Shown: positions 1-64,000 of the stretch, piece by piece | How positions within the stretch are numbered: position 1 is the first letter of the stretch | How the letters are laid out: each line of letters opens with the position of its first letter | NCBI GenBank assembly: GCA_040954595.2 | Contig: CM082584.2 | Location: forward strand, 11,996,875 to 12,060,874 | DNA: 64,000 bases | Direction of reading: 5' to 3' | DNA from: Balanoglossus misakiensis | Taxonomy: Eukaryota > Animalia > Hemichordata | The notes under the pieces: generated by a model | What the model saw: only the letters and a program-made list of their open reading frames with translations | Databases searched by the model: none | Told to the model about the DNA's origin: nothing | Position numbers and translations under genes: made by a program

Positions 1-3000
1 CCCATGGTTTTTTCAAAAAATGACCAAATTTGAAAATCCGCAAAGTCGAAAAATCCTCGATTTTCGAACATTTTCCTGAGCTATAACCCATGGTTTTTTC
101 AAAAAATGACCAAATTTTGAAAATTCGCAAAGTCGAAAAATCCTCGATTTTCGAACATTTTCCTGAGCTATAACCCATGGTTTTTTCAAAAAATGACCAA
201 ATTTTGAAAATTCGCAAAGTCGAAAAATCCTCGATTTTCGAACATTTTCCTGAGCTATAACCCATGGTTTTTTCAAAAAATGACCAAATTTTGAAAATTC
301 GCAAAGTCGAAAAATCCTCGATTTTCGAACATTTTCCTGAGCTATAACCCATGGTTTTTTCAAAAAATGACCAAATTTTGAAAATTCGAAAAGTCGAAAA
401 ATCCTCGATTTTCGAACATTTTTCCTGAGCTATAACCCATGGTTTTTTCAAAAAATGACCAAATTTTGAAAATTCGAAAAGTCGAAAAATCCTCGATTTT
501 CGAACATTTTCCTGAGCTATAACCCATGGTTTTTTCAAAAAATGACCAAATTTTGAAAATTCGAAAAGTCGAAAAATCCTCGATTTTCGAACATTTTCCT
601 GAGCTATAACCCATGGTTTTTTCAAAAAATGACCAAATTTTGAAAATTCGCAAAGTCGAAAAATCCTCGATTTTCGAACATTTTCCTGAGCTATAACCCA
701 TGGTTTTTTCAAAAAATGACCAAATTTTGAAAATTCGAAAAGTCGAAAAATCCTCGATTTTCGAACATTTTCCTGAGCTATAACCCATGGTTTTTTCAAA
801 AAATGACCAAATTTTGAAAATTCGCAAAGTCGAAAAATCCTCGATTTTCGAACATTTTCCTGAGCTATAACCCATGGTTTTTTCAAAAAATGACCAAATT
901 TTGAAAATTCGCAAAGTCGAAAAATCCTCGATTTTCGAACATTTTCCTGAGCTATAACCCATGGTTTTTTCAAAAAATGACCAAATTTTGAAAATTCGCA
1001 AAGTCGAAAAATCCTCGATTTTCGAACATTTTCCTGAGCTATAACCCATGGTTTTTTCAAAAATGACCAAATTTTGAAAATTCGCAAAGTCGAAAAAATC
1101 CTCGATTTTCGAACATTTTCCTGAGCTATAACCCATGGTTTTTTCAAAAAAGTGACCAAATTTTGAAAATTCGCAAAGTCGAAAAATCCTCGATTTTCGA
1201 ACATTTTCCTGAGCTATAACCCATGGTTTTTTCAAAAAATGACCAAATTTTGAAAATTCGCAAAGTCGAAAAATCCTCGATTTTCGAACATTTTCCTGAG
1301 CTATAACCCATGGTTTTTTCAAAAAATGACCAAATTTTGAAAATTCGCAAAGTCGAAAAATCCTCGATTTTCGAACATTTTCCTGAGCTATAACCCATGG
1401 TTTTTTCAAAAATGACCAAATTTTGAAAATTCGCAAAGTCGAAAAATCCTCGATTTTCGAACATTTTCCTGAGCTATAACCCATGGTTTTTTCAAAAAAT
1501 GACCAAATTTTGAAAATTCGAAAAGTCGAAAAATCCTCGATTTTCGAACATTTTCCTGAGCTATAACCCATGGTTTTTTCAAAAAATGACCAAATTTTGA
1601 AAATTCGAAAAGTCGAAAAATCCTCGATTTTCGAACATTTTCCTGAGCTATAACCCATGGTTTTTTCAAAAAATGACCAAATTTTGAAAATTCGAAAAGT
1701 CGAAAAATCCTCGATTTTCGAACATTTTCCTGAGCTATAACCCATGGTTTTTTCAAAAAATGACCAAATTTTGAAAATTCGAAAAGTCGAAAAATCCTCG
1801 ATTTTCGAACATTTTCCTGAGCTATAACCCATGGTTTTTTCAAAAAATGACCAAATTTTGAAAATCCGCAAAGTCGAAAAATCCTCGATTTTCGAACATT
1901 TTCCTGAGCTATAACCCATGGTTTTTTCAAAAAATGACCAAATTTTGAAAATTCGCAAAGTCGAAAAATCCTCGATTTTCGAACATTTTCCTGAGCTATA
2001 ACCCATGGTTTTTTCAAAAAATGACCAAATTTTGAAAATTCGCAAAGTCGAAAAATCCTCGATTTTCGAACATTTTCCTGAGCTATAACCCATGGTTTTT
2101 TCAAAAAATGACCAAATTTTGAAAATTCGCAAAGTCGAAAAATCCTCGATTTTCGAACATTTTCCTGAGCTATAACCCATGGTTTTTTCAAAAAATGACC
2201 AAATTTTGAAAATTCGAAAAGTCGAAAATCCTCGATTTTCGAACATTTTCCTGAGCTATAACCCATGGTTTTTTCAAAAATGACCAAATTTTGAAAATTC
2301 GCAAAGTCGAAAAATCCTCGATTTTCGAACATTTTCCTGAGCTATAACCCATGGTTTTTTCAAAAAATGACCAAATTTTGAAAATTCGAAAAGTCGAAAA
2401 ATCCTCGATTTTCGAACATTTTCCTGAGCTATAACCCATGGTTTTTTCAAAAAATGACCAAATTTTGAAAATTCGAAAAGTCGAAAAATCCTCGATTTTC
2501 GAACATTTTCCTGAGCTATAACCCATGGTTTTTTCAAAAATGACCAAATTTTGAAAATTCGAAAAGTCGAAAAATCCTCGATTTTCGAACATTTTCCTGA
2601 GCTATAACCCATGGTTTTTTCAAAAAATGACCAAATTTTGAAAATTCGAAAAGTCGAAAAATCCTCGATTTTCGAACATTTTCCTGAGCTATAACCCATG
2701 GTTTTTTCAAAAAATGACCAAATTTTGAAAATTCGAAAAGTCGAAAAATCCTCGATTTTCGAACATTTTCCTGAGCTATAACCCATGGTTTTTTCAAAAA
2801 ATGACCAAATTTTGAAAATTCGCAAAGTCGAAAAATCCTCGATTTTCGAACATTTTCCTGAGCTATAACCCATGGTTTTTTCAAAAAATGACCAAATTTT
2901 GAAAATTCGAAAAGTCGAAAAATCCTCGATTTTCGAACATTTTCCTGAGCTATAACCCATGGTTTTTTCAAAAAATGACCAAATTTTGAAAATTCGAAAA

Positions 3001-6000
3001 GTCGAAAAATCCTCGATTTTCGAACATTTTCCTGAGCTATAACCCATGGTTTTTTCAAAAAATGACCAAATTTTGAAAATTCGCAAAGTCGAAAAATCCT
3101 CGATTTTCGAACATTTTCCTGAGCTATAACCCATGGTTTTTTCAAAAAATGACCAAATTTTGAAAATTCGCAAAGTCGAAAAATCCTCGATTTTCGAACA
3201 TTTTCCTGAGCTATAACCCATGGTTTTTTCAAAAAATGACCAAATTTTGAAAATTCGCAAAGTCGAAAAATCCTCGATTTTCGAACATTTTCCTGAGCTA
3301 TAACCCATGGTTTTTTCAAAAAATGACCAAATTTTGAAAATTCGCAAAGTCGAAAAATCCTCGATTTTCGAACATTTTCCTGAGCTATAACCCATGGTTT
3401 TTTCAAAAAATGACCAAATTTTGAAAATTCGCAAAGTCGAAAAATCCTCGATTTTCGAACATTTTCCTGAGCTATAACCCATGGTTTTTTCAAAAAATGA
3501 CCAAATTTTGAAAATTCGCAAAGTCGAAAAATCCTCGATTTTCGAACATTTTCCTGAGCTATAACCCATGGTTTTTTCAAAAAGTGACCAAATTTTGAAA
3601 ATTCGCAAAGTCGAAAAATCCTCGATTTTCGAACATTTTCCTGAGCTATAACCCATGGTTTTTTCAAAAAATGACCAAATTTTGAAAATTCGAAAAGTCG
3701 AAAAATCCTCGATTTTCGAACATTTTCCTGAGCTATAACCCATGGTTTTTTCAAAAAATGACCAAATTTTGAAAATTCGAAAAGTCGAAAAATCCTCGAT
3801 TTTCGAACATTTTCCTGAGCTATAACCCATGGTTTTTTCAAAAAATGACCAAATTTTGAAAATTCGAAAAGTCGAAAAATCCTCGATTTTCGAACATTTT
3901 CCTGAGCTATAACCCATGGTTTTTTCAAAAAATGACCAAATTTTGAAAATTCGAAAAGTCGAAAAATCCTCGATTTTCGAACATTTTCCTGAGCTATAAC
4001 CCATGGTTTTTTCAAAAAATGACCAAATTTTGAAAATTCGAAAAGTCGAAAAATCCTCGATTTTCGAACATTTTCCTGAGCTATAACCCATGGTTTTTTC
4101 AAAAATGACCAAATTTTGAAAATTCGAAAAGTCGAAAAATCCTCGATTTTCGAACATTTTCCTGAGCTATAACCCATGGTTTTTTCAAAAAATGACCAAA
4201 TTTTGAAAATTCGAAAAGTCGAAAAATCCTCGATTTTCGAACATTTTCCTGAGCTATAACCCATGGTTTTTTCAAAAAATGACCAAATTTTGAAAATTCG
4301 CAAAGTCGAAAAATCCTCGATTTTCGAACATTTTCCTGAGCTATAACCCATGGTTTTTTCAAAAAATGACCAAATTTTGAAAATTCGAAAAGTCGAAAAA
4401 TCCTCGATTTTCGAACATTTTCCTGAGCTATAACCCATGGTTTTTTCAAAAAATGACCAAATTTTGAAAATTCGAAAAGTCGAAAAATCCTCGATTTTCG
4501 AACATTTTCCTGAGCTATAACCCATGGTTTTTCAAAAAATGACCAAATTTTGAAAATTCGCAAAGTCGAAAAATCCTCGATTTTCGAACATTTTCCTGAG
4601 CTATAACCCATGGTTTTTTCAAAAAATGACCAAATTTTGAAAATTCGCAAAGTCGAAAAATCCTCGATTTTCGAACATTTTCCTGAGCTATAACCCATGG
4701 TTTTTTCAAAAAATGACCAAATTTTGAAAATTCGCAAAGTCGAAAAATCCTCGATTTTCGAACATTTTCCTGAGCTATAACCCATGGTTTTTTCAAAAAA
4801 TGACCAAATTTTGAAAATTCGCAAAGTCGAAAAATCCTCGATTTTCGAACATTTTCCTGAGCTATAACCCATGGTTTTTTCAAAAAATGACCAAATTTTG
4901 AAAATTCGCAAAGTCGAAAAATCCTCGATTTTCGAACATTTTCCTGAGCTATAACCCATGGTTTTTTCAAAAAGTGACCAAATTTTGAAAATTCGCAAAG
5001 TCGAAAAATCCTCGATTTTCGAACATTTTCCTGAGCTATAACCCATGGTTTTTTCAAAAAATGACCAAATTTTGAAAATTCGCAAAGTCGAAAAATCCTC
5101 GATTTTCGAACATTTTCCTGAGCTATAACCCATGGTTTTTTCAAAAAATGACCAAATTTTGAAAATTCGAAAAGTCGAAAAATCCTCGATTTTCGAACAT
5201 TTTCCTGAGCTATAACCCATGGTTTTTTCAAAAAATGACCAAATTTTGAAAATTCGAAAAGTCGAAAAATCCTCGATTTTCGAACATTTTCCTGAGCTAT
5301 AACCCATGGTTTTTTCAAAAAATGACCAAATTTTGAAAATTCGAAAAGTCGAAAAATCCTCGATTTTCGAACATTTTCCTGAGCTATAACCCATGGTTTT
5401 TTCAAAAAATGACCAAATTTTGAAAATTCGAAAAGTCGAAAAATCCTCGATTTTCGAACATTTTCCTGAGCTATAACCCATGGTTTTTTCAAAAAATGAC
5501 CAAATTTTGAAAATCCGCAAAGTCGAAAAATCCTCGATTTTCGAACATTTTCCTGAGCTATAACCCATGGTTTTTTCAAAAAATGACCAAATTTTGAAAA
5601 TTCGCAAAGTCGAAAAATCCTCGATTTTCGAACATTTTCCTGAGCTATAACCCATGGTTTTTTCAAAAAATGACCAAATTTTGAAAATTCGCAAAGTCGA
5701 AAAATCCTCGATTTTCGAACATTTTCCTGAGCTATAACCCATGGTTTTTTCAAAAAATGACCAAATTTTGAAAATTCGCAAAGTCGAAAAATCCTCGATT
5801 TTCGAACATTTTCCTGAGCTATAACCCATGGTTTTTTCAAAAAATGACCAAATTTTGAAAATTCGAAAAGTCGAAAAATCCTCGATTTTCGAACATTTTC
5901 CTGAGCTATAACCCATGGTTTTTTCAAAAAATGACCAAATTTTGAAAATTCGAAAAGTCGAAAAATCCTCGATTTTCGAACATTTTCCTGAGCTATAACC

Positions 6001-9000
6001 CATGGTTTTTTCAAAAAATGACCAAATTTTGAAAATTCGAAAAGTCGAAAAATCCTCGATTTTCGAACATTTTCCTGAGCTGTAACCCATGGTTTTTTCA
6101 AAAAATGACCAAATTTTGAAAATTCGCAAAGTCGAAAAATCCTCGATTTTCGAACATTTTCCTGAGCTATAACCCATGGTTTTTTCAAAAAATGACCAAA
6201 TTTTGAAAATTCGCAAAGTCGAAAAATCCTCGATTTTCGAACATTTTCCTGAGCTATAACCCATGGTTTTTTCAAAAAATGACCAAATTTTGAAAATTCG
6301 AAAAGTCGAAAAATCCTCGATTTTCGAACATTTTCCTGAGCTATAACCCATGGTTTTTTCAAAAAATGACCAAATTTTGAAAATTCGAAAAGTCGAAAAA
6401 TCCTCGATTTTCGAACATTTTCCTGAGCTATAACCCATGGTTTTTTCAAAAAATGACCAAATTTTGAAAATTCGCAAAGTCGAAAAATCCTCGATTTTCG
6501 AACATTTTCCTGAGCTATAACCCATGGTTTTTTCAAAAATGACCAAATTTTGAAAATTCGCAAAGTCGAAAAATCCTCGATTTTCGAACATTTTCCTGAG
6601 CTATAACCCATGGTTTTTTCAAAAAATGACCAAATTTTGAAAATTCGAAAAGTCGAAAAATCCTCGATTTTCGAACATTTTCCTGAGCTATAACCCATGG
6701 TTTTTTCAAAAAATGACCAAATTTTGAAAATTCGAAAAGTCGAAAAATCCTCGATTTTCGAACATTTTCCTGAGCTATAACCCATGGTTTTTTCAAAAAA
6801 TGACCAAATTTTGAAAATTCGAAAAGTCGAAAAATCCTCGATTTTCGAACATTTTCCTGAGCTATAACCCATGGTTTTTTCAAAAAATGACCAAATTTTG
6901 AAAATTCGAAAAGTCGAAAAATCCTCGATTTTCGAACATTTTCCTGAGCTATAACCCATGTTTTTTTCAAAAAATGACCAAATTTTGAAAATTCGAAAAG
7001 TCGAAAAATCCTCGATTTTCGAACATTTTCCTGAGCTATAACCCATGGTTTTTTCAAAAAATGACCAAATTTTGAAAATTCGAAAAGTCGAAAAATCCTC
7101 GATTTTCGAACATTTTCCTGAGCTATAACCCATGGTTTTTTCAAAAAATGACCAAATTTTGAAAATCCGCAAAGTCGAAAAATCCTCGATTTTCGAACAT
7201 TTTCCTGAGCTATAACCCATGGTTTTTTCAAAAAATGACCAAATTTTGAAAATCCGCAAAGTCGAAAAATCCTCGATTTTCGAACATTTTCCTGAGCTAT
7301 AACCCATGGTTTTTTCAAAAAATGACCAAATTTTGAAAATTCGCAAAGTCGAAAAATCCTCGATTTTCGAACATTTTCCTGAGCTATAACCCATGGTTTT
7401 TTCAAAAAATGACCAAATTTTGAAAATTCGCAAAGTCGAAAAATCCTCGATTTTCGAACATTTTCCTGAGCTATAACCCATGGTTTTTTCAAAAAATGAC
7501 CAAATTTTGAAAATTCGAAAAGTCGAAAAATCCTCGATTTTCGAACATTTTCCTGAGCTATAACCCATGGTTTTTTCAAAAAATGACCAAATTTTGAAAA
7601 TTCGAAAGTCGAAAAATCCTCGATTTTCGAACATTTTCCTGAGCTATAACCCATGGTTTTTTCAAAAAATGACCAAATTTTGAAAATTCGAAAAGTCGAA
7701 AAATCCTCGATTTTCGAACATTTTCCTGAGCTATAACCCATGGTTTTTTCAAAAAATGACCAAATTTTGAAAATTCGCAAAGTCGAAAAAATCCTCGATT
7801 TTCGAACATTTTCCTGAGCTATAACCCATGGTTTTTTCAAAAAATGACCAAATTTTGAAAATTCGAAAAGTCGAAAAATCCTCGATTTTCGAACATTTTC
7901 CTGAGCTATAACCCATGGTTTTTTCAAAAAATGACCAAATTTTGAAAATTCGAAAAGTCGAAAAATCCTCGATTTTCGAACATTTTCCTGAGCTATAACC
8001 CATGGTTTTTTCAAAAAATGACCAAATTTTGAAAATTCGAAAAGTCGAAAAATCCTCGTTTTTCGAACATTTTCCTGAGCTATAACCCATGGTTTTTTCA
8101 AAAAATGACCAAATTTTGAAAAGTCGAAAAGTCGAAAAATCCTCGTTTTTCGAACATTTTCCTGAGCTATAACCCATGGTTTTTTCAAAAAATGACCAAA
8201 TTTTGAAAAGTCGAAAAGTCGAAAAATCCTCGATTTTCGAACATTTTCCTGAGCTATAACCCATGGTTTTTTCAAAAAATGACCAAATTTTGAAAATTGG
8301 AAAAGTCGAAAAATCCTCGATTTTCGAACATTTTCCTGAGCTATAACCCATGGTTTTTTCAAAAAATGACCAAATTTTGAAAATTGGAAAAGTCGAAAAA
8401 TCCTCGATTTTCGAACATTTTCCTGAGCTATAACCCATGGTTTTTTCAAAAAATGACCAAATTTTGAAAATTCGAAAAGTCGAAAAATCCTCGATTTTCG
8501 AACATTTTCCTGAGCTATAACCCATGTTTTTTTCAAAAAATGACCAAATTTTGAAAATTCGAAAAGTCGAAAAATCCTCGATTTTCGAACATTTTCCTGA
8601 GCTATAACCCATGGTTTTTTCAAAAAATGACCAAATTTTGAAAATTCGAAAAGTCGAAAAATCCTCGATTTTCGAACATTTTCCTGAGCTATAACCCATG
8701 GTTTTTTCAAAAAATGACCAAATTTTGAAAATCCGCAAAGTCGAAAAATCCTCGATTTTCGAACATTTTCCTGAGCTATAACCCATGGTTTTTTCAAAAA
8801 ATGACCAAATTTTGAAAATCCGCAAAGTCGAAAAATCCTCGATTTTCGAACATTTTCCTGAGCTATAACCCATGGTTTTTTCAAAAAATGACCAAATTTT
8901 GAAAATTCGCAAAGTCGAAAAATCCTCGATTTTCGAACATTTTCCTGAGCTATAACCCATGGTTTTTTCAAAAAATGACCAAATTTTGAAAATTCGCAAA

Positions 9001-12000
9001 GTCGAAAAATCCTCGATTTTCGAACATTTTCCTGAGCTATAACCCATGGTTTTTTCAAAAAATGACCAAATTTTGAAAATTCGCAAAGTCGAAAAATCCT
9101 CGATTTTCGAACATTTTCCTGAGCTATAACCCATGGTTTTTTCAAAAAATGACCAAATTTTGAAAATTCGAAAAGTCGAAAAATCCTCGATTTTCGAACA
9201 TTTTCCTGAGCTATAACCCATGGTTTTTTCAAAAAATGACCAAATTTTGAAAATCCGCAAAGTCGAAAAATCCTCGATTTTCGAACATTTTCCTGAGCTA
9301 TAACCCATGGTTTTTTCAAAAAATGACCAAATTTTGAAAATCCGCAAAGTCGAAAAATCCTCGATTTTCGAACATTTTCCTGAGCTATAACCCATGGTTT
9401 TTTCAAAAAATGACCAAATTTTAAAAATTCGCAAAGTCGAAAAATCCTCGATTTTCGAACATTTTCCTGAGCTATAACCCATGGTTTTTTCAAAAAATGA
9501 CCAAATTTTGAAAATTCGCAAAGTCGAAAAATCCTCGATTTTCGAACATTTTCCTGAGCTATAACCCATGGTTTTTTCAAAAAATGACCAAATTTTGAAA
9601 ATTCGCAAAGTCGAAAAATCCTCGATTTTCGAACATTTTCCTGAGCTATAACCCATGGTTTTTTCAAAAAATGACCAAATTTTGAAAATTCGAAAAGTCG
9701 AAAAATCCTCGATTTTCGAACATTTTCCTGAGCTATAACCCATGGTTTTTTCAAAAAATGACCAAATTTTGAAAATTCGAAAAGTCGAAAAATCCTCGAT
9801 TTTCGAACATTTTCCTGAGCTATAACCCATGGTTTTTTCAAAAAATGACCAAATTTTGAAAATTCGAAAAGTCGAAAAATCCTCGATTTTCGAACATTTT
9901 CCTGAGCTATAACCCATGGTTTTTTCAAAAAATGACCAAATTTTGAAAATTCGCAAAGTCGAAAAATCCTCGATTTTCGAACATTTTCCTGAGCTATAAC
10001 CCATGGTTTTTTCAAAAAATGACCAAATTTTGAAAATTCGAAAAGTCGAAAAATCCTCGATTTTCGAACATTTTCCTGAGCTATAACCCATGGTTTTTTC
10101 AAAAAATGACCAAATTTTGAAAATTCGAAAAGTCGAAAAATCCTCGATTTTCGAACATTTTCCTGAGCTATAACCCATGGTTTTTTCAAAAAATGACCAA
10201 ATTTTGAAAATTCGAAAAGTCGAAAAATCCTCGATTTTCGAACATTTTCCTGAGCTATAACCCATGGTTTTTTCAAAAAATGACCAAATTTTGAAAATTC
10301 GAAAAGTCGAAAAATCCTCGTTTTTCGAACATTTTCCTGAGCTATAACCCATGGTTTTTTCAAAAAATGACCAAATTTTGAAAAGTCGAAAAGTCGAAAA
10401 ATCCTCGTTTTTCGAACATTTTCCTGAGCTATAACCCATGGTTTTTTCAAAAATGACCAAATTTTGAAAAGTCGAAAAGTCGAAAAATCCTCGATTTTCG
10501 AACATTTTCCTGAGCTATAACCCATGGTTTTTTCAAAAAATGACCAAATTTTGAAAATTGGAAAAGTCGAAAAATCCTCGATTTTCGAACATTTTCCTGA
10601 GCTATAACCCATGGTTTTTTCAAAAAATGACCAAATTTTGAAAATTCGAAAAGTCGAAAAATCCTCGATTTTCGAACATTTTCCTGAGCTATAACCCATG
10701 GTTTTTTCAAAAAATGACCAAATTTTGAAAATTCGAAAAGTCGAAAAATCCTCGATTTTCGAACATTTTCCTGAGCTATAACCCATGGTTTTTTCAAAAA
10801 ATGACCAAATTTTGAAAATTCGAAAAGTCGAAAAATCCTCGATTTTCGAACATTTTCCTGTGCTATAACCCATGGTTTTTTCAAAAAATGACCAAATTTT
10901 GAAAATTCGAAAAGTCGAAAAATCCTCGATTTTCGAACATTTTCCTGAGCTATAACCCATGGTTTTTTCAAAAAATGACCAAATTTTGAAAATTCGAAAA
11001 GTCGAAAAATCCTCGATTTTCGAACATTTTCCTGAGCTATAACCCATGGTTTTTTCAAAAAATGACCAAATTTTGAAAAGTCGAAAAGTCGAAAAATCCT
11101 CGATTTTCGAACATTTTCCTGAGCTATAACCCATGGTTTTTTCAAAAAATGACCAAATTTTGAAAAGTCGAAAAGTCGAAAAATCCTCGATTTTCGAACA
11201 TTTTCCTGAGCTATAACCCATGGTTTTTTCAAAAAATGACCAAATTTTGAAAATTCGAAAAGTCGAAAAACCCTCGATTTTCGAACATTTTCCTGAGCTA
11301 TAACCCATGGTTTTTTTCAAAAAATGACCAAATTTTGAAAATTCGAAAAGTCGAAAAATCCTCGATTTTCGAACATTTTCCTGAGCTATAACCCATGGTT
11401 TTTTCAAAAAATGACCAAATTTTGAAAATTCGAAAAGTCGAAAAATCCTCGATTTTCGAACATTTTCCTGAGCTATAACCCATGGTTTTTTCAAAAAATG
11501 ACCAAATTTTGAAAATTCGAAAAGTCGAAAAATCCTCGATTTTCGAACATTTTCCTGAGCTATAACCCATGGTTTTTTCAAAAAATGACCAAATTTTGAA
11601 AATTCGAAAAGTCGAAAAATCCTCGATTTTCGAACATTTTCCTGAGCTATAACCCATGGTTTTTTCAAAAAATGACCAAATTTTGAAAATTCGAAAAGTC
11701 GAAAAATCCTCGATTTTCGAACATTTTCCTGAGCTATAACCCATGGTTTTTTCAAAAAATGACCAAATTTTGAAAATTCGCAAAGTCGAAAAATCCTCGA
11801 TTTTCGAACATTTTCCTGAGCTATAACCCATGGTTTTTTCAAAAAATGACCAAATTTTGAAAATTCGAAAAGTCGAAAAATCCTCGATTTTCGAACATTT
11901 TCCTGAGCTATAACCCATGGTTTTTTCAAAAAATGACCAAATTTTGAAAATTCGAAAAGTCGAAAAATCCTCGATTTTCGAACATTTTCCTGAGCTATAA

Positions 12001-15000
12001 CCCATGGTTTTTTCAAAAAATGACCAAATTTTGAAAATTCGAAAAGTCGAAAAATCCTCGATTTTCGAACATTTTCCTGAGCTATAACCCATGGTTTTTT
12101 CAAAAAATGACCAAATTTTGAAAAGTCGAAAAGTCGAAAAATCCTCGTTTTTCGAACATTTTCCTGAGCTATAACCCATGGTTTTTTCAAAAAATGACCA
12201 AATTTTGAAAAGTCGAAAAGTCGAAAAATCCTCGTTTTTCGAACATTTTCCTGAGCTATAACCCATGGTTTTTTCAAAAAATGACCAAATTTTGAAAAGT
12301 CGAAAAGTCGAAAAATCCTCGATTTTCGAACATTTTCCTGAGCTATAACCCATGGTTTTTTCAAAAAATGACCAAATTTTGAAAATTGGAAAAGTCGAAA
12401 AATCCTCGATTTTCGAACATTTTCCTGAGCTATAACCCATGGTTTTTTCAAAAAATGACCAAATTTTGAAAATTCGAAAAGTCGAAAAATCCTCGATTTT
12501 CGAACATTTTCCTGTGCTATAACCCATGGTTTTTTCAAAAAATGACCAAATTTTGAAAATTCGAAAAGTCGAAAAATCCTCGATTTTCGAACATTTTCCT
12601 GTGCTATAACCCATGGTTTTTTCAAAAAATGACCAAATTTTGAAAATTCGAAAAGTCGAAAAATCCTCGATTTTCGAACATTTTCCTGAGCTATAACCCA
12701 TGGTTTTTTCAAAAAATGACCAAATTTTGAAAAGTCGAAAAGTCGAAAAATCCTCGATTTTCGAACATTTTCCTGAGCTATAACCCATGGTTTTTTCAAA
12801 AAATGACCAAATTTTGAAAATTCGAAAAGTCGAAAAATCCTCGATTTTCGAACATTTTCCTGAGCTATAACCCATGGTTTTTTCAAAAAATGACCAAATT
12901 TTGAAAATTCGAAAAGTCGAAAAATCCTCGATTTTCGAACATTTTCCTGAGCTATAACCCATGGTTTTTTCAAAAAATGACCAAATTTTGAAAATTCGAA
13001 AAGTCGAAAAACCCTCGATTTTCGAACATTTTCCTGAGCTATAACCCATGGTTTTTTTCAAAAAATGACCAAATTTTGAAAATTCGAAAAGTCGAAAAAT
13101 CCTCGATTTTCGAACATTTTCCTGAGCTATAACCCATGGTTTTTTCAAAAAATGACCAAATTTTGAAAATTCGAAAAGTCGAAAAATCCTCGATTTTCGA
13201 ACATTTTCCTGAGCTATAACCCATGGTTTTTTCAAAAAATGACCAAATTTTGAAAATTCGAAAAGTCGAAAAATCCTCGATTTTCGAACATTTTCCTGAG
13301 CTATAACCCATGGTTTTTTCAAAAAATGACCAAATTTTGAAAATTCGAAAAGTCGAAAAATCCTCGATTTTCGAACATTTTCCTGAGCTATAACCCATGG
13401 TTTTTTCAAAAAATGACCAAATTTTGAAAATTCGAAAAGTCGAAAAATCCTCGATTTTCGAACATTTTCCTGAGCTATAACCCATGGTTTTTTCAAAAAA
13501 TGACCAAATTTTGAAAATTCGAAAAGTCGAAAAATCCTCCATTTTCGAACATTTTCCTGAGCTATAACCCATGGTTTTTTCAAAAAATGACCAAATTTTG
13601 AAAATTCGAAAAGTCGAAAAATCCTCGATTTTCGAACATTTTCCTGAGCTATAACCCATGGTTTTTTTCAAAAAATGACCAAATTTTGAAAATTCGAAAA
13701 GTCGAAAAATCCTCGATTTTCGAACATTTTCCTGAGCTATAACCCATGGTTTTTTCAAAAAATGACCAAATTTTGAAAATTCGAAAAGTCGAAAAATCCT
13801 CGATTTTCGAACATTTTCCTGAGCTATAACCCATGGTTTTTTCAAAAAATGACCAAATTTTGAAAATTCGAAAAGTCGAAAAATCCTCGATTTTCGAACA
13901 TTTTCCTGAGCTATAACCCATGGTTTTTTCAAAAAATGACCAAATTTTGAAAATTCGAAAAGTCGAAAAATCCTCGATTTTCGAACATTTTCCTGAGCTA
14001 TAACCCATGGTTTTTTCAAAAAATGACCAAATTTTGAAAATTCGAAAAGTCGAAAAATCCTCGATTTTCGAACATTTTCCTGAGCTATAACCCATGGTTT
14101 TTTCAAAAAATGACCAAATTTTGAAAATTCGAAAAGTCGAAAAATCCTCGATTTTCGAACATTTTCCTGAGCTATAACCCATGGTTTTTTCAAAAAATGA
14201 CCAAATTTTGAAAATTCGAAAAGTCGAAAAATCCTCGATTTTCGAACATTTTCCTGAGCTATAACCCATGGTTTTTTCAAAAAATGACCAAATTTTGAAA
14301 ATTCGAAAAGTCGAAAAATCCTCGATTTTCGAACATTTTCCTGAGCTATAACCCATGGTTTTTTCAAAAAATGACCAAATTTTGAAAAGTCGAAAAGTCG
14401 AAAAATCCTCGATTTTCGAACATTTTCCTGAGCTATAACCCATGGTTTTTTCAAAAAATGACCAAATTTTGAAAAGTCGAAAAGTCGAAAAATCCTCGAT
14501 TTTCGAACATTTTCCTGAGCTATAACCCATGGTTTTTTCAAAAAATGACCAAATTTTGAAAATTCGAAAAGTCGAAAAATCCTCGATTTTCGAACATTTT
14601 CCTGAGCTATAACCCATGGTTTTTTCAAAAAATGACCAAATTTTGAAAATTCGAAAAGTCGAAAAATCCTCGATTTTCGAACATTTTCCTGTGCTATAAC
14701 CCATGGTTTTTTCAAAAAATGACCAAATTTTGAAAATTCGAAAAGTCGAAAAATCCTCGATTTTCGAACATTTTCCTGAGCTATAACCCATGGTTTTTTC
14801 AAAAAATGACCAAATTTTGAAAATTCGAAAAGTCGAAAAATCCTCGATTTTCGAACATTTTCCTGAGCTATAACCCATGGTTTTTTCAAAAAATGACCAA
14901 ATTTTGAAAATTCGAAAAGTCGAAAAATCCTCGATTTTCGAACATTTTCCTGAGCTATAACCCATGGTTTTTTCAAAAAATGACCAAATTTTGAAAATTC

Positions 15001-18000
15001 GAAAAGTCGAAAAATCCTCGATTTTCGAACATTTTCCTGAGCTATAACCCATGGTTTTTTCAAAAAATGACCAAATTTTGAAAATTCGAAAAGTCGAAAA
15101 ATCCTCGATTTTCGAACATTTTCCTGAGCTATAACCCATGGTTTTTTCAAAAAATGACCAAATTTTGAAAATTCGAAAAGTCGAAAAATCCTCCATTTTC
15201 GAACATTTTCCTGAGCTATAACCCATGGTTTTTTCAAAAAATGACCAAATTTTGAAAATTCGAAAAGTCGAAAAATCCTCGATTTTCGAACATTTTCCTG
15301 AGCTATAACCCATGGTTTTTTTCAAAAAATGACCAAATTTTGAAAATTCGAAAAGTCGAAAAATCCTCGATTTTCGAACATTTTCCTGAGCTATAACCCA
15401 TGGTTTTTTCAAAAAATGACCAAATTTTGAAAATTCGAAAAGTCGAAAAATCCTCGATTTTCGAACATTTTCCTGAGCTATAACCCATGGTTTTTTCAAA
15501 AAATGACCAAATTTTGAAAATTCGAAAAGTCGAAAAATCCTCGATTTTCGAACATTTTCCTGAGCTATAACCCATGGTTTTTTCAAAAAATGACCAAATT
15601 TTGAAAATTCGAAAAGTCGAAAAATCCTCGATTTTCGAACATTTTCCTGAGCTATAACCCATGGTTTTTTCAAAAAATGACCAAATTTTGAAAATTCGAA
15701 AAGTCGAAAAATCCTCGATTTTCGAACATTTTCCTGAGCTATAACCCATGGTTTTTTCAAAAAATGACCAAATTTTGAAAATTCGAAAAGTCGAAAAATC
15801 CTCGATTTTCGAACATTTTCCTGAGCTATAACCCATGGTTTTTTCAAAAAATGACCAAATTTTGAAAATTCGAAAAGTCGAAAAATCCTCGATTTTCGAA
15901 CATTTTCCTGAGCTATAACCCATGGTTTTTTCAAAAAATGACCAAATTTTGAAAATTCGAAAAGTCGAAAAATCCTCGATTTTCGAACATTTTCCTGAGC
16001 TATAACCCATGGTTTTTTCAAAAAATGACCAAATTTTGAAAAGTCGAAAAGTCGAAAAATCCTCGATTTTCGAACATTTTCCTGAGCTATAACCCATGGT
16101 TTTTTCAAAAAATGACCAAATTTTGAAAAGTCGAAAAGTCGAAAAATCCTCGATTTTCGAACATTTTCCTGAGCTATAACCCATGGTTTTTTCAAAAAAT
16201 GACCAAATTTTGAAAATTCGAAAAGTCGAAAAATCCTCGATTTTCGAACATTTTCCTGAGCTATAACCCATGGTTTTTTCAAAAAATGACCAAATTTTGA
16301 AAATTCGAAAAGTCGAAAAATCCTCGATTTTCGAACATTTTCCTGAGCTATAACCCATGGTTTTTTCAAAAAATGACCAAATTTTGAAAATTCGAAAAGT
16401 CGAAAAATCCTCGATTTTCGAACATTTTCCTGAGCTATAACCCATGGTTTTTTCAAAAAATGACCAAATTTTGAAAATTCGAAAAGTCGAAAAATCCTCG
16501 ATTTTCGAACATTTTCCTGAGCTATAACCCATGGTTTTTTCAAAAAATGACCAAATTTTGAAAAGTCGAAAAGTCGAAAAATCCTCGATTTTCGAACATT
16601 TTCCTGAGCTATAACCCATGGTTTTTTCAAAAAATGACCAAATTTTGAAAAGTCGAAAAGTCGAAAAATCCTCGATTTTCGAACATTTTCCTGAGCTATA
16701 ACCCATGGTTTTTTCAAAAAATGACCAAATTTTGAAAATTCGAAAAGTCGAAAAATCCTCGATTTTCGAACATTTTCCTGAGCTATAACCCATGGTTTTT
16801 TCAAAAAATGACCAAATTTTGAAAAGTCGAAAAGTCGAAAAATCCTCGATTTTCGAACATTTTCCTGAGCTATAACCCATGGTTTTTTCAAAAAATGACC
16901 AAATTTTGAAAAGTCGAAAAGTCGAAAAATCCTCGATTTTCGAACATTTTCCTGAGCTATAACCCATGGTTTTTTCAAAAAATGACCAAATTTTGAAAAG
17001 TCGAAAAGTCGAAAAATCCTCGATTTTCGAACATTTTCCTGAGCTATAACCCATGGTTTTTTCAAAAAATGACCAAATTTTGAAAATTCGAAAAGTCGAA
17101 AAATCCTCGATTTTCGAACATTTTCCTGAGCTATAACCCATGGTTTTTTCAAAAAATGACCAAATTTTGAAAATTCGAAAAGTCGAAAAATCCTCGATTT
17201 TCGAACATTTTCCTGAGCTATAACCCATGGTTTTTTCAAAAAATGACCAAATTTTGAAAATTCGAAAAGTCGAAAAATTCTCGATTTTCGAACATTTTCC
17301 TGAGCTATAACCCATGGTTTTTTCAAAAAATGACCAAATTTTGAAAATTCGAAAAGTCGAAAAATCCTCGATTTTCGAACATTTTCCTGAGCTATAACCC
17401 ATGGTTTTTTCAAAAAATGACCAAATTTTGAAAATTCGAAAAGTCGAAAAATCCTCGATTTTCGAACATTTTCCTGAGCTATAACCCATGGTTTTTTCAA
17501 AAAATGACCAAACTTTGAAAATTCGAAAAGTCGAAAAATCCTCGATTTTCGAACATTTTCCTGAGCTATAACCCATGGTTTTATCAAAAAATGACCAAAT
17601 TTTGAAAATTCGCAAAGTCGAAAAATCCTCGATTTTCGAACATTTTCCTGAGCTATAACCCATGGTTTTATCAAAAAATGACCAAATTTTGAAAATTCGC
17701 AAAGTCGAAAAATCCTCGATTTTCGAACATTTTCCTGAGCTATAACCCATGGTTTTTTCAAAAAATGACCAAATTTTGAAAATTCGCAAAGTCGAAAAAT
17801 CCTCGATTTTCGAACATTTTCCTGAGCTATAACCCATGGTTTTTTCAAAAAATGACCAAATTTTGAAAATTCGAAAAGTCGAAAAATCCTCGATTTTCGA
17901 ACATTTTCCTGAGCTATAACCCATGGTTTTTTCAAAAAATGACCAAATTTTGAAAATTCGAAAAGTCGAAAAATTCTCGATTTTCGAACATTTTCCTGAG

Positions 18001-19162
18001 CTATAACCCATGGTTTTTTCAAAAAATGACCAAATTTTGAAAATTCGAAAAGTCGAAAAATCCTCGATTTTCGAACATTTTCCTGAGCTATAACCCATGG
18101 TTTTTTCAAAAAATGACCAAATTTTGAAAATTCGAAAAGTCGAAAAATCCTCGATTTTCGAACATTTTCCTGAGCTATAACCCATGGTTTTTTCAAAAAA
18201 TGACCAAATTTTGAAAATTCGAAAAGTCGAAAAATCCTCGATTTTCGAACATTTTCCTGAGCTATAACCCATGGTTTTATCAAAAAATGACCAAATTTTG
18301 AAAATTCGCAAAGTCGAAAAATCCTCGATTTTCGAACATTTTCCTGAGCTATAACCCATGGTTTTTTCAAAAAATGACCAAATTTTGAAAATTCGCAAAG
18401 TCGAAAAATCCTCGATTTTCGAACATTTTCCTGAGCTATAACCCATGGTTTTTTCAAAAAATGACCAAATTTTGAAAATTCGCAAAGTCGAAAAATCCTC
18501 GATTTTCGAACATTTTCCTGAGCTATAACCCATGGTTTTTTCAAAAAATGACCAAATTTTGAAAATTCGCAAAGTCGAAAAATCCTCGATTTTCGAACAT
18601 TTTCCTGAGCTATAACCCATGGTCTTTTCAAAAAATGACCAAATTTTGAAAATTCGCAAAGTCGAAAAATCCTCGATTTTCGAACATTTTCCTGAGCTAT
18701 AACCCATGGTCTTTTCAATAAATGACCAAATTTTGAAAATTCGCAAAGTCGAAAAATCCTCGATTTTCGAACATTTTCCTGAGCTATAACCCATGGTTTT
18801 TTCAAAAAATGACCAAATTTTGAAAATTCGCAAAGTCGAAAAATCCTCGATTTTCGAACATTTTCCTGAGCTATAACCCATGGTTTTTTCAAAAAATGAC
18901 CAAATTTTGAAAATTCGCAAAGTCGAAAAATCCTCGATTTTCGAACATTTTCCTGAGCTATAACCCATGGTTTTTTCAAAAAATGACCAAATTTTGAAAA
19001 TTCGAAAAGTCGAAAAATCCTCGATTTTCGAACATTTTCCTGAGCTATAACCCATGGTTTTTTCAAAAAATGACCAAATTTTGAAAATTCGAAAAGTCGA
19101 AAAATCCTCGATTTTTGAACATTTTCCTGAGCTATAACCCATGATTTTTTTTCAAAAAATGA
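1..19162. repeat. 87-bp satellite DNA array, ~220 monomers, runs off the left edge of the window
   Basis: Consensus CCCATGGTTTTTTCAAAAAATGACCAAATTTTGAAAATTCG(A/C)AAAGTCGAAAAATCCTCGATTTTCGAACATTTTCCTGAGCTATAA repeats head-to-tail with typically 0-2 differences per copy. The last partial monomer ends at ~19162 and unique sequence follows directly. Confidence 0.99.
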
Positions 19163-19302
19163 TAGTTTTCCGTCTATGCGAATTTCGGTCATATTGTCAT
19201 TTCTTGACATTTTTCATTTATCTTGCAGATATTGATTTGGTATAAGGTTTCATTCAGATCACACTTTCACAGTTACGACACATCAATCGCTTTGTGCATT
19301 AT

Positions 19303-19308
19303 TTTATT
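19303..19308 (-). terminator. Candidate distal polyadenylation signal of HDAC3
   Basis: On the minus strand AATAAA is followed ~20 nt later by a GU-rich element (TGATGTGTCGTAACTGTGAAAGTGTG). It lies downstream of the HDAC3 stop with no intervening recognisable gene. A proximal AATAAA also exists at 21333-21338. Confidence 0.5.
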
Positions 19309-21361
19309 CAATACTTCTCTTCTCGAACAGACAACACTTCTGATAGGTGAATCTTACAGACAGGAAATTTGAAACAAATTTCAGTAAATATAACAATACA
19401 TACATCACAGCCCTGGTAGACTGCTACGACAGTGGTAAGTTACACTTTCCAAACACGATGCATGTTTATCTACACATCATTTTGAAAGTTAGCGAGTGTT
19501 TTGTTTTTTAACTCCCAAAATATTGCTCTGTTGTCCTGTGGGTGCAATACAGCCTGCTGGCAATTTGTTTCTAAGGTCAACGGTTACAGGCAGGTTTTTC
19601 ACAACTGTGACACTTGATGGCGCTATATAGTTCTACTAACTTCCCTGCTTGCAAACAAGTGTTTCAACTGGATCACACAGTCTCCTGCACCATCTGATTT
19701 TTTTATCGTGCGTCAATTCTTGTCACTGGGAAAACATCACTATTACAACCTTATGCTGACTTCAGCTGTACTCAATATTAAATAAATACCTAATTCCCGC
19801 TGTTTGAGACCATCTTGTGCGCTTTTTTTAAAGATCAAATTTTGAGCATTTCGGTTAGAAAGGGACTCCAGTTTGATTTCTATAGCACACCTGTAACGTT
19901 AACCCAGCATGCGTGCAATTTTTGGAAAGTGTAAAATGCCTCTTGACCGGACAAAGACTACATAATTCCACTTCTACTTTCTACGACAAAACCAAAACCA
20001 AAAATAACTTACATTCTCAAGTAGAAATACATGGAAAAAAATCCCTGCTTCAAAAAAAGGTTATGACATAACCACGGTACTTCTATATAAAACCACTTCC
20101 CAGATGATAAATTCTCCGCAAAAAAAAAAATTGTCTGAAATTTTCTTATAGTTTACACTGATTGAAAATTGATAAGCTACATTTTACAAAATTTAATACA
20201 CTACAAAATCTGAACAGGATTGAGAGGAATGGAGAAATGCAACAATAGAGGTAAGGAAGAAGAAGAAGACAACATATTTAAAGCTTTCCAATGTGAAGTG
20301 AAATATTTCATATAGTAGTTTACATTGTTTTGTGTGCCAAAATGTCTCCTGGGTATTATTACAATTATTTCTACTATGTATTGTCTACAAAATTACGAAT
20401 CAGAAAATTTACACATTTCACATTCAAGTATTTGGTTTTAGGGTGTGTACTTCCAGGTATGAAAACAAAATTGGAGTCGGACCAAACTATGGTGAAAGGG
20501 TTAAAAAAAAGCCAAGCTCTGCGCTCTGATTACATCTTGTACCAAGACAAGTTAGTCATGTAACCCACACAGTGCTAATCCCATTCCCGTATGGTTGCAA
20601 TTAACAGACAACAGTGTTTGTTGTCAAAAATACAACATTTTACTGTCAATATACTACACTGTACAACATGCATCACATATCCAAGTGGTGAACTTTCTCC
20701 TAATTAATTTTTGTTACACATCATTTTGTAGAATGAAATAAATCTCCCCTGCAGATCGCTGAAATAATGCGAATTAATACTGCATCAATATGAACACTTA
20801 CGAGTGAAAAAAAAACAGTGTTACACCTGGCTGGAATGTGACAGCTTTGGGTAAATAATTAAATCCAAAGTTTTAGACTGAACAAACACCAAAAGAATAC
20901 AAAAAATTAACAAATTAACATACATCTTCCTGATCAGGAACAGTAGTGATATTGTGGGTACAGATACCAGAAGTGGGTGAAATGCAATATACATGTACCT
21001 GAATCTTTCAGCCTTAAAAATAGGTTTTGTTGGACGACAAAAAAAGAAAAATCTCATTTCAAGTCCTGAGGGACCAGATCGCAAAATAAACACTCTGCGT
21101 AATATTTACGGTCATGACCTTTGATACTTTTTCAGTTGAGAATTGGGCAGTCTCATTTACACACAGGGGTGATCAATATCACACTATTGGAGGTGTGCAT
21201 CATAGTTCTGACGATAGCCATAGATCGGTCAAGCAATTAGCATATTTATCTCGTAACCATCTGCAGTGTGTTCACATTAACGTGACACATCTGATTATCT
21301 TTGAATTACTGATTATTAAATTTAGGTGTTCATTTATTTCTCCCTGCGCTGTCAGTTTGTA

Positions 21362-25229
<3,868 letters not shown>

Positions 25230-25624
25230 GTTGAAAGTATACCACCTAGCAAACTGGGAATTATTCGTGTGGATCGATTTCTATTGACATAGGTAGTTCA
25301 TTTCCAGGCAGATGTGTTGGTTTCCACATTGTTGTCTCCGGATCGGAACTGAAATTCCTAAAGTGGTCTGCTAACCCGTTCACCGGTGTACTGTTATTTT
25401 GTCGGAATGGGAACGTAGATTTTCACGTGCAAAATGTTTGATCGCTGGGCAAACTGAAATACCGGGACATGCAAGGTGAAACTGCGAGCGACTGAGCATT
25501 AGCTTGAAAACTGACAGGTATCGATCCGATCGGTTGTGTACACCGTACCGCAAACGCTTGGACCGAAAGTCGAAAACCCAGATCCCTTCGTTTTCGGCGT
25601 CTGCGATCAGTAAAGTTTAGAGTC
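25230..25624. promoter_or_regulatory. Bidirectional promoter region HDAC3 / GNAT-PARP gene
   Basis: Only 395 bp separate two divergent start codons; the interval is CpG-rich relative to the neighbouring introns. Confidence 0.7.
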
Positions 25625-28600
25625 ATGGCTGTGGCCGAATGTTACACGACAATCTCTAGCCGGTTGCCAAGTGTCAAATTCAAACCTAAAGTCAAGAACG
25701 GCAAAGAAAACAGCACCAAAAATGGACGGCCAGAAATTGAATGCACACCGATTGTGGTTGACTTCAGGAGATTGTTTCAAAGTTCCAAGAGTTCTGTTGA
25801 TGTGTTGCCCGGGGTATGTATCCGTTAGAAAGTGGACTCGATTACTAAAAGGAAAACTAAAGAGGAAATAAAATAGATAAAAAGTAACAAGTGGGTGACG
25901 CTGTTACCATAGCAACAGGAGACGCCAGAGCTCAGGACATGAGCCAGCCGTGCCCCATTCATCTTTAATATCATAGTTTTAACAATTTCACCTGCTCATT
26001 GATACAAACACAACACTTTAAAATTTCCATATAGATGTATAAACCCTACTGTGTGTCACATTACAGGTACCGAATAAAGAACTCTTACACACAGTCATGG
26101 CAGTGTTTGACGTCTGCCTTCCAGACATCACACCTGAGGTGTTATACCCGACCGTCTGTGACAAATGGGCAAGAACCTTGCTACTTGTCAGGGATACAAA
26201 AGGTGAGGCTCCAACAGTGGACACATGATAGTAAGATCCTTCTGACTTGAATATGACTTGGTTTTGTACTATTGTAAAGTGACAATATTATTTGAAAATA
26301 TACTTTATGTGGTAATCGCAGATTGTCAAGCATTGGGTTAATCTACTCATTGATGAACTGTTTTTTTTTTTCTCGTTTTTTTCTACAAAATGTAGGTGTT
26401 ATAACTGAAATGAATAACAAGAAGAAAGCTGATGATAAAAGTGCAGAAGATGACAAAGATAAACCGCAAGTAAATGGTGAGGATGATGTCAAAGCTGATG
26501 AGGACAAAGAGGAAGAAGAGAAGGCTGGCAAGTTTGCTGATGTTTTCAGTGACACTGATCATGATGATGAGGAAGAGGAGGAAGATGAAGATGGCAGGTA
26601 CATTACGCATTAACACATAAACAACATACTAGTACTAGTTGAGACTTTTGAAGGAAACAATTTTGAAATGCTACTCAGGTCAGCAATCATCTGAAAACTA
26701 TTGTTCAATTTATCAAAGTAACGTTGACAGTTGACTTCATCTTTTGTTGCAGTGAAAGCGAAGATGAGGACCATTCAGAAGGAGTCAACGATTTCCTTAA
26801 AATTGTGCGGAAAAGAAGGAAAAAGAGGCACAGGGCAAAGGAAGTGAGAAACGAAGTGCCGGAAGAGTTGATTGGGATAGAAAATCGTCTCCTGGCATGC
26901 GCTACGTGGGAAAGATCCAATGTGTAAATATTGGTGTTAATTAATTAACTTCTGTCTGTTGCAGAGTTGAGAATTTCAACATGATAAGAGAAGCAAAGCT
27001 GAAGAGATTAATTATGTGATGATGTTTTCTTCCCTAGGAGACCTGGAGAGAAGATTGTACAGATTAATTTGTTGGGAGTGAGGAAGAGATACAGAAAGTG
27101 GGGACTGGGGAAATTTATGGTGCAGGTAAGAAGAATAACAGCATTCAACTACAGTCGTAAACATTTATTTCTCGTTGTACATGTGGTTGCCTGCCATCCA
27201 AAAGTAACATCACCGGTACATCAGCTAAACATCTGATTAGTGTTGAAGTATCAGTGAATCAAACAATGTCAAATTATCTTTTCTTATCCTCTTGATTATT
27301 TTGTTTTCCAGTCGTTAAAAGATCCGTCCTTGGTTGGCCAGTATGACGCCATAGTGGTGTATGCTGATCACTCAGCTGTCAATTTCTTTGCTCATTACGG
27401 ATTCAGCGATGACATCATACTGAACAGCAAATTCAAAGATTTAGCAGATAACTGGACCAACAGTACGCTCATGTGCTACTTACCTCCATTTACATGTAAG
27501 TTGTTAAATCAAAACGTTCTTTTCTATTTCATATTAAACAAGACCAGCCTGATTAATATAATTGTGGGTGTGTTATCTGTTTCAGCCCAGACAATGCGCG
27601 GAGAGAGTGCCAGTGATCCAGTGTTGGACATCAGAGAGATGGAATTAGAACTGCAGAAATGGACGGAAAAGAGTCGGGAAGCTTATCAGAGTCAGTTTGC
27701 GTGCGCCATGCGAATGAGAAACGAAATAATCACCCTCAGGGCATTGGTAAGGATTTTTACGTCTGCCGTAAAGTTAATTTCAGAAACTGTGGCCAAATTT
27801 GCATAGGTGACTGTATATGTATTGATCTTTCCGTCACAGTAATCTGACACTCATTTATTAATGTTTCCCCATTGTTCTCATTGAAGGTTGCTTCCCAGCA
27901 AGACATCATCACCTACCTACAGAGTGAAGTAGAAAAACTACAGCATTCTAAGTTCCATATTGGTAAGTTTGTCTATTAAAGATTAGGGTTCCTTCCAGAC
28001 CTGTGCCATGTAGACGTACCTACCCCCGGAACAATCTGACAGGCACAGTACTGATGAGTGTTTTGTGAACCTTTACACTGGCGTTCAGCCATTTTATACA
28101 CTGTAACTGTTCTATGTGCACTTCTTCTCTGTAGAGAAAGAATTCCTACAGTACAGACTTCTGACACTAAGAGCTGGCCTGGCACCTCTTCTGAGCGACA
28201 GTTCAGATGATTCTATGAAAGGTAAGTGAAATTATGTACATGTATTGGAAAGATGACTAACTCGCTGAATTTTTTTTCTAACAGCGGGGGTATTCACAGG
28301 ATTTCTCACTCATCTGTTTGTATTTTTTGTATGGCAGACGAGTCAACCACAGACAGCTTACTGAAGGATTTGGAAGAACAAGTTGGTGTTTTGAAACTTG
28401 CCAGAAAACACAGTGAAGAAAACACTACACCAGGTAATGCTACGGTGGCCCATATGTACCACCGTTGTTTTATTGTCAAGTGTATGAGATCTAACGATAA
28501 TTCCATCACTCCATACCTCACACTGTAACATATTCCCATAGCTGACACAACCTTTTAACCTCCATTTTGTTTTTTGTTTGTGTTTGTTTGTCACATGTTG

Positions 28601-29729
28601 GGTTTGTTTGTTGTCACGTTTGTGCACTTTTGCCAGAGGACGGTGTGGATGAGTTGTTGGATGTTCAGACTGATGACGCACACTCTTCTTCAGACTGGCA
28701 GATCATCGAAGAATTCAAACAGAGTCTCAAACAGGACTTGTCAGTCACACAGAAGGCAGAGGTCACTCTCTTGAAAAAGGTGGGTAAAAACTGAGCTGGG
28801 AAGGTCATAAGGAGTTTTGAAGTGCATAGTTCACAAGATAACATTTACGGGCTAAATAAAGTTTTGTTCTCACCATGTGAATTTTCCTGATAACAACCGA
28901 GTCTTTCCCCTACCATCTGTTTTAGGCACAAATGACCCAGAGTGGAATTGAACAGTACAAGTCCAGAATACGAAGCCTGGTCGACCCCAGCATGTGTACA
29001 AAACTGTATTACTGTGGAAGTCTGGAGAGGCCGCACAGACTCGAGTTGATTCTGAAGAATGGTTTCACAGAGCAAGGTAGTTATATTGAAGGTCTGTGTT
29101 GAGAGTTGTTATATGCCTTTGCACTGAAACCTGTCTAAGCTAAGGTTTATGAATCTGCTGTTTTTATTTATTTTCAGATTTCTCACATGGAGAGTATGGA
29201 GTTGGTCTGTACTTTTCACAGTATGCATCCAAAGCAGCCCAATTTTCTGCTGTAAGTATTTTACTCTAATTTACCAGAAAGCTTTCTTTACATCAGTCAG
29301 TAATTATATTGATTTATAAATTACTGGTTATTCATAATTTTCATAATATGCTCTCTCACTTCTTATACTTCCCCGCCCCCTAGCTTGGCAAGATACTTGT
29401 GGCAGAAGTTGGTCTTGGTCATACAGCAACTGTTATAAAGAAGGAAGCAACTCGACGCGCACCACCTATCGGACATGATTCCATCCTGGCAAGTGATTTT
29501 AGATACTAAATCTGGTCAAACATATAGCGGATTAAAAAATAATGCATTCAAATGAATTTCAAGCTACAAATGTAGATACTATATTTAATTTGTGTATTTT
29601 GTTTTGCAGACAAAAGGTCGTCTTATACAGGGTATTGGTGATTCATCAGGAGGTTGCTGTCAGGAGTACGTTGTATTTCATCCGTCCCAAGCCTGGCCTG
29701 TGGCTCTGATAGAATACAAATTGGTCTGA
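25625..29729 (+). CDS. Uncharacterised ~660-aa protein: GCN5-like GNAT domain + coiled coil + PARP/ART (tankyrase-like) catalytic domain
   Basis: 15 phase-compatible exons (25625-25813, 26067-26202, 26396-26597, 26753-26923, 27038-27125, 27312-27495, 27586-27746, 27887-27962, 28135-28221, 28338-28433, 28637-28779, 28926-29076, 29178-29251, 29384-29488, 29610-29729) total 1983 nt with no internal stop. GNAT motifs: QINLLGVRKRYRKWGLG, VYADHSAVNFFAHYGFS, STLMCY. PARP motifs: LYYCGS, ILKNGF, GEYGVGLYFS, VAEVGLG, PPIGHDSI, QEYVVFHPSQAWPVALIEY. The start codon is less certain than the internal exons. Confidence 0.85.
25903..25916. promoter_or_regulatory. RFX X-box in intron 1 of the GNAT-PARP gene
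   Basis: GTTACCATAGCAAC fits the X-box consensus GTNRCC-N(0-3)-RGYAAC exactly. Confidence 0.65.
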
Positions 29730-30109
29730 TGCCACAAGCACCTGTTAAGTCATGGCACATGGCATCAACCATGCTAGAATTAACTGTGGGTTTGACCCTG
29801 TATACCTTGAACCCTAATGGCCTATACATCATTCAGTTTTATTCCACAATTTTACTCCAAAATCCATTGAAGATAATAATAATAATACCATTCCGGCCAT
29901 GTGATTTCAGATTTTACTTTTTCAAGCGCAAACATGATTTTTTATATGTACATTTTGCTTGTTTTCAAGAGCTTTCATAAAACTACATTTGTGTGTCCAA
30001 ATAAAAAATGCCATTACTTTTCTTACATCTTGTGTTTTAATTCCTTTGCTGTATTCAATGCATGATTGTGTAAATAAATTTGGCTTCCTATAAATCAGAT
30101 ATCATCAAT

Positions 30110-30856
30110 TCATGCACTGTCACTGAAAAGTCCAGGAAACCAGAACAATTTTTCTGGTTTGGCCTGTTCATCCACCCAGGCAAGTCCTTCTTTGACCATG
30201 TAGTTGATTGCTAACTTGGCACGCTCATCCTCCCATCCTAACTGTTTCTTCATCTGTGAAATAGAGGTGTAGCCAGTGTCCTTTGCTGACTGCAGAACGC
30301 TTGTGTGGTCCATGTTCAGTTCTGCTGGCACGGACTGGACCAAGTAGTTGTTCCCATCTCCAACTTTCAGTAGGGTGAAGCCGTTCCCTAGAATTTTGAG
30401 TTTCTTGATAGCTCGCATCAAATCGTCCGCGCTGACGTCTTGCGCTTGTTTTGATTTCCCCCTGGTCGTCCTGACTTTGGTCAGGAGTTCGTTTAGATAC
30501 AGCAGTCCACCATTCCTGTGCTGTGTTGCCAGGCACACCTCGATAATCTGGACACCTAGTTCGTAGTAGAAATCACCAACACCAAGCATTTCTGACCAAA
30601 AGCCCTTATTAGAGGCTAACGGGTCAACACCGATAGTTGCACACATCTCTTGAAATTGAGTCCTGAATTCGGGATTCTTACGGATCTCGTTCTTGTGTTT
30701 CCCAGCAAAATCTTCCAGGTTTGTTCTGAAGGCTTCAAGTTGTTTTGACATCTGGGCAAGTTGATCTTCGGCTATGGAGGTCCCCTTGTCTTTGAATTTG
30801 GCCTCGGCAAGTCGCTTTTTATTGATCGCGCCGACCCCGCCTACTCTTCGATGCAT
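30110..30856 (-). CDS. SNF8: ESCRT-II subunit SNF8/VPS22/EAP30, single coding exon, 248 aa
   Basis: MHRRVGGVGAINKKRLAEAKFKDKG..., FQEMCATIGVDPLASNKGFWSEMLGVGDFYYELGVQIIEVCLA, LVQSVPAELNMDHT, EGLAWVDEQ...FWFPGLF all match SNF8. The ATG at 30856 is used instead of the upstream TTG in the ORF track. Confidence 0.97.
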   Translation of the reverse strand: MHRRVGGVGAINKKRLAEAKFKDKGTSIAEDQLAQMSKQLEAFRTNLEDFAGKHKNEIRKNPEFRTQFQEMCATIGVDPLASNKGFWSEMLGVGDFYYELGVQIIEVCLATQHRNGGLLYLNELLTKVRTTRGKSKQAQDVSADDLMRAIKKLKILGNGFTLLKVGDGNNYLVQSVPAELNMDHTSVLQSAKDTGYTSISQMKKQLGWEDERAKLAINYMVKEGLAWVDEQAKPEKLFWFPGLFSDSA

Positions 30857-31344
30857 TTTCAAGTCTTAAGTGATATTAAACCCGCACTTAAAAGGAAATG
30901 AACTGAGTAATACCAGTAAATATCTATGCCTCTTACCGCAGTGGAGCTTCCCCGGTGCAGGTACAGATAAAATGAACCTTGAAATTGTAGACTGTCTGTT
31001 CGTAGAAATGGGTTTGGCGCTCCTATTGTTACTAAGTCGCCTAAATTTAAAGAAAAATAATCTATAACATCAAGACAGCTCCTGTAAATGACATTGTCGT
31101 GATATTTTGTAAATTTACTGAATTAAATTAAATTTATTACAAACGTATCTGTTGTTGAATATACAGCGCTGTACGTCGAATAATAGCTCGCCCTCAACGG
31201 TGTATGTTATAGTAAGCGCTATCTCAATGACGTCACAGGGAAACATGGAAATGTAAACACACCTGTTGCCAGAAGAAGACTAGCGTCTATGACAACCATT
31301 TTTAACGCACTTTTATTTCTTTGACGGATCAAGGAGAACCCGAT
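30857..31344. promoter_or_regulatory. Bidirectional promoter region SNF8 / myristoylated Ubl gene with CRE, forkhead and X-box-like motifs
   Basis: 488 bp between divergent ATGs. TGACGTCA 31228-31235, GTAAACA 31253-31259, GTTGCC half-site 31265-31270, degenerate X-box GCGTCTATGACAAC 31283-31296. Confidence 0.55.
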
Positions 31345-32817
31345 ATGGGTTCCGGGGTTAGCAAAGATCTAACAGTCGGTTTGCCAGTAAGTCCCCGAGC
31401 GGAGTTTGCCGAAAAGAATGCCCCCAAAGGGGCACAGGTAAGCGATCAACACTCTGGCAATGCATTAGCCTGCAATTGGATACATTGTTGCATACACTGT
31501 ATCAATCTTAAGTAACAAAAGTGACACTACAACTATAATGGAGCACCGATTAAAGAACTAAATGTTTTCTTTTTTCCCCAACTGTCCTCAGCCATTACTT
31601 ATCGATACCCCAGCCCTGATTGACCTTGGCCATGGCACTGTTAGATATAGAATTGGACAAGGCAATGAGAAGAAGCCAGAGCCTAAGAAGGCAAAAGCAG
31701 GGTATTTCTACCATCCAAGATTGGATGATTACAGTGAAGGTGAGAGACATGAAATTCTGGGATGGTAAAATCACCACGAAACACCTTTGATTTTATTTTT
31801 CATGTCATATATCCTGATCTTAAAATAGTTGTAGTAATTATCTTTTCCTGTTCAATATACAGAGGCTAGTGAACGACCAGAGGACAACTTCAAGTACCAG
31901 TATGTCTACAGAGCTCCCCCAAAGACAAGAGGGAAGAAACTATTCTATGTTTACGGCATCGGCTTAAACTCAGAGGATCAAGCAAAAATGGTCAAGAAAC
32001 CATATTACAGACCTAAAGGCAAAGGATACTTATGGCCAAGCTCCTTCAGGAAATCCAATCATGTTTATTACGAAGTTAATTTTATAGAACAAGGTAAGGA
32101 GTCATGAGAATGTGTAACAACTTTACCTTTTGCCACAATTGATGTACCCTCTAGGCTATATACACTACTGAGGCAGTGGCACTGGGACTGGCCACTGGCT
32201 TAGCTCAAGTTTCATCCATATTTGGCCATTGGTGGCGCTAAATTCAGTGTTTTGTCCAATAACATCTTAGTATATTCTTCCTTTTGACAGAGGCTGAACT
32301 GATGGATGCTGATAGTGACAGTGAGGATGCTAATGAGAGTGCTGAGCACAGGGATAACATCAGGTATTAGTCAGTCTGCAATTTTACCCATCTGCCATTG
32401 CTTTAGTCACCTGTTGCTATTTCCATATTAACACTATCACACCTGTAATCATGTTTTTATTTGCCTCCACACGCTTCATCGTCAGGTTTAATCTGAGAGA
32501 CAGTGACACAGTCGAGAAATTGAAGAAGAGGGTATCTGTGAGACTTCTTGTACCAGTGTCGAATGTACATCTGAGTTATCAGGAAGTAGAGCTCAGGTGA
32601 GTCCAAGCTTTGGTGCAGTTTTTGACAACATGTCTAAATTGGCCTATCAGTAACTTGCAAGTCAATCTAAGCCATTCATACATTTTTACAAAGTGCTCTT
32701 TTTTTAACGACTATCTTTGAATATTTCTGTTTCAGCAATGACGACATCATCGGAAACTTGCGAACCGAAGAGCTGGGAAGCTTCAAAAGATTTACAATAG
32801 AACTACAGGCAGTGTAG
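31345..32817 (+). CDS. Uncharacterised ~245-aa protein with N-myristoylation motif and C-terminal ubiquitin-like domain
   Basis: Six phase-compatible GT-AG exons (31345-31437, 31592-31739, 31863-32093, 32291-32363, 32486-32596, 32736-32817; 738 nt). Starts MGSGVSK. The C-terminal FNLRDSDTVEKLKKRVSVRLLVPVSNVHLSYQEVELSNDDIIGNL resembles ubiquitin's [40 protein letters not shown]. Confidence 0.75.
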
Positions 32818-33837
32818 AACTTTACAGACGTCCAACCAGAATTAGACTTGAGAAAAAATACTAATGATTATTCTTTGCCGTCCGAGATGAGATTTCACTT
32901 TTATGAGGCACCATCTGGTGATCATGAAAAATTTGAGAATACATAGTACTTGTATGGCATTTTAACACAGTCCCTTGCAAAAATTCTGAATCATGCAAAA
33001 AGAAAAACAATTCATCTTCGTCGAGTTTTCATGGTGGTAATTAACAAAGAGCTTTTATCATCCATTCTAGGGAATAACTTCTATCAGAGAGAACACTCCA
33101 ATGTCTAATGTCTTTTACTAGAAATGTTTAAAGAGTAATATATATTGTCTTCATCATTTTTGTACAAGCCTCTGATTTCACTTACATGTGTAATTTTAAT
33201 TTGTTTTTCATATCACATTTTTATACTTTTTTTAATATGAATGAAATAAAACAAAAATACTGTAATAAAAAAAGCAGCAGCCAGCTTGTTTACTTGAGGC
33301 GTGAGTTTTGTATGGATGTGTATTTATTTAAGCCAATAGGATTATAGAATCTTACACTTCCAAGGACCTGGGTTGATCCATCCAATCAGCGCTCGCGTCG
33401 TATACAGCTTACGATTCTGTAAGAGTGTTGGATCAATTTCTTCTCACACTGATCCCACACACAAAATAACACAAAAAATGTCTTGTATCGAACATAATTA
33501 ATGGAAAAAAGGGCAGCAAGAGAGAGACTTGTCCCTTTAAACCAGTTCAAGTATGGTGAACACAGGGTGATTTTATTGCAAAGTACACAGGAATATAAAT
33601 GCAATATTTATACAGAAGTAATCAGATGGTTGTCAGATGAATATACTACATATAATACAATCTACTGATCAGGTACACGAGGCCACCATCTCTATCAACC
33701 AGATTTCAAATTTACAATTATTCCTCGTTAAAAAATATCTGGACGGTACAGGGAAAGGTTTCGTCAAGCCAACATCAGTTTAGGAATGTTTATGTATAAA
33801 ATTAATTATAAGCATATGGTTACTGCACAGGGGTATC

Positions 33838-36800
33838 TCAATCCACTGCTGTTTTCAGACTATGTGAATCAATGTCAGCTGTGGTTACCACACTTCCTGT
33901 GGTGAAGATGGCCTTGAAATCCTACAATGACGAAAAAAAGCAATATAAATTATAATTACAGAATTGTTTTTTGAGGGATAGAAAATTATTTGGAAAATTA
34001 ACAGAGTGGCCCGAAGGCTGCTACATGATAATGCAACAACAGTGAAATTTAAATCTTTGCTCATAAAAAAAGGAATTCTGGGATTTTGTACTTACCGGGG
34101 TTTTGTATCTCTTGCACATCTGCAGACAATCCTGTATGATTGGATGTTCAATCAAAGTCATAAACAGCACAGGCTGGCTGCTGTCGCTGCCTAGGTCCTG
34201 GTAAACCCCTGCCATGCGTTCCTTGGAAAAGGTGTCCTGGGGGTCAGAGGTCACGCTGAACCGGTGGCTGTCGCCGAGGCGAGGCTGTCCATGATGAAGA
34301 ACCTGAAGTGGTAAACATGGCAGGAGGAAAGTTTGAGTTAGATGTGTGAGGAAATATCAACCACATAATTTGGCTGGTAAAGTGTCTGAAATCAGTAAAT
34401 AAATATGCAGTGAAATACACTCACGATATTCAGTGCTTCTAACGGTACTTTAGCGCTGATGGCCGACTCTGGGATGTCTTCCGTTAGCTGTGCTGGTTCT
34501 TCGCCAAGTGGCTCATCAAGTTTGAGTTCACTGTCACCAACATCGTCCTTCATTGCATCAACAACCTATAAACCAAACACAACGTGGTTTTAGTGTCTGA
34601 CTGTGGCCTCTAACACAATTTGGTGGGCTGTGATCAATCTGAGAGAGGTCGATCCAAGATTAAACAAATTTCACTCTGACAGTGCCAAAAGATCTGATGG
34701 CCTCTCTTTCATTTCTTTCTTTCATCACAGGCCAAAACCATCTCACAACTGATATGGCAGACCCGTACATCCCCACTCCCACACACATCAATCTCTCACC
34801 TCTTTCATCATTTGCAGTTTTTCTTTCTGTGACTGGTCCAACTCTGGCTCCTCTTTCTTGGGTCTTGGCATGTGAGTGCCAGACGCTACACTGAGTGCTC
34901 GGTAGAACCCAATCTGATAGTCTGGGTCAATGGCATAGTATAACAGCTGAAAAAAATTACCACAGTAAACAAAAAATTTTGTTGTTCCAGCCAGTGTCAT
35001 TTTGAAAGAAATGGTGTCATTGATACTAATGGTAGCATTTTCAAAACTTTGAAATTTGAGTACTCGATCTCGATTTTGAACTAACCATATTGACATAGTC
35101 TAACATTGGTGGCGCTGTGTCCAAGTCAGCAAAGATATCAAAGAGTAATTTCTGGACATTGCCAGTTCTGTCAAAGGCATACGGTTCTGATGGGCTTTCT
35201 GGGGAAGGTGGGGGTGCTTCCTGTCCATACCAAAGCTCAACCTGCATTTGGGTGGAGAAGAAAAAAAAGTTTAGGTTTTCAGATTAACTCCGTAGTAGAT
35301 TAAACATTTGGAGAAGTTTCATCTTGCATATAAAGCAATTATTTTTATCTGCCAACCTACCTGTTCGAACTGCTGTCTGTTGACCTGTCCTGTCCCCAGT
35401 GTATCAACAGCTTTGAATTTCTCCAGTGTTTCCAGCAGCTGTGCCTGGGTTGGCTGCGGCCAGGGATGGGTGCACTGCAGCAGGAATGTTCTGAAGTCGA
35501 TGTACTCAGAGTCTGGTGACAACTGAGATGAAACTTGCTCCAACTGAAACAAACAAGTATCGACAATAAAGATCAGATCTTAATACACAGAAAGGGTTTA
35601 TATTATTAAACTAGCTGTTCATCTTCACCCTTACCCTCACCAAATTACTGCCTCTGTCCACAACAACAGAGTTAGACCACGGCTTAGAGGTAAATATGGG
35701 GTTGTGTGATGGAAAATAAAAAAGATTGCTGACCTGAGATGGTGTTGCGTTCATCCACATATCAGGCAAAGCCTCCATACCATGCTGTGAAAACAAAGTA
35801 ATGAGAAATGTGAATGTATTTATCTTTGGTTTAAAATGTGTAACATAATAAGCAATTTACAGATCATCCTCTCATCGACCTAAAACTGATCAAAGTCAAG
35901 GACAAGATACTCACAGTCAATGCAGTCAGGTCTGACATGGTATCGATGAATCCTTGGTTGGAGATAAAACCTGATGGTGCTGTCTTCAGGAACTGCTTCC
36001 GCAAGTTCTTCATCTGGTCCACCGTGAAGATGTCCGGACAGATCTGCTCCACTGGTGAGGGTCTGGGAGGAGGACTTGGGGTACGGAATACCCGGACACC
36101 CTGTGGGGGGAAAGGGGGGGGGGGTGATGAAGTGTTATGTTGATGAGTAAAAACATATCATACTGGGACAAATTTAACAATGATAAATGAAATATTCTCC
36201 CTACCTCCTCAATTAAGAACTCTTTCTGATGAATAATCAGTTTCTGTTTGATCTTCTGTCGACTCTCGACTGCTTCGCGGGCAATAACGCATAATTCATC
36301 AATGCTAAAAAAACAAGAAAAGATAATAAAGTTATTAATGATAACACCAATAAAGATGAACTGACAAACTGACAACACACGACTATATTATGGTTCATCC
36401 CCAATGTTTTTAATGGTACATGGACATTTATATGTTTCAAAACAAGGGAACGGGTTGACAAATGGCAAGCAATAAATACTGTACTCTGAACTCTAATTTT
36501 TGCCATGGTTACCTTTGGATTTCTGCCTGGAATCTAGCTCCCAGCCAATCATTCATGTCTGTGTACACGCCTTCGGATTTTCCCTTCAACTCTTGCAAGA
36601 CCTGAATACCGTGTATTCGGATCAAATCAAGACGAGTCTTCACAGCAGATTCTATACATACACGTAGTAGGATAAAATACTGTTAAGATTGTACATGTCA
36701 TTGACAAGTTCACTATATCAGAACAGAAATCATCCAGTGATGCTACACACATACAACTCTACAAACTGACCTTCTTCTGCTATGGCAGCAAAATATTCCT

Positions 36801-39800
36801 GTTTCATCTTCTCCTTCAATTCCTTCTTGGCCTTCTCTTCAGGACTTTCCTCTGAAAATACAACAAAAATTCAAAAATTAAACTTTATATTAAACTACAT
36901 GGCCCAGAGATAATTGCTAAATTCTTCAGAGTATATCTGTCACAGATTATGCAATGAACTCTGATCATGTCACTATTCTCTCTTTAATCTCAACACTGAC
37001 CTGGTGGAGGAGTAGGTGCAGGTTCAGCAGAGGGAGCCCTCTTGCCTTTCTTCGGCGACTTGGGCGATTTAGATCGAGCTCTGGGAGAAGCCCCGCCCGG
37101 ACTCTTGCCTCTCTTCCCAGTAGGACTCTTCTTTCCTCCCGGACTTTTCCCTCTCTTTCCGCCTTTCTTTCCAGCTGCTGCTGCCTTCTCTTTTTCCTTC
37201 TCCTTTTCCAGTTCTTTCTGCCTCTCTGCTTCTTCTTCAGCATCCTTGGCAGCTTGTTCGGCAGCAGCCTGGAAAAATGTGAGAGCATTAAACGAAAAAC
37301 GGAAATCAGTGACTGAAAACCCGGCCATCACTGAGAGTCTGTGGCACAGTTCATGGGGAAGCTATACTGTCTCAAAATGGAGGCTGACAGCAGAAAGCAG
37401 CAATCAGGGGAAAATACCAACTCAAACAAACAGAACCAAGACAAAACAGGGAACATAAAACAATAATTGAGAAATGTCACCATGTCTACCCCTCAATGTT
37501 TTTTTATTTCCCACAATCTTTTCCCTCCAACTTTCAAAAAACCTTACATTCAATAATTAATTATAACCTTACAACGAATTAACATTTGTACCCTCTTTTG
37601 CAATTAGACTGACACCAACATGGAAGTCCACCTCCCAGTGGTGTCTCTTCTAGACTAGAATATATTTATCAAAAAGGGTGGAAAATTTAACAAAACTTAA
37701 CACTGTTATCGTTACCACCACAGTAAGGGGAAATTGTTGTAAAAGAAACTTAGGTGGTATTCTGTGCAGTATCAATGATGATATGCATGTGCATGCATGT
37801 TCTCTGATTTGCCCGTATAAACACATGCGGGAACAGCTATGAATGAAGTAGTCAAGGCTCTAGACACACTTGTGCACTACATCTCATTTACAAGTCAGAT
37901 TGCGATCACAGCCACAGTGCACAGAACAGAGTCTAGAGTCTCGAATCTAACTGCAGCTCCATGCAATGAAGGGATATTTTTACTGCCTCAATCCCATGCT
38001 TATCACCATGAAACACAGAACACAACAATGATAAAAAAAACATTCTGCGGTGACCAAACACACAATTTATGCTTTACTTAAAACACAGTCCTTAAAACAA
38101 GCATGCAAAGCTATAAACTTTACTTTAAGAACACACAAACACAAGAGCTCCAAGTATCAAACCAGGAAGCACTATTATTTCTCGGTGACATAAAACAGCA
38201 AATTTGATCAATAAATGACTGTGGTGGTAGTTGGAACCCCTGTGTTCTTTTGTACAACGATATATACACATATTCATGCACTTACCAGATAGCATCGTAT
38301 GCAGTCACTTGACTAAATTAGTGTGCAAGCATTAATTGGACACAAGACAACGGAAAAAGACAGACAAAGACAGTGGTGAAATACGAATACACCAAAAAGT
38401 GCAATTACGAAAAATCAAAATCACATCAGGAAGTAAGTCATGAGAGAAATTGAAAAGAGAGTTACACATTCCAGATGCAAAATGTTTTGGTTTGTTTTTG
38501 ACAAAAAAGATTTTCCCATAAACGAGAACTCATGGGATGAGGATCTTTAATTTAACTTTTTTAAAAACATGCTAGTTCATTTTTGTCATTTTTTGCATAA
38601 CAACAATTGCTGTTGAAGAAAAACGATGTTTCAGTGGGAAAGTGTACTAGGACACCAGAATTTTTTTACAGTATAAAGCCAGACACATCATTATATTCTT
38701 TAAAAATGTAAATGAACAACTAGACAAACATTGCCCAGTGATGCATTCTCCACACCAGCGATCAATTTCATTATCTACACCATAGATTTATGAGACAATT
38801 TTAGCGGCCAATGATCAAAGCAATCCCTGCTGTACCCTAAAAACAAAACAACAATTTGCCCGGTGATCGACCTTTTAACTAAGAAAGCAGAAAAGCTGAC
38901 CCTAAAAAAGCATGTTCTCAGAAATCAAATGTATGATTGTTGTTAGATGGTTAGTCTTGCAGTGGTGCGACAACTGTGGTTACAGTGAAAAGTCGGTAGA
39001 GTTGTTGACACCCAAATCTCACACACTGTGTAAAACAGGACAAATTGCAAACATGCTTACCATTTCTGTCACTTTGTAGACAGCAAAGTTATGTGCTTCA
39101 AAGAGAATCTATCAGGGAAAGAAAACAAGTACATGTAATCAGATGTTTCAACATTTTACGGCTAAGCAATTAACCTATTGTCTCATCAATACATGTACTT
39201 CTCAGTACATCTACACTCTTCCACCATAAAAAAGCAAGGAGTCACCATCACAGAATCCCACACATCCTAAAAAAACTCACCCTTTCATCGGGATCACTGG
39301 GTGGCTGAGGAGTTTCCTGACTATCATCCAGCATTCCAGCGCCACCCTTCTCCTTCTCCTTTTCCTTCTTTCCTGCACGGCTCTTGTTTCCTTTGTCTCC
39401 CTTACCAGCGGAAGCCTGAAGTGGGAAGAATCCCTCCGACGAGGTTGGGCGTCGAGGGACAAGCGGAATTCTGGAAAAGCAGGAAAGAGGAAATGAATAT
39501 CCCTATACAGTAAGATATGCTTTCATAAGGGCAGGATTATAATTTACACAACTTTGCAGAGTTGAAAACAATTTTCAAATCACTACAGAACAGCCCAATG
39601 ATGCAAGTAGCCACGGCAATGAGTAGATTCTTACCTCGATTTCTTCTCATCGTCATGATCTTCATCATCATCGTCTTTGCCTTTCTTTCCTTTAGCTGAG
39701 GTCTGCGATGGTGTCTGTGGCAACCCGGACTCGCTGCCGGTCACACTTTTGGCTGACTCCGGTCGTTCGGTCACCGGCAGCTCTATCAGTGGTATTCTGG

Positions 39801-42800
39801 CGTACTCTTCATTCAGTTCATCAGGTATTTTGCCTTCCATGCCGTTATAGTAATCTCGCAGCAGACGTAGAGTGTCTTGGTATCTATCAATTTCACTCTG
39901 TTACATTAACAATAACGGAACAAGAGAGTTATCAGCTTGACAATATAGCAAGCACGCATCAAAGAGGGAAAAATACTATTTTTTGTCTGAATTTAACATC
40001 ACAAAGTCCCCAGGCTGAAAATTTTGCCAATAATATTAACCTTTTGCCCCATATCCCTTGTAAATGGTTCCAAAGTACCCTATGTATCAACTGGACAAGG
40101 TGACTTGTTTGTTTACCTGCATCAATGTAACATAGTGGTTTGTTAGTAAGCCCATTCTGTCCTCTAACCATCCTTCCTCCATCACCATTTTCCTCTCATT
40201 CTCCGCATCTTCTTTTCGGGTGTCACAGATATCCCATAATTTTTCTTTAAGATCCTGTTCACGAAGGGGGGGGGGGGGAAATGAAAACAAAAGATTCAGG
40301 TTGTTTCAGTTTGAGCCACTTATGGTAATGCTCTGAAATGGTAGCAGCTTCCTTGGAAGCCAGAGATATTTCCCAAATGCAAGTGTGGCACTAGTCTGAG
40401 ATACATGCATGCGAGCGTTGTTTTCAAATGCCTTCATCAAATCAACGAAACAAAGGAAATCTTCACCTCAATTCTTTTATGCAACTCCGCTTTCGTCTCT
40501 TCGTCCTCTCTCATATCATCCGGGACTTCGTTGTAATCATTCTGCCACTGTGTTACAAACTCCTGCTTTATATCCGGCCTCTTCAGGAAATCCGCAAAGA
40601 CGTTGCGGATCCTGTGGAAGTAGCGGTAAATGTTCTCGCGTTCTCCACGCACTGCACGGAATACGTGCTTGCTGCAGTTGATGTAGGATGACTCCACAGT
40701 TTCCCAGTGTGGGGCCAAGATATGCGCCAGCTCCTACAAGAGACAGAACCACAATAATTGAGTATGTAGGAAAATAATGTTACTAACGGCTGAATGCCAC
40801 GATTACTATTTTTTCTCACAGCCCTAGCTGAAAGGTACAAGAATATGGATCCTACTAACCGGATCGATAGCCTCATCCACATATTCCCAGTCTTCTGATC
40901 CGGGCTGCGGTGGTGGGGGACCAGGTGGCTCCAGGGGTTCCGGTTCTGGCTCTGGTTCCGGGGTCTTGGATTTCCTTCCAGACTTCCCTCTCTTTGGAGA
41001 TTTGGATTTTTCTCTCTTGGGAGATCCTGGATTTTGTGATTCACAGAGTAAGCATAAGTCAGTTATCATTATGGTTTGATGCAGTGTTGGTGTTAATTGC
41101 ACTGTTAGTGTTTATGATCTATACTTATGTCAATGTGTTATGTTTTTTTGTGCAGGGTGTTAAAATTCCATCTTTCCTGTTAATGCCTCTTTTTGAAGAA
41201 AAGAATTGGGATTTTTTTGTTTGCCGTGTGAGTACAGCAGAGATGCATATAACTCCAGTGGTTAATGTGTAAAGCTTGCTTGTGTCAATTGTTAGGTTTG
41301 GATTTGAGGGTTGATTGTGGTATGTGGTTGTTATGCTTGGAAGTTAGAAGTGAGAATGTGATTTTACACGCAAAGGCTTTAAAAGTAGAGTTGGTTTTCT
41401 ATGTGGTCAACCATATCACCCCAGAATTCCTGCACAGTGCGATTTTTCTTGTCTCGCCATGGGCAGATGTGATCTACGGTGTTCTCACTAAATGTCACTT
41501 TTCACAGACAACTGACAGGTACGTTGCCTATTCTTTTCTGTGAGGCAGGACAACTGGGGCGAACAGGTTAAGTGGTATAGGTAGACTGATGTGCTTAGGA
41601 ACCGCAGCTTGCATTGCGTGTGACACCAACTTACGTGACTTCTTTCCTTTAGCTTTGTCTTTTCCTTTGTCTGCTGAGGTACGTGCATGCATTGTGGGGG
41701 GTAGGCGGTACAAGAACAGGGTTAAAATACAAATACAGGGCGGGATACATTAAAGGTAAAAACCACACAGCAACAAGGGTAAAGGGTGGGGCAGCAACAC
41801 CACACAACACAGAGCAGATAGACCTTTATAGCTATACAAGTCATCAGAATGATGTATGTGCACTAAAATGCAGAATCACTTAGATTTTTATCAATATTTT
41901 CCACAACAACAAAATAGAGCCAGTACATCCTTAATTGTCATTTGGCAGACACACATTCAGTGGATGGTGCATATTCTGTGTATAAAACTATGAACTATGT
42001 GTACAGTTTGACAGAGTGACAGGGCAGTCCTGCCAAAAGATAAAACACTTTATTTATAATACACAAAGTGTGAATACTATTATTGTCAAAGTAGCAAAAT
42101 CCTACAGGTCAGTAAGAAATAGTTGAGTGTGCATACAAAATGTTTCATATAAGCCACAAGTATGTGCATTTATCAACATGTAGTGCTTGTCAAGACACAT
42201 TCAAAATTTACCAATGTGACTTTGACATCTGGCCCATTACTACTGCATCAATACAAAGTCTTCAAACCTAGATACAGTTTCGTACAGTCCAGATATATAC
42301 GGCCAAATTCCAAGTCAACATTTCAATACATCAGTGCATCAACTTACCCTTTCGGTCACCAGACGGCGTTCTCTTGGGACTACCGGCACGTTTAGGGCTG
42401 GCACTACCACTCCGTTTCCCCTTACCACTTCCCTTTGGCGAGCCTTCTCTCTTGGGTGATCCTGTCCTCTTCGGGGAACCTCCCCTCTTTGGAGATCCTC
42501 CTCTTTTGGGGGAGCCACCCCTCTTGGGAGAACCTGTATAACAGTGAATCAATGCTTATTCACATGGAACATTAACCAAACATTTTCCTTCAACATCCCT
42601 GCAAACAGTTCAGTAAAAGTATTACTAACGAAAGACTAGATCAAGTTAAAAAGGTACAAATGCATTCACTTACCACCTCGAGAGCCTTTCTTGGAGCTTG
42701 GTCTATCAACGCTTGCCTGAAATGAACCACAATGGTTGATGAAGGCAATATTAACACAATGTATACACATGGTACGCCAAATATCAAAATGACAATTCTG

Positions 42801-45800
42801 CCAAGAACACACACCTAATACTAATTTGTTTATTAACACACACACCTGTACATCTGATGCCTGTGGTGCCAGAGAGTCCTGGCCCTCGGTTGGTTGTTCC
42901 GATGATGTTAAGGCTGTGCTTGCTCTCTCGGCCTCAGCCTTGGCTGCTGCTTCGGCCTCCAACTTCTTTCTCACCTCTTCCTCCTTGGCGGCCTCTCTCT
43001 GAGAATGTAATTTGAATAATACATTACTCCATCTGGCCACAGTCTAGAAATCAGCTTTGTGATTGTCTAAACACAATTAACTGTTCTCCTGATCAGCTTT
43101 CACTGTCAGTATGGTCACTTGTCATATCAAGACAAACTCTATGTGAACTTTACCCTAGCAAAGAAGTCATCCAGAGCAAAGACCGCATTCTCATACGCCG
43201 TATCTCTGTCCTGATTTGCATCTATCTTGGTCAAACTGCCGAAACCGTTGAACCATTTCTCCAGTTTCTTCCAGGAGTCTAAAAAGCCAGTTATCCTGGA
43301 GTGGGAGGGAAAATTGTATGGATCCATTAATTGCATTGTCTGTTTCAATGTGTTGATATTATAATTAGACTGCATAGTAACCTAACCTTAACAACAGCAA
43401 CAATGAGAACGCATAAAAACGGACTGGTTTTCAGAAAATAATTGACCATACCTATGTTGCACTTGTTCTTGATCATGCGCCTCATCCTTCACAGGGATGA
43501 CTTTTTCCTGTTTGCCGATGCCTGTCATACTGCCCTCTGGTGGAGGGCGGTACTCTTGTTGGTATTCTTCATCACCTTGGACGGCCACTTTTTGGTAAAA
43601 AAAAAAAACAAGGAAAAAAAGATTCAGACATGACAAGAAAGTCAACTGATTTAAATTCTAAGCTACTAAAATGTTTGTTTTGATCAGATTCTGTCAATTG
43701 ATAAGCATTGTAACACACACAATTGAATAAGAGCAATTCTGAAGATAGTTTAAAAGAATCACGCTAGTGAGGTAATCATGGCAACCAAAATATCCTGGAT
43801 GAGCTTACCTTAAGATGCAGACATGCAAACGAGTCACACAGAAAACAAAATGACTGAGATATGATAGACAAGTACTTTAACTGAAAACATTTAATTATGA
43901 AAGGAACACCAGCTGTGGAAATGAACAAGTAACATACAAACAGTGCAACACCAACACCCACCATATTAGGAAATAAACAGACTTTAACATGCATTTCAAC
44001 CACACCATTCAAAGATATCCCTTGGGCAAAATATCTAATACACAAATCTGGTACAAGAAACATACAAACCAGACAGATAGTGACAGGTATATCACGGTGC
44101 AGGAAAACGAAAAACATACAAGCGATTCTTTAGCTTAACTTACATGTTCGACCAGAGGCCCTCCTCAGTGCTATTTCATCATCAATGTCAAACAAAACAA
44201 CGACATCGATAGCACTCACAGGCGCAGGTGGCTCCTTGGGCGGGTGAGGGTCCTGGGCCAATCGGCTCTTCTTGGTCTGAGACCTAGAGGGCCGTGCGTT
44301 GGCATCGTAGCCACTGAGAGCTTTCTCCAATAGCTTAGCTTGAGCGATGGTTGATGGGAAACCATCCATGATCCAGCCAGTTCCTTCCGGGACTCGCCTG
44401 TTAAATGTCAATAAAAAGCAAATTTCCATCACAATTTATACAAACATGTATTTATAAGCAGGTGGGCAAAAGTACCACTCCATGACTCACCTTATAGCCT
44501 CAACCATGATTTCAATGAGGAGATCATCTTTGATAGGCTGTCCCTTGCGAAGGAACGTGGTGGCTTTCTTCCCTAGCTTAGCTCTAGGAGTAAGCTGCAA
44601 TAACAATTAACAGAGATTCCAAATCAGATACGGAAGGTTTAGAAACATCTGGTTATACAGGTCTGGGATCAAAACATTGATTCACTAACAAACATACACA
44701 CACACACACCTCTGGCTTAGGAGCTGTTTTCTTCCTGGGTGTTTTCTTTCCGGACTTTCCTTGTGATCCGGCAGTTTGAGGCAAACTCTCACTCTCTTTG
44801 ACTTCCACGGGGGTCGTTCCAGTTCCTTCTGCCGTGTCCGGTTTCTTCTCCGGGTCTGCATCTTAAAAAATTATTTTCAGAAAATTATCATACTATCACA
44901 CTATCAGATATTTTACATCTGTGTTGATATTCTGCAAGGGGCATCATGTGTGATGTTATGTGAGGTGACCACCCCTGGAAATCCTCCATAGGTACAACCT
45001 CCCTACTGTGTTTATATGTGTGAGTGGCTCATACCATGGTGAACACAGGGGGTTCAGGGGTAATGTTTAGTGTGATAAATTGATATCAATCCTATAGACA
45101 TCTAAGAGAATCTATACTCATGTACAGTTTATGAGGGATCATATGATTCAAGATCTAAAATGCTGAAATCTGGTAGAGATTCTACAGAAAGTCTATTGCT
45201 AATTATAATGTATGATGTTTAAGAGCTTTGTACTGAATTCATATTAATCTCAGAGAGTACAATGTTAACATTTTCTGAGATTTTCTTGTTAAAATTAGCC
45301 AGAAAAATATTTGTGGATTATTGTGAATGGACAATGGAACTGATGAGTAAATCCAACATGATCCAAGAATGATGGTGCTTGATGAACATAACTTTTCAGT
45401 GTTTGATCACCAAATTCACACCAACATCCATGATCACTTCACACTAACCACCATCCCACTCTCAGAATGTCAGTTAACATTAACCCCTTTCACCACTTTG
45501 GTTTAGTCCAAATTCACTGTTTTCAATGATAAAGTTGGACCTCAGCAGGGGAGAAGTGGGTGGAAGTGTTAAAAAACATTCCTCGTCGGGAGAGTGAAAC
45601 AGTATAAAAAACACAACATGCAAAAGGCATGCATGTAAATATTGGACAGCAAAATTCAATATCAACAACTCTGGTAATCATTCCGAAACTTTAAGATTTT
45701 AGATAAAATAAAAGCCAAAAGAATTACAATGATCAACTTGAACACTTTACTAGGGACAGCCAGTGACAAAAAACACCCTGGACCAGATTATGCAAAATTT

Positions 45801-48800
45801 AAAGCCAATAAGCTCAAACAGAAATATGGCAAATACATGCTACAGTTGCAGTGTTAGGTACCACAGATGTGGCTAGCCAAATAAGAAAAGTCTGTGGCAT
45901 TAAAATGCACAAGAAATGCTCAAAGTCAAACTGCACATGCTATACTGAGGAAGTAGGCATACTTAGGCAAACTAGCAGAAAATGTGAAGCCAGTTATAGG
46001 TCAACTTGAAGCTAGCCAATAGCCACTGACCAGCACCACAGTGCAAGCTCATGGCTGTACTGACAAGCAAACTAAGTTCATTGGCAGTCAATGAACTTCC
46101 CATGCTCATCATCGCTCCACAAAAGCCATGCCAGTTTCAATCATGCCTAGCACAACCAGGAGACGGTTTTTGAGTCTACCTGTTTCTTTTGCCTCGCCCG
46201 CTTTCTCTTCAAGTTTGTTACTATCCTCCTGCATTGGCGAGGCTTGCCCTTGACCTTGGTCTGGTAACTGCTGTGTCTCAGTGAGATTAGGCGTAGGGGG
46301 AATAACATTGACTAGAGAGAGAACATCCACCATGAGAAAAACACACAAAAGCCAGGTAAATTAAACAAAAGTAAAAGACGAAAACAAAAAGACATTAAGA
46401 GATAGAGAAAGAGAGAATAATTGAGTTTAATACGGTACATGAAGTGGTGACATCTTCACCTTTTCACCCCCATTTTCTGAACATCCCATTGTTTCCAGTG
46501 GTTTGGTTGGACCAGTCCACTGGAAAATGGGGGTGAGATGGCCGTGGTCACATTGTTGAGGTTAGTACGTGCAAGACAAAAGTCATAGTTTAGAAGAACC
46601 AATACCACATTATTATTACTACACCAGTATTATACTTTTTGTTGCAATGGGCACTTTGAAAGCTTGACTTGAACTTTGCAGACTTGATGTGATTTTAATA
46701 CTACATGTACATGTGTGGTCACATATCTTTTCTTGTCATACATGAAAATTCTGAGAAGCAAAACAGAGCAGCTGATGTTGACAGGCTAATACTCTGAGAT
46801 CCGTACATTGATATTATTCCATGCTATCAAACATCAGCAACTTTGCTAGGTTTTTTTCTCCAGAATTTCCATGACAAGAGAACACCTTTGCCAATAGTAC
46901 AGTCACTGTATTTTATTCCAAAACCAGACCAATAACTCTTTGTTTTGGTTTTGAAACAGGGAAGGCTTTTTAATTAATGTAATTATTCTTGCTGGGCAGT
47001 GTCAATTGTGCCTAAGATACATATTTGTCATCTTTGAAAGTTCTACAATACTCACTTTGATTAGATACTACACTACCATATTTGTGGGTGTGTGGTTGGA
47101 TAGTGAGTGTGAAAAAAGGGGATTGTGTTATTTACTTTTTGTGTTAATCAGGACAGAGGTTTTGTACTTGTAACGGAATATAAAAGAGGTATTGATATCA
47201 AAGGACCTATTAGTTGTTAAGTGAACTTGGAGGTGAAACAAAATTGGAAAAAAGGTACAAACGTTACAGAAAACAAAGTGTGAAATAATAAGACTGAAAT
47301 GTATGAAAATATTGAGTTAATTATAAACAAGTCATAAAAGAATAAACATAAACAAACAAAAACTGAGAATATCTATAAACATGCACATATTAGTAAAATT
47401 AAAAACGTAAAACGCATGCAGTATTTAAATGAACAACACATATTTGAACCAAACATAAAAGTGCCTTACTCATGTGTGTTGAATTGTTTTCGCTTTTATG
47501 TGTATCAGTGTGTGTGTGTGTGAGTGTCGATGTGCATCTCTTTGTGGGTGTCTGTCAGTGGTTTTGGTTCCCTTTTGAAGGTAAAAGCTAGGGGCAATAT
47601 GTACATTGTATGAGACAGATTCTTTCATACAATACATAAATAGGGGTTGGGGGTCAAACGGCAAAATCTGGTTTTACACCATACTCCACAATATGCCAGC
47701 AATAGGAACTTACTTTCTTGTGAGGATATGACTTCTGTTGCTTGTCCCTCTGCACTTGTAACTCCGCCCACCTCAGCTCCGCCCTCTTCAACATCAGCTT
47801 GCTGAAACAAAATTTGACAGTATGATCGTTAAATAGACGAATATGTTATCTTTGTGTACAAAATAAAAAAGTTTCTTATGATTTTTTTCACTTACAGCAG
47901 TGGGATCTGGTAATTCCAAAACTTCTCCATTTTTAAAAGCATCTACGGCTTCTGCCACCAGCTTGTCGATATTCAGGGCTTCCACACGACGCTCTGTTCA
48001 AGAAGAGGGAAAGGCAAACATTTAGGAAGTAGAGAATAATGGCATTGCAATATTAGAGACTGTTTCATGCACTCAGTTTATGACCACCTCAGGTAATTTT
48101 TTTAGGATGAGCTATTGATGCTTACTGATGTAAAGAATCTGTTCAATTTCTAGAGACATGCTAAGTTCATTAGTTGGTTTTGCAAACTGATCCAATGTGG
48201 ATAATAGTCTCTCACCTCCCAACAACCTTTGCAGGGCTGTTGTCTTTCCACTGAAAAGTTTTCCTAGGAAGCACGCCTTAATCGGGAAAGGTGGAAACTC
48301 TGGTGCTTCAGGAGGAGGCTGTGAAAATAGGCACAATGATTAATTGTCATGCCAACAAGAAAATATAGAAAATGAATTGTAAGAAACCTAGAATACTTAC
48401 TGAGGGAGGATGTACAATGTCAAATAATCTCTTGATAATGTGTCCAAGAATCGCATTGTTTTTGGGAGGACCTTTGACCTCTCCATCCTCAGGGGGCTGC
48501 CACTCTTTAACCATATTCTGTCACCAAACAAAGAAAACAAATTACTTTCATGGAAGAAATGTTATTTTGTTGAAATGTCTACAATTGCAATGGCAACTCT
48601 GATGCACAGAGTTTAAGGTTTTACATTGGAAACATCTCTTTACACTTACTTTGTATTCCAAGAAATCTCCTTCGTCAAGAAGTTGTTGTCTTTCTTCTTC
48701 CAGTCCTGTATCTTTGTCAGTTTCCTCGACGACCTCAACTTCCTGTAAGAAAAACAGCAAACATCTCAAAATACAGATATTGTATTTTGAATCAAATTCT

Positions 48801-51800
48801 CAAATCCAGTATACTGACAGTTTAGCCAAACTTACTTATTACACTTAGAAATAAGTTGGCAGTACCAGTGCTGGACAGAGAGACAAAAAATAACATCAAA
48901 TAAAAATATTGTACCGGCAACGTAGAAGCATGCATGTGATCTTACCTCTGGTTCTTCGTAGATAGGTTTGCCCTCTGTGAAGAGTAATGTCCAATCTCGC
49001 ATCAGCTTTGGTGGCAGCAGCCTGCAATGACAGTAATGTGTCATTATGGACATTTCCTTTATTAGACCAGTTAATTTCGTTTATATCCTCATAAAGTTGT
49101 CCTACTGCCTGTGATCCATTTGAAGGGAAAACTTACTTGTCTGTGAGATCCCTGTATTCTCCGACCTTGCACGAGAAATCCACAATCTGCAGGAGGATCT
49201 CCATGCAGGTCTGGTAGTGTTTGTTGTACTTGGCCTCAGCCCTCTCTGCGGCTATCTTGTCATGTAGTTCTTTGTCCTTGCGTGTCTGTTCAGCGTACTC
49301 CACTTTGGCTAGTCTGGCCATCTCCTGCAGGGATGAATCAGTTTGAGAAATTGTCACGTCTACTATATAGTACCTAGGCTAGGAGCTCATTCAGGCTAGC
49401 CACAATCAAAACCCCCCCCCCCCCCCCCCACCCCTATGATCTTAGGATCATAATACGAACCGCTATACCACACAAACCACGCAACACCACACACAAAATG
49501 CACAACATTTATTGAACGAATCAGCTTACAGCTTCTCTGTTCAAGGCATCGAGGAAATCCTTCATTCGTCTCTCTTCGTATTGCTTCTCTCGGAATATTC
49601 TGTTCTGTCGGATGATTTCCTTTTCGTGCCTGGCTTGCAGCAACTGCACAGCGATGCGTCTCTCTTGCTGCGACTGCCGCATCAGACGATTCACCAGCAT
49701 TTCTTCACGCCTTGCATCCTACAGGAAAGGAGTCAATTACGATGACATTATCAACTTTTTTTTTCCAAATAAACTCCCTGTGGTGGCATTAGTGTCAGGG
49801 ACTGCTTCCTACTGGGACTTGGAAAGATACTGTAGAATGTGTTTTGTTGAAATCCTGAGACTTATTTTCTACCAGTACCACAATTATAATGAATTAAAAT
49901 AAAATAAGCTGAACATTCATCGCACCTCCTGTGTTTCATGCGCTTTCAGTTGATCGACTAAAACTTTTCTCCTTCGTTTTTCTCTCTCTTCTCTGGCAAC
50001 GGAATCTTCTTGCAGACGTTTCTTGATCTTTCCAATGTATTCATCATTGGAACCAAGCTAGTGATGGGGAAAAAAGGATGAGAATAGATCATCATATGTT
50101 GTGGTTGTCAGAATCAGCTGCCTGCAATCTTAGAAGCTCTTTCATTGGATGAATGACTGATTCCTAAGGAGCAGAGATATGACAATAAAGCCAAAGTTTA
50201 CCTTGAGTAGTTCAAGTTGTTCAGATTTGGGTCTTTCAGTTTCCTCCTTGATGTATTGTATTAAATCTTCATCCATATCCCTGAATGAAAGTAAAATTCA
50301 ATGGCGTGTTTCCATCAGGTCAACATTAAAAAAGGTTTCTTGTTTTACTTTTAGATGAAAACAATCTACTTTATTTACTTCAATGGACAAGTTTTCAGAT
50401 GTTTAAGCAAGACTTTTATCCCCACTGAAAGAAATGTATGATGGCCAAGTGACTTACATGTCATCTCCTGATGGAGGAACCACACTCTTCAACTTCATTT
50501 CAAAATCTGCAATCTGCCGTCTGGTCAGGTCTGCTTCTTGTCTCTTCCGCAACTCTTTTCTGAGACTGATGGCTTTCAGGGTCTTGTTTGGTGGTGGCTT
50601 TGGTATGTGCACTGTTGCAGCTCTACACACGGAACAGATGGAGAAAAGTGGGTGTAAGAGAGAGAGAACAAAAATACAGGGGTCCAGTGGGTTGGCCAAC
50701 TTTACACTGAGAATATATCTCATAACTTTGAACTTACTGAAGCCTGGCCACCATTTCAGTCCTGGTCTGTCTCAACTGACGTGCTTTTTCTAACTCTAAT
50801 TCTCTCTGTTCCTGTTGCCACTTCCGCAGGTTCTCCTCAGCTTCATATCGGGTCTGGAACTCCACTTCAATGTGCTCCTTCTTCTTTTCCCGGAATTTAT
50901 CAACAAGTCCATCCAGATCCAAATCGGTCTGACGAGGAGTCATATGTTTTAACCTCTGGAAAGAAAAAAACCAGTACATTTCAACTATTGTTATTGATAT
51001 TTCATCAGATGTATGTTGGTACAAGTCAATAGTATTTCAAACCCTCTGGCCATTTTCATCTCCATACATGTAACATACAGTCACTGTGTTCGGATACAAG
51101 TCAAATACACATAAATGACAGGCACCTCAATGTACATGGCTCGCTCCATACTCTCTAACTTGACCGGAGCCGATGGCCTCATGGTCTCCATAGCCACTCC
51201 GGTTAGGTTGGACTTCTTCTTATTGTTCAGTGCAATGAAGAGCTGGTACATGATTCTCGTTGCGACGCCTTGCTTCTCCGTCATGATGTCTCGGGCGATG
51301 TTGGTGTCGAAGGGCACACCCAGAAGATGCAGCGTGGGTTCCAGGCGGGTGAAGTTGTTGAGCCTGGAATCAGTCGTTCTGCAGAGGAATTGTGAAGGAA
51401 TCAATCAAAGTACATGTACCTCAAAATGAGAGTCTACTGACTCTTGAGATGAAACAGAAACAGTTATCATAAATATTGATGACATAACACTTACAGTGAA
51501 GAAAACTGATAATGTAATGTTTTAAATGACAAAATTAAAATCTTACCTGCTCTTAGAAAATGCGTCAAAGTCATCCTGCAGCTGATATTTCTGCAGGACC
51601 TCGCCAATCAGATAACCAGTGGAAAACTCCTTGGCAAAACTATCCGCCTCTGCAGAAATAATTATCATCATGGATGTAATTATAAGTGAGAGTGTTGTGT
51701 GTCATTTAGACAGGGCCTGGAGGGATTCACCCCCTGCTGACACCCCCTAGCAATTTGTCAAGGGAAGACCAGTGCCCTTTAAAATGATGTCACTCACATG

Positions 51801-52180
51801 TTGGAGATACATGTATTAGTATTACATTTCCCCTTGCCAGACTGGATTCCCCCTCAAAATATTCTGGCAAATGGGGACATACAATTACATGTATTGGGGG
51901 GGGAGGGGGTATTACACCTGTTATGACCACTTGTATGATTTGACCGTTAGGTACATTTTTGTAAAAAACGCCTGATGTTTTATACTGTTTTTCACAAACG
52001 GTCTGTCAAACACTACATTTCGCACTGGGCCCATAATCGATAGATACTAGGTGAATGACAATACACAGTGTTGTATCATGGCTCCATGGTTGTATGTACG
52101 GTACGTTGGCAATGAGACTTACCCACTCTCTTGGCGAGCTGCAGCTCATCATTGAGCCATCTGCACAATATATCCGTCAT
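33838..52180 (-). CDS. SPEF2: Sperm flagellar protein 2 (KPL2; ciliary central-pair protein), many exons
   Basis: N-terminus MTDILCRWLNDELQLAKRV..SFAKEFSTGYLIGEVLQKYQLQDDF, then SRLNNFTRLEPTLHLLGVPFD (CH-like domain), coiled coils, adenylate-kinase-like ACFLGKLFSGKTT and GWIMDGFP, LAPHWETVESSY, KAELHKRIE, WLEDRMGLLTNHY, and an EF-hand-like C-terminal region. The last exon DFKAIF...KTAVD ends at TGA 33838-33840. Not every internal exon boundary was traced. Confidence 0.93.
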
Positions 52181-52662
52181 TTTGCCTGTCTTTTATATCA
52201 AAACAGTCGGTTTAATTATTTTACGGACATCATCATAAGAAAATAACGTAAATTCCTTGCAGTCCGGACGGGACGTGCAGAATACAATGCACATAAACAA
52301 AAATCCAATATGGCCGCGTCGACATGGCAACAACACTTCATGTCAAAACTTCTCTGATTGGCTGATTGAGGGAGCCCTAATTCCATAACAGAAAACCTGA
52401 TAGGCCGTTTGCGTTGTGAACTGTGTGAAAATTTCGTAGAAATTTTTATAAAATATAGCCGCAAAGGTTATTTTATAGGTTAAATAATGAAGATTATTGC
52501 TTTTATGATTAAAACATACTCTTTGGATAGAAGATAATGCACATTCATTTCTCTCGAAAAGTTAAAGTTCAAAAGTCAAAGGTTATGTCAATTCGAGACA
52601 TGTGTTAACTTCCTGATCGCTTCACTTTCGCGTAGAATTTACTGAATACGTCCAATTTCAGG
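52181..52662. promoter_or_regulatory. Bidirectional promoter region SPEF2 / EIF2D with X-box and CCAAT motif
   Basis: 482 bp between divergent ATGs. GTCGACATGGCAAC at 52318-52331 matches GTTGCCATGGCAAC at 12/14; CTGATTGG lies at ~52354. Confidence 0.65.
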
Positions 52663-52820
52663 ATGTTTCACAAACCATTCCGCGTAAAATCAAACACAAC
52701 AATAAAAGGATCTGACAGGTTAGTGATTTTTGTTCGAATTACTACAAATGAGTACCATATTGTTATAATGAATGCTACATGATGATGATGATGATGATGA
52801 TCATGATGATGATGATCATG

Positions 52821-52853
<33 letters not shown>

Positions 52854-55800
52854 ATGATGATCATGATGATGATCATGATCATGATGAAATGATGATGATA
52901 CATTGCACTATTTATTATTTTACTTTTAGACGCAAACTGAAAGCTGACATTGGAAACCAGTTTCCAAGTTTGTCTGAAACTGACCTGCGTGATATAATTC
53001 CAAATAAGGATGAGATGTCTGTCATGAAACTGTACACCCATGCAGGGCAAAATGTAATTGCATACTGTCTTCACAAGAATCCAATTTTCTTCGAGGTTGA
53101 CAAACGACTATTTCCAACAGGTATGTTTTTTCAGTTTGAATCCTTTACATTTATGAACTATGAAATGGGGTAAGTTATAACATAATATCAAACTGACTAT
53201 TGTTCCGTATTACTTTGCAGTGTACACAGTCTGGAAGTATCCTGATATAATTCCTGTATTTTCAACATGGCCTACGGTCTTTGGGAATTTAGCCGGAGGT
53301 GCTGGTAGGTATTTATCACTTTGCTATCAGACTGTATCAAATAACAAACTAACTGACGATGTTTTCAGTGGATGTGTTCTACTACTGGATACTTAATCTT
53401 CAATTCTGGTCCATTCTGGTTCTGTTTCAGATTTAATGTTACCAGGGGTTGTTCCACCACCAGAAGGGCTCCCACAAGTGAAGAAAAACGACGTATGTGC
53501 CATCAACCTTGTTGGCAACAGGGCAGCCGTTGCCATAGGAACAGCTACCAAGTCAACAGGAGACATGCTAGATGCTGGGATGAGAGGCAAAGGTATATTG
53601 GTGGCCCACACATACCAGGATCAGTTGTGGTGAGTTGAGGAGATAGTTCTTTTACAGTTGCCAACACAGAAAAGAAGTACTTTATTCAGATGCTAAAATC
53701 TTATCATGACATTTAATTGTAGGAGCCATGGTGATAAAACAGGACTTCCAGTAATCGCTATGGAAACAGCGGAAAAGTCAGCTGCCGAGGCACCCAGTGA
53801 GGCCGACGCGTCACAGACCGTGGCTGAAGAAAGGGCGGAAGGAAGTGAGGCCCCTCCTGCTAGTGACTTTGAAAACTTGGCCGTTGATGACGCACAGGCA
53901 CAAGTGGCAGATGTGGGAACAAGTGAGAATGTGAAAGGAGAAACTGATGACCTTGAAGTTGGTGCTGTTGGGGGCACAGAGGAAAGTGAGGTCAATGACC
54001 TTGAGGAAGAAGACAGCAGGACTCCAACAGGTAGAGACTATGAAAGTTATCGATTTTAGAAGCAAGCTGAAATCAGGCATAGTAGGTGTATTACTCATAA
54101 CAGTACTGTATTTAACGTTTAATTTTAAACACACACATTTCAGAGCAAGCTATCCAATATATATTTACATTATTTTCTCTCTCTCTCTCTTTGGTTCACA
54201 GAACGGATGGATGATTTGTTGTACACATGCTTTTTGCATGCTCTCAAGACAAATGTGAAGAAAACTGATATCCCCTTACTTACCAGTAAATTCTTCAGGT
54301 CACATCTCCTTGCTGTCTGGTAAGAAATAATGCAATATCCAGTAACATAGACAGGAAGAGGACATGCTGAACTGTCAAAAAAAGAAACCATACTCACTGA
54401 AACTTAAGCAATACACAACCATTAAAAGTCAAATATTATTAATTGCCACAACTTATATTTTTGCAGCCCACCAGGTGAAGTTCTGGACATCAAGAAGTCA
54501 AGTTACAAGAAATTGTCCAAGTTTCTGGGAGCAATGGCTAAAAAGGGACTGATAGCCATGAAAGAATTACAGAAAGGTGTTGACAGCATTGTGGAAGTTC
54601 GCAAGGATCACCCAGAGTATGTCAACCTCTTTCCCCTCTGAAGTCTATTATATGATCTCTTGGCACAATACTCATTTATGATATTTCATTTCTTTGTATG
54701 AAATTCTAATAGATATTTCATTTAATTTGTAGAGTAAGACACTTCCAGGTGCCCGATTACAGTACTGAATTGGCAGAAGAACCTGCAACAGCGCCACCAA
54801 GTGGCGAATATGTTCCTCCTGAAATCATTGAGCTGCACAGTGTCAACGCAGCCACGTTGCCACTCTTCCAATCACTCGGCTACAAGTAAGAAATAAATTT
54901 CATATTGTAACTCATATCTGTAAATGAACACACTGCAAAACTACGGAAGTAAGGTGTGGCAAAAAACAGTCTCAAAACCATCTGACTTGAAATGTTTCTG
55001 GTTTCATGCTCTGTCCCATGTCAGTAGACACTTGACAAAACTTAACCCTACATACCAAACAATTTTCTCTGTGCTTATATTTTTGCAAAGCTCATGAAGC
55101 TGTATTGTATTACTAGGTTCACACTCTTTGACCTATGACCTTCATGACATGAAAACAATGTAAGATATCCGTTTCCACGTCTTGTATTGAAGGAGGTTTC
55201 AATCATGAACATCTACACCAATGTTATCAGAAGCCTTATTTATAAATGTATAATGACTCTGTCAAACAGTTTTAATTTCATTTCAGGAAAGGTGCCTGGT
55301 TGACACCTCTCGAAGTGAGGAGTGTGATCACTGAGTATGTCAAAAGCAATGAGCTGGTTGATAAAAGGTAAACACCTCTAATATTAACCTCGCCACCCCT
55401 GTCTTCACATACATGGGTCCAAGTCACGCCACTGAACCCAGATGGATGAAATGGTCACTCTTGATTTCACTTTGGACGCTGTCCAGACATGCATATGTGG
55501 TGATTTTATGATGGCAGACTCAATAAGAGTTGTCAAGAGTCACAGATGAATGGTCAGTGTCCCTGGGGCATTCTAAGGCTTGTTAGGACAACCTGGGGAG
55601 GGGGAGGTTTTGGGTCAGTACTCTGTGTATGCAGCAATTTAAAATGCAAGAATTTTATGCCCTGGGCCGAGAATCAACACACCATACTGTTTACCCAAAA
55701 TAATCATATTTTCATTTCTGTTCAATTTCAGCCAAGTTGTGATGAATCCACAGTTGACAGACGCTCTGCTACGCAAAGATGAACACCACATCACACATCT

Positions 55801-56745
55801 GCGATGGGACGAAGTCTTCCAAAGGTAGAGTGTTTTAATGTAAAAAATGCTTGGATTTGTGATCTGATGGTCGTGTAATCAAAGGCCGGTTGGTGTCAGA
55901 GGTTCAGATGGGGAAAGTGCAGCAAATCTCATCTGTCTGAAGCACACTAAACAAAACTTTTCCCATTTTCCTCTACACTTTTCCCATTAGGTGTTACAAC
56001 CAAATGGGGTCAGGGTATCAGCTTACGTTTCCGGGGCAACCACAACTGAGAGATGGTGGTGTCAAGAAAGGTAAACTGCCAAGTATAAACATCAACACAG
56101 AGCAGAGGACAGGCAACAAGAAGGTAATTATCCCTCTCCCAAGTTGTGGTTGATTTCACATATTGCCAGTGGTGATTCTACAGTGAGGTCACCCGCCATC
56201 AAACACTGCATCGTACATTCCAGAAGAATGCCTCCATCCAAGCCACAAAACTCCCAACCTCCTCTATCTTTTTTTCCTTTCTTCAGGTGACGCTGGTTCA
56301 GAATCTTGAGACGTTTGGCATCGACCCCAAATCATTTGCGCACAAAGTTCAAGTCGGGGTCGCGGCAAGCACCGCCATCAGTGCAATAGCGGGAAAGACG
56401 ACTGGATCACAGGTCCTCATCCAAGGCAATCAAATCAACTATGTCGCCCAGTTGCTTCTAGGTAGGAAAGGTTTCTGTCAAACTCAGGAATTCCTGTTGG
56501 TCACATGCCTTTTGGGACTAAAGAATCCTGCCAATACCAGAATGTGCAGTACCAGGATGTACGACCTACTTTATAGTACATGCAAATGTCAAGCCTATGC
56601 CTACAGCAACTGAGTCATAAACTGATAATTTATTACACCTGTCACATATGTCTTTCTACCTTCTGTTGCAGACGAATATAAAATTCCTAAAAAGTACGTC
56701 CAGGGATTAGAAAAGGCCCCCAAGTCGGGAAAGAAGAAGAGATGA
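52663..56745 (+). CDS. EIF2D: Eukaryotic translation initiation factor 2D (ligatin; PUA, SWIB, SUI1 domains), multi-exon
   Basis: MFHKPFRVKSNTTIKGSDR|RKLKADI, PTVYTVWKYP, GGADLMLPGVV, LDIKKSSYKKLSKFL, SUI1 domain QRTGNKKVTLVQNLETFGIDP...VLIQGNQ, ending IPKKYVQGLEKAPKSGKKKR-TGA. Confidence 0.96.
52778..52899. repeat. (GAT/CAT)n trinucleotide microsatellite in EIF2D intron 1
   Basis: ~40 triplets of GAT interspersed with CAT between the GT donor at ~52719 and the AG acceptor at ~52929. Confidence 0.92.
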
Positions 56746-59700
56746 CATCGTTTTCTGATTTTAACACTCTATGTATTATTTCCTAGGGTTTCCAATAAAC
56801 TTTAGTCTATTTATAGAGCACATGATGGTGTGTTTGTTGTATTGAGTGATGATGGAACAGAGTGAGAGTCATAAATATACATTATATTATGTGCGACACA
56901 AATACTTCCACCCACAAGGGAATATGATCCACTGTCACATGACCCAGTTTGGGTACTACAGTGTATGGTTGTGATCATAAACATTGCATTAGCATACATT
57001 GTCATTCCTGGGAGTTTCAGCATTGCAATAAAATGCAGGTCAGGGCAGGACCTTGTCCAATGCAACTAATACGAGTTTGGTCGGGAATCGATTGTTCGGA
57101 CGTGTGAACGAGAGGATTAGCTGAAGGATGCGCATTATGGTCACGTGACCATCTTAGAGTTGCGCTTTTTCCTTGGAAGCAAGAGATTTTCCCGATATGT
57201 TAGTTATGTTTCAAGTATAATCCGATTCTGTACATTAAATTCATTCGACATGTTTTTAAAGACAAGGGAAGTGCACATTTTGCGTATCAAATCGCTTCTT
57301 GTAGCACTCACGGGCGTTGTAATTTTCAACTGTGGATTGTAGGCATTTCTGGGACCCGCCCGCTTTATTTTCTAACCCCCATTTCGATGTTTTTTTCTCG
57401 ATAAATGTTACCAAAAGCTATGTATGTTAACTCCAATATATAAGGTGTTAGGCAACTATATCGAAAATGAATTTTCTATTATACTTGTGTGCAGAAATCG
57501 GTCATTTGCATCGATGTTTGATTTCACACGTCCGAAAAATGGCCGATTCCCGAACGTCTTTCTTGAAGGAAGTACATGTAGGACGTGTGTGCATCTCATG
57601 CGGAGCAAGAACGCTGGTGGGACGACCTATTTCGGATACACATACGGAGCAGCTGTCGTGTTGGCTGGTACATTGACAGCTAACATTGTTCGCGTGTCCC
57701 AAATATAGTAAAATATAGTATTATATTGAGAAACCGCATCATACCATCTGGACGACTGAAAATAAAGGTTGGATACCATCGTATCTTTCCATGTTTCGAT
57801 ATTAAATACACAATGCAAACACAATTCTCGTGTAGTTTAACGCTCGATAAATTACGCACGCGACACTCGTTTTTACGCCCAAGCGAAGTGGTTCGGAGGG
57901 TATAGGAAAATACTAGTGTTTAATTTATTTAACTGGGGTGTTTCCAGTGATGTTGATTTTTTTATGTAAGCGCCTGTACGGATGTAACGAAAAGCTGATA
58001 AAATTTGCTTTATCAACTATGCTTCGAAGAAAAACTTACAATTGTCGAAAAATTATTGCTTCCATATCCATTTCCTCCAGCTCCCCCAAATGTTAAATGT
58101 GTTATACGTACGCTACCACCTTGACTATTTTAAACTGACATACGGACATTAAAGTTAGGCACATAACCGTGAGGTACTGGTATGTATTGAAGAAGTCGGG
58201 AGGCTAGTGATCTATATCTCACGAGGATTTGCCTACAGCAAAATCGTTTAATAGCCCCCTCCCACACAGTTGAAGGTTCTACCCTTGCTTCAGGGTTAGT
58301 CACGTTCGCATACACATGTGAACCACCAATTTTACGTATTTAGACTCTGCAGACGGCCCTGACGGGGCGGTGTGTTGGTGGAGCTATTTTATTCAACCAC
58401 AACACGGGTCAGCAAACCACTTTGGTGTGACGGTTTGATTTCTGCAGTACAATAGGCCCACAGGTGAGCACTCAACTATACACAGTGTGCAGATAACACA
58501 TTTTCCATCATTAACTAAAATTTCATGGAGGTAAGGAAAGTTGTGAAGCATCAAAGAAAACGAATGATCAGTTGCGCCTGGTACTATACACCAGGATATG
58601 ATGGTCAAACCAGGTACAGAAATTTCAAGACCGTGATAGGTTGCATCATAGTTGCATCCGGTAGCTGTGTGTACTCATGGTGTACTCGACCTGTTGAGTA
58701 AGTCGGTTCGTGGCCGTTGTTCAGGGCGTGACGGTATTGGCGGGTTGATATGGGTTGGTATAGATATTGACAAACCGGCAGGAGTATTACCAACTATATC
58801 ATCAAATTGCCAGGGACAAAACTTGGGAGAAAAGTTTTTCTTATGCGATAAGGGCTTACAGGAACAACTGTCGGACACTGTAGGTCTGCTTTTTGTCGTG
58901 AGTTCAACTTTCTGTTCATTGACCTGCTTTACTACTGTGGTATCTCCCAAGCCAGAGTGCAAACGGAAATCCTGCGGGTATCGTACTCATGGGGTTTCAG
59001 GAAGTACGTGCGCATGGTCTAGCCGTGTGCTTTTAGATTAAAGGGGGAGTGGTTAATCCCCACTGAGATATCGCAAAGTGCAGAAACTATGTTGAAAATT
59101 CACAAAAAAGTAAACAAGGTCGACACCCTCACTTTTTCCTCCAAAGCAAGTGGCCACTATTTGAACCAATCTTTGAAAACGGGAGCCTCCGTTCAAAATG
59201 GTGGGATATCATATATGTGAGCCAGCCACGAAAGAAACGATTTAATACGCTTTCATGTCCAAAATATTTCAAAATCCGGAACAGTCTCGTCACATGACAG
59301 AGACAAGGAGAAATGCACGTATGGCAGCGATGACTAAACGGGTTATGTCGTCGACGTCGCTATTATTCTGAGGCAAGCCCAACAACACAAACCACGTGAT
59401 ATCCGGATCGCACCGGTACGCACCGTCCAACCTCAGGCGCCGCGCCATATAAACATACATGATATCTATAGCTGCACAGTAGTCACAACAGAACGAGGCT
59501 GAGCAATAGAATCTATCATTTACACCAAAGAAACTACCGAGGCGCGTCGGACGACAAATCCGTAAGTACAATCTCTACCAAAACCTCAGTACCGACAGCA
59601 TTATTGGCCGGTCATCTTCAATATGACTTGTCATCATAAGTGATGACTTAAAAGACATATTTTTCCAGAACTGTTTTTCCCAATAATGATATTTTATTAT

Positions 59701-61506
59701 TGAACAAATTCCTACCACTTTGCATTGTGAAAAAGTAATATCAACGTTTTAGCGCCTTCTCCGACTCTCTGTGCCTGAAATATTTGATAAACAAAGTGTT
59801 GTTCCCTGAGAACCTGCGCAAAATACGGATACTGGATCGTCTATTGCGACTTGCGTTCGTCAACCAGACATGCGCAAAATACACAGCCTTTTCAAACCTT
59901 CATCTGCCGCATAGTGGTATAATGATGTTATTGTCACATGATCGTAGAGAACTAGTTTTCGGTCAAAGACCCGTGTGTCACTGTTCTGCTAAAGTGTATC
60001 GCGGGAGAAAGTGAGACTCTCTTGTTCGGCTCACCTAGTCTAGAATTTTCCTGTTCGGCTTAGCCTTGTTTTTTTTCTCATTTGGCACCATTCTTGACCA
60101 TGCTTTACAAACAAGTCATGCATGCGTGCTTATGTGTGACCGAAACCATCGTCAAAACAACGCGTGTTTGAGTTGCGCTGCACTTGAAGGTATGAAAGTC
60201 CGTTCACTGTGCTAAGATCTCAATGAACCGCGTAATTAATAATTCTCCATATTCGTGGTTTTATTCCTCGTCTGTGGAACAACGCTATAAGCCACAGTCA
60301 CGTGTAAACTGGATAGCCGTCTTGGGGGATAGACTGCGCTATGTCTTAGAAATATTCCACCAGAAATGTGCCTCCGCCCAATGGGGGGAGGGGGAGAGAT
60401 GTGGCTCTGACTGCACGTGCTGTGCGTAATAAGACTACGTATAAATCGCCCTTGCCCTTCGTTAGAAAAGTCGTTGAACCAACAAGGTTACGTTCAGGTT
60501 TGCACATAAATATCGACAATAACGCTTAATAGATAGTATTCTCCCCTGCAAATTCAATATGGCGAGGTAATTAGTACCACTTAGCCTTTATACAGGGGTC
60601 CTAACAACGAATGATAAACATTGAATACAGGCATTATATGTGCTAGTACGACGTGACACTTTCCATCATTGCTGAATGAATAATCTTGTTGACGTCATCT
60701 TATTAGAAGGCCAAGTCGCTGTCGGGGTCCACCTATATTATAAATGGAGTAGCAATGGAATTATAAAAAAATCATGAGTCAACAATTCTGTGTTGCTACC
60801 AGGAATTGTAAGAATTAACCCCCTCCCCCCATTTCACATTTGAAGACGAGCCTAGATCAGTTTCAACCTTGACGTCAATGTATAGTACGACTTGTCGTTG
60901 AATTGTTGATCTTCTTGATGCGGACGTCATCTTATAAGAAGTTCAAATCGCGGGCGGGGTCTGCTCATGGTGAATGAGTTGGAAAAAAACACCTCATGTA
61001 AACAAATTACTGTGAGGCATTTGCTTTCAGACTGGTATGTGAATATCGATGTTGGCTTTTGAACAACGACTGATTTGCGTAAATATAGTTGGAAACTTTG
61101 TAAGATGGCCCGACACTAAAAGACATACCAATAACCAAAATAACGTTTAGGGATTTTGTATTTCTGGTGTAGGTCTAAGTACAACTTTAACGCGATTCCG
61201 CGTGTTTTATTGAGCGAATGTCAAACTGACTTCTCATATTACAGAAATAACCAAGACAGTGTCAAAGGATCGAGGCTTTATGTCTATCTGTTTATACTCT
61301 TCAAACTGTAAAATGTCTCATTTTGGTTAGCCTTCGACCTATGGTCAAAATTTGGTGGCATTTTCACCCGACATAGTAATCTTATCCGCAGCCCCTGTTT
61401 GTTTATTTATTTTCAGTTGCTGCGCGCTGTATTCAAACCTGTTGAGAACTAACCGAAAGTATTGTCGACTCTTTTTCAGGTAATACATATCCGAATAGTT
61501 ATCGAC

Positions 61507-61542
61507 TGACGTCATCGCCAGAGAGGGCGTTGCGCATATAAA
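61507..61542 (+). promoter_or_regulatory. Core promoter of the triple-Ubl gene: palindromic CRE plus TATA box
   Basis: TGACGTCA 61507-61514 followed by CATATAAA 61535-61542, ~160 bp upstream of ATG 61700. Confidence 0.6.
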
Positions 61543-61699
61543 CAAAGTCACGCGACGTAGTGAAGGTCATATCGCCTCGCAAAACTGTCAACAAAGCTGA
61601 TTGCACAAAAGAGTGAAAGTGTGTGGTAGAGATAAGGGCGAGAGTCGACTGCGTCATTGTAGTTTCGTACGGGGGAAATTCGCACAAGAGTACCCGGCG

Positions 61700-62494
61700 A
61701 TGCTTTGCGAGGACATATCGCAGCAAGCGGTCGCCCCGGTCAGTGTGACCGTGATCACACAGTGGGGCGATGAATTCCCGTTCACCATCACCGACAAAAA
61801 AGTCGTGGACGATGTCAAAGCCCTGGTGGAGAAGAGAACCGGGGTAGAACGCTGCAACCAGATGTTGACACTGGACGGCCACCGGGTTCGCAGCAGCGAC
61901 AGTTTAAAGAGCCTTGGAGCGAACCCGGATAGCTGCTTTCGGGTCTATGCGGGGAGAGACTCGCAGGGCAGCATAAAACTGCGGCTAAGGAGTCTGGCGG
62001 CCGACGAGAAATGTCTGCAAGTAGATCCCATGCAAACAGTGCTGGAGTGTAAAGAGTTGTACGAAGAGAGAACGGAGATACCGTGGAGCCAAATAGAGTG
62101 CGTTTACGATGGACAGATCATGGAGAACAATTTGACTCTCCTGGACTACAAAGTCACAGCCTCCTCCATCGTCCATGTCGTTTTCAGACACTTTCCAATC
62201 TTCATCTGGACGCAACAGCACAAGTTCTACAGCATGCGAGTGAACGCCAAAACCACGGTTTTGGAAATCAAGGCGAAAATCTACGAACACGAAGGCGTGG
62301 AAATTAAAGAGCAACGGCTGGCGTACAGAGATTTTGAAATGGAAAACGACATGGAACTGGCGTATTACCATGCTGCCAAACCCAACGCCGTGTTTCGTCT
62401 TTTATTGAACGGGGTGCCTTTGCCTACGGGCGATCAGCGCAGTGATGTCGCTCGGAAAAAAGCTACCGAGCCGGAACAGTGTACAATCCTCTGA
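61700..62494 (+). CDS. Intronless 264-aa protein: three tandem divergent ubiquitin-like domains + C-terminal CaaX (CTIL)
   Basis: Three ubiquitin-fold repeats: VDDVKALVEKRTGVERCNQML, TVLECKELYEERTEIPWSQIECVYDGQIMENNLTLLDYKV, TVLEIKAKIYEHEGVEIKEQRLAY. No LRGG motifs; ends KKATEPEQCTIL-TGA. The first ATG is at 61700 (the ORF track starts at an upstream TTG). Confidence 0.88.
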   Translation: MLCEDISQQAVAPVSVTVITQWGDEFPFTITDKKVVDDVKALVEKRTGVERCNQMLTLDGHRVRSSDSLKSLGANPDSCFRVYAGRDSQGSIKLRLRSLAADEKCLQVDPMQTVLECKELYEERTEIPWSQIECVYDGQIMENNLTLLDYKVTASSIVHVVFRHFPIFIWTQQHKFYSMRVNAKTTVLEIKAKIYEHEGVEIKEQRLAYRDFEMENDMELAYYHAAKPNAVFRLLLNGVPLPTGDQRSDVARKKATEPEQCTIL

Positions 62495-62659
62495 AAAGGT
62501 GACCTCATTCCTGGTTCACACAGCGCCAGCAATTCGTGTCGATTGCGCCACGCCATCATGATGGTGTCACTTCCCGATATAAACATCTGACGTAGCATTT
62601 ACACAAAGGGTTGGAGACAATTCTTGTTTTTCAAGCTGCAAATTGCACAAGTCCAGTCT

Positions 62660-62696
62660 ATTTATATATTTATTTATTAATTTATTAATTTATTTA
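62660..62696 (+). promoter_or_regulatory. Clustered AU-rich element in the 3' UTR of the triple-Ubl gene
   Basis: Six ATTTA pentamers (62660, 62668, 62672, 62680, 62688, 62692) in 37 nt, ~165 nt after the stop. Confidence 0.6.
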
Positions 62697-63060
62697 CTGA
62701 CTATCTGAACAAAATGTCATGCGATTTGACTTCCGTCTGACACGCACAAAAATTAAATTCTGAAGACGATGTGGTATTGTTCATATTTTACATACCTCAC
62801 ATGGTAATATATACTATTGTTTTTAAACATGTGGTATACTATTATAATGTAATGGCGATAGTTGATATTTTGTATGCCATCTCATTCACGAACAAAATGT
62901 AGGTCAAATGGTATTGATTGATTTTTTCAGGGTGTACCTTAAGTTTTTAGACATTCACCAAATTTCTATTCCGCCGGGAATTTGTTATGTACATATTTGT
63001 CGAGAGACACCCAACAGCACAATCTGATTATTGGCCTAATCAGCAGGTGTAGAGTTGGGC

Positions 63061-63128
63061 GCCAAGACAGGGAACAGAACAGCCAAGAGAGAGAACAGAA
63101 CAGCCAAGACAGAGAACAGAACAACCAA
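63061..63128. repeat. 21-bp minisatellite, ~3.2 copies
   Basis: GCCAAGACAGGGAACAGAACA / GCCAAGAGAGAGAACAGAACA / GCCAAGACAGAGAACAGAACA / ACCAA. Confidence 0.85.
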
Positions 63129-64000
63129 AACAATCATGAAAGCTATAAGACAGCTCCTAACTCTACATCTGATTTTCATCAGATTGCCCGACAGCATTGC
63201 CAAACCTTACCACAGAGGAGCAATTCGTCTGATGGAAGCGTTTTGCGTGGCCATTTTAGAGATGATTGTTCTAAGAATTGAACGAAATAAGCGCACAAGC
63301 CTGGGAAAGCCATCTCAGTGACGTCATTGTTATGTAAATATGACAAAATGCCTGTCCAGAGACGATGACGTCTCCTAGTGACGAAACGCACAAGTTGTAC
63401 TCTTTTTAACTAAATGCACAAAAATAATTAAAACGCACAAAAAGACAAGTAGCCAAGTATTATTACATGGATTTTCAAGACACCGAATTGAATACAGACA
63501 AACAACAATTGACGAAGGCATCCGTACTGGATACAGCCTGGTGTCTGGTCTTTATAAAACAATTAAATAAAATTTGATAAACGTGATTCTTATATTCTGA
63601 GTGGTCAAGTTAGTTATTACAACTATTATTCTGATCTTGAATATATTGAATAGTGATCGGTAATTTATTAATTTTATTGTTTGCAGTTTTGTTGGGAATT
63701 TTGAATTGATTCATGGTGATGTGTATATATATTTCATGTTTATCGTGTTTTTTTTATTTATTTTACTGTTCAATAAATGTTATTTGATGTGCTAATCAGC
63801 ATCTTAAGTGCGTTTTCTTCAATAACAAATGGATGCAAAACGACAAGTACACCGCTGGGAGGTAGTTGTTTGCACACACGACTGTACCTTACATTCTACG
63901 CTGCGAGGCTGATCATTTGAAACTACGGATAATTTGAACCCAATAATAGATTGGTGTTAATTTCACACGGCGAGATATTATCCATGGAGCAACTCTCGTA

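What the first reader, a model, noticed from the sequence alone, without database searches (positions are those of the whole stretch)
25625..29729. GCN5-type acetyltransferase fused to a tankyrase-like PARP domain in one gene
Seen: 15 exons splice without a frame break into 660 aa. Established: the N-terminal half follows the recalled yeast Gcn5 HAT core (EIVFCAISSTEQVRGYG...LKD...TYADNYAIGYFKKQGF...TLMQC versus QINLLGVRKRYRKWGLG...LKD...VYADHSAVNFFAHYGF...TLMCY). The C-terminal ~150 aa follow the recalled tankyrase PARP domain (LFHGS...IIHKGF...GMFGAGIYFAENSSKS...CRVTLG...PPGHHSV...EYVIYRGEQAYPEYLITY versus YYCGS...ILKNGF...GEYGVGLYFSQYASKA...AEVGLG...PPIGHDSI...EYVVFHPSQAWPVALIEY). A predicted coiled coil (27586-28433) joins them. 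None of the named human PARP family members or GCN5/PCAF has this architecture as far as I know. Inference: one protein could couple acetyl-CoA and NAD+ sensing, or acetylation and ADP-ribosylation. The ORF track shows only fragments of it.
Basis: partly seen in the sequence, partly recalled or inferred. Interest (0 to 1): 0.9.

Follow-up and report, generated by a model that had tools for sequence, protein, structure and literature searches.

The report
Ancient acetyltransferase and PARP-like fusion protein
This gene encodes one protein with a GCN5-like acetyltransferase half and a PARP-like half, a pairing kept from a single-celled alga to frogs with no study found; it likely acetylates proteins in maturing sperm, while the PARP half, missing its key histidine, likely binds rather than transfers NAD.

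Summary
Confirmed: 15 exons splice to 660 aa (one GC-AG intron), 79% identical end to end to a Ptychodera protein. It is one member of an unstudied, apparently single-copy eukaryotic family: a complete GCN5-type fold split by an acidic insert, a coiled coil (predicted homodimer), then a PARP fold. Both domains occur together in hemichordates, echinoderms, molluscs, corals, amphioxus, sharks, coelacanth, amphibians, a filasterean and a glaucophyte. The PARP part is missing from several lineages; no amniote row appeared. Neither active site is canonical. The acetyl-CoA motif is kept (167/170) but Gcn5's catalytic Glu is mostly replaced (Glu in 13/169). The PARP triad is C-Y-E: His in 0/96, Glu in 91/95. 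It is not a tankyrase or a KAT2 member. The zebrafish gene named as its orthologue is a spermatid marker in two single-cell datasets, and intron 1 holds the window's only perfect RFX X-box. Best reading: a dimeric acetyltransferase of the spermatid/cilium programme with a His-less, probably non-transferring PARP module. Activity and substrate are untested. The scan noted the same family earlier in Trichoplax (e1-7272226).

The parts
25625..29729 (+). Whole coding span, 15 exons, 660 aa: GNAT (split) - coiled coil - PARP-like
   Evidence: splice model; 78.6% to P0001 over residues 1-660
25742..26201 (+). N-terminal half of the GCN5-type fold (aa 40-108; exons 1-2)
   Evidence: weak alignment to the first helices of PCAF; model of P0029, residues 53-373, aligns to yeast Gcn5 99-262; coordinates
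26202..26870 (+). 107-aa insert inside the GNAT (aa 109-215): acidic tract with a conserved F-S-D-type motif (26533-26550) and a basic helix (26805-26834)
   Evidence: insert 52-316 aa (median 111.5) in 114 members, motif in 73 of 114; low pLDDT over most of it
26871..27494 (+). C-terminal half of the GNAT (aa 216-323): Gln241 at the Gcn5 Glu173 site (27060-27062), acetyl-CoA motif R252-x4-G257 (27093-27110), Y-A-D motif (27360-27368)
27624..28169 (+). Coiled coil (aa 337-414), predicted parallel homodimer
   Evidence: 84-residue helix; one search score 0.55 versus best control 0.00; 99% identical to P0001
28693..29720 (+). PARP-like domain (aa 483-658), triad C541 (29013-29015), Y573 (29210-29212), E640 (29664-29666); Ala581 at the nicotinamide Ser site, Phe584 at the stacking Tyr site
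29489..29609 (+). GC-AG intron 14, needed to keep the frame into the Glu-bearing last exon
   Evidence: homologues run straight through this junction
25903..25916 (.). Perfect RFX X-box-type 14-bp motif in intron 1, 278 bp after the ATG
   Evidence: only exact match in 64 kb; 0.01 expected for the strict pattern, 0.33 for the general one, in 44.7 kb; consensus letters recalled

Best explanation
The gene encodes one protein that joins a GCN5-type fold, a coiled coil and a PARP fold lacking the catalytic histidine; it is predicted to form a homodimer that likely acetylates protein lysines in the RFX-driven programme of maturing sperm and other flagellated cells, while the PARP module likely acts as a ligand-binding accessory rather than a transferase. 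Shown: gene structure, both folds, residue patterns and vertical inheritance. Predicted: dimerisation through the coil. Inferred: acetyl-CoA binding and lysine acetylation without a fixed Glu base, binding of NAD+ or an ADP-ribose-like ligand by the PARP module to tune or place the enzyme, and RFX control.
For: GNAT: yeast Gcn5 is the top structural match (Z 14.5, rmsd 2.9, 161 of 164 residues; ctSAGA Gcn5 tied at 14.4). GCN5/PCAF are also the top Foldseek and sequence hits. The acetyl-CoA motif [RQ]x4[GA] is kept in 167 of 170 rows; Arg248 in 163 of 170 and the Y/H-A-D Asp in 166 of 179. The GNAT is better conserved than the PARP domain in 10 of 10 comparisons with both GNAT halves. Every named full-length loss drops the PARP module and keeps the GNAT: chelicerates 3 of 3, parasitic flatworms 2 of 2, ray-finned fish 2 of 2, lamprey, Sycon. 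PARP: His in 0 of 96 rows and Ala at the Ser site in 92 of 98. In the human table of PMC7955679, the PARP-fold domains without His are PARP13 and TASOR (inactive), PARP9 (listed as mono, on ubiquitin) and undetermined ones, and His loss cut diphtheria toxin activity at least 70-fold. Tyr (88 of 98) and Glu (91 of 95) are kept, so the pocket is still under selection. Cell context: si:dkeyp-50b9.1 marks 4 of 4 spermatid clusters and 0 of 6 others in PMC8961980, is a spermatid marker with FC 5.06 in PMC13262623, and is among 25 male-up genes with spag16, dnah6 and tekt1. A perfect X-box lies in intron 1, and the flagellar gene SPEF2 in the same window has a 2-mismatch copy about 140 bp before its ATG. 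Dimer: score 0.55 versus best control 0.00, runs agree in at least 54% of contacts, pLDDT at least 63. The mark was reached by 21 of 30 solved pairs and 0 of 23 single chains in microbes, and by 17 of 29 and 0 of 30 in eukaryotes.
Against: No activity was measured. Gcn5's general base (Glu173, PMC3195501 passage) is Glu in only 13 of 169 rows, with Asp or Glu at this or the +2 site in 43 of 169, so the GNAT may be weak or dead. Near-invariance of the PARP Glu fits catalysis as well as binding. The expression data are for the zebrafish gene: its orthology rests on NCBI names given to P0190 and P0199, its protein was not retrieved, and both ray-finned fish proteins seen lack the PARP domain. Fold changes in PMC8961980 are modest (log2 0.37-0.88, with 66-73% of other cells positive). 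The X-box was spotted by eye first, and it also lies about 670 bp from the ATG of the divergent HDAC gene. A tick keeps the gene although tick sperm lack flagella (recalled). The dimer pass may reflect generic likeness to solved coiled coils: only 1 of 7 eukaryotic pairs without an older solved relative reached the mark.
Confidence: 0.45

Rival explanations
1. Both halves are active: the C-Y-E domain is a histidine-independent mono-ADP-ribosyltransferase or NADase, making the protein a bifunctional writer.
For: Glu in 91 of 95 rows and Tyr in 88 of 98, from the glaucophyte and filasterean to amphibians. Most human mono-ARTs in the PMC7955679 table have replaced this Glu, so the fold does not need it. 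Family-specific near-invariant Arg610 (89 of 97) and Arg625 (87 of 92) could replace the His contact (not mapped in 3D). Full PARP fold: Z 20.2, rmsd 2.8, 170 aligned to TNKS2.
Against: His in 0 of 96 rows, the nicotinamide Ser site is Ala in 92 of 98, and the stacking Tyr is Phe in 59 of 94. His-to-Ala is the usual way to inactivate PARPs (recalled). The domain is repeatedly lost.
Confidence: 0.2
2. The protein is a nuclear, Gcn5-like histone acetyltransferase for spermatid chromatin remodelling, unrelated to the flagellum; the acidic insert would bind histones or protamines.
For: GCN5/PCAF are the closest relatives by sequence and fold. The conserved acidic tract and an NLS-like basic helix sit in the insert. 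Expression is post-meiotic. The gene is kept in a tick.
Against: No bromodomain or PCAF N-terminal domain in Pfam scans of 12 full-length homologues. The X-box points to the RFX programme. The family is in unicellular flagellates (flagellation recalled) that make no spermatids.
Confidence: 0.18
3. Both domains are pseudoenzymes, and the dimer is a scaffold that binds acyl-CoA or nucleotides without catalysis.
For: The Glu173 site is variable (Q55, H51, D15, E13, others) and the PARP His is absent.
Against: Both acetyl-CoA motifs are near-invariant. The site pair 241/279 is mostly H/H (44) or Q/Y (29), positions that N-terminal acetyltransferases use for catalysis without Glu (recalled).
Confidence: 0.15
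4. Two adjacent genes were merged by the reader, or the architecture is an annotation artefact.
For: No transcript of this genome was seen, and some annotated isoforms or relatives stop before the PARP domain (P0007, P0022, P0029).
Against: 63 of 187 sequences carry both domains in one chain. Among them are uninterrupted ORFs on transcript-sized contigs: P0023, 701 aa on 2,876 nt, and P0037, 637 aa on 2,508 nt. Introns between the domains are 116-203 nt with in-phase sites.
Confidence: 0.02

Closest known systems
GCN5/PCAF (KAT2A/B) histone acetyltransferase domain
   Same: Whole HAT fold (Z 14.5, 161 of 164 aligned), acetyl-CoA motif A, the Y-A-D...F-F...G-F motif and the C-terminal T-L-M motif.
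   Different: Split by an acidic insert of about 110 aa; catalytic Glu mostly Gln or His; no bromodomain or PCAF N-domain; followed by a coiled coil and a PARP fold.
Tankyrase-1/2 (PARP5a/b), PARP4 and PARP3 catalytic domains
   Same: PARP fold (TNKS2 Z 20.2, PARP10 17.9, PARP13 17.3, PARP3 16.7, PARP4 16.4), short loops, triad Tyr and Glu; PARP4, PARP3 and TNKS1 are the best sequence hits.
   Different: His replaced by Cys/Gly/Ser/Ala; Ser site is Ala; about 20 residues after the second strand that tankyrase has are absent; no ankyrin or SAM domain.
Pseudo-PARPs PARP13 (Y-Y-V), TASOR (L-Y-Q), LRRC9 (Y-V-K), plant RCD1
   Same: PARP fold without the first-strand His (table in PMC7955679; RCD1 Z 17.0 and TASOR Z 14.0).
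   Different: PARP13, TASOR and LRRC9 have also lost the Glu; this family keeps it almost invariantly, giving a C-Y-E triad absent from that table.
KKT23 (kinetoplastid GCN5-like acetyltransferase)
   Same: A GCN5-derived GNAT outside the KAT2 family (Z 12.6, rmsd 2.6, 161 aligned); its paper's title reports H2A acetylation (listing).
   Different: A kinetochore protein with no PARP domain reported in the listing; homology to this family beyond the fold was not tested.

Membership tests
GCN5/PCAF (KAT2) | GCN5-type HAT fold | tested here: met
   (model of homologue P0029)
GCN5/PCAF (KAT2) | Acetyl-CoA motif A [RQ]xxGxG | tested here: met
   present in the window (R252-G257); relaxed form in 167 of 170 rows
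GCN5/PCAF (KAT2) | General-base Glu (yeast Glu173) | tested here: not met
   Gln241 in the window; alignment to PCAF; Glu in 13 of 169 rows
GCN5/PCAF (KAT2) | C-terminal bromodomain (feature recalled) | tested here: not met
   none in Pfam scans of 12 homologues; the C-terminus is occupied by the PARP fold
GCN5/PCAF (KAT2) | Histone acetyltransferase activity | not testable with these tools
   needs an assay
PARP/ARTD family | PF00644 above gathering score and PARP fold | tested here: met
   P0001 37.2 bits versus cut-off 26.7; Foldseek E 7.6e-11; Z 20.2
PARP/ARTD family | H-G-[ST] motif in strand 1 | tested here: not met
   C-G-S in the window; His in 0 of 96 rows
PARP/ARTD family | Triad Tyr and Glu | tested here: met
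   Y573 and E640; 88 of 98 and 91 of 95 rows
PARP/ARTD family | NAD+-dependent ADP-ribosyl transfer | not testable with these tools
   needs an assay
Tankyrases | Ankyrin repeat clusters and SAM domain (feature recalled) | tested here: not met
   none in Pfam scans
Tankyrases | H-Y-E triad | tested here: not met
   C-Y-E
Known pseudo-PARPs (PARP13, TASOR, LRRC9) | Loss of both His and Glu | tested here: not met
   His lost, Glu kept
RFX target genes | 14-bp X-box near the start of the gene | tested here: met
   25903-25916; PMC4498915 passages describe a 14-bp inverted repeat near the TSS; letters recalled, TSS unknown
RFX target genes | RFX binding or dependence | not testable with these tools
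   needs ChIP or knockdown data

The most novel reading that the evidence does not exclude
The C-Y-E domain is the founding member of a histidine-independent class of eukaryotic ADP-ribosyltransferases. This near-LECA family would then be a single-chain writer of both acetylation and ADP-ribosylation, coupling acetyl-CoA and NAD+ in building the sperm flagellum, kept in aquatic spawners and lost in amniotes.
Probability: 0.15. Interest if true: 0.88.

Novelty: new variant of a known kind. Interest (0 to 1): 0.62.

Why it matters
It adds an old, broadly distributed PARP-fold clade that the two evolutionary surveys checked do not mention by its partner domain. Its C-Y-E triad, with His always gone and Glu nearly always kept, is a direct test of which residues the PARP fold needs. 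It also adds an unstudied GCN5-derived acetyltransferase tied to spermatids. Salamanders carry the two-domain form and ray-finned fish a PARP-less form, so the contribution of the PARP module can be tested in lab animals.

Tried and rejected
No whole genome is held for this window, so synteny and paralogues were not examined. No RNA holder was listed, so the junctions rest on homologues. Single-exon Pfam scans were too short: best PARP E 0.11 on exon 13, no GNAT hit among 10 pieces. Pfam and fold evidence therefore comes from homologues P0001 (79% identical) and P0029; the window's own spliced protein was analysed only locally. The protein atlas did not complete. No relative was confirmed in viral contigs (58 pattern matches), prokaryotic genomes (30) or, for P0118, metagenome contigs (592); these scans use short patterns and are weak negatives. 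The gene name was not found in the searchable supplements of PMC4199137 (file 2 not searched), PMC12759076 (4 files not searched), PMC10810531 or PMC8524669, so expression in non-sperm ciliated cells is open. Six LOC identifiers gave 0 papers. One review on ADP-ribosyltransferase evolution was not held. NCBIfam gave only sub-threshold GNAT hits. The PPR hits are sums of weak repeat matches and were rejected. One search mislabelled three PARP positions by one residue; one search supersedes it. No tree with reference PARPs or GCN5s was built because none was among the fetched proteins. A functional link to the head-to-head HDAC gene was considered but could not be tested.
Full report
Observation. 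The 15 exons splice to 1983 nt, 660 aa plus stop, through 13 GT-AG introns and one GC-AG intron. The product is 78.6% identical over its full length to a Ptychodera flava protein and groups with Ptychodera and Glandiceps at 100/99 support, so the window is probably hemichordate. No RNA of this genome was available, so the junctions are supported by homologues: 13 of 14 lie in stretches aligned to P0001, and the other lies in a variable linker present in P0002. A two-gene reading is excluded by 63 of 187 examined sequences carrying both domains in one chain (94 GNAT only, 22 PARP only, 8 neither; many are fragments). These include uninterrupted ORFs on transcript-sized contigs.

Anatomy. Residues 40-108 and 216-323 together form a complete GCN5-type fold. 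A model of the crinoid homologue P0029 (83-row alignment, pTM 0.76) matches yeast Gcn5 at Z 14.5, rmsd 2.9, 161 of 164 residues, ahead of non-GCN5 GNATs at 12.8 or less; Foldseek and phmmer also rank GCN5/PCAF first. Between the halves is a 107-aa insert, 38% acidic; the family keeps an insert of 52-316 aa, with an F-S-D-type motif in 73 of 114 members. Residues 337-414 form a long helix that is predicted to pair in parallel: score 0.55 against best control 0.00, runs agreeing in at least 54% of contacts, pLDDT at least 63. That mark was reached by 21 of 30 solved pairs and 0 of 23 single chains in microbes, and by 17 of 29 and 0 of 30 in eukaryotes, but by only 1 of 7 without an older solved relative, so it may show likeness to known coils. 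Residues 483-658 are a PARP fold: PF00644 above cut-off in P0001, TNKS2 at E 7.6e-11 and at Z 20.2, rmsd 2.8, 170 aligned.

Active sites. Gcn5's general base is Glu173 (PMC3195501, one passage read). That site is Gln241 here and Glu in 13 of 169 family rows, while the acetyl-CoA motif is kept in 167 of 170. In the PARP domain tankyrase's His aligns with Cys541. Across 99 domains, isoforms and cluster members included, the site is C69, G12, S7, A6, Q1, M1 and never His; Tyr is kept in 88 of 98, Glu in 91 of 95, and the nicotinamide Ser site is Ala in 92 of 98 (a few protist rows are poorly aligned at the His site). The table of human ART-like domains in PMC7955679 (introduction part 1 and passages read) has no C-Y-E triad, and its His-less members have mostly lost the Glu as well.

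Distribution. Both domains occur in hemichordates, echinoderms, a nemertean, a brachiopod, molluscs and a coral, in amphioxus, Macrostomum, chondrichthyans, coelacanth and amphibians, and in Pigoraptor (Filasterea) and Cyanophora (Glaucophyta). A tree of GNAT plus coil for 57 rows, chosen from 213 as named or long representatives, recovers hemichordates, echinoderms, molluscs, vertebrates, chelicerates and parasitic flatworms as clades. This fits one vertically inherited gene. Presence of the PARP domain needs 11 changes on that tree, 9 of them forced by starred branches; some PARP-less rows are fragments and the tree is only midpoint-rooted. With the fusion present in both outgroups, repeated loss is the simpler reading, which is an inference. 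PARP-less annotated proteins come from chelicerates, parasitic flatworms, lampreys, ray-finned fish and Sycon. No amniote was seen, which is weak evidence.

Cell context. NCBI names the Callorhinchus and Polyodon members after zebrafish si:dkeyp-50b9.1. That name occurs in one paper's main text, among 25 male-up genes (10.1101/650218, passage and first part of section 24 read). In PMC8961980 (supplement rows, passages and section 13 read) it marks clusters 0, 2, 4 and 6, the four spermatid clusters, and none of the six others, with log2FC 0.37-0.88. In PMC13262623 (supplement rows only) it is a spermatid marker with FC 5.06; a Sertoli sub-cluster row is not significant, adjusted p 1. The zebrafish protein probably lacks the PARP domain, so these data speak for the GNAT-coil core. 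Independently, intron 1 of the window's gene holds the only exact match in 64 kb to the recalled RFX X-box consensus (0.01-0.33 expected by pattern in the non-satellite 44.7 kb). PMC4498915 (passages read) describes a 14-bp X-box near the TSS of RFX2 targets in spermiogenesis. The neighbouring SPEF2 gene has a 2-mismatch copy about 140 bp upstream of its ATG, one of four 2-mismatch sites in the region. The motif was noticed before it was tested, and it could serve the divergent HDAC gene.

Mechanism. The most likely reading (0.45) is a coiled-coil dimer whose GNAT is the indispensable enzyme, acetylating protein lysines in the RFX-driven spermatid/cilium programme, with a dispensable His-less PARP module that binds NAD+ or a related ligand without transferring it. 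Rivals are a truly bifunctional enzyme (0.2), a nuclear spermatid-chromatin HAT (0.18), a double pseudoenzyme scaffold (0.15) and an artefact (0.02). None of the biochemical steps is shown.

Novelty. Databases annotate both Pfam domains automatically on proteins named 'uncharacterized'. Seven literature searches found no description of the family (listings only). Term searches of two PARP evolution surveys, PMC2964712 and PMC4245714, found no 'acetyltransferase', 'GNAT' or 'GCN5' in the main text; their supplements and most subscription journals were not seen. It is not a KAT2 member or a tankyrase, because defining features fail, but it works from the same folds. I read it after my own family, residue and expression analyses, and it agrees on the fusion and the missing His. 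The spermatid link, the X-box, the dimer prediction and the loss pattern do not appear in the lines of it that were shown.

Noticed in passing
window about 22600-25229, minus strand: A class I histone deacetylase gene (PF00850 on two exons; HDAC3-like N-terminus by recall) lies head-to-head with this acetyltransferase-like gene, ATGs about 396 bp apart, so the promoter is probably shared. Synteny could not be tested.
   Followed up: partly
window 30110-30865, minus strand: Single-exon SNF8/EAP30 (ESCRT-II) gene, tail-to-tail with the finding (PF04157, E 4.6e-60).
   Followed up: partly
window about 34800-52180, minus strand: SPEF2 (sperm flagellar 2) gene (SPEF2_C, SPEF2_D5, ADK and CH_2 hits), with a 2-mismatch X-box at 52318 and a 1-mismatch one at 53529.
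   Followed up: partly
window about 52900-56600, plus strand: eIF2D/ligatin-like gene (Pre-PUA and SUI1 hits), divergent from SPEF2.
   Followed up: no
window 61601-62494, plus strand: Single-ORF protein with three tandem ubiquitin-like domains.
   Followed up: no
window 1-19162: AT-rich satellite with an 87-bp unit and 99% matches between copies (scanned from 15000; composition and repeat ORFs extend it to the window start); it produces long spurious ORFs.
   Followed up: no
window 25897-25901: A TGACG (CRE half-site, recalled) lies just upstream of the X-box in intron 1; chance not assessed.
   Followed up: no
protein P0123 (ENA, 677 aa) and P0119: Family-type PARP domain behind a long low-complexity N-terminus with no GNAT detected, the only candidates for loss of the GNAT rather than the PARP; may be gene-model errors.
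   Followed up: no

Follow-up and report, generated by a model that had tools for sequence, protein, structure and literature searches.

A split Gcn5-like GNAT fused to a histidine-less PARP-like domain in Balanoglossus misakiensis: what looks like an ancient eukaryotic lineage

Introduction

Whether a PARP-like domain can go on working once the histidine of its H-Y-E triad has gone is the question raised by a gene of the hemichordate Balanoglossus misakiensis. In a stretch of 64,000 nucleotides of its genome (hereafter the window), a first-pass annotation had noted a PARP domain in which this histidine is replaced by cysteine while the triad tyrosine and glutamate are kept. It had offered three explanations: an inactive domain comparable to that of TASOR, a redox-sensitive ADP-ribosyltransferase (ART), or an enzyme with an altered substrate. 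Here, we analyzed the gene, its domains and its relatives.

Results

Gene model and protein layout

The C-Y-E triad is present as it had been described: the three codons were confirmed in the window, stand in a single frame and align with the H-Y-E positions of tankyrase-1 (Table 1). They belong to a gene of 15 coding exons that splice into one frame of 660 amino acids without internal stop. Thirteen of its introns are GT-AG and one is GC-AG; the latter (29489-29609) interrupts the PARP domain, and its junction is borne out by the orthologue alignment. The protein is identical at 524 of 667 positions (79%) to P0003, an uncharacterised protein of Ptychodera flava against which every exon aligns, and shows 76% identity to the Glandiceps protein P0004. 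From the N- to the C-terminus, it comprises a split Gcn5-like GNAT, a coiled coil and a tankyrase-like PARP-like domain. This fusion to a GNAT is the main context of the domain and was missing from the first-pass annotation, which had given the domain the interval 28926..29729; its start really lies one exon upstream, at ~28693.

Exon 11 also holds an alternative candidate acceptor at 28693, and 19 residues matching part of this exon are missing in Ptychodera isoform X2 and present in Glandiceps. This sequence pattern suggests alternative splicing immediately upstream of the PARP domain.

Table 1 Features of the GNAT-PARP gene in the window.
Feature	Position	Strand	Basis
Whole gene, GNAT-coiled coil-PARP-like protein	25625..29729	+	Open spliced frame; identity to P0003 and P0004
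Coding exons 1-5	25625-25813, 26067-26202, 26396-26597, 26753-26923, 27038-27125	+	
Coding exons 6-10	27312-27495, 27586-27746, 27887-27962, 28135-28221, 28338-28433	+	
Coding exons 11-15	28637-28779, 28926-29076, 29178-29251, 29384-29488 (GC donor), 29610-29729	+	
GNAT N-terminal half, aa ~39-108	25739..26201	+	P0003 model against yeast Gcn5 HAT
Acidic/helical insert in GNAT, aa 109-217	26202..26876	+	Composition; low pLDDT in P0003 model
GNAT C-terminal half, aa 218-323	26877..27494	+	Pfam Acetyltransf_10 in orthologues; Tetrahymena Gcn5 alignment; conservation
Long helix / coiled coil, aa ~335-423, predicted parallel homodimer interface	27618..28196	+	P0003 model; complex score
PARP-like (ART-fold) domain, aa ~483-660	28693..29729	+	Pfam, Foldseek, fold alignment
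Cys541 (His position; TGT, 29013-29015) and Gly542 (nicotinamide-binding Gly)	29013..29018	+	Alignment to tankyrase-1
Tyr573 (triad; TAC, 29210-29212), Lys580, Ala581 (Ser in tankyrase), Phe584 (stacking Tyr in tankyrase)	29210..29245	+	
Near-invariant Arg610 (29453-29455); Gly624-Arg625 (29616-29621)	29453..29621	+	Conservation counts
Variable CC pair (29655-29660); catalytic-position Glu640 (GAG, 29664-29666)	29655..29666	+	Site rates

Fold and pocket of the PARP-like domain

The PARP assignment itself held up. Pfam PARP (PF00644) matches P0003 with 37.2 bits (cut-off 26.7) and seven of nine close orthologues above the cut-off, while the single exon of the window taken alone scores 13.6 bits. 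The fold evidence comes from an AlphaFold model of P0003 (mean pLDDT 79, pTM 0.51), in which the domains are predicted with confidence but their relative arrangement is not. Residues 471-652 of this model superpose on tankyrase-2 with a Z of 19.9 (rmsd 2.7, 168 residues aligned, 23% identity), and Foldseek also retrieved tankyrase-2 with the P0003 model (E 9e-11). Next came PARP10 (Z 17.7), PARP13 (17.3), RCD1 (16.8), SRO1 (14.5) and TASOR (14.1); because PARP10 and PARP13 are close behind tankyrase-2, the predicted fold assigns the domain to no PARP clade. In a profile of 51 orthologues, Cys541 aligns with the His of the tankyrase-1 HGS motif, Tyr573 with the Tyr of GIYF and Glu640 with the catalytic Glu, and these are therefore the true triad positions.

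Compared with Gly863, Ser904 and Tyr907 of the nicotinamide site, the glycine is retained, serine is replaced by alanine and tyrosine by phenylalanine. Among 84 non-redundant family domains, Gly or Ala is found at the first site in 73, Ala at the Ser904 site in 80, and Phe or Tyr at the third in 69. Arg610 and the pair Gly624-Arg625 are each kept in 79 of the 84; the pair is common to tankyrase, and Arg610 has no match in PARP4 or tankyrase-1. Lys580, by contrast, is retained in just 36 of the 84, and Pfam scans of 19 proteins of the family found no WGR, PARP regulatory, SAM or ankyrin domain. With this lysine variable and no activating or polymerising domain at hand, chain synthesis would be unlikely.

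Besides the best fold match and the Gly-Arg pair, the domain has in common with tankyrase-1/2 a similar D-loop length and a C-terminal EY..F..Q..P pattern; tankyrases differ by their H-Y-E triad, by Ser and Tyr in the nicotinamide site, by their ankyrin and SAM domains and in making poly-ADP-ribose. The best sequence-profile match was PARP4 (E 3.7e-8). PARP4 and PARP3 also keep the Glu and yet are classed as mono-ARTs (PMC7955679), but both keep the His and stand in other domain contexts.

Conservation of the triad across the family

To follow the triad, we collected 51 rows of close orthologues, of which 7 were dropped for missing triad columns. Cysteine is found in all 44 remaining rows, tyrosine in 43 and glutamate in 43 (one gap). 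At the scale of the family, 117 proteins match the domain profile and 106 reach the domain end (11 dropped); none of these 106 aligned domains carries His at the triad position. The conservation of C, Y and E, which the first-pass annotation had proposed to check, holds in the close orthologues; across the family, the position of the cysteine is conserved as a small residue.

A non-redundant set was then considered (84 rows at <90% identity, 3 of them dropped as misaligned or lacking β1, leaving 81). Its triads are C-Y-E (55 domains), G-Y-E (9), A-Y-E (6), C-H-E (5), S-Y-E (2) and one each of C-Y-K, C-M-Q, T-Y-E and S-P-Q, so that every domain has a small residue where the His would be (C 62, G 9, A 6, S 3, T 1) and Cys is replaced in 19 of the 81. 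Cysteine occupies the site in most animals, and Gly, Ala or Ser elsewhere. Tyr573 is present in 77 and Glu640 in 81 of the 84 rows. When rates were estimated for 136 sites (tree length ~45 substitutions per site), Glu640 tied for the slowest, and Tyr573 and Cys541 ranked 13 and 29, counting from the slowest. The CC pair that the first-pass annotation had singled out two residues before the Glu does exist in the sequence but is not conserved: its first Cys is found in 2 and its second in 12 of the 44 close orthologues, and the two sites are among the fastest (ranks 122 and 111).

The nicotinamide subsite (Gly/Ala, Tyr/His and an aromatic residue) is intact in 66 of the 81 domains, and all 66 keep the Glu. 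All three losses of Glu fall among the 15 domains with an altered subsite (Fisher p 0.005, on rows that are not independent). Conversely, the Glu is retained in 12 of these 15, including all five frog rows, which means that it can persist without an intact pocket.

A relocated histidine was considered as a family-wide substitute and rejected, as the His found five residues past the Cys in many animals is absent from corals and protists. Four PARP-only matches (P0141, P0145, P0150 and P0154) form a C-H-E subgroup; the N-terminus of P0150 is long and unrelated, without a GNAT.

Selection and history of the cysteine

Over 108 codons of the PARP exons, comparison of two coral-type loci (L009 and L002) gave a dN/dS of 0.069 (17 synonymous and 5 non-synonymous differences, p 1e-8). 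As measured in these relatives, the PARP-like domain is under purifying selection, far from the neutral evolution (dN/dS near 1) that the first-pass annotation had named as the contrary outcome. The window itself is near saturation against L002 (dS 3.4, ratio 0.15), and one of the two L004 exons is saturated.

A tree of the GNAT-coil region (79 rows, quick search, root placed on Cyanophora by choice) recovered a 68-row clade (SH-aLRT 92) with all named animals, the Gly/Ala/Ser rows and Pigoraptor lying outside. The PARP-domain tree, which includes no canonical PARPs, is poorly resolved and was used solely for its Cys-rich clade: 71 rows (96/98) with 62 of the 63 Cys-labelled ones, and with Pigoraptor inside on a long-branch join. 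From these sequences, we infer that the His was lost before the GNAT-PARP family spread and that the Cys became fixed close to the root of the animals. Later changes of the Cys among animals are seen in Spea (Gly) and Pelodytes (Ser).

The GNAT domain

Residues 44-339 of the P0003 model align with 161 of the 164 residues of the yeast Gcn5 HAT (Z 13.9, rmsd 2.8). Gcn5/PCAF (KAT2) is the closest GNAT both by sequence (E 1.4e-5) and by fold (Z 13.9-14.0), and Pfam Acetyltransf_10 was matched in orthologues. The GNAT is a CoA-using fold, and its acetyl-CoA motif A (R252-x-x-G255-x-G257, 27093-27110) is well kept: in 102 non-redundant rows taken from 146, the first position is Arg or Gln in 99, the second Gly in 77 and the third Gly or Ala in 101. 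The YAD..A..FF..GF motif found in Gcn5/PCAF is kept along with it, and Asp281 is present in 95 rows.

Three features set the domain apart from Gcn5/PCAF. An insert of ~110 amino acids rich in acidic residues (41 of 109 are Asp or Glu) interrupts it; in the P0003 model, pLDDT is low at residues 137-161 and 185-192, and identity to P0003 amounts to 59% across aa 109-175. The general base of Gcn5 is a Glu in β4, and this position, aligned to Tetrahymena Gcn5, is occupied here by Gln241 (27060-27062) and in the 102 rows by Gln (38), His (34), Asp (9) or Glu (6). Finally, Pfam scans of the family proteins found neither a bromodomain nor a PCAF domain. By its sequence features, the domain is a GNAT but not a Gcn5 orthologue, with putative acetyltransferase activity.

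The coiled coil and a predicted dimer

An 89-residue helix (346-434 in the P0003 model) joins the GNAT and PARP-like domains. Two copies of P0003 340-652 were predicted to form a parallel, in-register coiled coil with a score of 0.55, compared to 0.26 for the best of three controls; the interface covers residues 364-424, with a run agreement of at least 32% of contacts and a pLDDT of at least 65. In calibration, 21 of 30 microbial homodimers and 17 of 29 eukaryotic ones passed the mark used to call dimers, as did none of 23 microbial or 30 eukaryotic monomers; of eukaryotic pairs lacking a solved relative, 1 in 7 passed. The protein is thus predicted to homodimerise via the coiled coil; what passed is an ordinary coiled coil, and the prediction may echo structures of this kind that have already been solved.

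Distribution and losses of the family

A search with the region returned 53 proteins of echinoderms, lophotrochozoans, corals and horseshoe crabs, almost all of which are annotated as uncharacterised or hypothetical. Searching 1.84 billion representatives with a profile, with the best 150 listed, gave 127 matches at E ≤1e-30; of the 140 new proteins in this list, 30 were named, and an additional search gave 20 matches. Among the named members are Actinia, Macrostomum, Branchiostoma, Callorhinchus, Latimeria, salamanders, a caecilian, frogs, Pigoraptor and Cyanophora, and orthologues span corals, molluscs, echinoderms, sharks, the coelacanth, amphibians, a filasterean and a glaucophyte. The proteins of Pigoraptor (filasterean) and Cyanophora (glaucophyte) have both the GNAT and the PARP domain, that of Cyanophora aligning at 36% over the GNAT-coil and at 25% over the PARP domain; it is possible that single protist records result from transfer or contamination. 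No amniote (human included) or insect member was found among the named matches, most of the distant matches being without names and the word-based searches limited in reach; with no human or amniote member among these, medical relevance is limited. A pattern search of viral contigs gave 101 matches, none of which was a relative.

In the ESM Atlas, the GNAT-PARP combination forms clusters of 58 and 60 members (score 0.98), next to a GNAT-only cluster of 180 members (0.78); queried alone, the PARP-like domain falls in generic PARP clusters. The PARP domain is missing from proteins of Limulus, Tachypleus, lamprey, Styela, Polyodon, Amia, two Acipenser and Dicrocoelium, some of which may be truncated gene models. 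Since several lineages have lost the PARP domain, the GNAT and coil appear to be the core of the protein and the PARP domain accessory to it. Taken together, the family looks like an ancient eukaryotic GNAT-PARP lineage with a PARP fold that lacks the His.

The fish orthologue is named si:dkeyp-50b9.1; the zebrafish gene of this name is reported, along with genes of meiosis and the flagellum, to be up-regulated in testis and in male-like juveniles (10.1101/650218). This gives a weak lead to a role in sperm or ciliated cells; the examined proteins of the source fish lineage have no PARP domain, and neither does the Polyodon protein that bears the same name.

Genomic neighbourhood

The region around the gene is gene-dense and begins where an 87-base satellite (1-19162, 220 copies, 99% matches) stops abruptly; this satellite yields long spurious ORFs on the minus strand. 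A class I histone deacetylase gene (21400-25229, minus strand), with Pfam Hist_deacetyl on three exons and presumably HDAC3-like by its N-terminus, is the head-to-head neighbour of the GNAT-PARP gene. The distance between the two start codons is 395 bases, and the two genes likely use one bidirectional promoter. On the other side, an intronless SNF8-like ORF of the EAP30/Vps36 family (30110-30865, minus strand, E 4.6e-60) lies tail-to-tail with the gene, the stop codons being ~380 bases apart; because AATAAA signals occur between them at 30000 and 30073, the 3′ ends of the two genes may overlap. No HDAC or SNF8 match was found in 50 family loci, of which the 11 that hold the 5′ part of the gene span at most ~3 kb upstream.

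Further along, an apparent short multi-exon gene (31340-33100, plus strand), recognised by eye and without Pfam match in the two frames scanned, lies head-to-head with the SNF8-like gene. It is followed by a SPEF2 (sperm flagellar 2) gene (34791-51404, minus strand; SPEF2_C, ADK, SPEF2_D5 and CH_2 matches), an eIF2D-like gene (52772-56610, plus strand; Pre-PUA and SUI1 matches) and a polyubiquitin-like ORF (61601-62491, plus strand; three ubiquitin matches).

Discussion

Because the Glu is near-invariant, the nicotinamide subsite is intact in most domains and the His site is never bulky, we tentatively favour a mono-ADP-ribosyltransferase that lacks the His, has an open pocket and is weak or dependent on a partner, a reading nearly tied with that of a non-catalytic pseudo-PARP. 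The ancestor of the family would already have been without the His, and Cys541 would be a filler of compatible size. Gly542, Tyr573, Phe584 and Glu640 would still grip the nicotinamide-ribose end of NAD+, and the missing contact to the adenosine ribose would reduce NAD+ affinity as in PARP1 H862A, which is reported to remain significantly active at 5 mM NAD+ but to be far less so at 50-100 µM (PMC7515702). The coiled coil would unite two GNAT and two ART domains, and the ART may modify the partner or substrate of the GNAT, possibly in sperm or ciliated cells.

Work on other non-canonical members speaks for an open pocket of this kind. SRO2 is reported to be an active mono-ART with a deviant triad (PMC9614482), and Gly or Ala next to the His position is described as compatible with nicotinamide binding (PMC9614482; PMC9861866). 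Where RCD1 and Ta-SRO1 have a bulky Leu at the His position (PMC9614482), as does TASOR (L184; PMC7532188), such a plug never occurs at this site in the 81 family domains. Counting against a mono-ART, the His is said to be conserved wherever an ART is enzymatically active (PMC7515702), and the plant C-V-E and C-Y-E precedents discussed below, the Glu kept in altered pockets and the repeated losses of the domain would also weaken this reading.

The same observations make the pseudo-PARP a serious competitor. Such a domain would bind protein, ADP-ribose or nucleic acid, regulate or target the GNAT dimer, and keep its Glu for structure or binding. The lack of His throughout the family agrees with it, as His-less PARP9, PARP13, RCD1, Ta-SRO1 and TASOR are all reported to be inactive (PMC2964712; PMC7955679; PMC9614482; PMC7532188). 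So does the persistence of Glu in altered pockets, and so do the losses of the domain. The closest precedent comes from plants, and it had been overlooked when the first-pass annotation called a change from H to C with the E kept atypical. Clade 1D PARPs of land plants have Cys for His and keep the Glu, with Tyr kept in moss only (PMC2964712), and the Cys, Tyr, Ala (Ser904 site) and Phe (Tyr907 site) of moss PARP3 reproduce the four sites of the family (PMC2964712 supplement S5); the C-Y-E triad is not new. Arabidopsis PARP3 (C-V-E) is described as keeping the Glu while neither binding NAD+ nor being active, and AtPARP1 mutated to C-V-E as binding NAD+ but inactive (PMC6701155).

The plant proteins, however, are PARP1-type, with BRCT, WGR and regulatory domains (PMC6701155), whereas the family has a GNAT and a coiled coil, a shorter D-loop and Gly, Ala or Ser in its non-animal members. 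Because of these PARP1-type domains, we infer that the Cys arose convergently in plant PARP3 and in the GNAT-PARP family.

The known inactive cases also differ from the family in their pockets. AtPARP3 lacks the Tyr as well. TASOR, PARP13 and RCD1/SRO1 share with the family a PARP fold without the triad His, but they have lost at least two NAD+-contact residues (PMC9614482; PMC7532188), and the pockets of TASOR, PARP13 and Ta-SRO1 are described as occluded (PMC9614482; PMC7532188). A loss of two or more contacts that includes the Glu is not what we found: Glu, Tyr and Gly are kept, and the His and Ser904 sites differ. The four pocket residues (Gly, Tyr, aromatic, Glu) remain together in the 66 intact domains, from glaucophyte to vertebrates, and position 541 is small in all. 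TASOR, to which the first-pass annotation had compared the domain, is reported to have lost all NAD-contact residues but one and to have a plugged pocket (PMC7532188); it is a poor model for a domain that keeps Gly, Tyr, the aromatic residue and Glu, and we rejected it.

A change of co-substrate seems unlikely. The space left at the 2′-OH of the adenosine ribose would let the domain use or sense NADP(H), or a phospho-adenosine ligand such as CoA, in a manner coupled to the GNAT. The protein would then be a dimeric acetyltransferase-ADP-ribosyltransferase with two writing activities, using NADP+ (hence phospho-ADP-ribose) or reading phospho-adenosine/CoA through an enlarged adenosine pocket. 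The consistently small residue at the His site, the two near-invariant arginines and the CoA-using fold of the fused partner are consistent with this reading, as is the report that PARP1 His862 bonds the very 2′-OH that distinguishes NAD+ from NADP+ (PMC7515702). Against it, the alignments show no conserved basic residue after β1, and Arg625 is common to tankyrase.

The redox-sensitive ART of the first-pass annotation, with Cys541 and the CC pair as thiols in a redox or metal switch, is very improbable. Cys541 is indeed invariant in the close animal orthologues and rather slow, but Gly, Ala, Ser or Thr stands in its place in nearly a quarter of the non-redundant domains, animals such as Spea (G) included, and the fast-evolving CC pair was rejected as a redox or metal site. 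Sequencing error or decay of the window copy can be dismissed almost outright: frogs do show decay, and other lineages have lost the domain, but the Cys is common to orthologues, whose conservation refutes an artefact, and the domain is 87% identical to that of P0003 against 59-63% for the flanking linkers, with a dN/dS of 0.07 in relatives.

The literature searched did not yield any description of this fusion family; most subscription journals were outside this search, and an earlier mention is possible. A term search of the PARP-evolution surveys PMC2964712 and PMC4245714 gave no mention of GNAT or acetyltransferase, and none of the GNAT-PARP family was found in passages of PMC8150716, PMC6479469 and PMC4245714. 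Another ART-like family of eukaryotes that had been overlooked, LRRC9-ART, provides a parallel (PMC7955679). What was already known is that automatic Pfam annotation flags the domains and that the triad has its plant precedent; what appears new is an ancient, unstudied PARP-fold lineage without the His, fused to a split GNAT.

In this family, nature itself offers a way to ask whether H-Y-E can lose its "essential" His while Tyr and Glu stay, with material for comparison in its Cys, Gly, Ala and Ser alleles, in the decaying frog copies and in the clean losses of ray-finned fish, lamprey and chelicerates. The outcome would bear on why plant PARP3 retains its Glu. Were the PARP-like domain active, one dimeric protein would write both acetylation and ADP-ribosylation.

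What the first reader, a model, noticed from the sequence alone, without database searches (positions are those of the whole stretch)
61700..62494. Prenylatable triple ubiquitin-like protein without di-glycine motifs
Seen: three mutually divergent Ubl domains, no LRGG sites, a short basic linker and terminal CTIL. Established: CaaX ending in Leu is a geranylgeranyltransferase-I substrate; UBL3/MUB proteins have one Ubl plus CaaX, whereas ISG15 and FAT10 have two Ubls and end in GG. Three Ubls plus CaaX fits neither. Inference: a membrane-anchored, non-cleavable mimic of a linear ubiquitin chain acting as scaffold or decoy, or a UBL3-like cysteine-linked modifier.
Basis: partly seen in the sequence, partly recalled or inferred. 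Interest (0 to 1): 0.75.

Follow-up and report, generated by a model that had tools for sequence, protein, structure and literature searches.

The report
Acorn-worm triple-ubiquitin protein with lipid anchor
Acorn worms share a conserved gene for three fused, divergent ubiquitin-like domains ending in a lipid-attachment signal, which would likely pin the protein to membranes, where its middle domain is predicted to dock ubiquitin-handling proteins; we found no description of this arrangement.

Summary
Confirmed and real. The single-exon ORF 61700-62494 (+) encodes three ubiquitin-family domains with no GG and ends in CTIL. Five relatives were found, all in acorn worms (Ptychodera, Glandiceps, Saccoglossus), in two paralogous groups. 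All 5 keep a CaaX (CTLI, CTVI, CSIM, CTLQ, CVLQ) while the tail before it diverges. Variants in DNA runs of one sample are 13 synonymous to 3 non-synonymous (pN/pS 0.06), so this is not a decaying polyubiquitin. It is not UBL3/MUB: there is no second Cys and no lap-bar loop, and the domains score as ubiquitin/NEDD8. A linear-chain mimic is doubtful: junctions are 2-3 residues longer and 3 shorter than polyubiquitin, and only the middle domain keeps the Ile44 patch. That domain also carries three MUB-like substitutions at positions MUB uses on the E2 backside (mapping inferred, post hoc). Best reading: an independently evolved, prenylated, non-conjugatable membrane adaptor that docks ubiquitin-binding machinery through its middle domain. 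Prenylation, partners and expression in this species are untested, and the patch may be buried between domains. Ten literature searches found no description. New variant of a known kind; interest 0.5.

The parts
61700..62494 (+). Single coding exon, 264-aa triple-Ubl CaaX protein (P0001)
   Evidence: colinear over its full length with three orthologues
61739..61960 (+). Ubl domain 1 (aa 14-87); most divergent, Ile44 patch degenerate (Q8, T44, R68, Y70)
   Evidence: Pfam ubiquitin 32 bits; residue map
61973..62191 (+). Ubl domain 2 (aa 92-164); keeps L8, V44, G47, H68, V70 and the Ile36 patch; R6, I49, I66, E42
   Evidence: Pfam 56.6 bits; Z 15.9, rmsd 0.9 A over 75 residues to ubiquitin; residue map
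62192..62413 (+). Ubl domain 3 (aa 165-238); fused to domain 2 with a junction 3 residues shorter than polyubiquitin; 19 positions invariant in all 6 members, several on helix 1
   Evidence: Pfam 47.1 bits
62414..62479 (+). Poorly conserved, predicted disordered tail with a KK pair
   Evidence: 8-38% identity to relatives including the CaaX; pLDDT under 50 for aa 244-264
62480..62491 (+). CaaX box CTIL (predicted prenylation site, Cys261)
   Evidence: Cys kept in 5 of 5 relatives; synonymous variant in the Cys codon
61507..61542 (+). Candidate promoter: TGACGTCA (CRE-type; label recalled) 30 bases upstream of TATAAA; two more TGACGTCA at 60690 and 60870
   Evidence: 5 matches in the window against 0.89 expected, 4 of them within 1.1 kb of the ORF; TATAAA at 61537; function untested

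Best explanation
This is a conserved acorn-worm protein of three fused ubiquitin-family domains without di-glycine motifs that is likely prenylated at its CaaX cysteine and so held on a cytoplasmic membrane face, where its middle domain is predicted to bind ubiquitin-recognising proteins non-covalently. Shown: the architecture, conservation of the CaaX in 6 of 6 members, purifying selection, loss of GG junctions, and retention of the Ile44 patch in domain 2 only. Inferred: (1) prenylation, geranylgeranyl for CTIL and farnesyl for the Met/Gln-ended relatives; (2) no cleavage by deubiquitinases and no activation by an E1; (3) domain 2 exposes its patch and docks a partner, first candidate the backside of a UBE2D-type E2 as MUB does, otherwise UIM/UBA-type domains of proteasome or ESCRT receptors; (4) domains 1 and 3 act as spacer and as a second, family-specific binding surface. 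It would thus work like MUB/UBL3 (a membrane-tethered ubiquitin surface) but likely arose separately from a ubiquitin/NEDD8-type tandem gene.
For: CaaX in 5 of 5 relatives (CTLI, CTVI, CSIM, CTLQ, CVLQ) while the tail is 8-38% identical and domains 2-3 are 39-77% identical. CTIL is described as a canonical prenylation signal sufficient to relocalise OAS1 to membranes (PMC7612834, passages) and as likely geranylgeranylated in an Arabidopsis MUB (PMC10511055, passages); CTLQ is reported farnesylated in DHX32 (PMC7902609, passage). 13 of 16 variants in the ORF are synonymous, pN/pS 0.063, binomial p 6e-7. Domain 2 keeps L8 + I/V44 + H/Y68 + V/A70 in 6 of 6 members; the same test is met by 1 of 36 other Ubl domains at 20-35% identity to ubiquitin and 8 of 153 at 35-50%. 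AtMUB3 binds the E2 backside with R12, G16, I58, S60, G61, I63, V86, H88, V90, Q92 (PMC4996978 section 7); mapped by spacing onto ubiquitin 6, 10, 44, 46, 47, 49, 66, 68, 70, 72 (my inference), domain 2 matches or conservatively keeps 7 of 10, including R6, I/V49 and I/V66, a trio seen in 0 of 36, 0 of 153 and 1 of 388 control domains.
Against: No partner was tested. The patch could be buried between domains: no coordinates were available, and inter-domain confidence differs between models (pTM 0.69; 0.42 for the Atlas model of the orthologue). The control criteria were chosen after seeing domain 2, and control domains are not independent. G10, position 46 and position 72 do not match AtMUB3, Arg42 is reversed to Glu/Asp in 5 of 6, H68 is Tyr in 4 of 6, and the lap-bar loop that MUB needs to inhibit E2 charging is absent. 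Domain 3 has more invariant positions (19) than domain 2 (13), so the main functional surface may lie there. The tail has no polybasic stretch or second Cys, so membrane binding may be weak. The variants come from contigs of one sample and could include a close second copy.
Confidence: 0.55

Rival explanations
1. A prenylated compact three-domain module whose conserved hydrophobic patch is structural; it binds partners outside the ubiquitin system through family-specific surfaces such as the helix-1 face of domain 3.
For: Junction lengths are fixed (11-12 and 6 residues between reference positions in 6 of 6); domain 3 has 19 invariant positions including non-ubiquitin residues (E25, Y31, E32, E49, P64); AlphaFold2 pTM 0.69 despite a disordered tail; R42 is acidic in domain 2.
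Against: Domain 2 also keeps the Ile36 patch, G47 and R/K72 and superposes on ubiquitin at 0.9 A; the Atlas model of the orthologue has pTM 0.42, so fixed packing is not established.
Confidence: 0.25
2. A membrane-anchored, non-cleavable mimic of a linear (Met1) ubiquitin chain that recruits or decoys NEMO/ABIN/OTULIN-type readers.
For: Head-to-tail arrangement; best sequence and fold matches are linear polyubiquitin; domain 2 keeps the Ile44 patch and R/K72, and domain 3 keeps F4 in the 4 orthologues, the pairing that linear readers use (recalled).
Against: The domain 2-3 junction is 3 residues shorter and the 1-2 junction 2-3 longer than in polyubiquitin, with no G75-G76; domain 1 and 3 patches are degenerate; model against tri/tetra-ubiquitin rmsd 13-15 A, domains 2-3 against di-ubiquitin 5.8 A at best, with the caveat that linear chains are flexible and the model's packing is uncertain.
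Confidence: 0.12
3. A UBL3-like modifier attached to substrates through a C-terminal cysteine.
For: Ubl fold plus CaaX; other Cys residues lie inside the domains.
Against: 0 of 6 members have a Cys within 10 residues upstream of the CaaX, whereas the UBL3 orthologues surveyed have one and human and mouse UBL3 use it for modification (PMC10511055, passages); the MUB-type Pfam PF13881 stays below cutoff (16.4-21.1 bits against 23).
Confidence: 0.05
4. A neutrally decaying polyubiquitin copy with a chance CaaX.
For: Single coding exon and tandem Ubl layout, as in polyubiquitin genes (recalled); divergent multi-Ubl proteins are common among the hits.
Against: Intact full-length relatives in three genera and two paralogous groups; position-specific domain groups for D2 and D3 (SH-aLRT 96 and 98); pN/pS 0.063 and no indel in the ORF.
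Confidence: 0.01

Closest known systems
UBL3 / MUB (membrane-anchored ubiquitin-fold proteins)
   Same: Ubiquitin fold, no C-terminal GG, CaaX; an Ile44-type patch (domain 2 here); likely the same working principle of a membrane-tethered ubiquitin surface.
   Different: Three domains instead of one; no second Cys near the CaaX; no lap-bar loop ((K/R)xPFG, 3-7 residue expansion); domains align to ubiquitin without insertions and score far better to PF00240 than PF13881.
ISG15 and FAT10 (tandem di-Ubl modifiers)
   Same: Mutually divergent tandem Ubl domains in one uncleaved chain; ISG15 clusters are among the top Atlas feature hits (0.90) and FAT10/ISG15 among weak hits of domain 1 (E about 0.002).
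   Different: Three domains, no terminal GG, so no E1 activation; CaaX instead. No orthology shown.
Polyubiquitin (UBB/UBC-type precursors, linear chains)
   Same: Head-to-tail repeats in one coding exon; best sequence and fold matches.
   Different: 17-33% identity to ubiquitin per domain; LRLRGG junctions replaced and changed in length; terminal lipid signal.
Other divergent multi-Ubl proteins ending in a CaaX-like tetrapeptide (lamprey XP_078740965 CVIL; unnamed P0073 CVIS, P0151 CLLS)
   Same: Several Ubl domains and Cys at -4.
   Different: 7-9 domains, mostly closer to ubiquitin, the lamprey one keeps one LRLRGG; their domains do not group with this family in a quick tree; Cys at -4 in 6 of 148 hits is near chance, so their CaaX is unproven.

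Membership tests
UBL3/MUB | Single Ubl domain | tested here: not met
   3 Pfam ubiquitin stretches in 6 of 6 members
UBL3/MUB | C-terminal CaaX | tested here: met
   6 of 6 members
UBL3/MUB | Second Cys just upstream of the CaaX (CCaaX or CXCaaX) | tested here: not met
   0 of 6 within 10 residues; feature from PMC10511055 passages
UBL3/MUB | Lap-bar loop, (K/R)xPFG with a 3-7 residue expansion of the alpha2-beta5 loop | tested here: not met
   All 18 domains align to ubiquitin without insertion and lack PFG; feature from PMC4996978 passages
UBL3/MUB | PF13881 profile at its gathering cutoff | tested here: not met
   13.5-21.1 bits against 23 in 3 members, not listed for the other 3
UBL3/MUB | Ile44-type patch able to bind an E2 backside | tested here: inconclusive
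   Residues kept in domain 2; exposure and binding not tested
UBL3/MUB | Prenylation and membrane localisation | not testable with these tools
   Motif only
ISG15/FAT10-type modifiers | Two Ubl domains | tested here: not met
   Three
ISG15/FAT10-type modifiers | C-terminal di-glycine for E1 activation | tested here: not met
   No GG in P0001-P0003; GG in P0004 lies in the tail after domain 3 without LR, and in the paralogues inside a domain
Polyubiquitin precursor | Near-identical 76-aa repeats joined by LRLRGG | tested here: not met
   17-33% identity to ubiquitin; junctions +2/+3 and -3 residues
Ubiquitin family (PF00240) domain proteins | Beta-grasp fold and PF00240 above cutoff | tested here: met

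The most novel reading that the evidence does not exclude
Acorn worms evolved, from a tandem ubiquitin gene, a second and independent membrane-anchored E2 regulator: domain 2 converged on MUB's E2-backside surface (R6, I49, I66) while domain 1 or 3 takes the place of the lap-bar loop, giving a three-domain, lipid-tethered brake or organiser of ubiquitin transfer at membranes, possibly under CREB/ATF control.
Probability: 0.2. Interest if true: 0.72.

Novelty: new variant of a known kind. Interest (0 to 1): 0.5.

Why it matters
UBL3/MUB is the one recognised family of prenylated ubiquitin-fold proteins (recalled; PMC10511055 reviews it). A conserved two-paralogue family that reaches the same design from a tandem ubiquitin/NEDD8-type gene would show that tethering a ubiquitin surface to membranes arose more than once in animals, and it offers a small, testable protein for asking what a non-conjugatable multi-Ubl chain does. 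The limits: it was found only in acorn worms, and the function is inferred.

Tried and rejected
No whole genome is held for this window, so copy number, the second paralogue in this species and synteny were not checked. Expression: no RNA holder listed; this says nothing either way. Relatives outside acorn worms: three word-index searches and one full HMMER search (best 150 of 2660 hits seen) gave none; among those hits the best non-family domains score no better than about ubiquitin itself (49.7/45.9/50.2 bits against 47.0/39.7/51.3; family members at least 120). Distant three-domain orthologues below rank 150 are not excluded, and longer or shorter forms were not searched. Metagenome scan: one locus, L001, a bacterial false positive; viral contigs: none. 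No UBL3/MUB chain appears among the rows shown; the lists are cut and filled by ubiquitin, so this is inconclusive. The domain tree is the quick version, 74 columns, 62 of 99 inner branches open, and holds no NEDD8, UBL3, ISG15 or FAT10 row, so the origin of the domains is not resolved; domain 1 of the two paralogues did not form one group. A predicted complex of domain 2 with domain 3 was not obtained and no E2 sequence was available to pair with domain 2; the wide structural search was not obtained. The sigma-70 scan is irrelevant to an animal gene. Earlier scan findings: none returned. Literature: 10 searches; (tandem or polyubiquitin-like with CaaX) returned 0 papers, and no title or abstract start listed in the others describes this family; subscription journals are not covered and no supplements were read.

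Full report
Observation. The window holds one uninterrupted reading frame at 61700-62494 (+), 264 aa, ending CTIL. It is GC-rich against its flanks (52% against 41% and 36%). Pfam finds three ubiquitin-family stretches, each above cutoff on its own. The domains are 18-19% identical to one another and 18, 24 and 29% identical to ubiquitin. The protein has no GG. AlphaFold2 on a 6-sequence alignment gives three beta-grasp domains (mean pLDDT 76, pTM 0.69) and a disordered tail; domain 2 superposes on ubiquitin at Z 15.9, 0.9 A over 75 residues.

Setting. Neighbouring exons match histone deacetylase, EAP30, CH_2 and ADK, Pre-PUA and SUI1 profiles (6 of 13 fragments plus one below cutoff), i.e. 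ordinary intron-containing animal genes (SNF8, SPEF2-like, eIF2D; names recalled). Nothing suggests a virus or mobile element. The closest relative is from Ptychodera flava, so the window is likely from an acorn worm.

Family. Searches returned five full-length relatives, all from enteropneusts: orthologues in Ptychodera flava (XP_070563810, 66%), Glandiceps talaboti (XP_077981269, 59%) and Saccoglossus kowalevskii (XP_006818563, 56%), and a paralogue in Ptychodera (XP_070537294, 36%) and Glandiceps (P0161, 35%). All are named 'uncharacterized' or 'polyubiquitin-B-like'. All have three Pfam ubiquitin stretches and all five end in a CaaX: CTLI, CTVI, CSIM, CTLQ, CVLQ, although the tail is 8-38% identical and varies from 26 to 41 residues. 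Among the other 148 hits, 6 have Cys at -4. In a quick tree, domain 2 and domain 3 each form one group across both paralogues (SH-aLRT 96 and 98), domain 1 splits by paralogue. The family is therefore older than the split of the three genera, and the duplication older than Ptychodera/Glandiceps. No member was seen outside acorn worms, but only 150 of 2660 HMMER hits were visible. Two RefSeq accessions share the Ptychodera protein, which usually reflects transcript variants and hints at expression (inference); no RNA run was listed for this window.

Selection. Contigs of three DNA runs from one sample show 16 differences in the ORF and no indel: 13 synonymous, 3 non-synonymous, pN/pS 0.063, p 6e-7 against site counts. 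One synonymous change is in the CaaX Cys codon, and an insertion falls three bases after the stop. With the orthologues this rules out neutral decay.

Anchor. CTIL is described as a canonical CaaX, predicted geranylgeranylated, and sufficient to move OAS1 to perinuclear membranes (PMC7612834, passages); an Arabidopsis MUB ending CTIL is likely geranylgeranylated (PMC10511055, passages); CTLQ is reported farnesylated in DHX32 (PMC7902609, passage). Prenylation is thus likely across the family while the isoprenoid probably varies. It was not tested.

Surfaces. Mapped on ubiquitin, only domain 2 keeps the Ile44 patch: L8 (6 of 6), V/I44 (6 of 6), G47 (6 of 6), H or Y68 (2 and 4), V70 (5, Ala in 1), with I36 and R/K72; Arg42 is Glu/Asp in 5 of 6. 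Domains 1 (Q8, T/V44, R/N68, Y/L70) and 3 (A/V44, L70) do not. As a control, 629 distinct non-family domains that cover the positions were kept out of 1391 aligned rows: the patch test is met by 1 of 36 at 20-35% identity to ubiquitin, 8 of 153 at 35-50% and 71 of 388 at 50-90%. AtMUB3 contacts the E2 backside with ten listed residues (PMC4996978, section 7 and passages). Mapped by spacing onto ubiquitin numbering (my inference), domain 2 matches or conservatively keeps seven, three of them (R6, I/V49, I/V66) being departures from ubiquitin in the MUB direction; this trio occurs in 0 of 36, 0 of 153 and 1 of 388 controls. Three positions (10, 46, 72) do not match, the criteria are post hoc, and the lap-bar loop that the paper finds necessary for inhibition is absent. 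Domain 3 has its own invariant set (19 positions, several on helix 1), pointing to a second surface or to inter-domain packing.

Geometry. Counting from ubiquitin position 70 to position 3 of the next domain, polyubiquitin has 9 residues; this family has 11-12 (domains 1-2) and 6 (domains 2-3) in all six members. The model does not superpose on linear tri- or tetra-ubiquitin (rmsd 13-15 A); domains 2-3 fit di-ubiquitin or ISG15 at about 6 A at best. Inter-domain packing is uncertain (pTM 0.42 in the Atlas model of the orthologue), so this weakens but does not exclude the linear-chain mimic.

Mechanism. Most likely (0.55): a prenylated, non-cleavable, non-conjugatable adaptor that presents one ubiquitin-like docking face (domain 2) at a membrane and binds ubiquitin-handling proteins there, first candidate a UBE2D-type E2. 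Rivals: structural module with partners outside the ubiquitin system (0.25), linear-chain mimic (0.12), UBL3-type Cys-linked modifier (0.05), decaying copy (0.01).

Comparison. It fails membership of UBL3/MUB (three domains, no second Cys, no lap-bar loop, PF13881 below cutoff), of ISG15/FAT10 (no terminal GG) and of polyubiquitin. The best single-domain sequence matches of domain 2 are NEDD8 (35-36 bits) and ubiquitin (29-31 bits). It may work like MUB without being one. Other divergent multi-Ubl proteins with a CaaX-like end exist among the hits, such as lamprey XP_078740965 (8 domains, CVIL), but they do not group with this family and their frequency is near chance.

Regulation. TGACGTCA occurs 5 times in the window (0.89 expected; 0 of 100 shuffles reach 5), four times within 1.1 kb of the ORF, one of them 30 bases upstream of a TATAAA. 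This suggests CREB/ATF control (motif label recalled); untested.

Verdict. A real, selected, apparently undescribed acorn-worm family with the architecture three Ubl plus CaaX. Ten searches of the open literature found no description (listings only, apart from the four papers cited). New variant of a known kind; interest 0.5, rising to about 0.7 if convergent E2 regulation is shown.

Noticed in passing
window 1-19162: Very homogeneous satellite: 87-base unit, about 220 copies, 99% matches.
   Followed up: no
window 30113-30865 (-): EAP30/Vps36-family (SNF8-like) gene as one uninterrupted reading frame, with a TGACGTCA at 31228 upstream.
   Followed up: partly
window 22600-23300 (-), 34000-51400 (-), 52700-56600 (+): Exons of a histone deacetylase, a CH_2/ADK gene (SPEF2-like, name recalled) and a Pre-PUA/SUI1 gene (eIF2D-like, name recalled).
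   Followed up: partly
protein P0124 (Lampetra fluviatilis XP_078740965): Eight divergent Ubl domains, one LRLRGG kept, ending CVIL: a possible independent multi-Ubl CaaX protein in lamprey; unnamed P0073 (9 domains, CVIS) and P0151 (7 domains, CLLS) are similar.
   Followed up: partly
proteins P0032 and P0161: The paralogues carry a conserved N-terminal extension (W-x-FRQESYGFIVPP-like motif) absent from the orthologue group, and P0161 has a polybasic KRR before its CaaX.
   Followed up: no
window 60691-60729 and 60923-60961: A 39-base duplication at 85% identity around CRE-like sites upstream of the gene.
   Followed up: partly
window 63061-63200: 21-base tandem repeat at the edge of a high-copy repeat (contig depth in the thousands).
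   Followed up: no
window 52779-52899: Imperfect ATG trinucleotide repeat of about 40 units.
   Followed up: no
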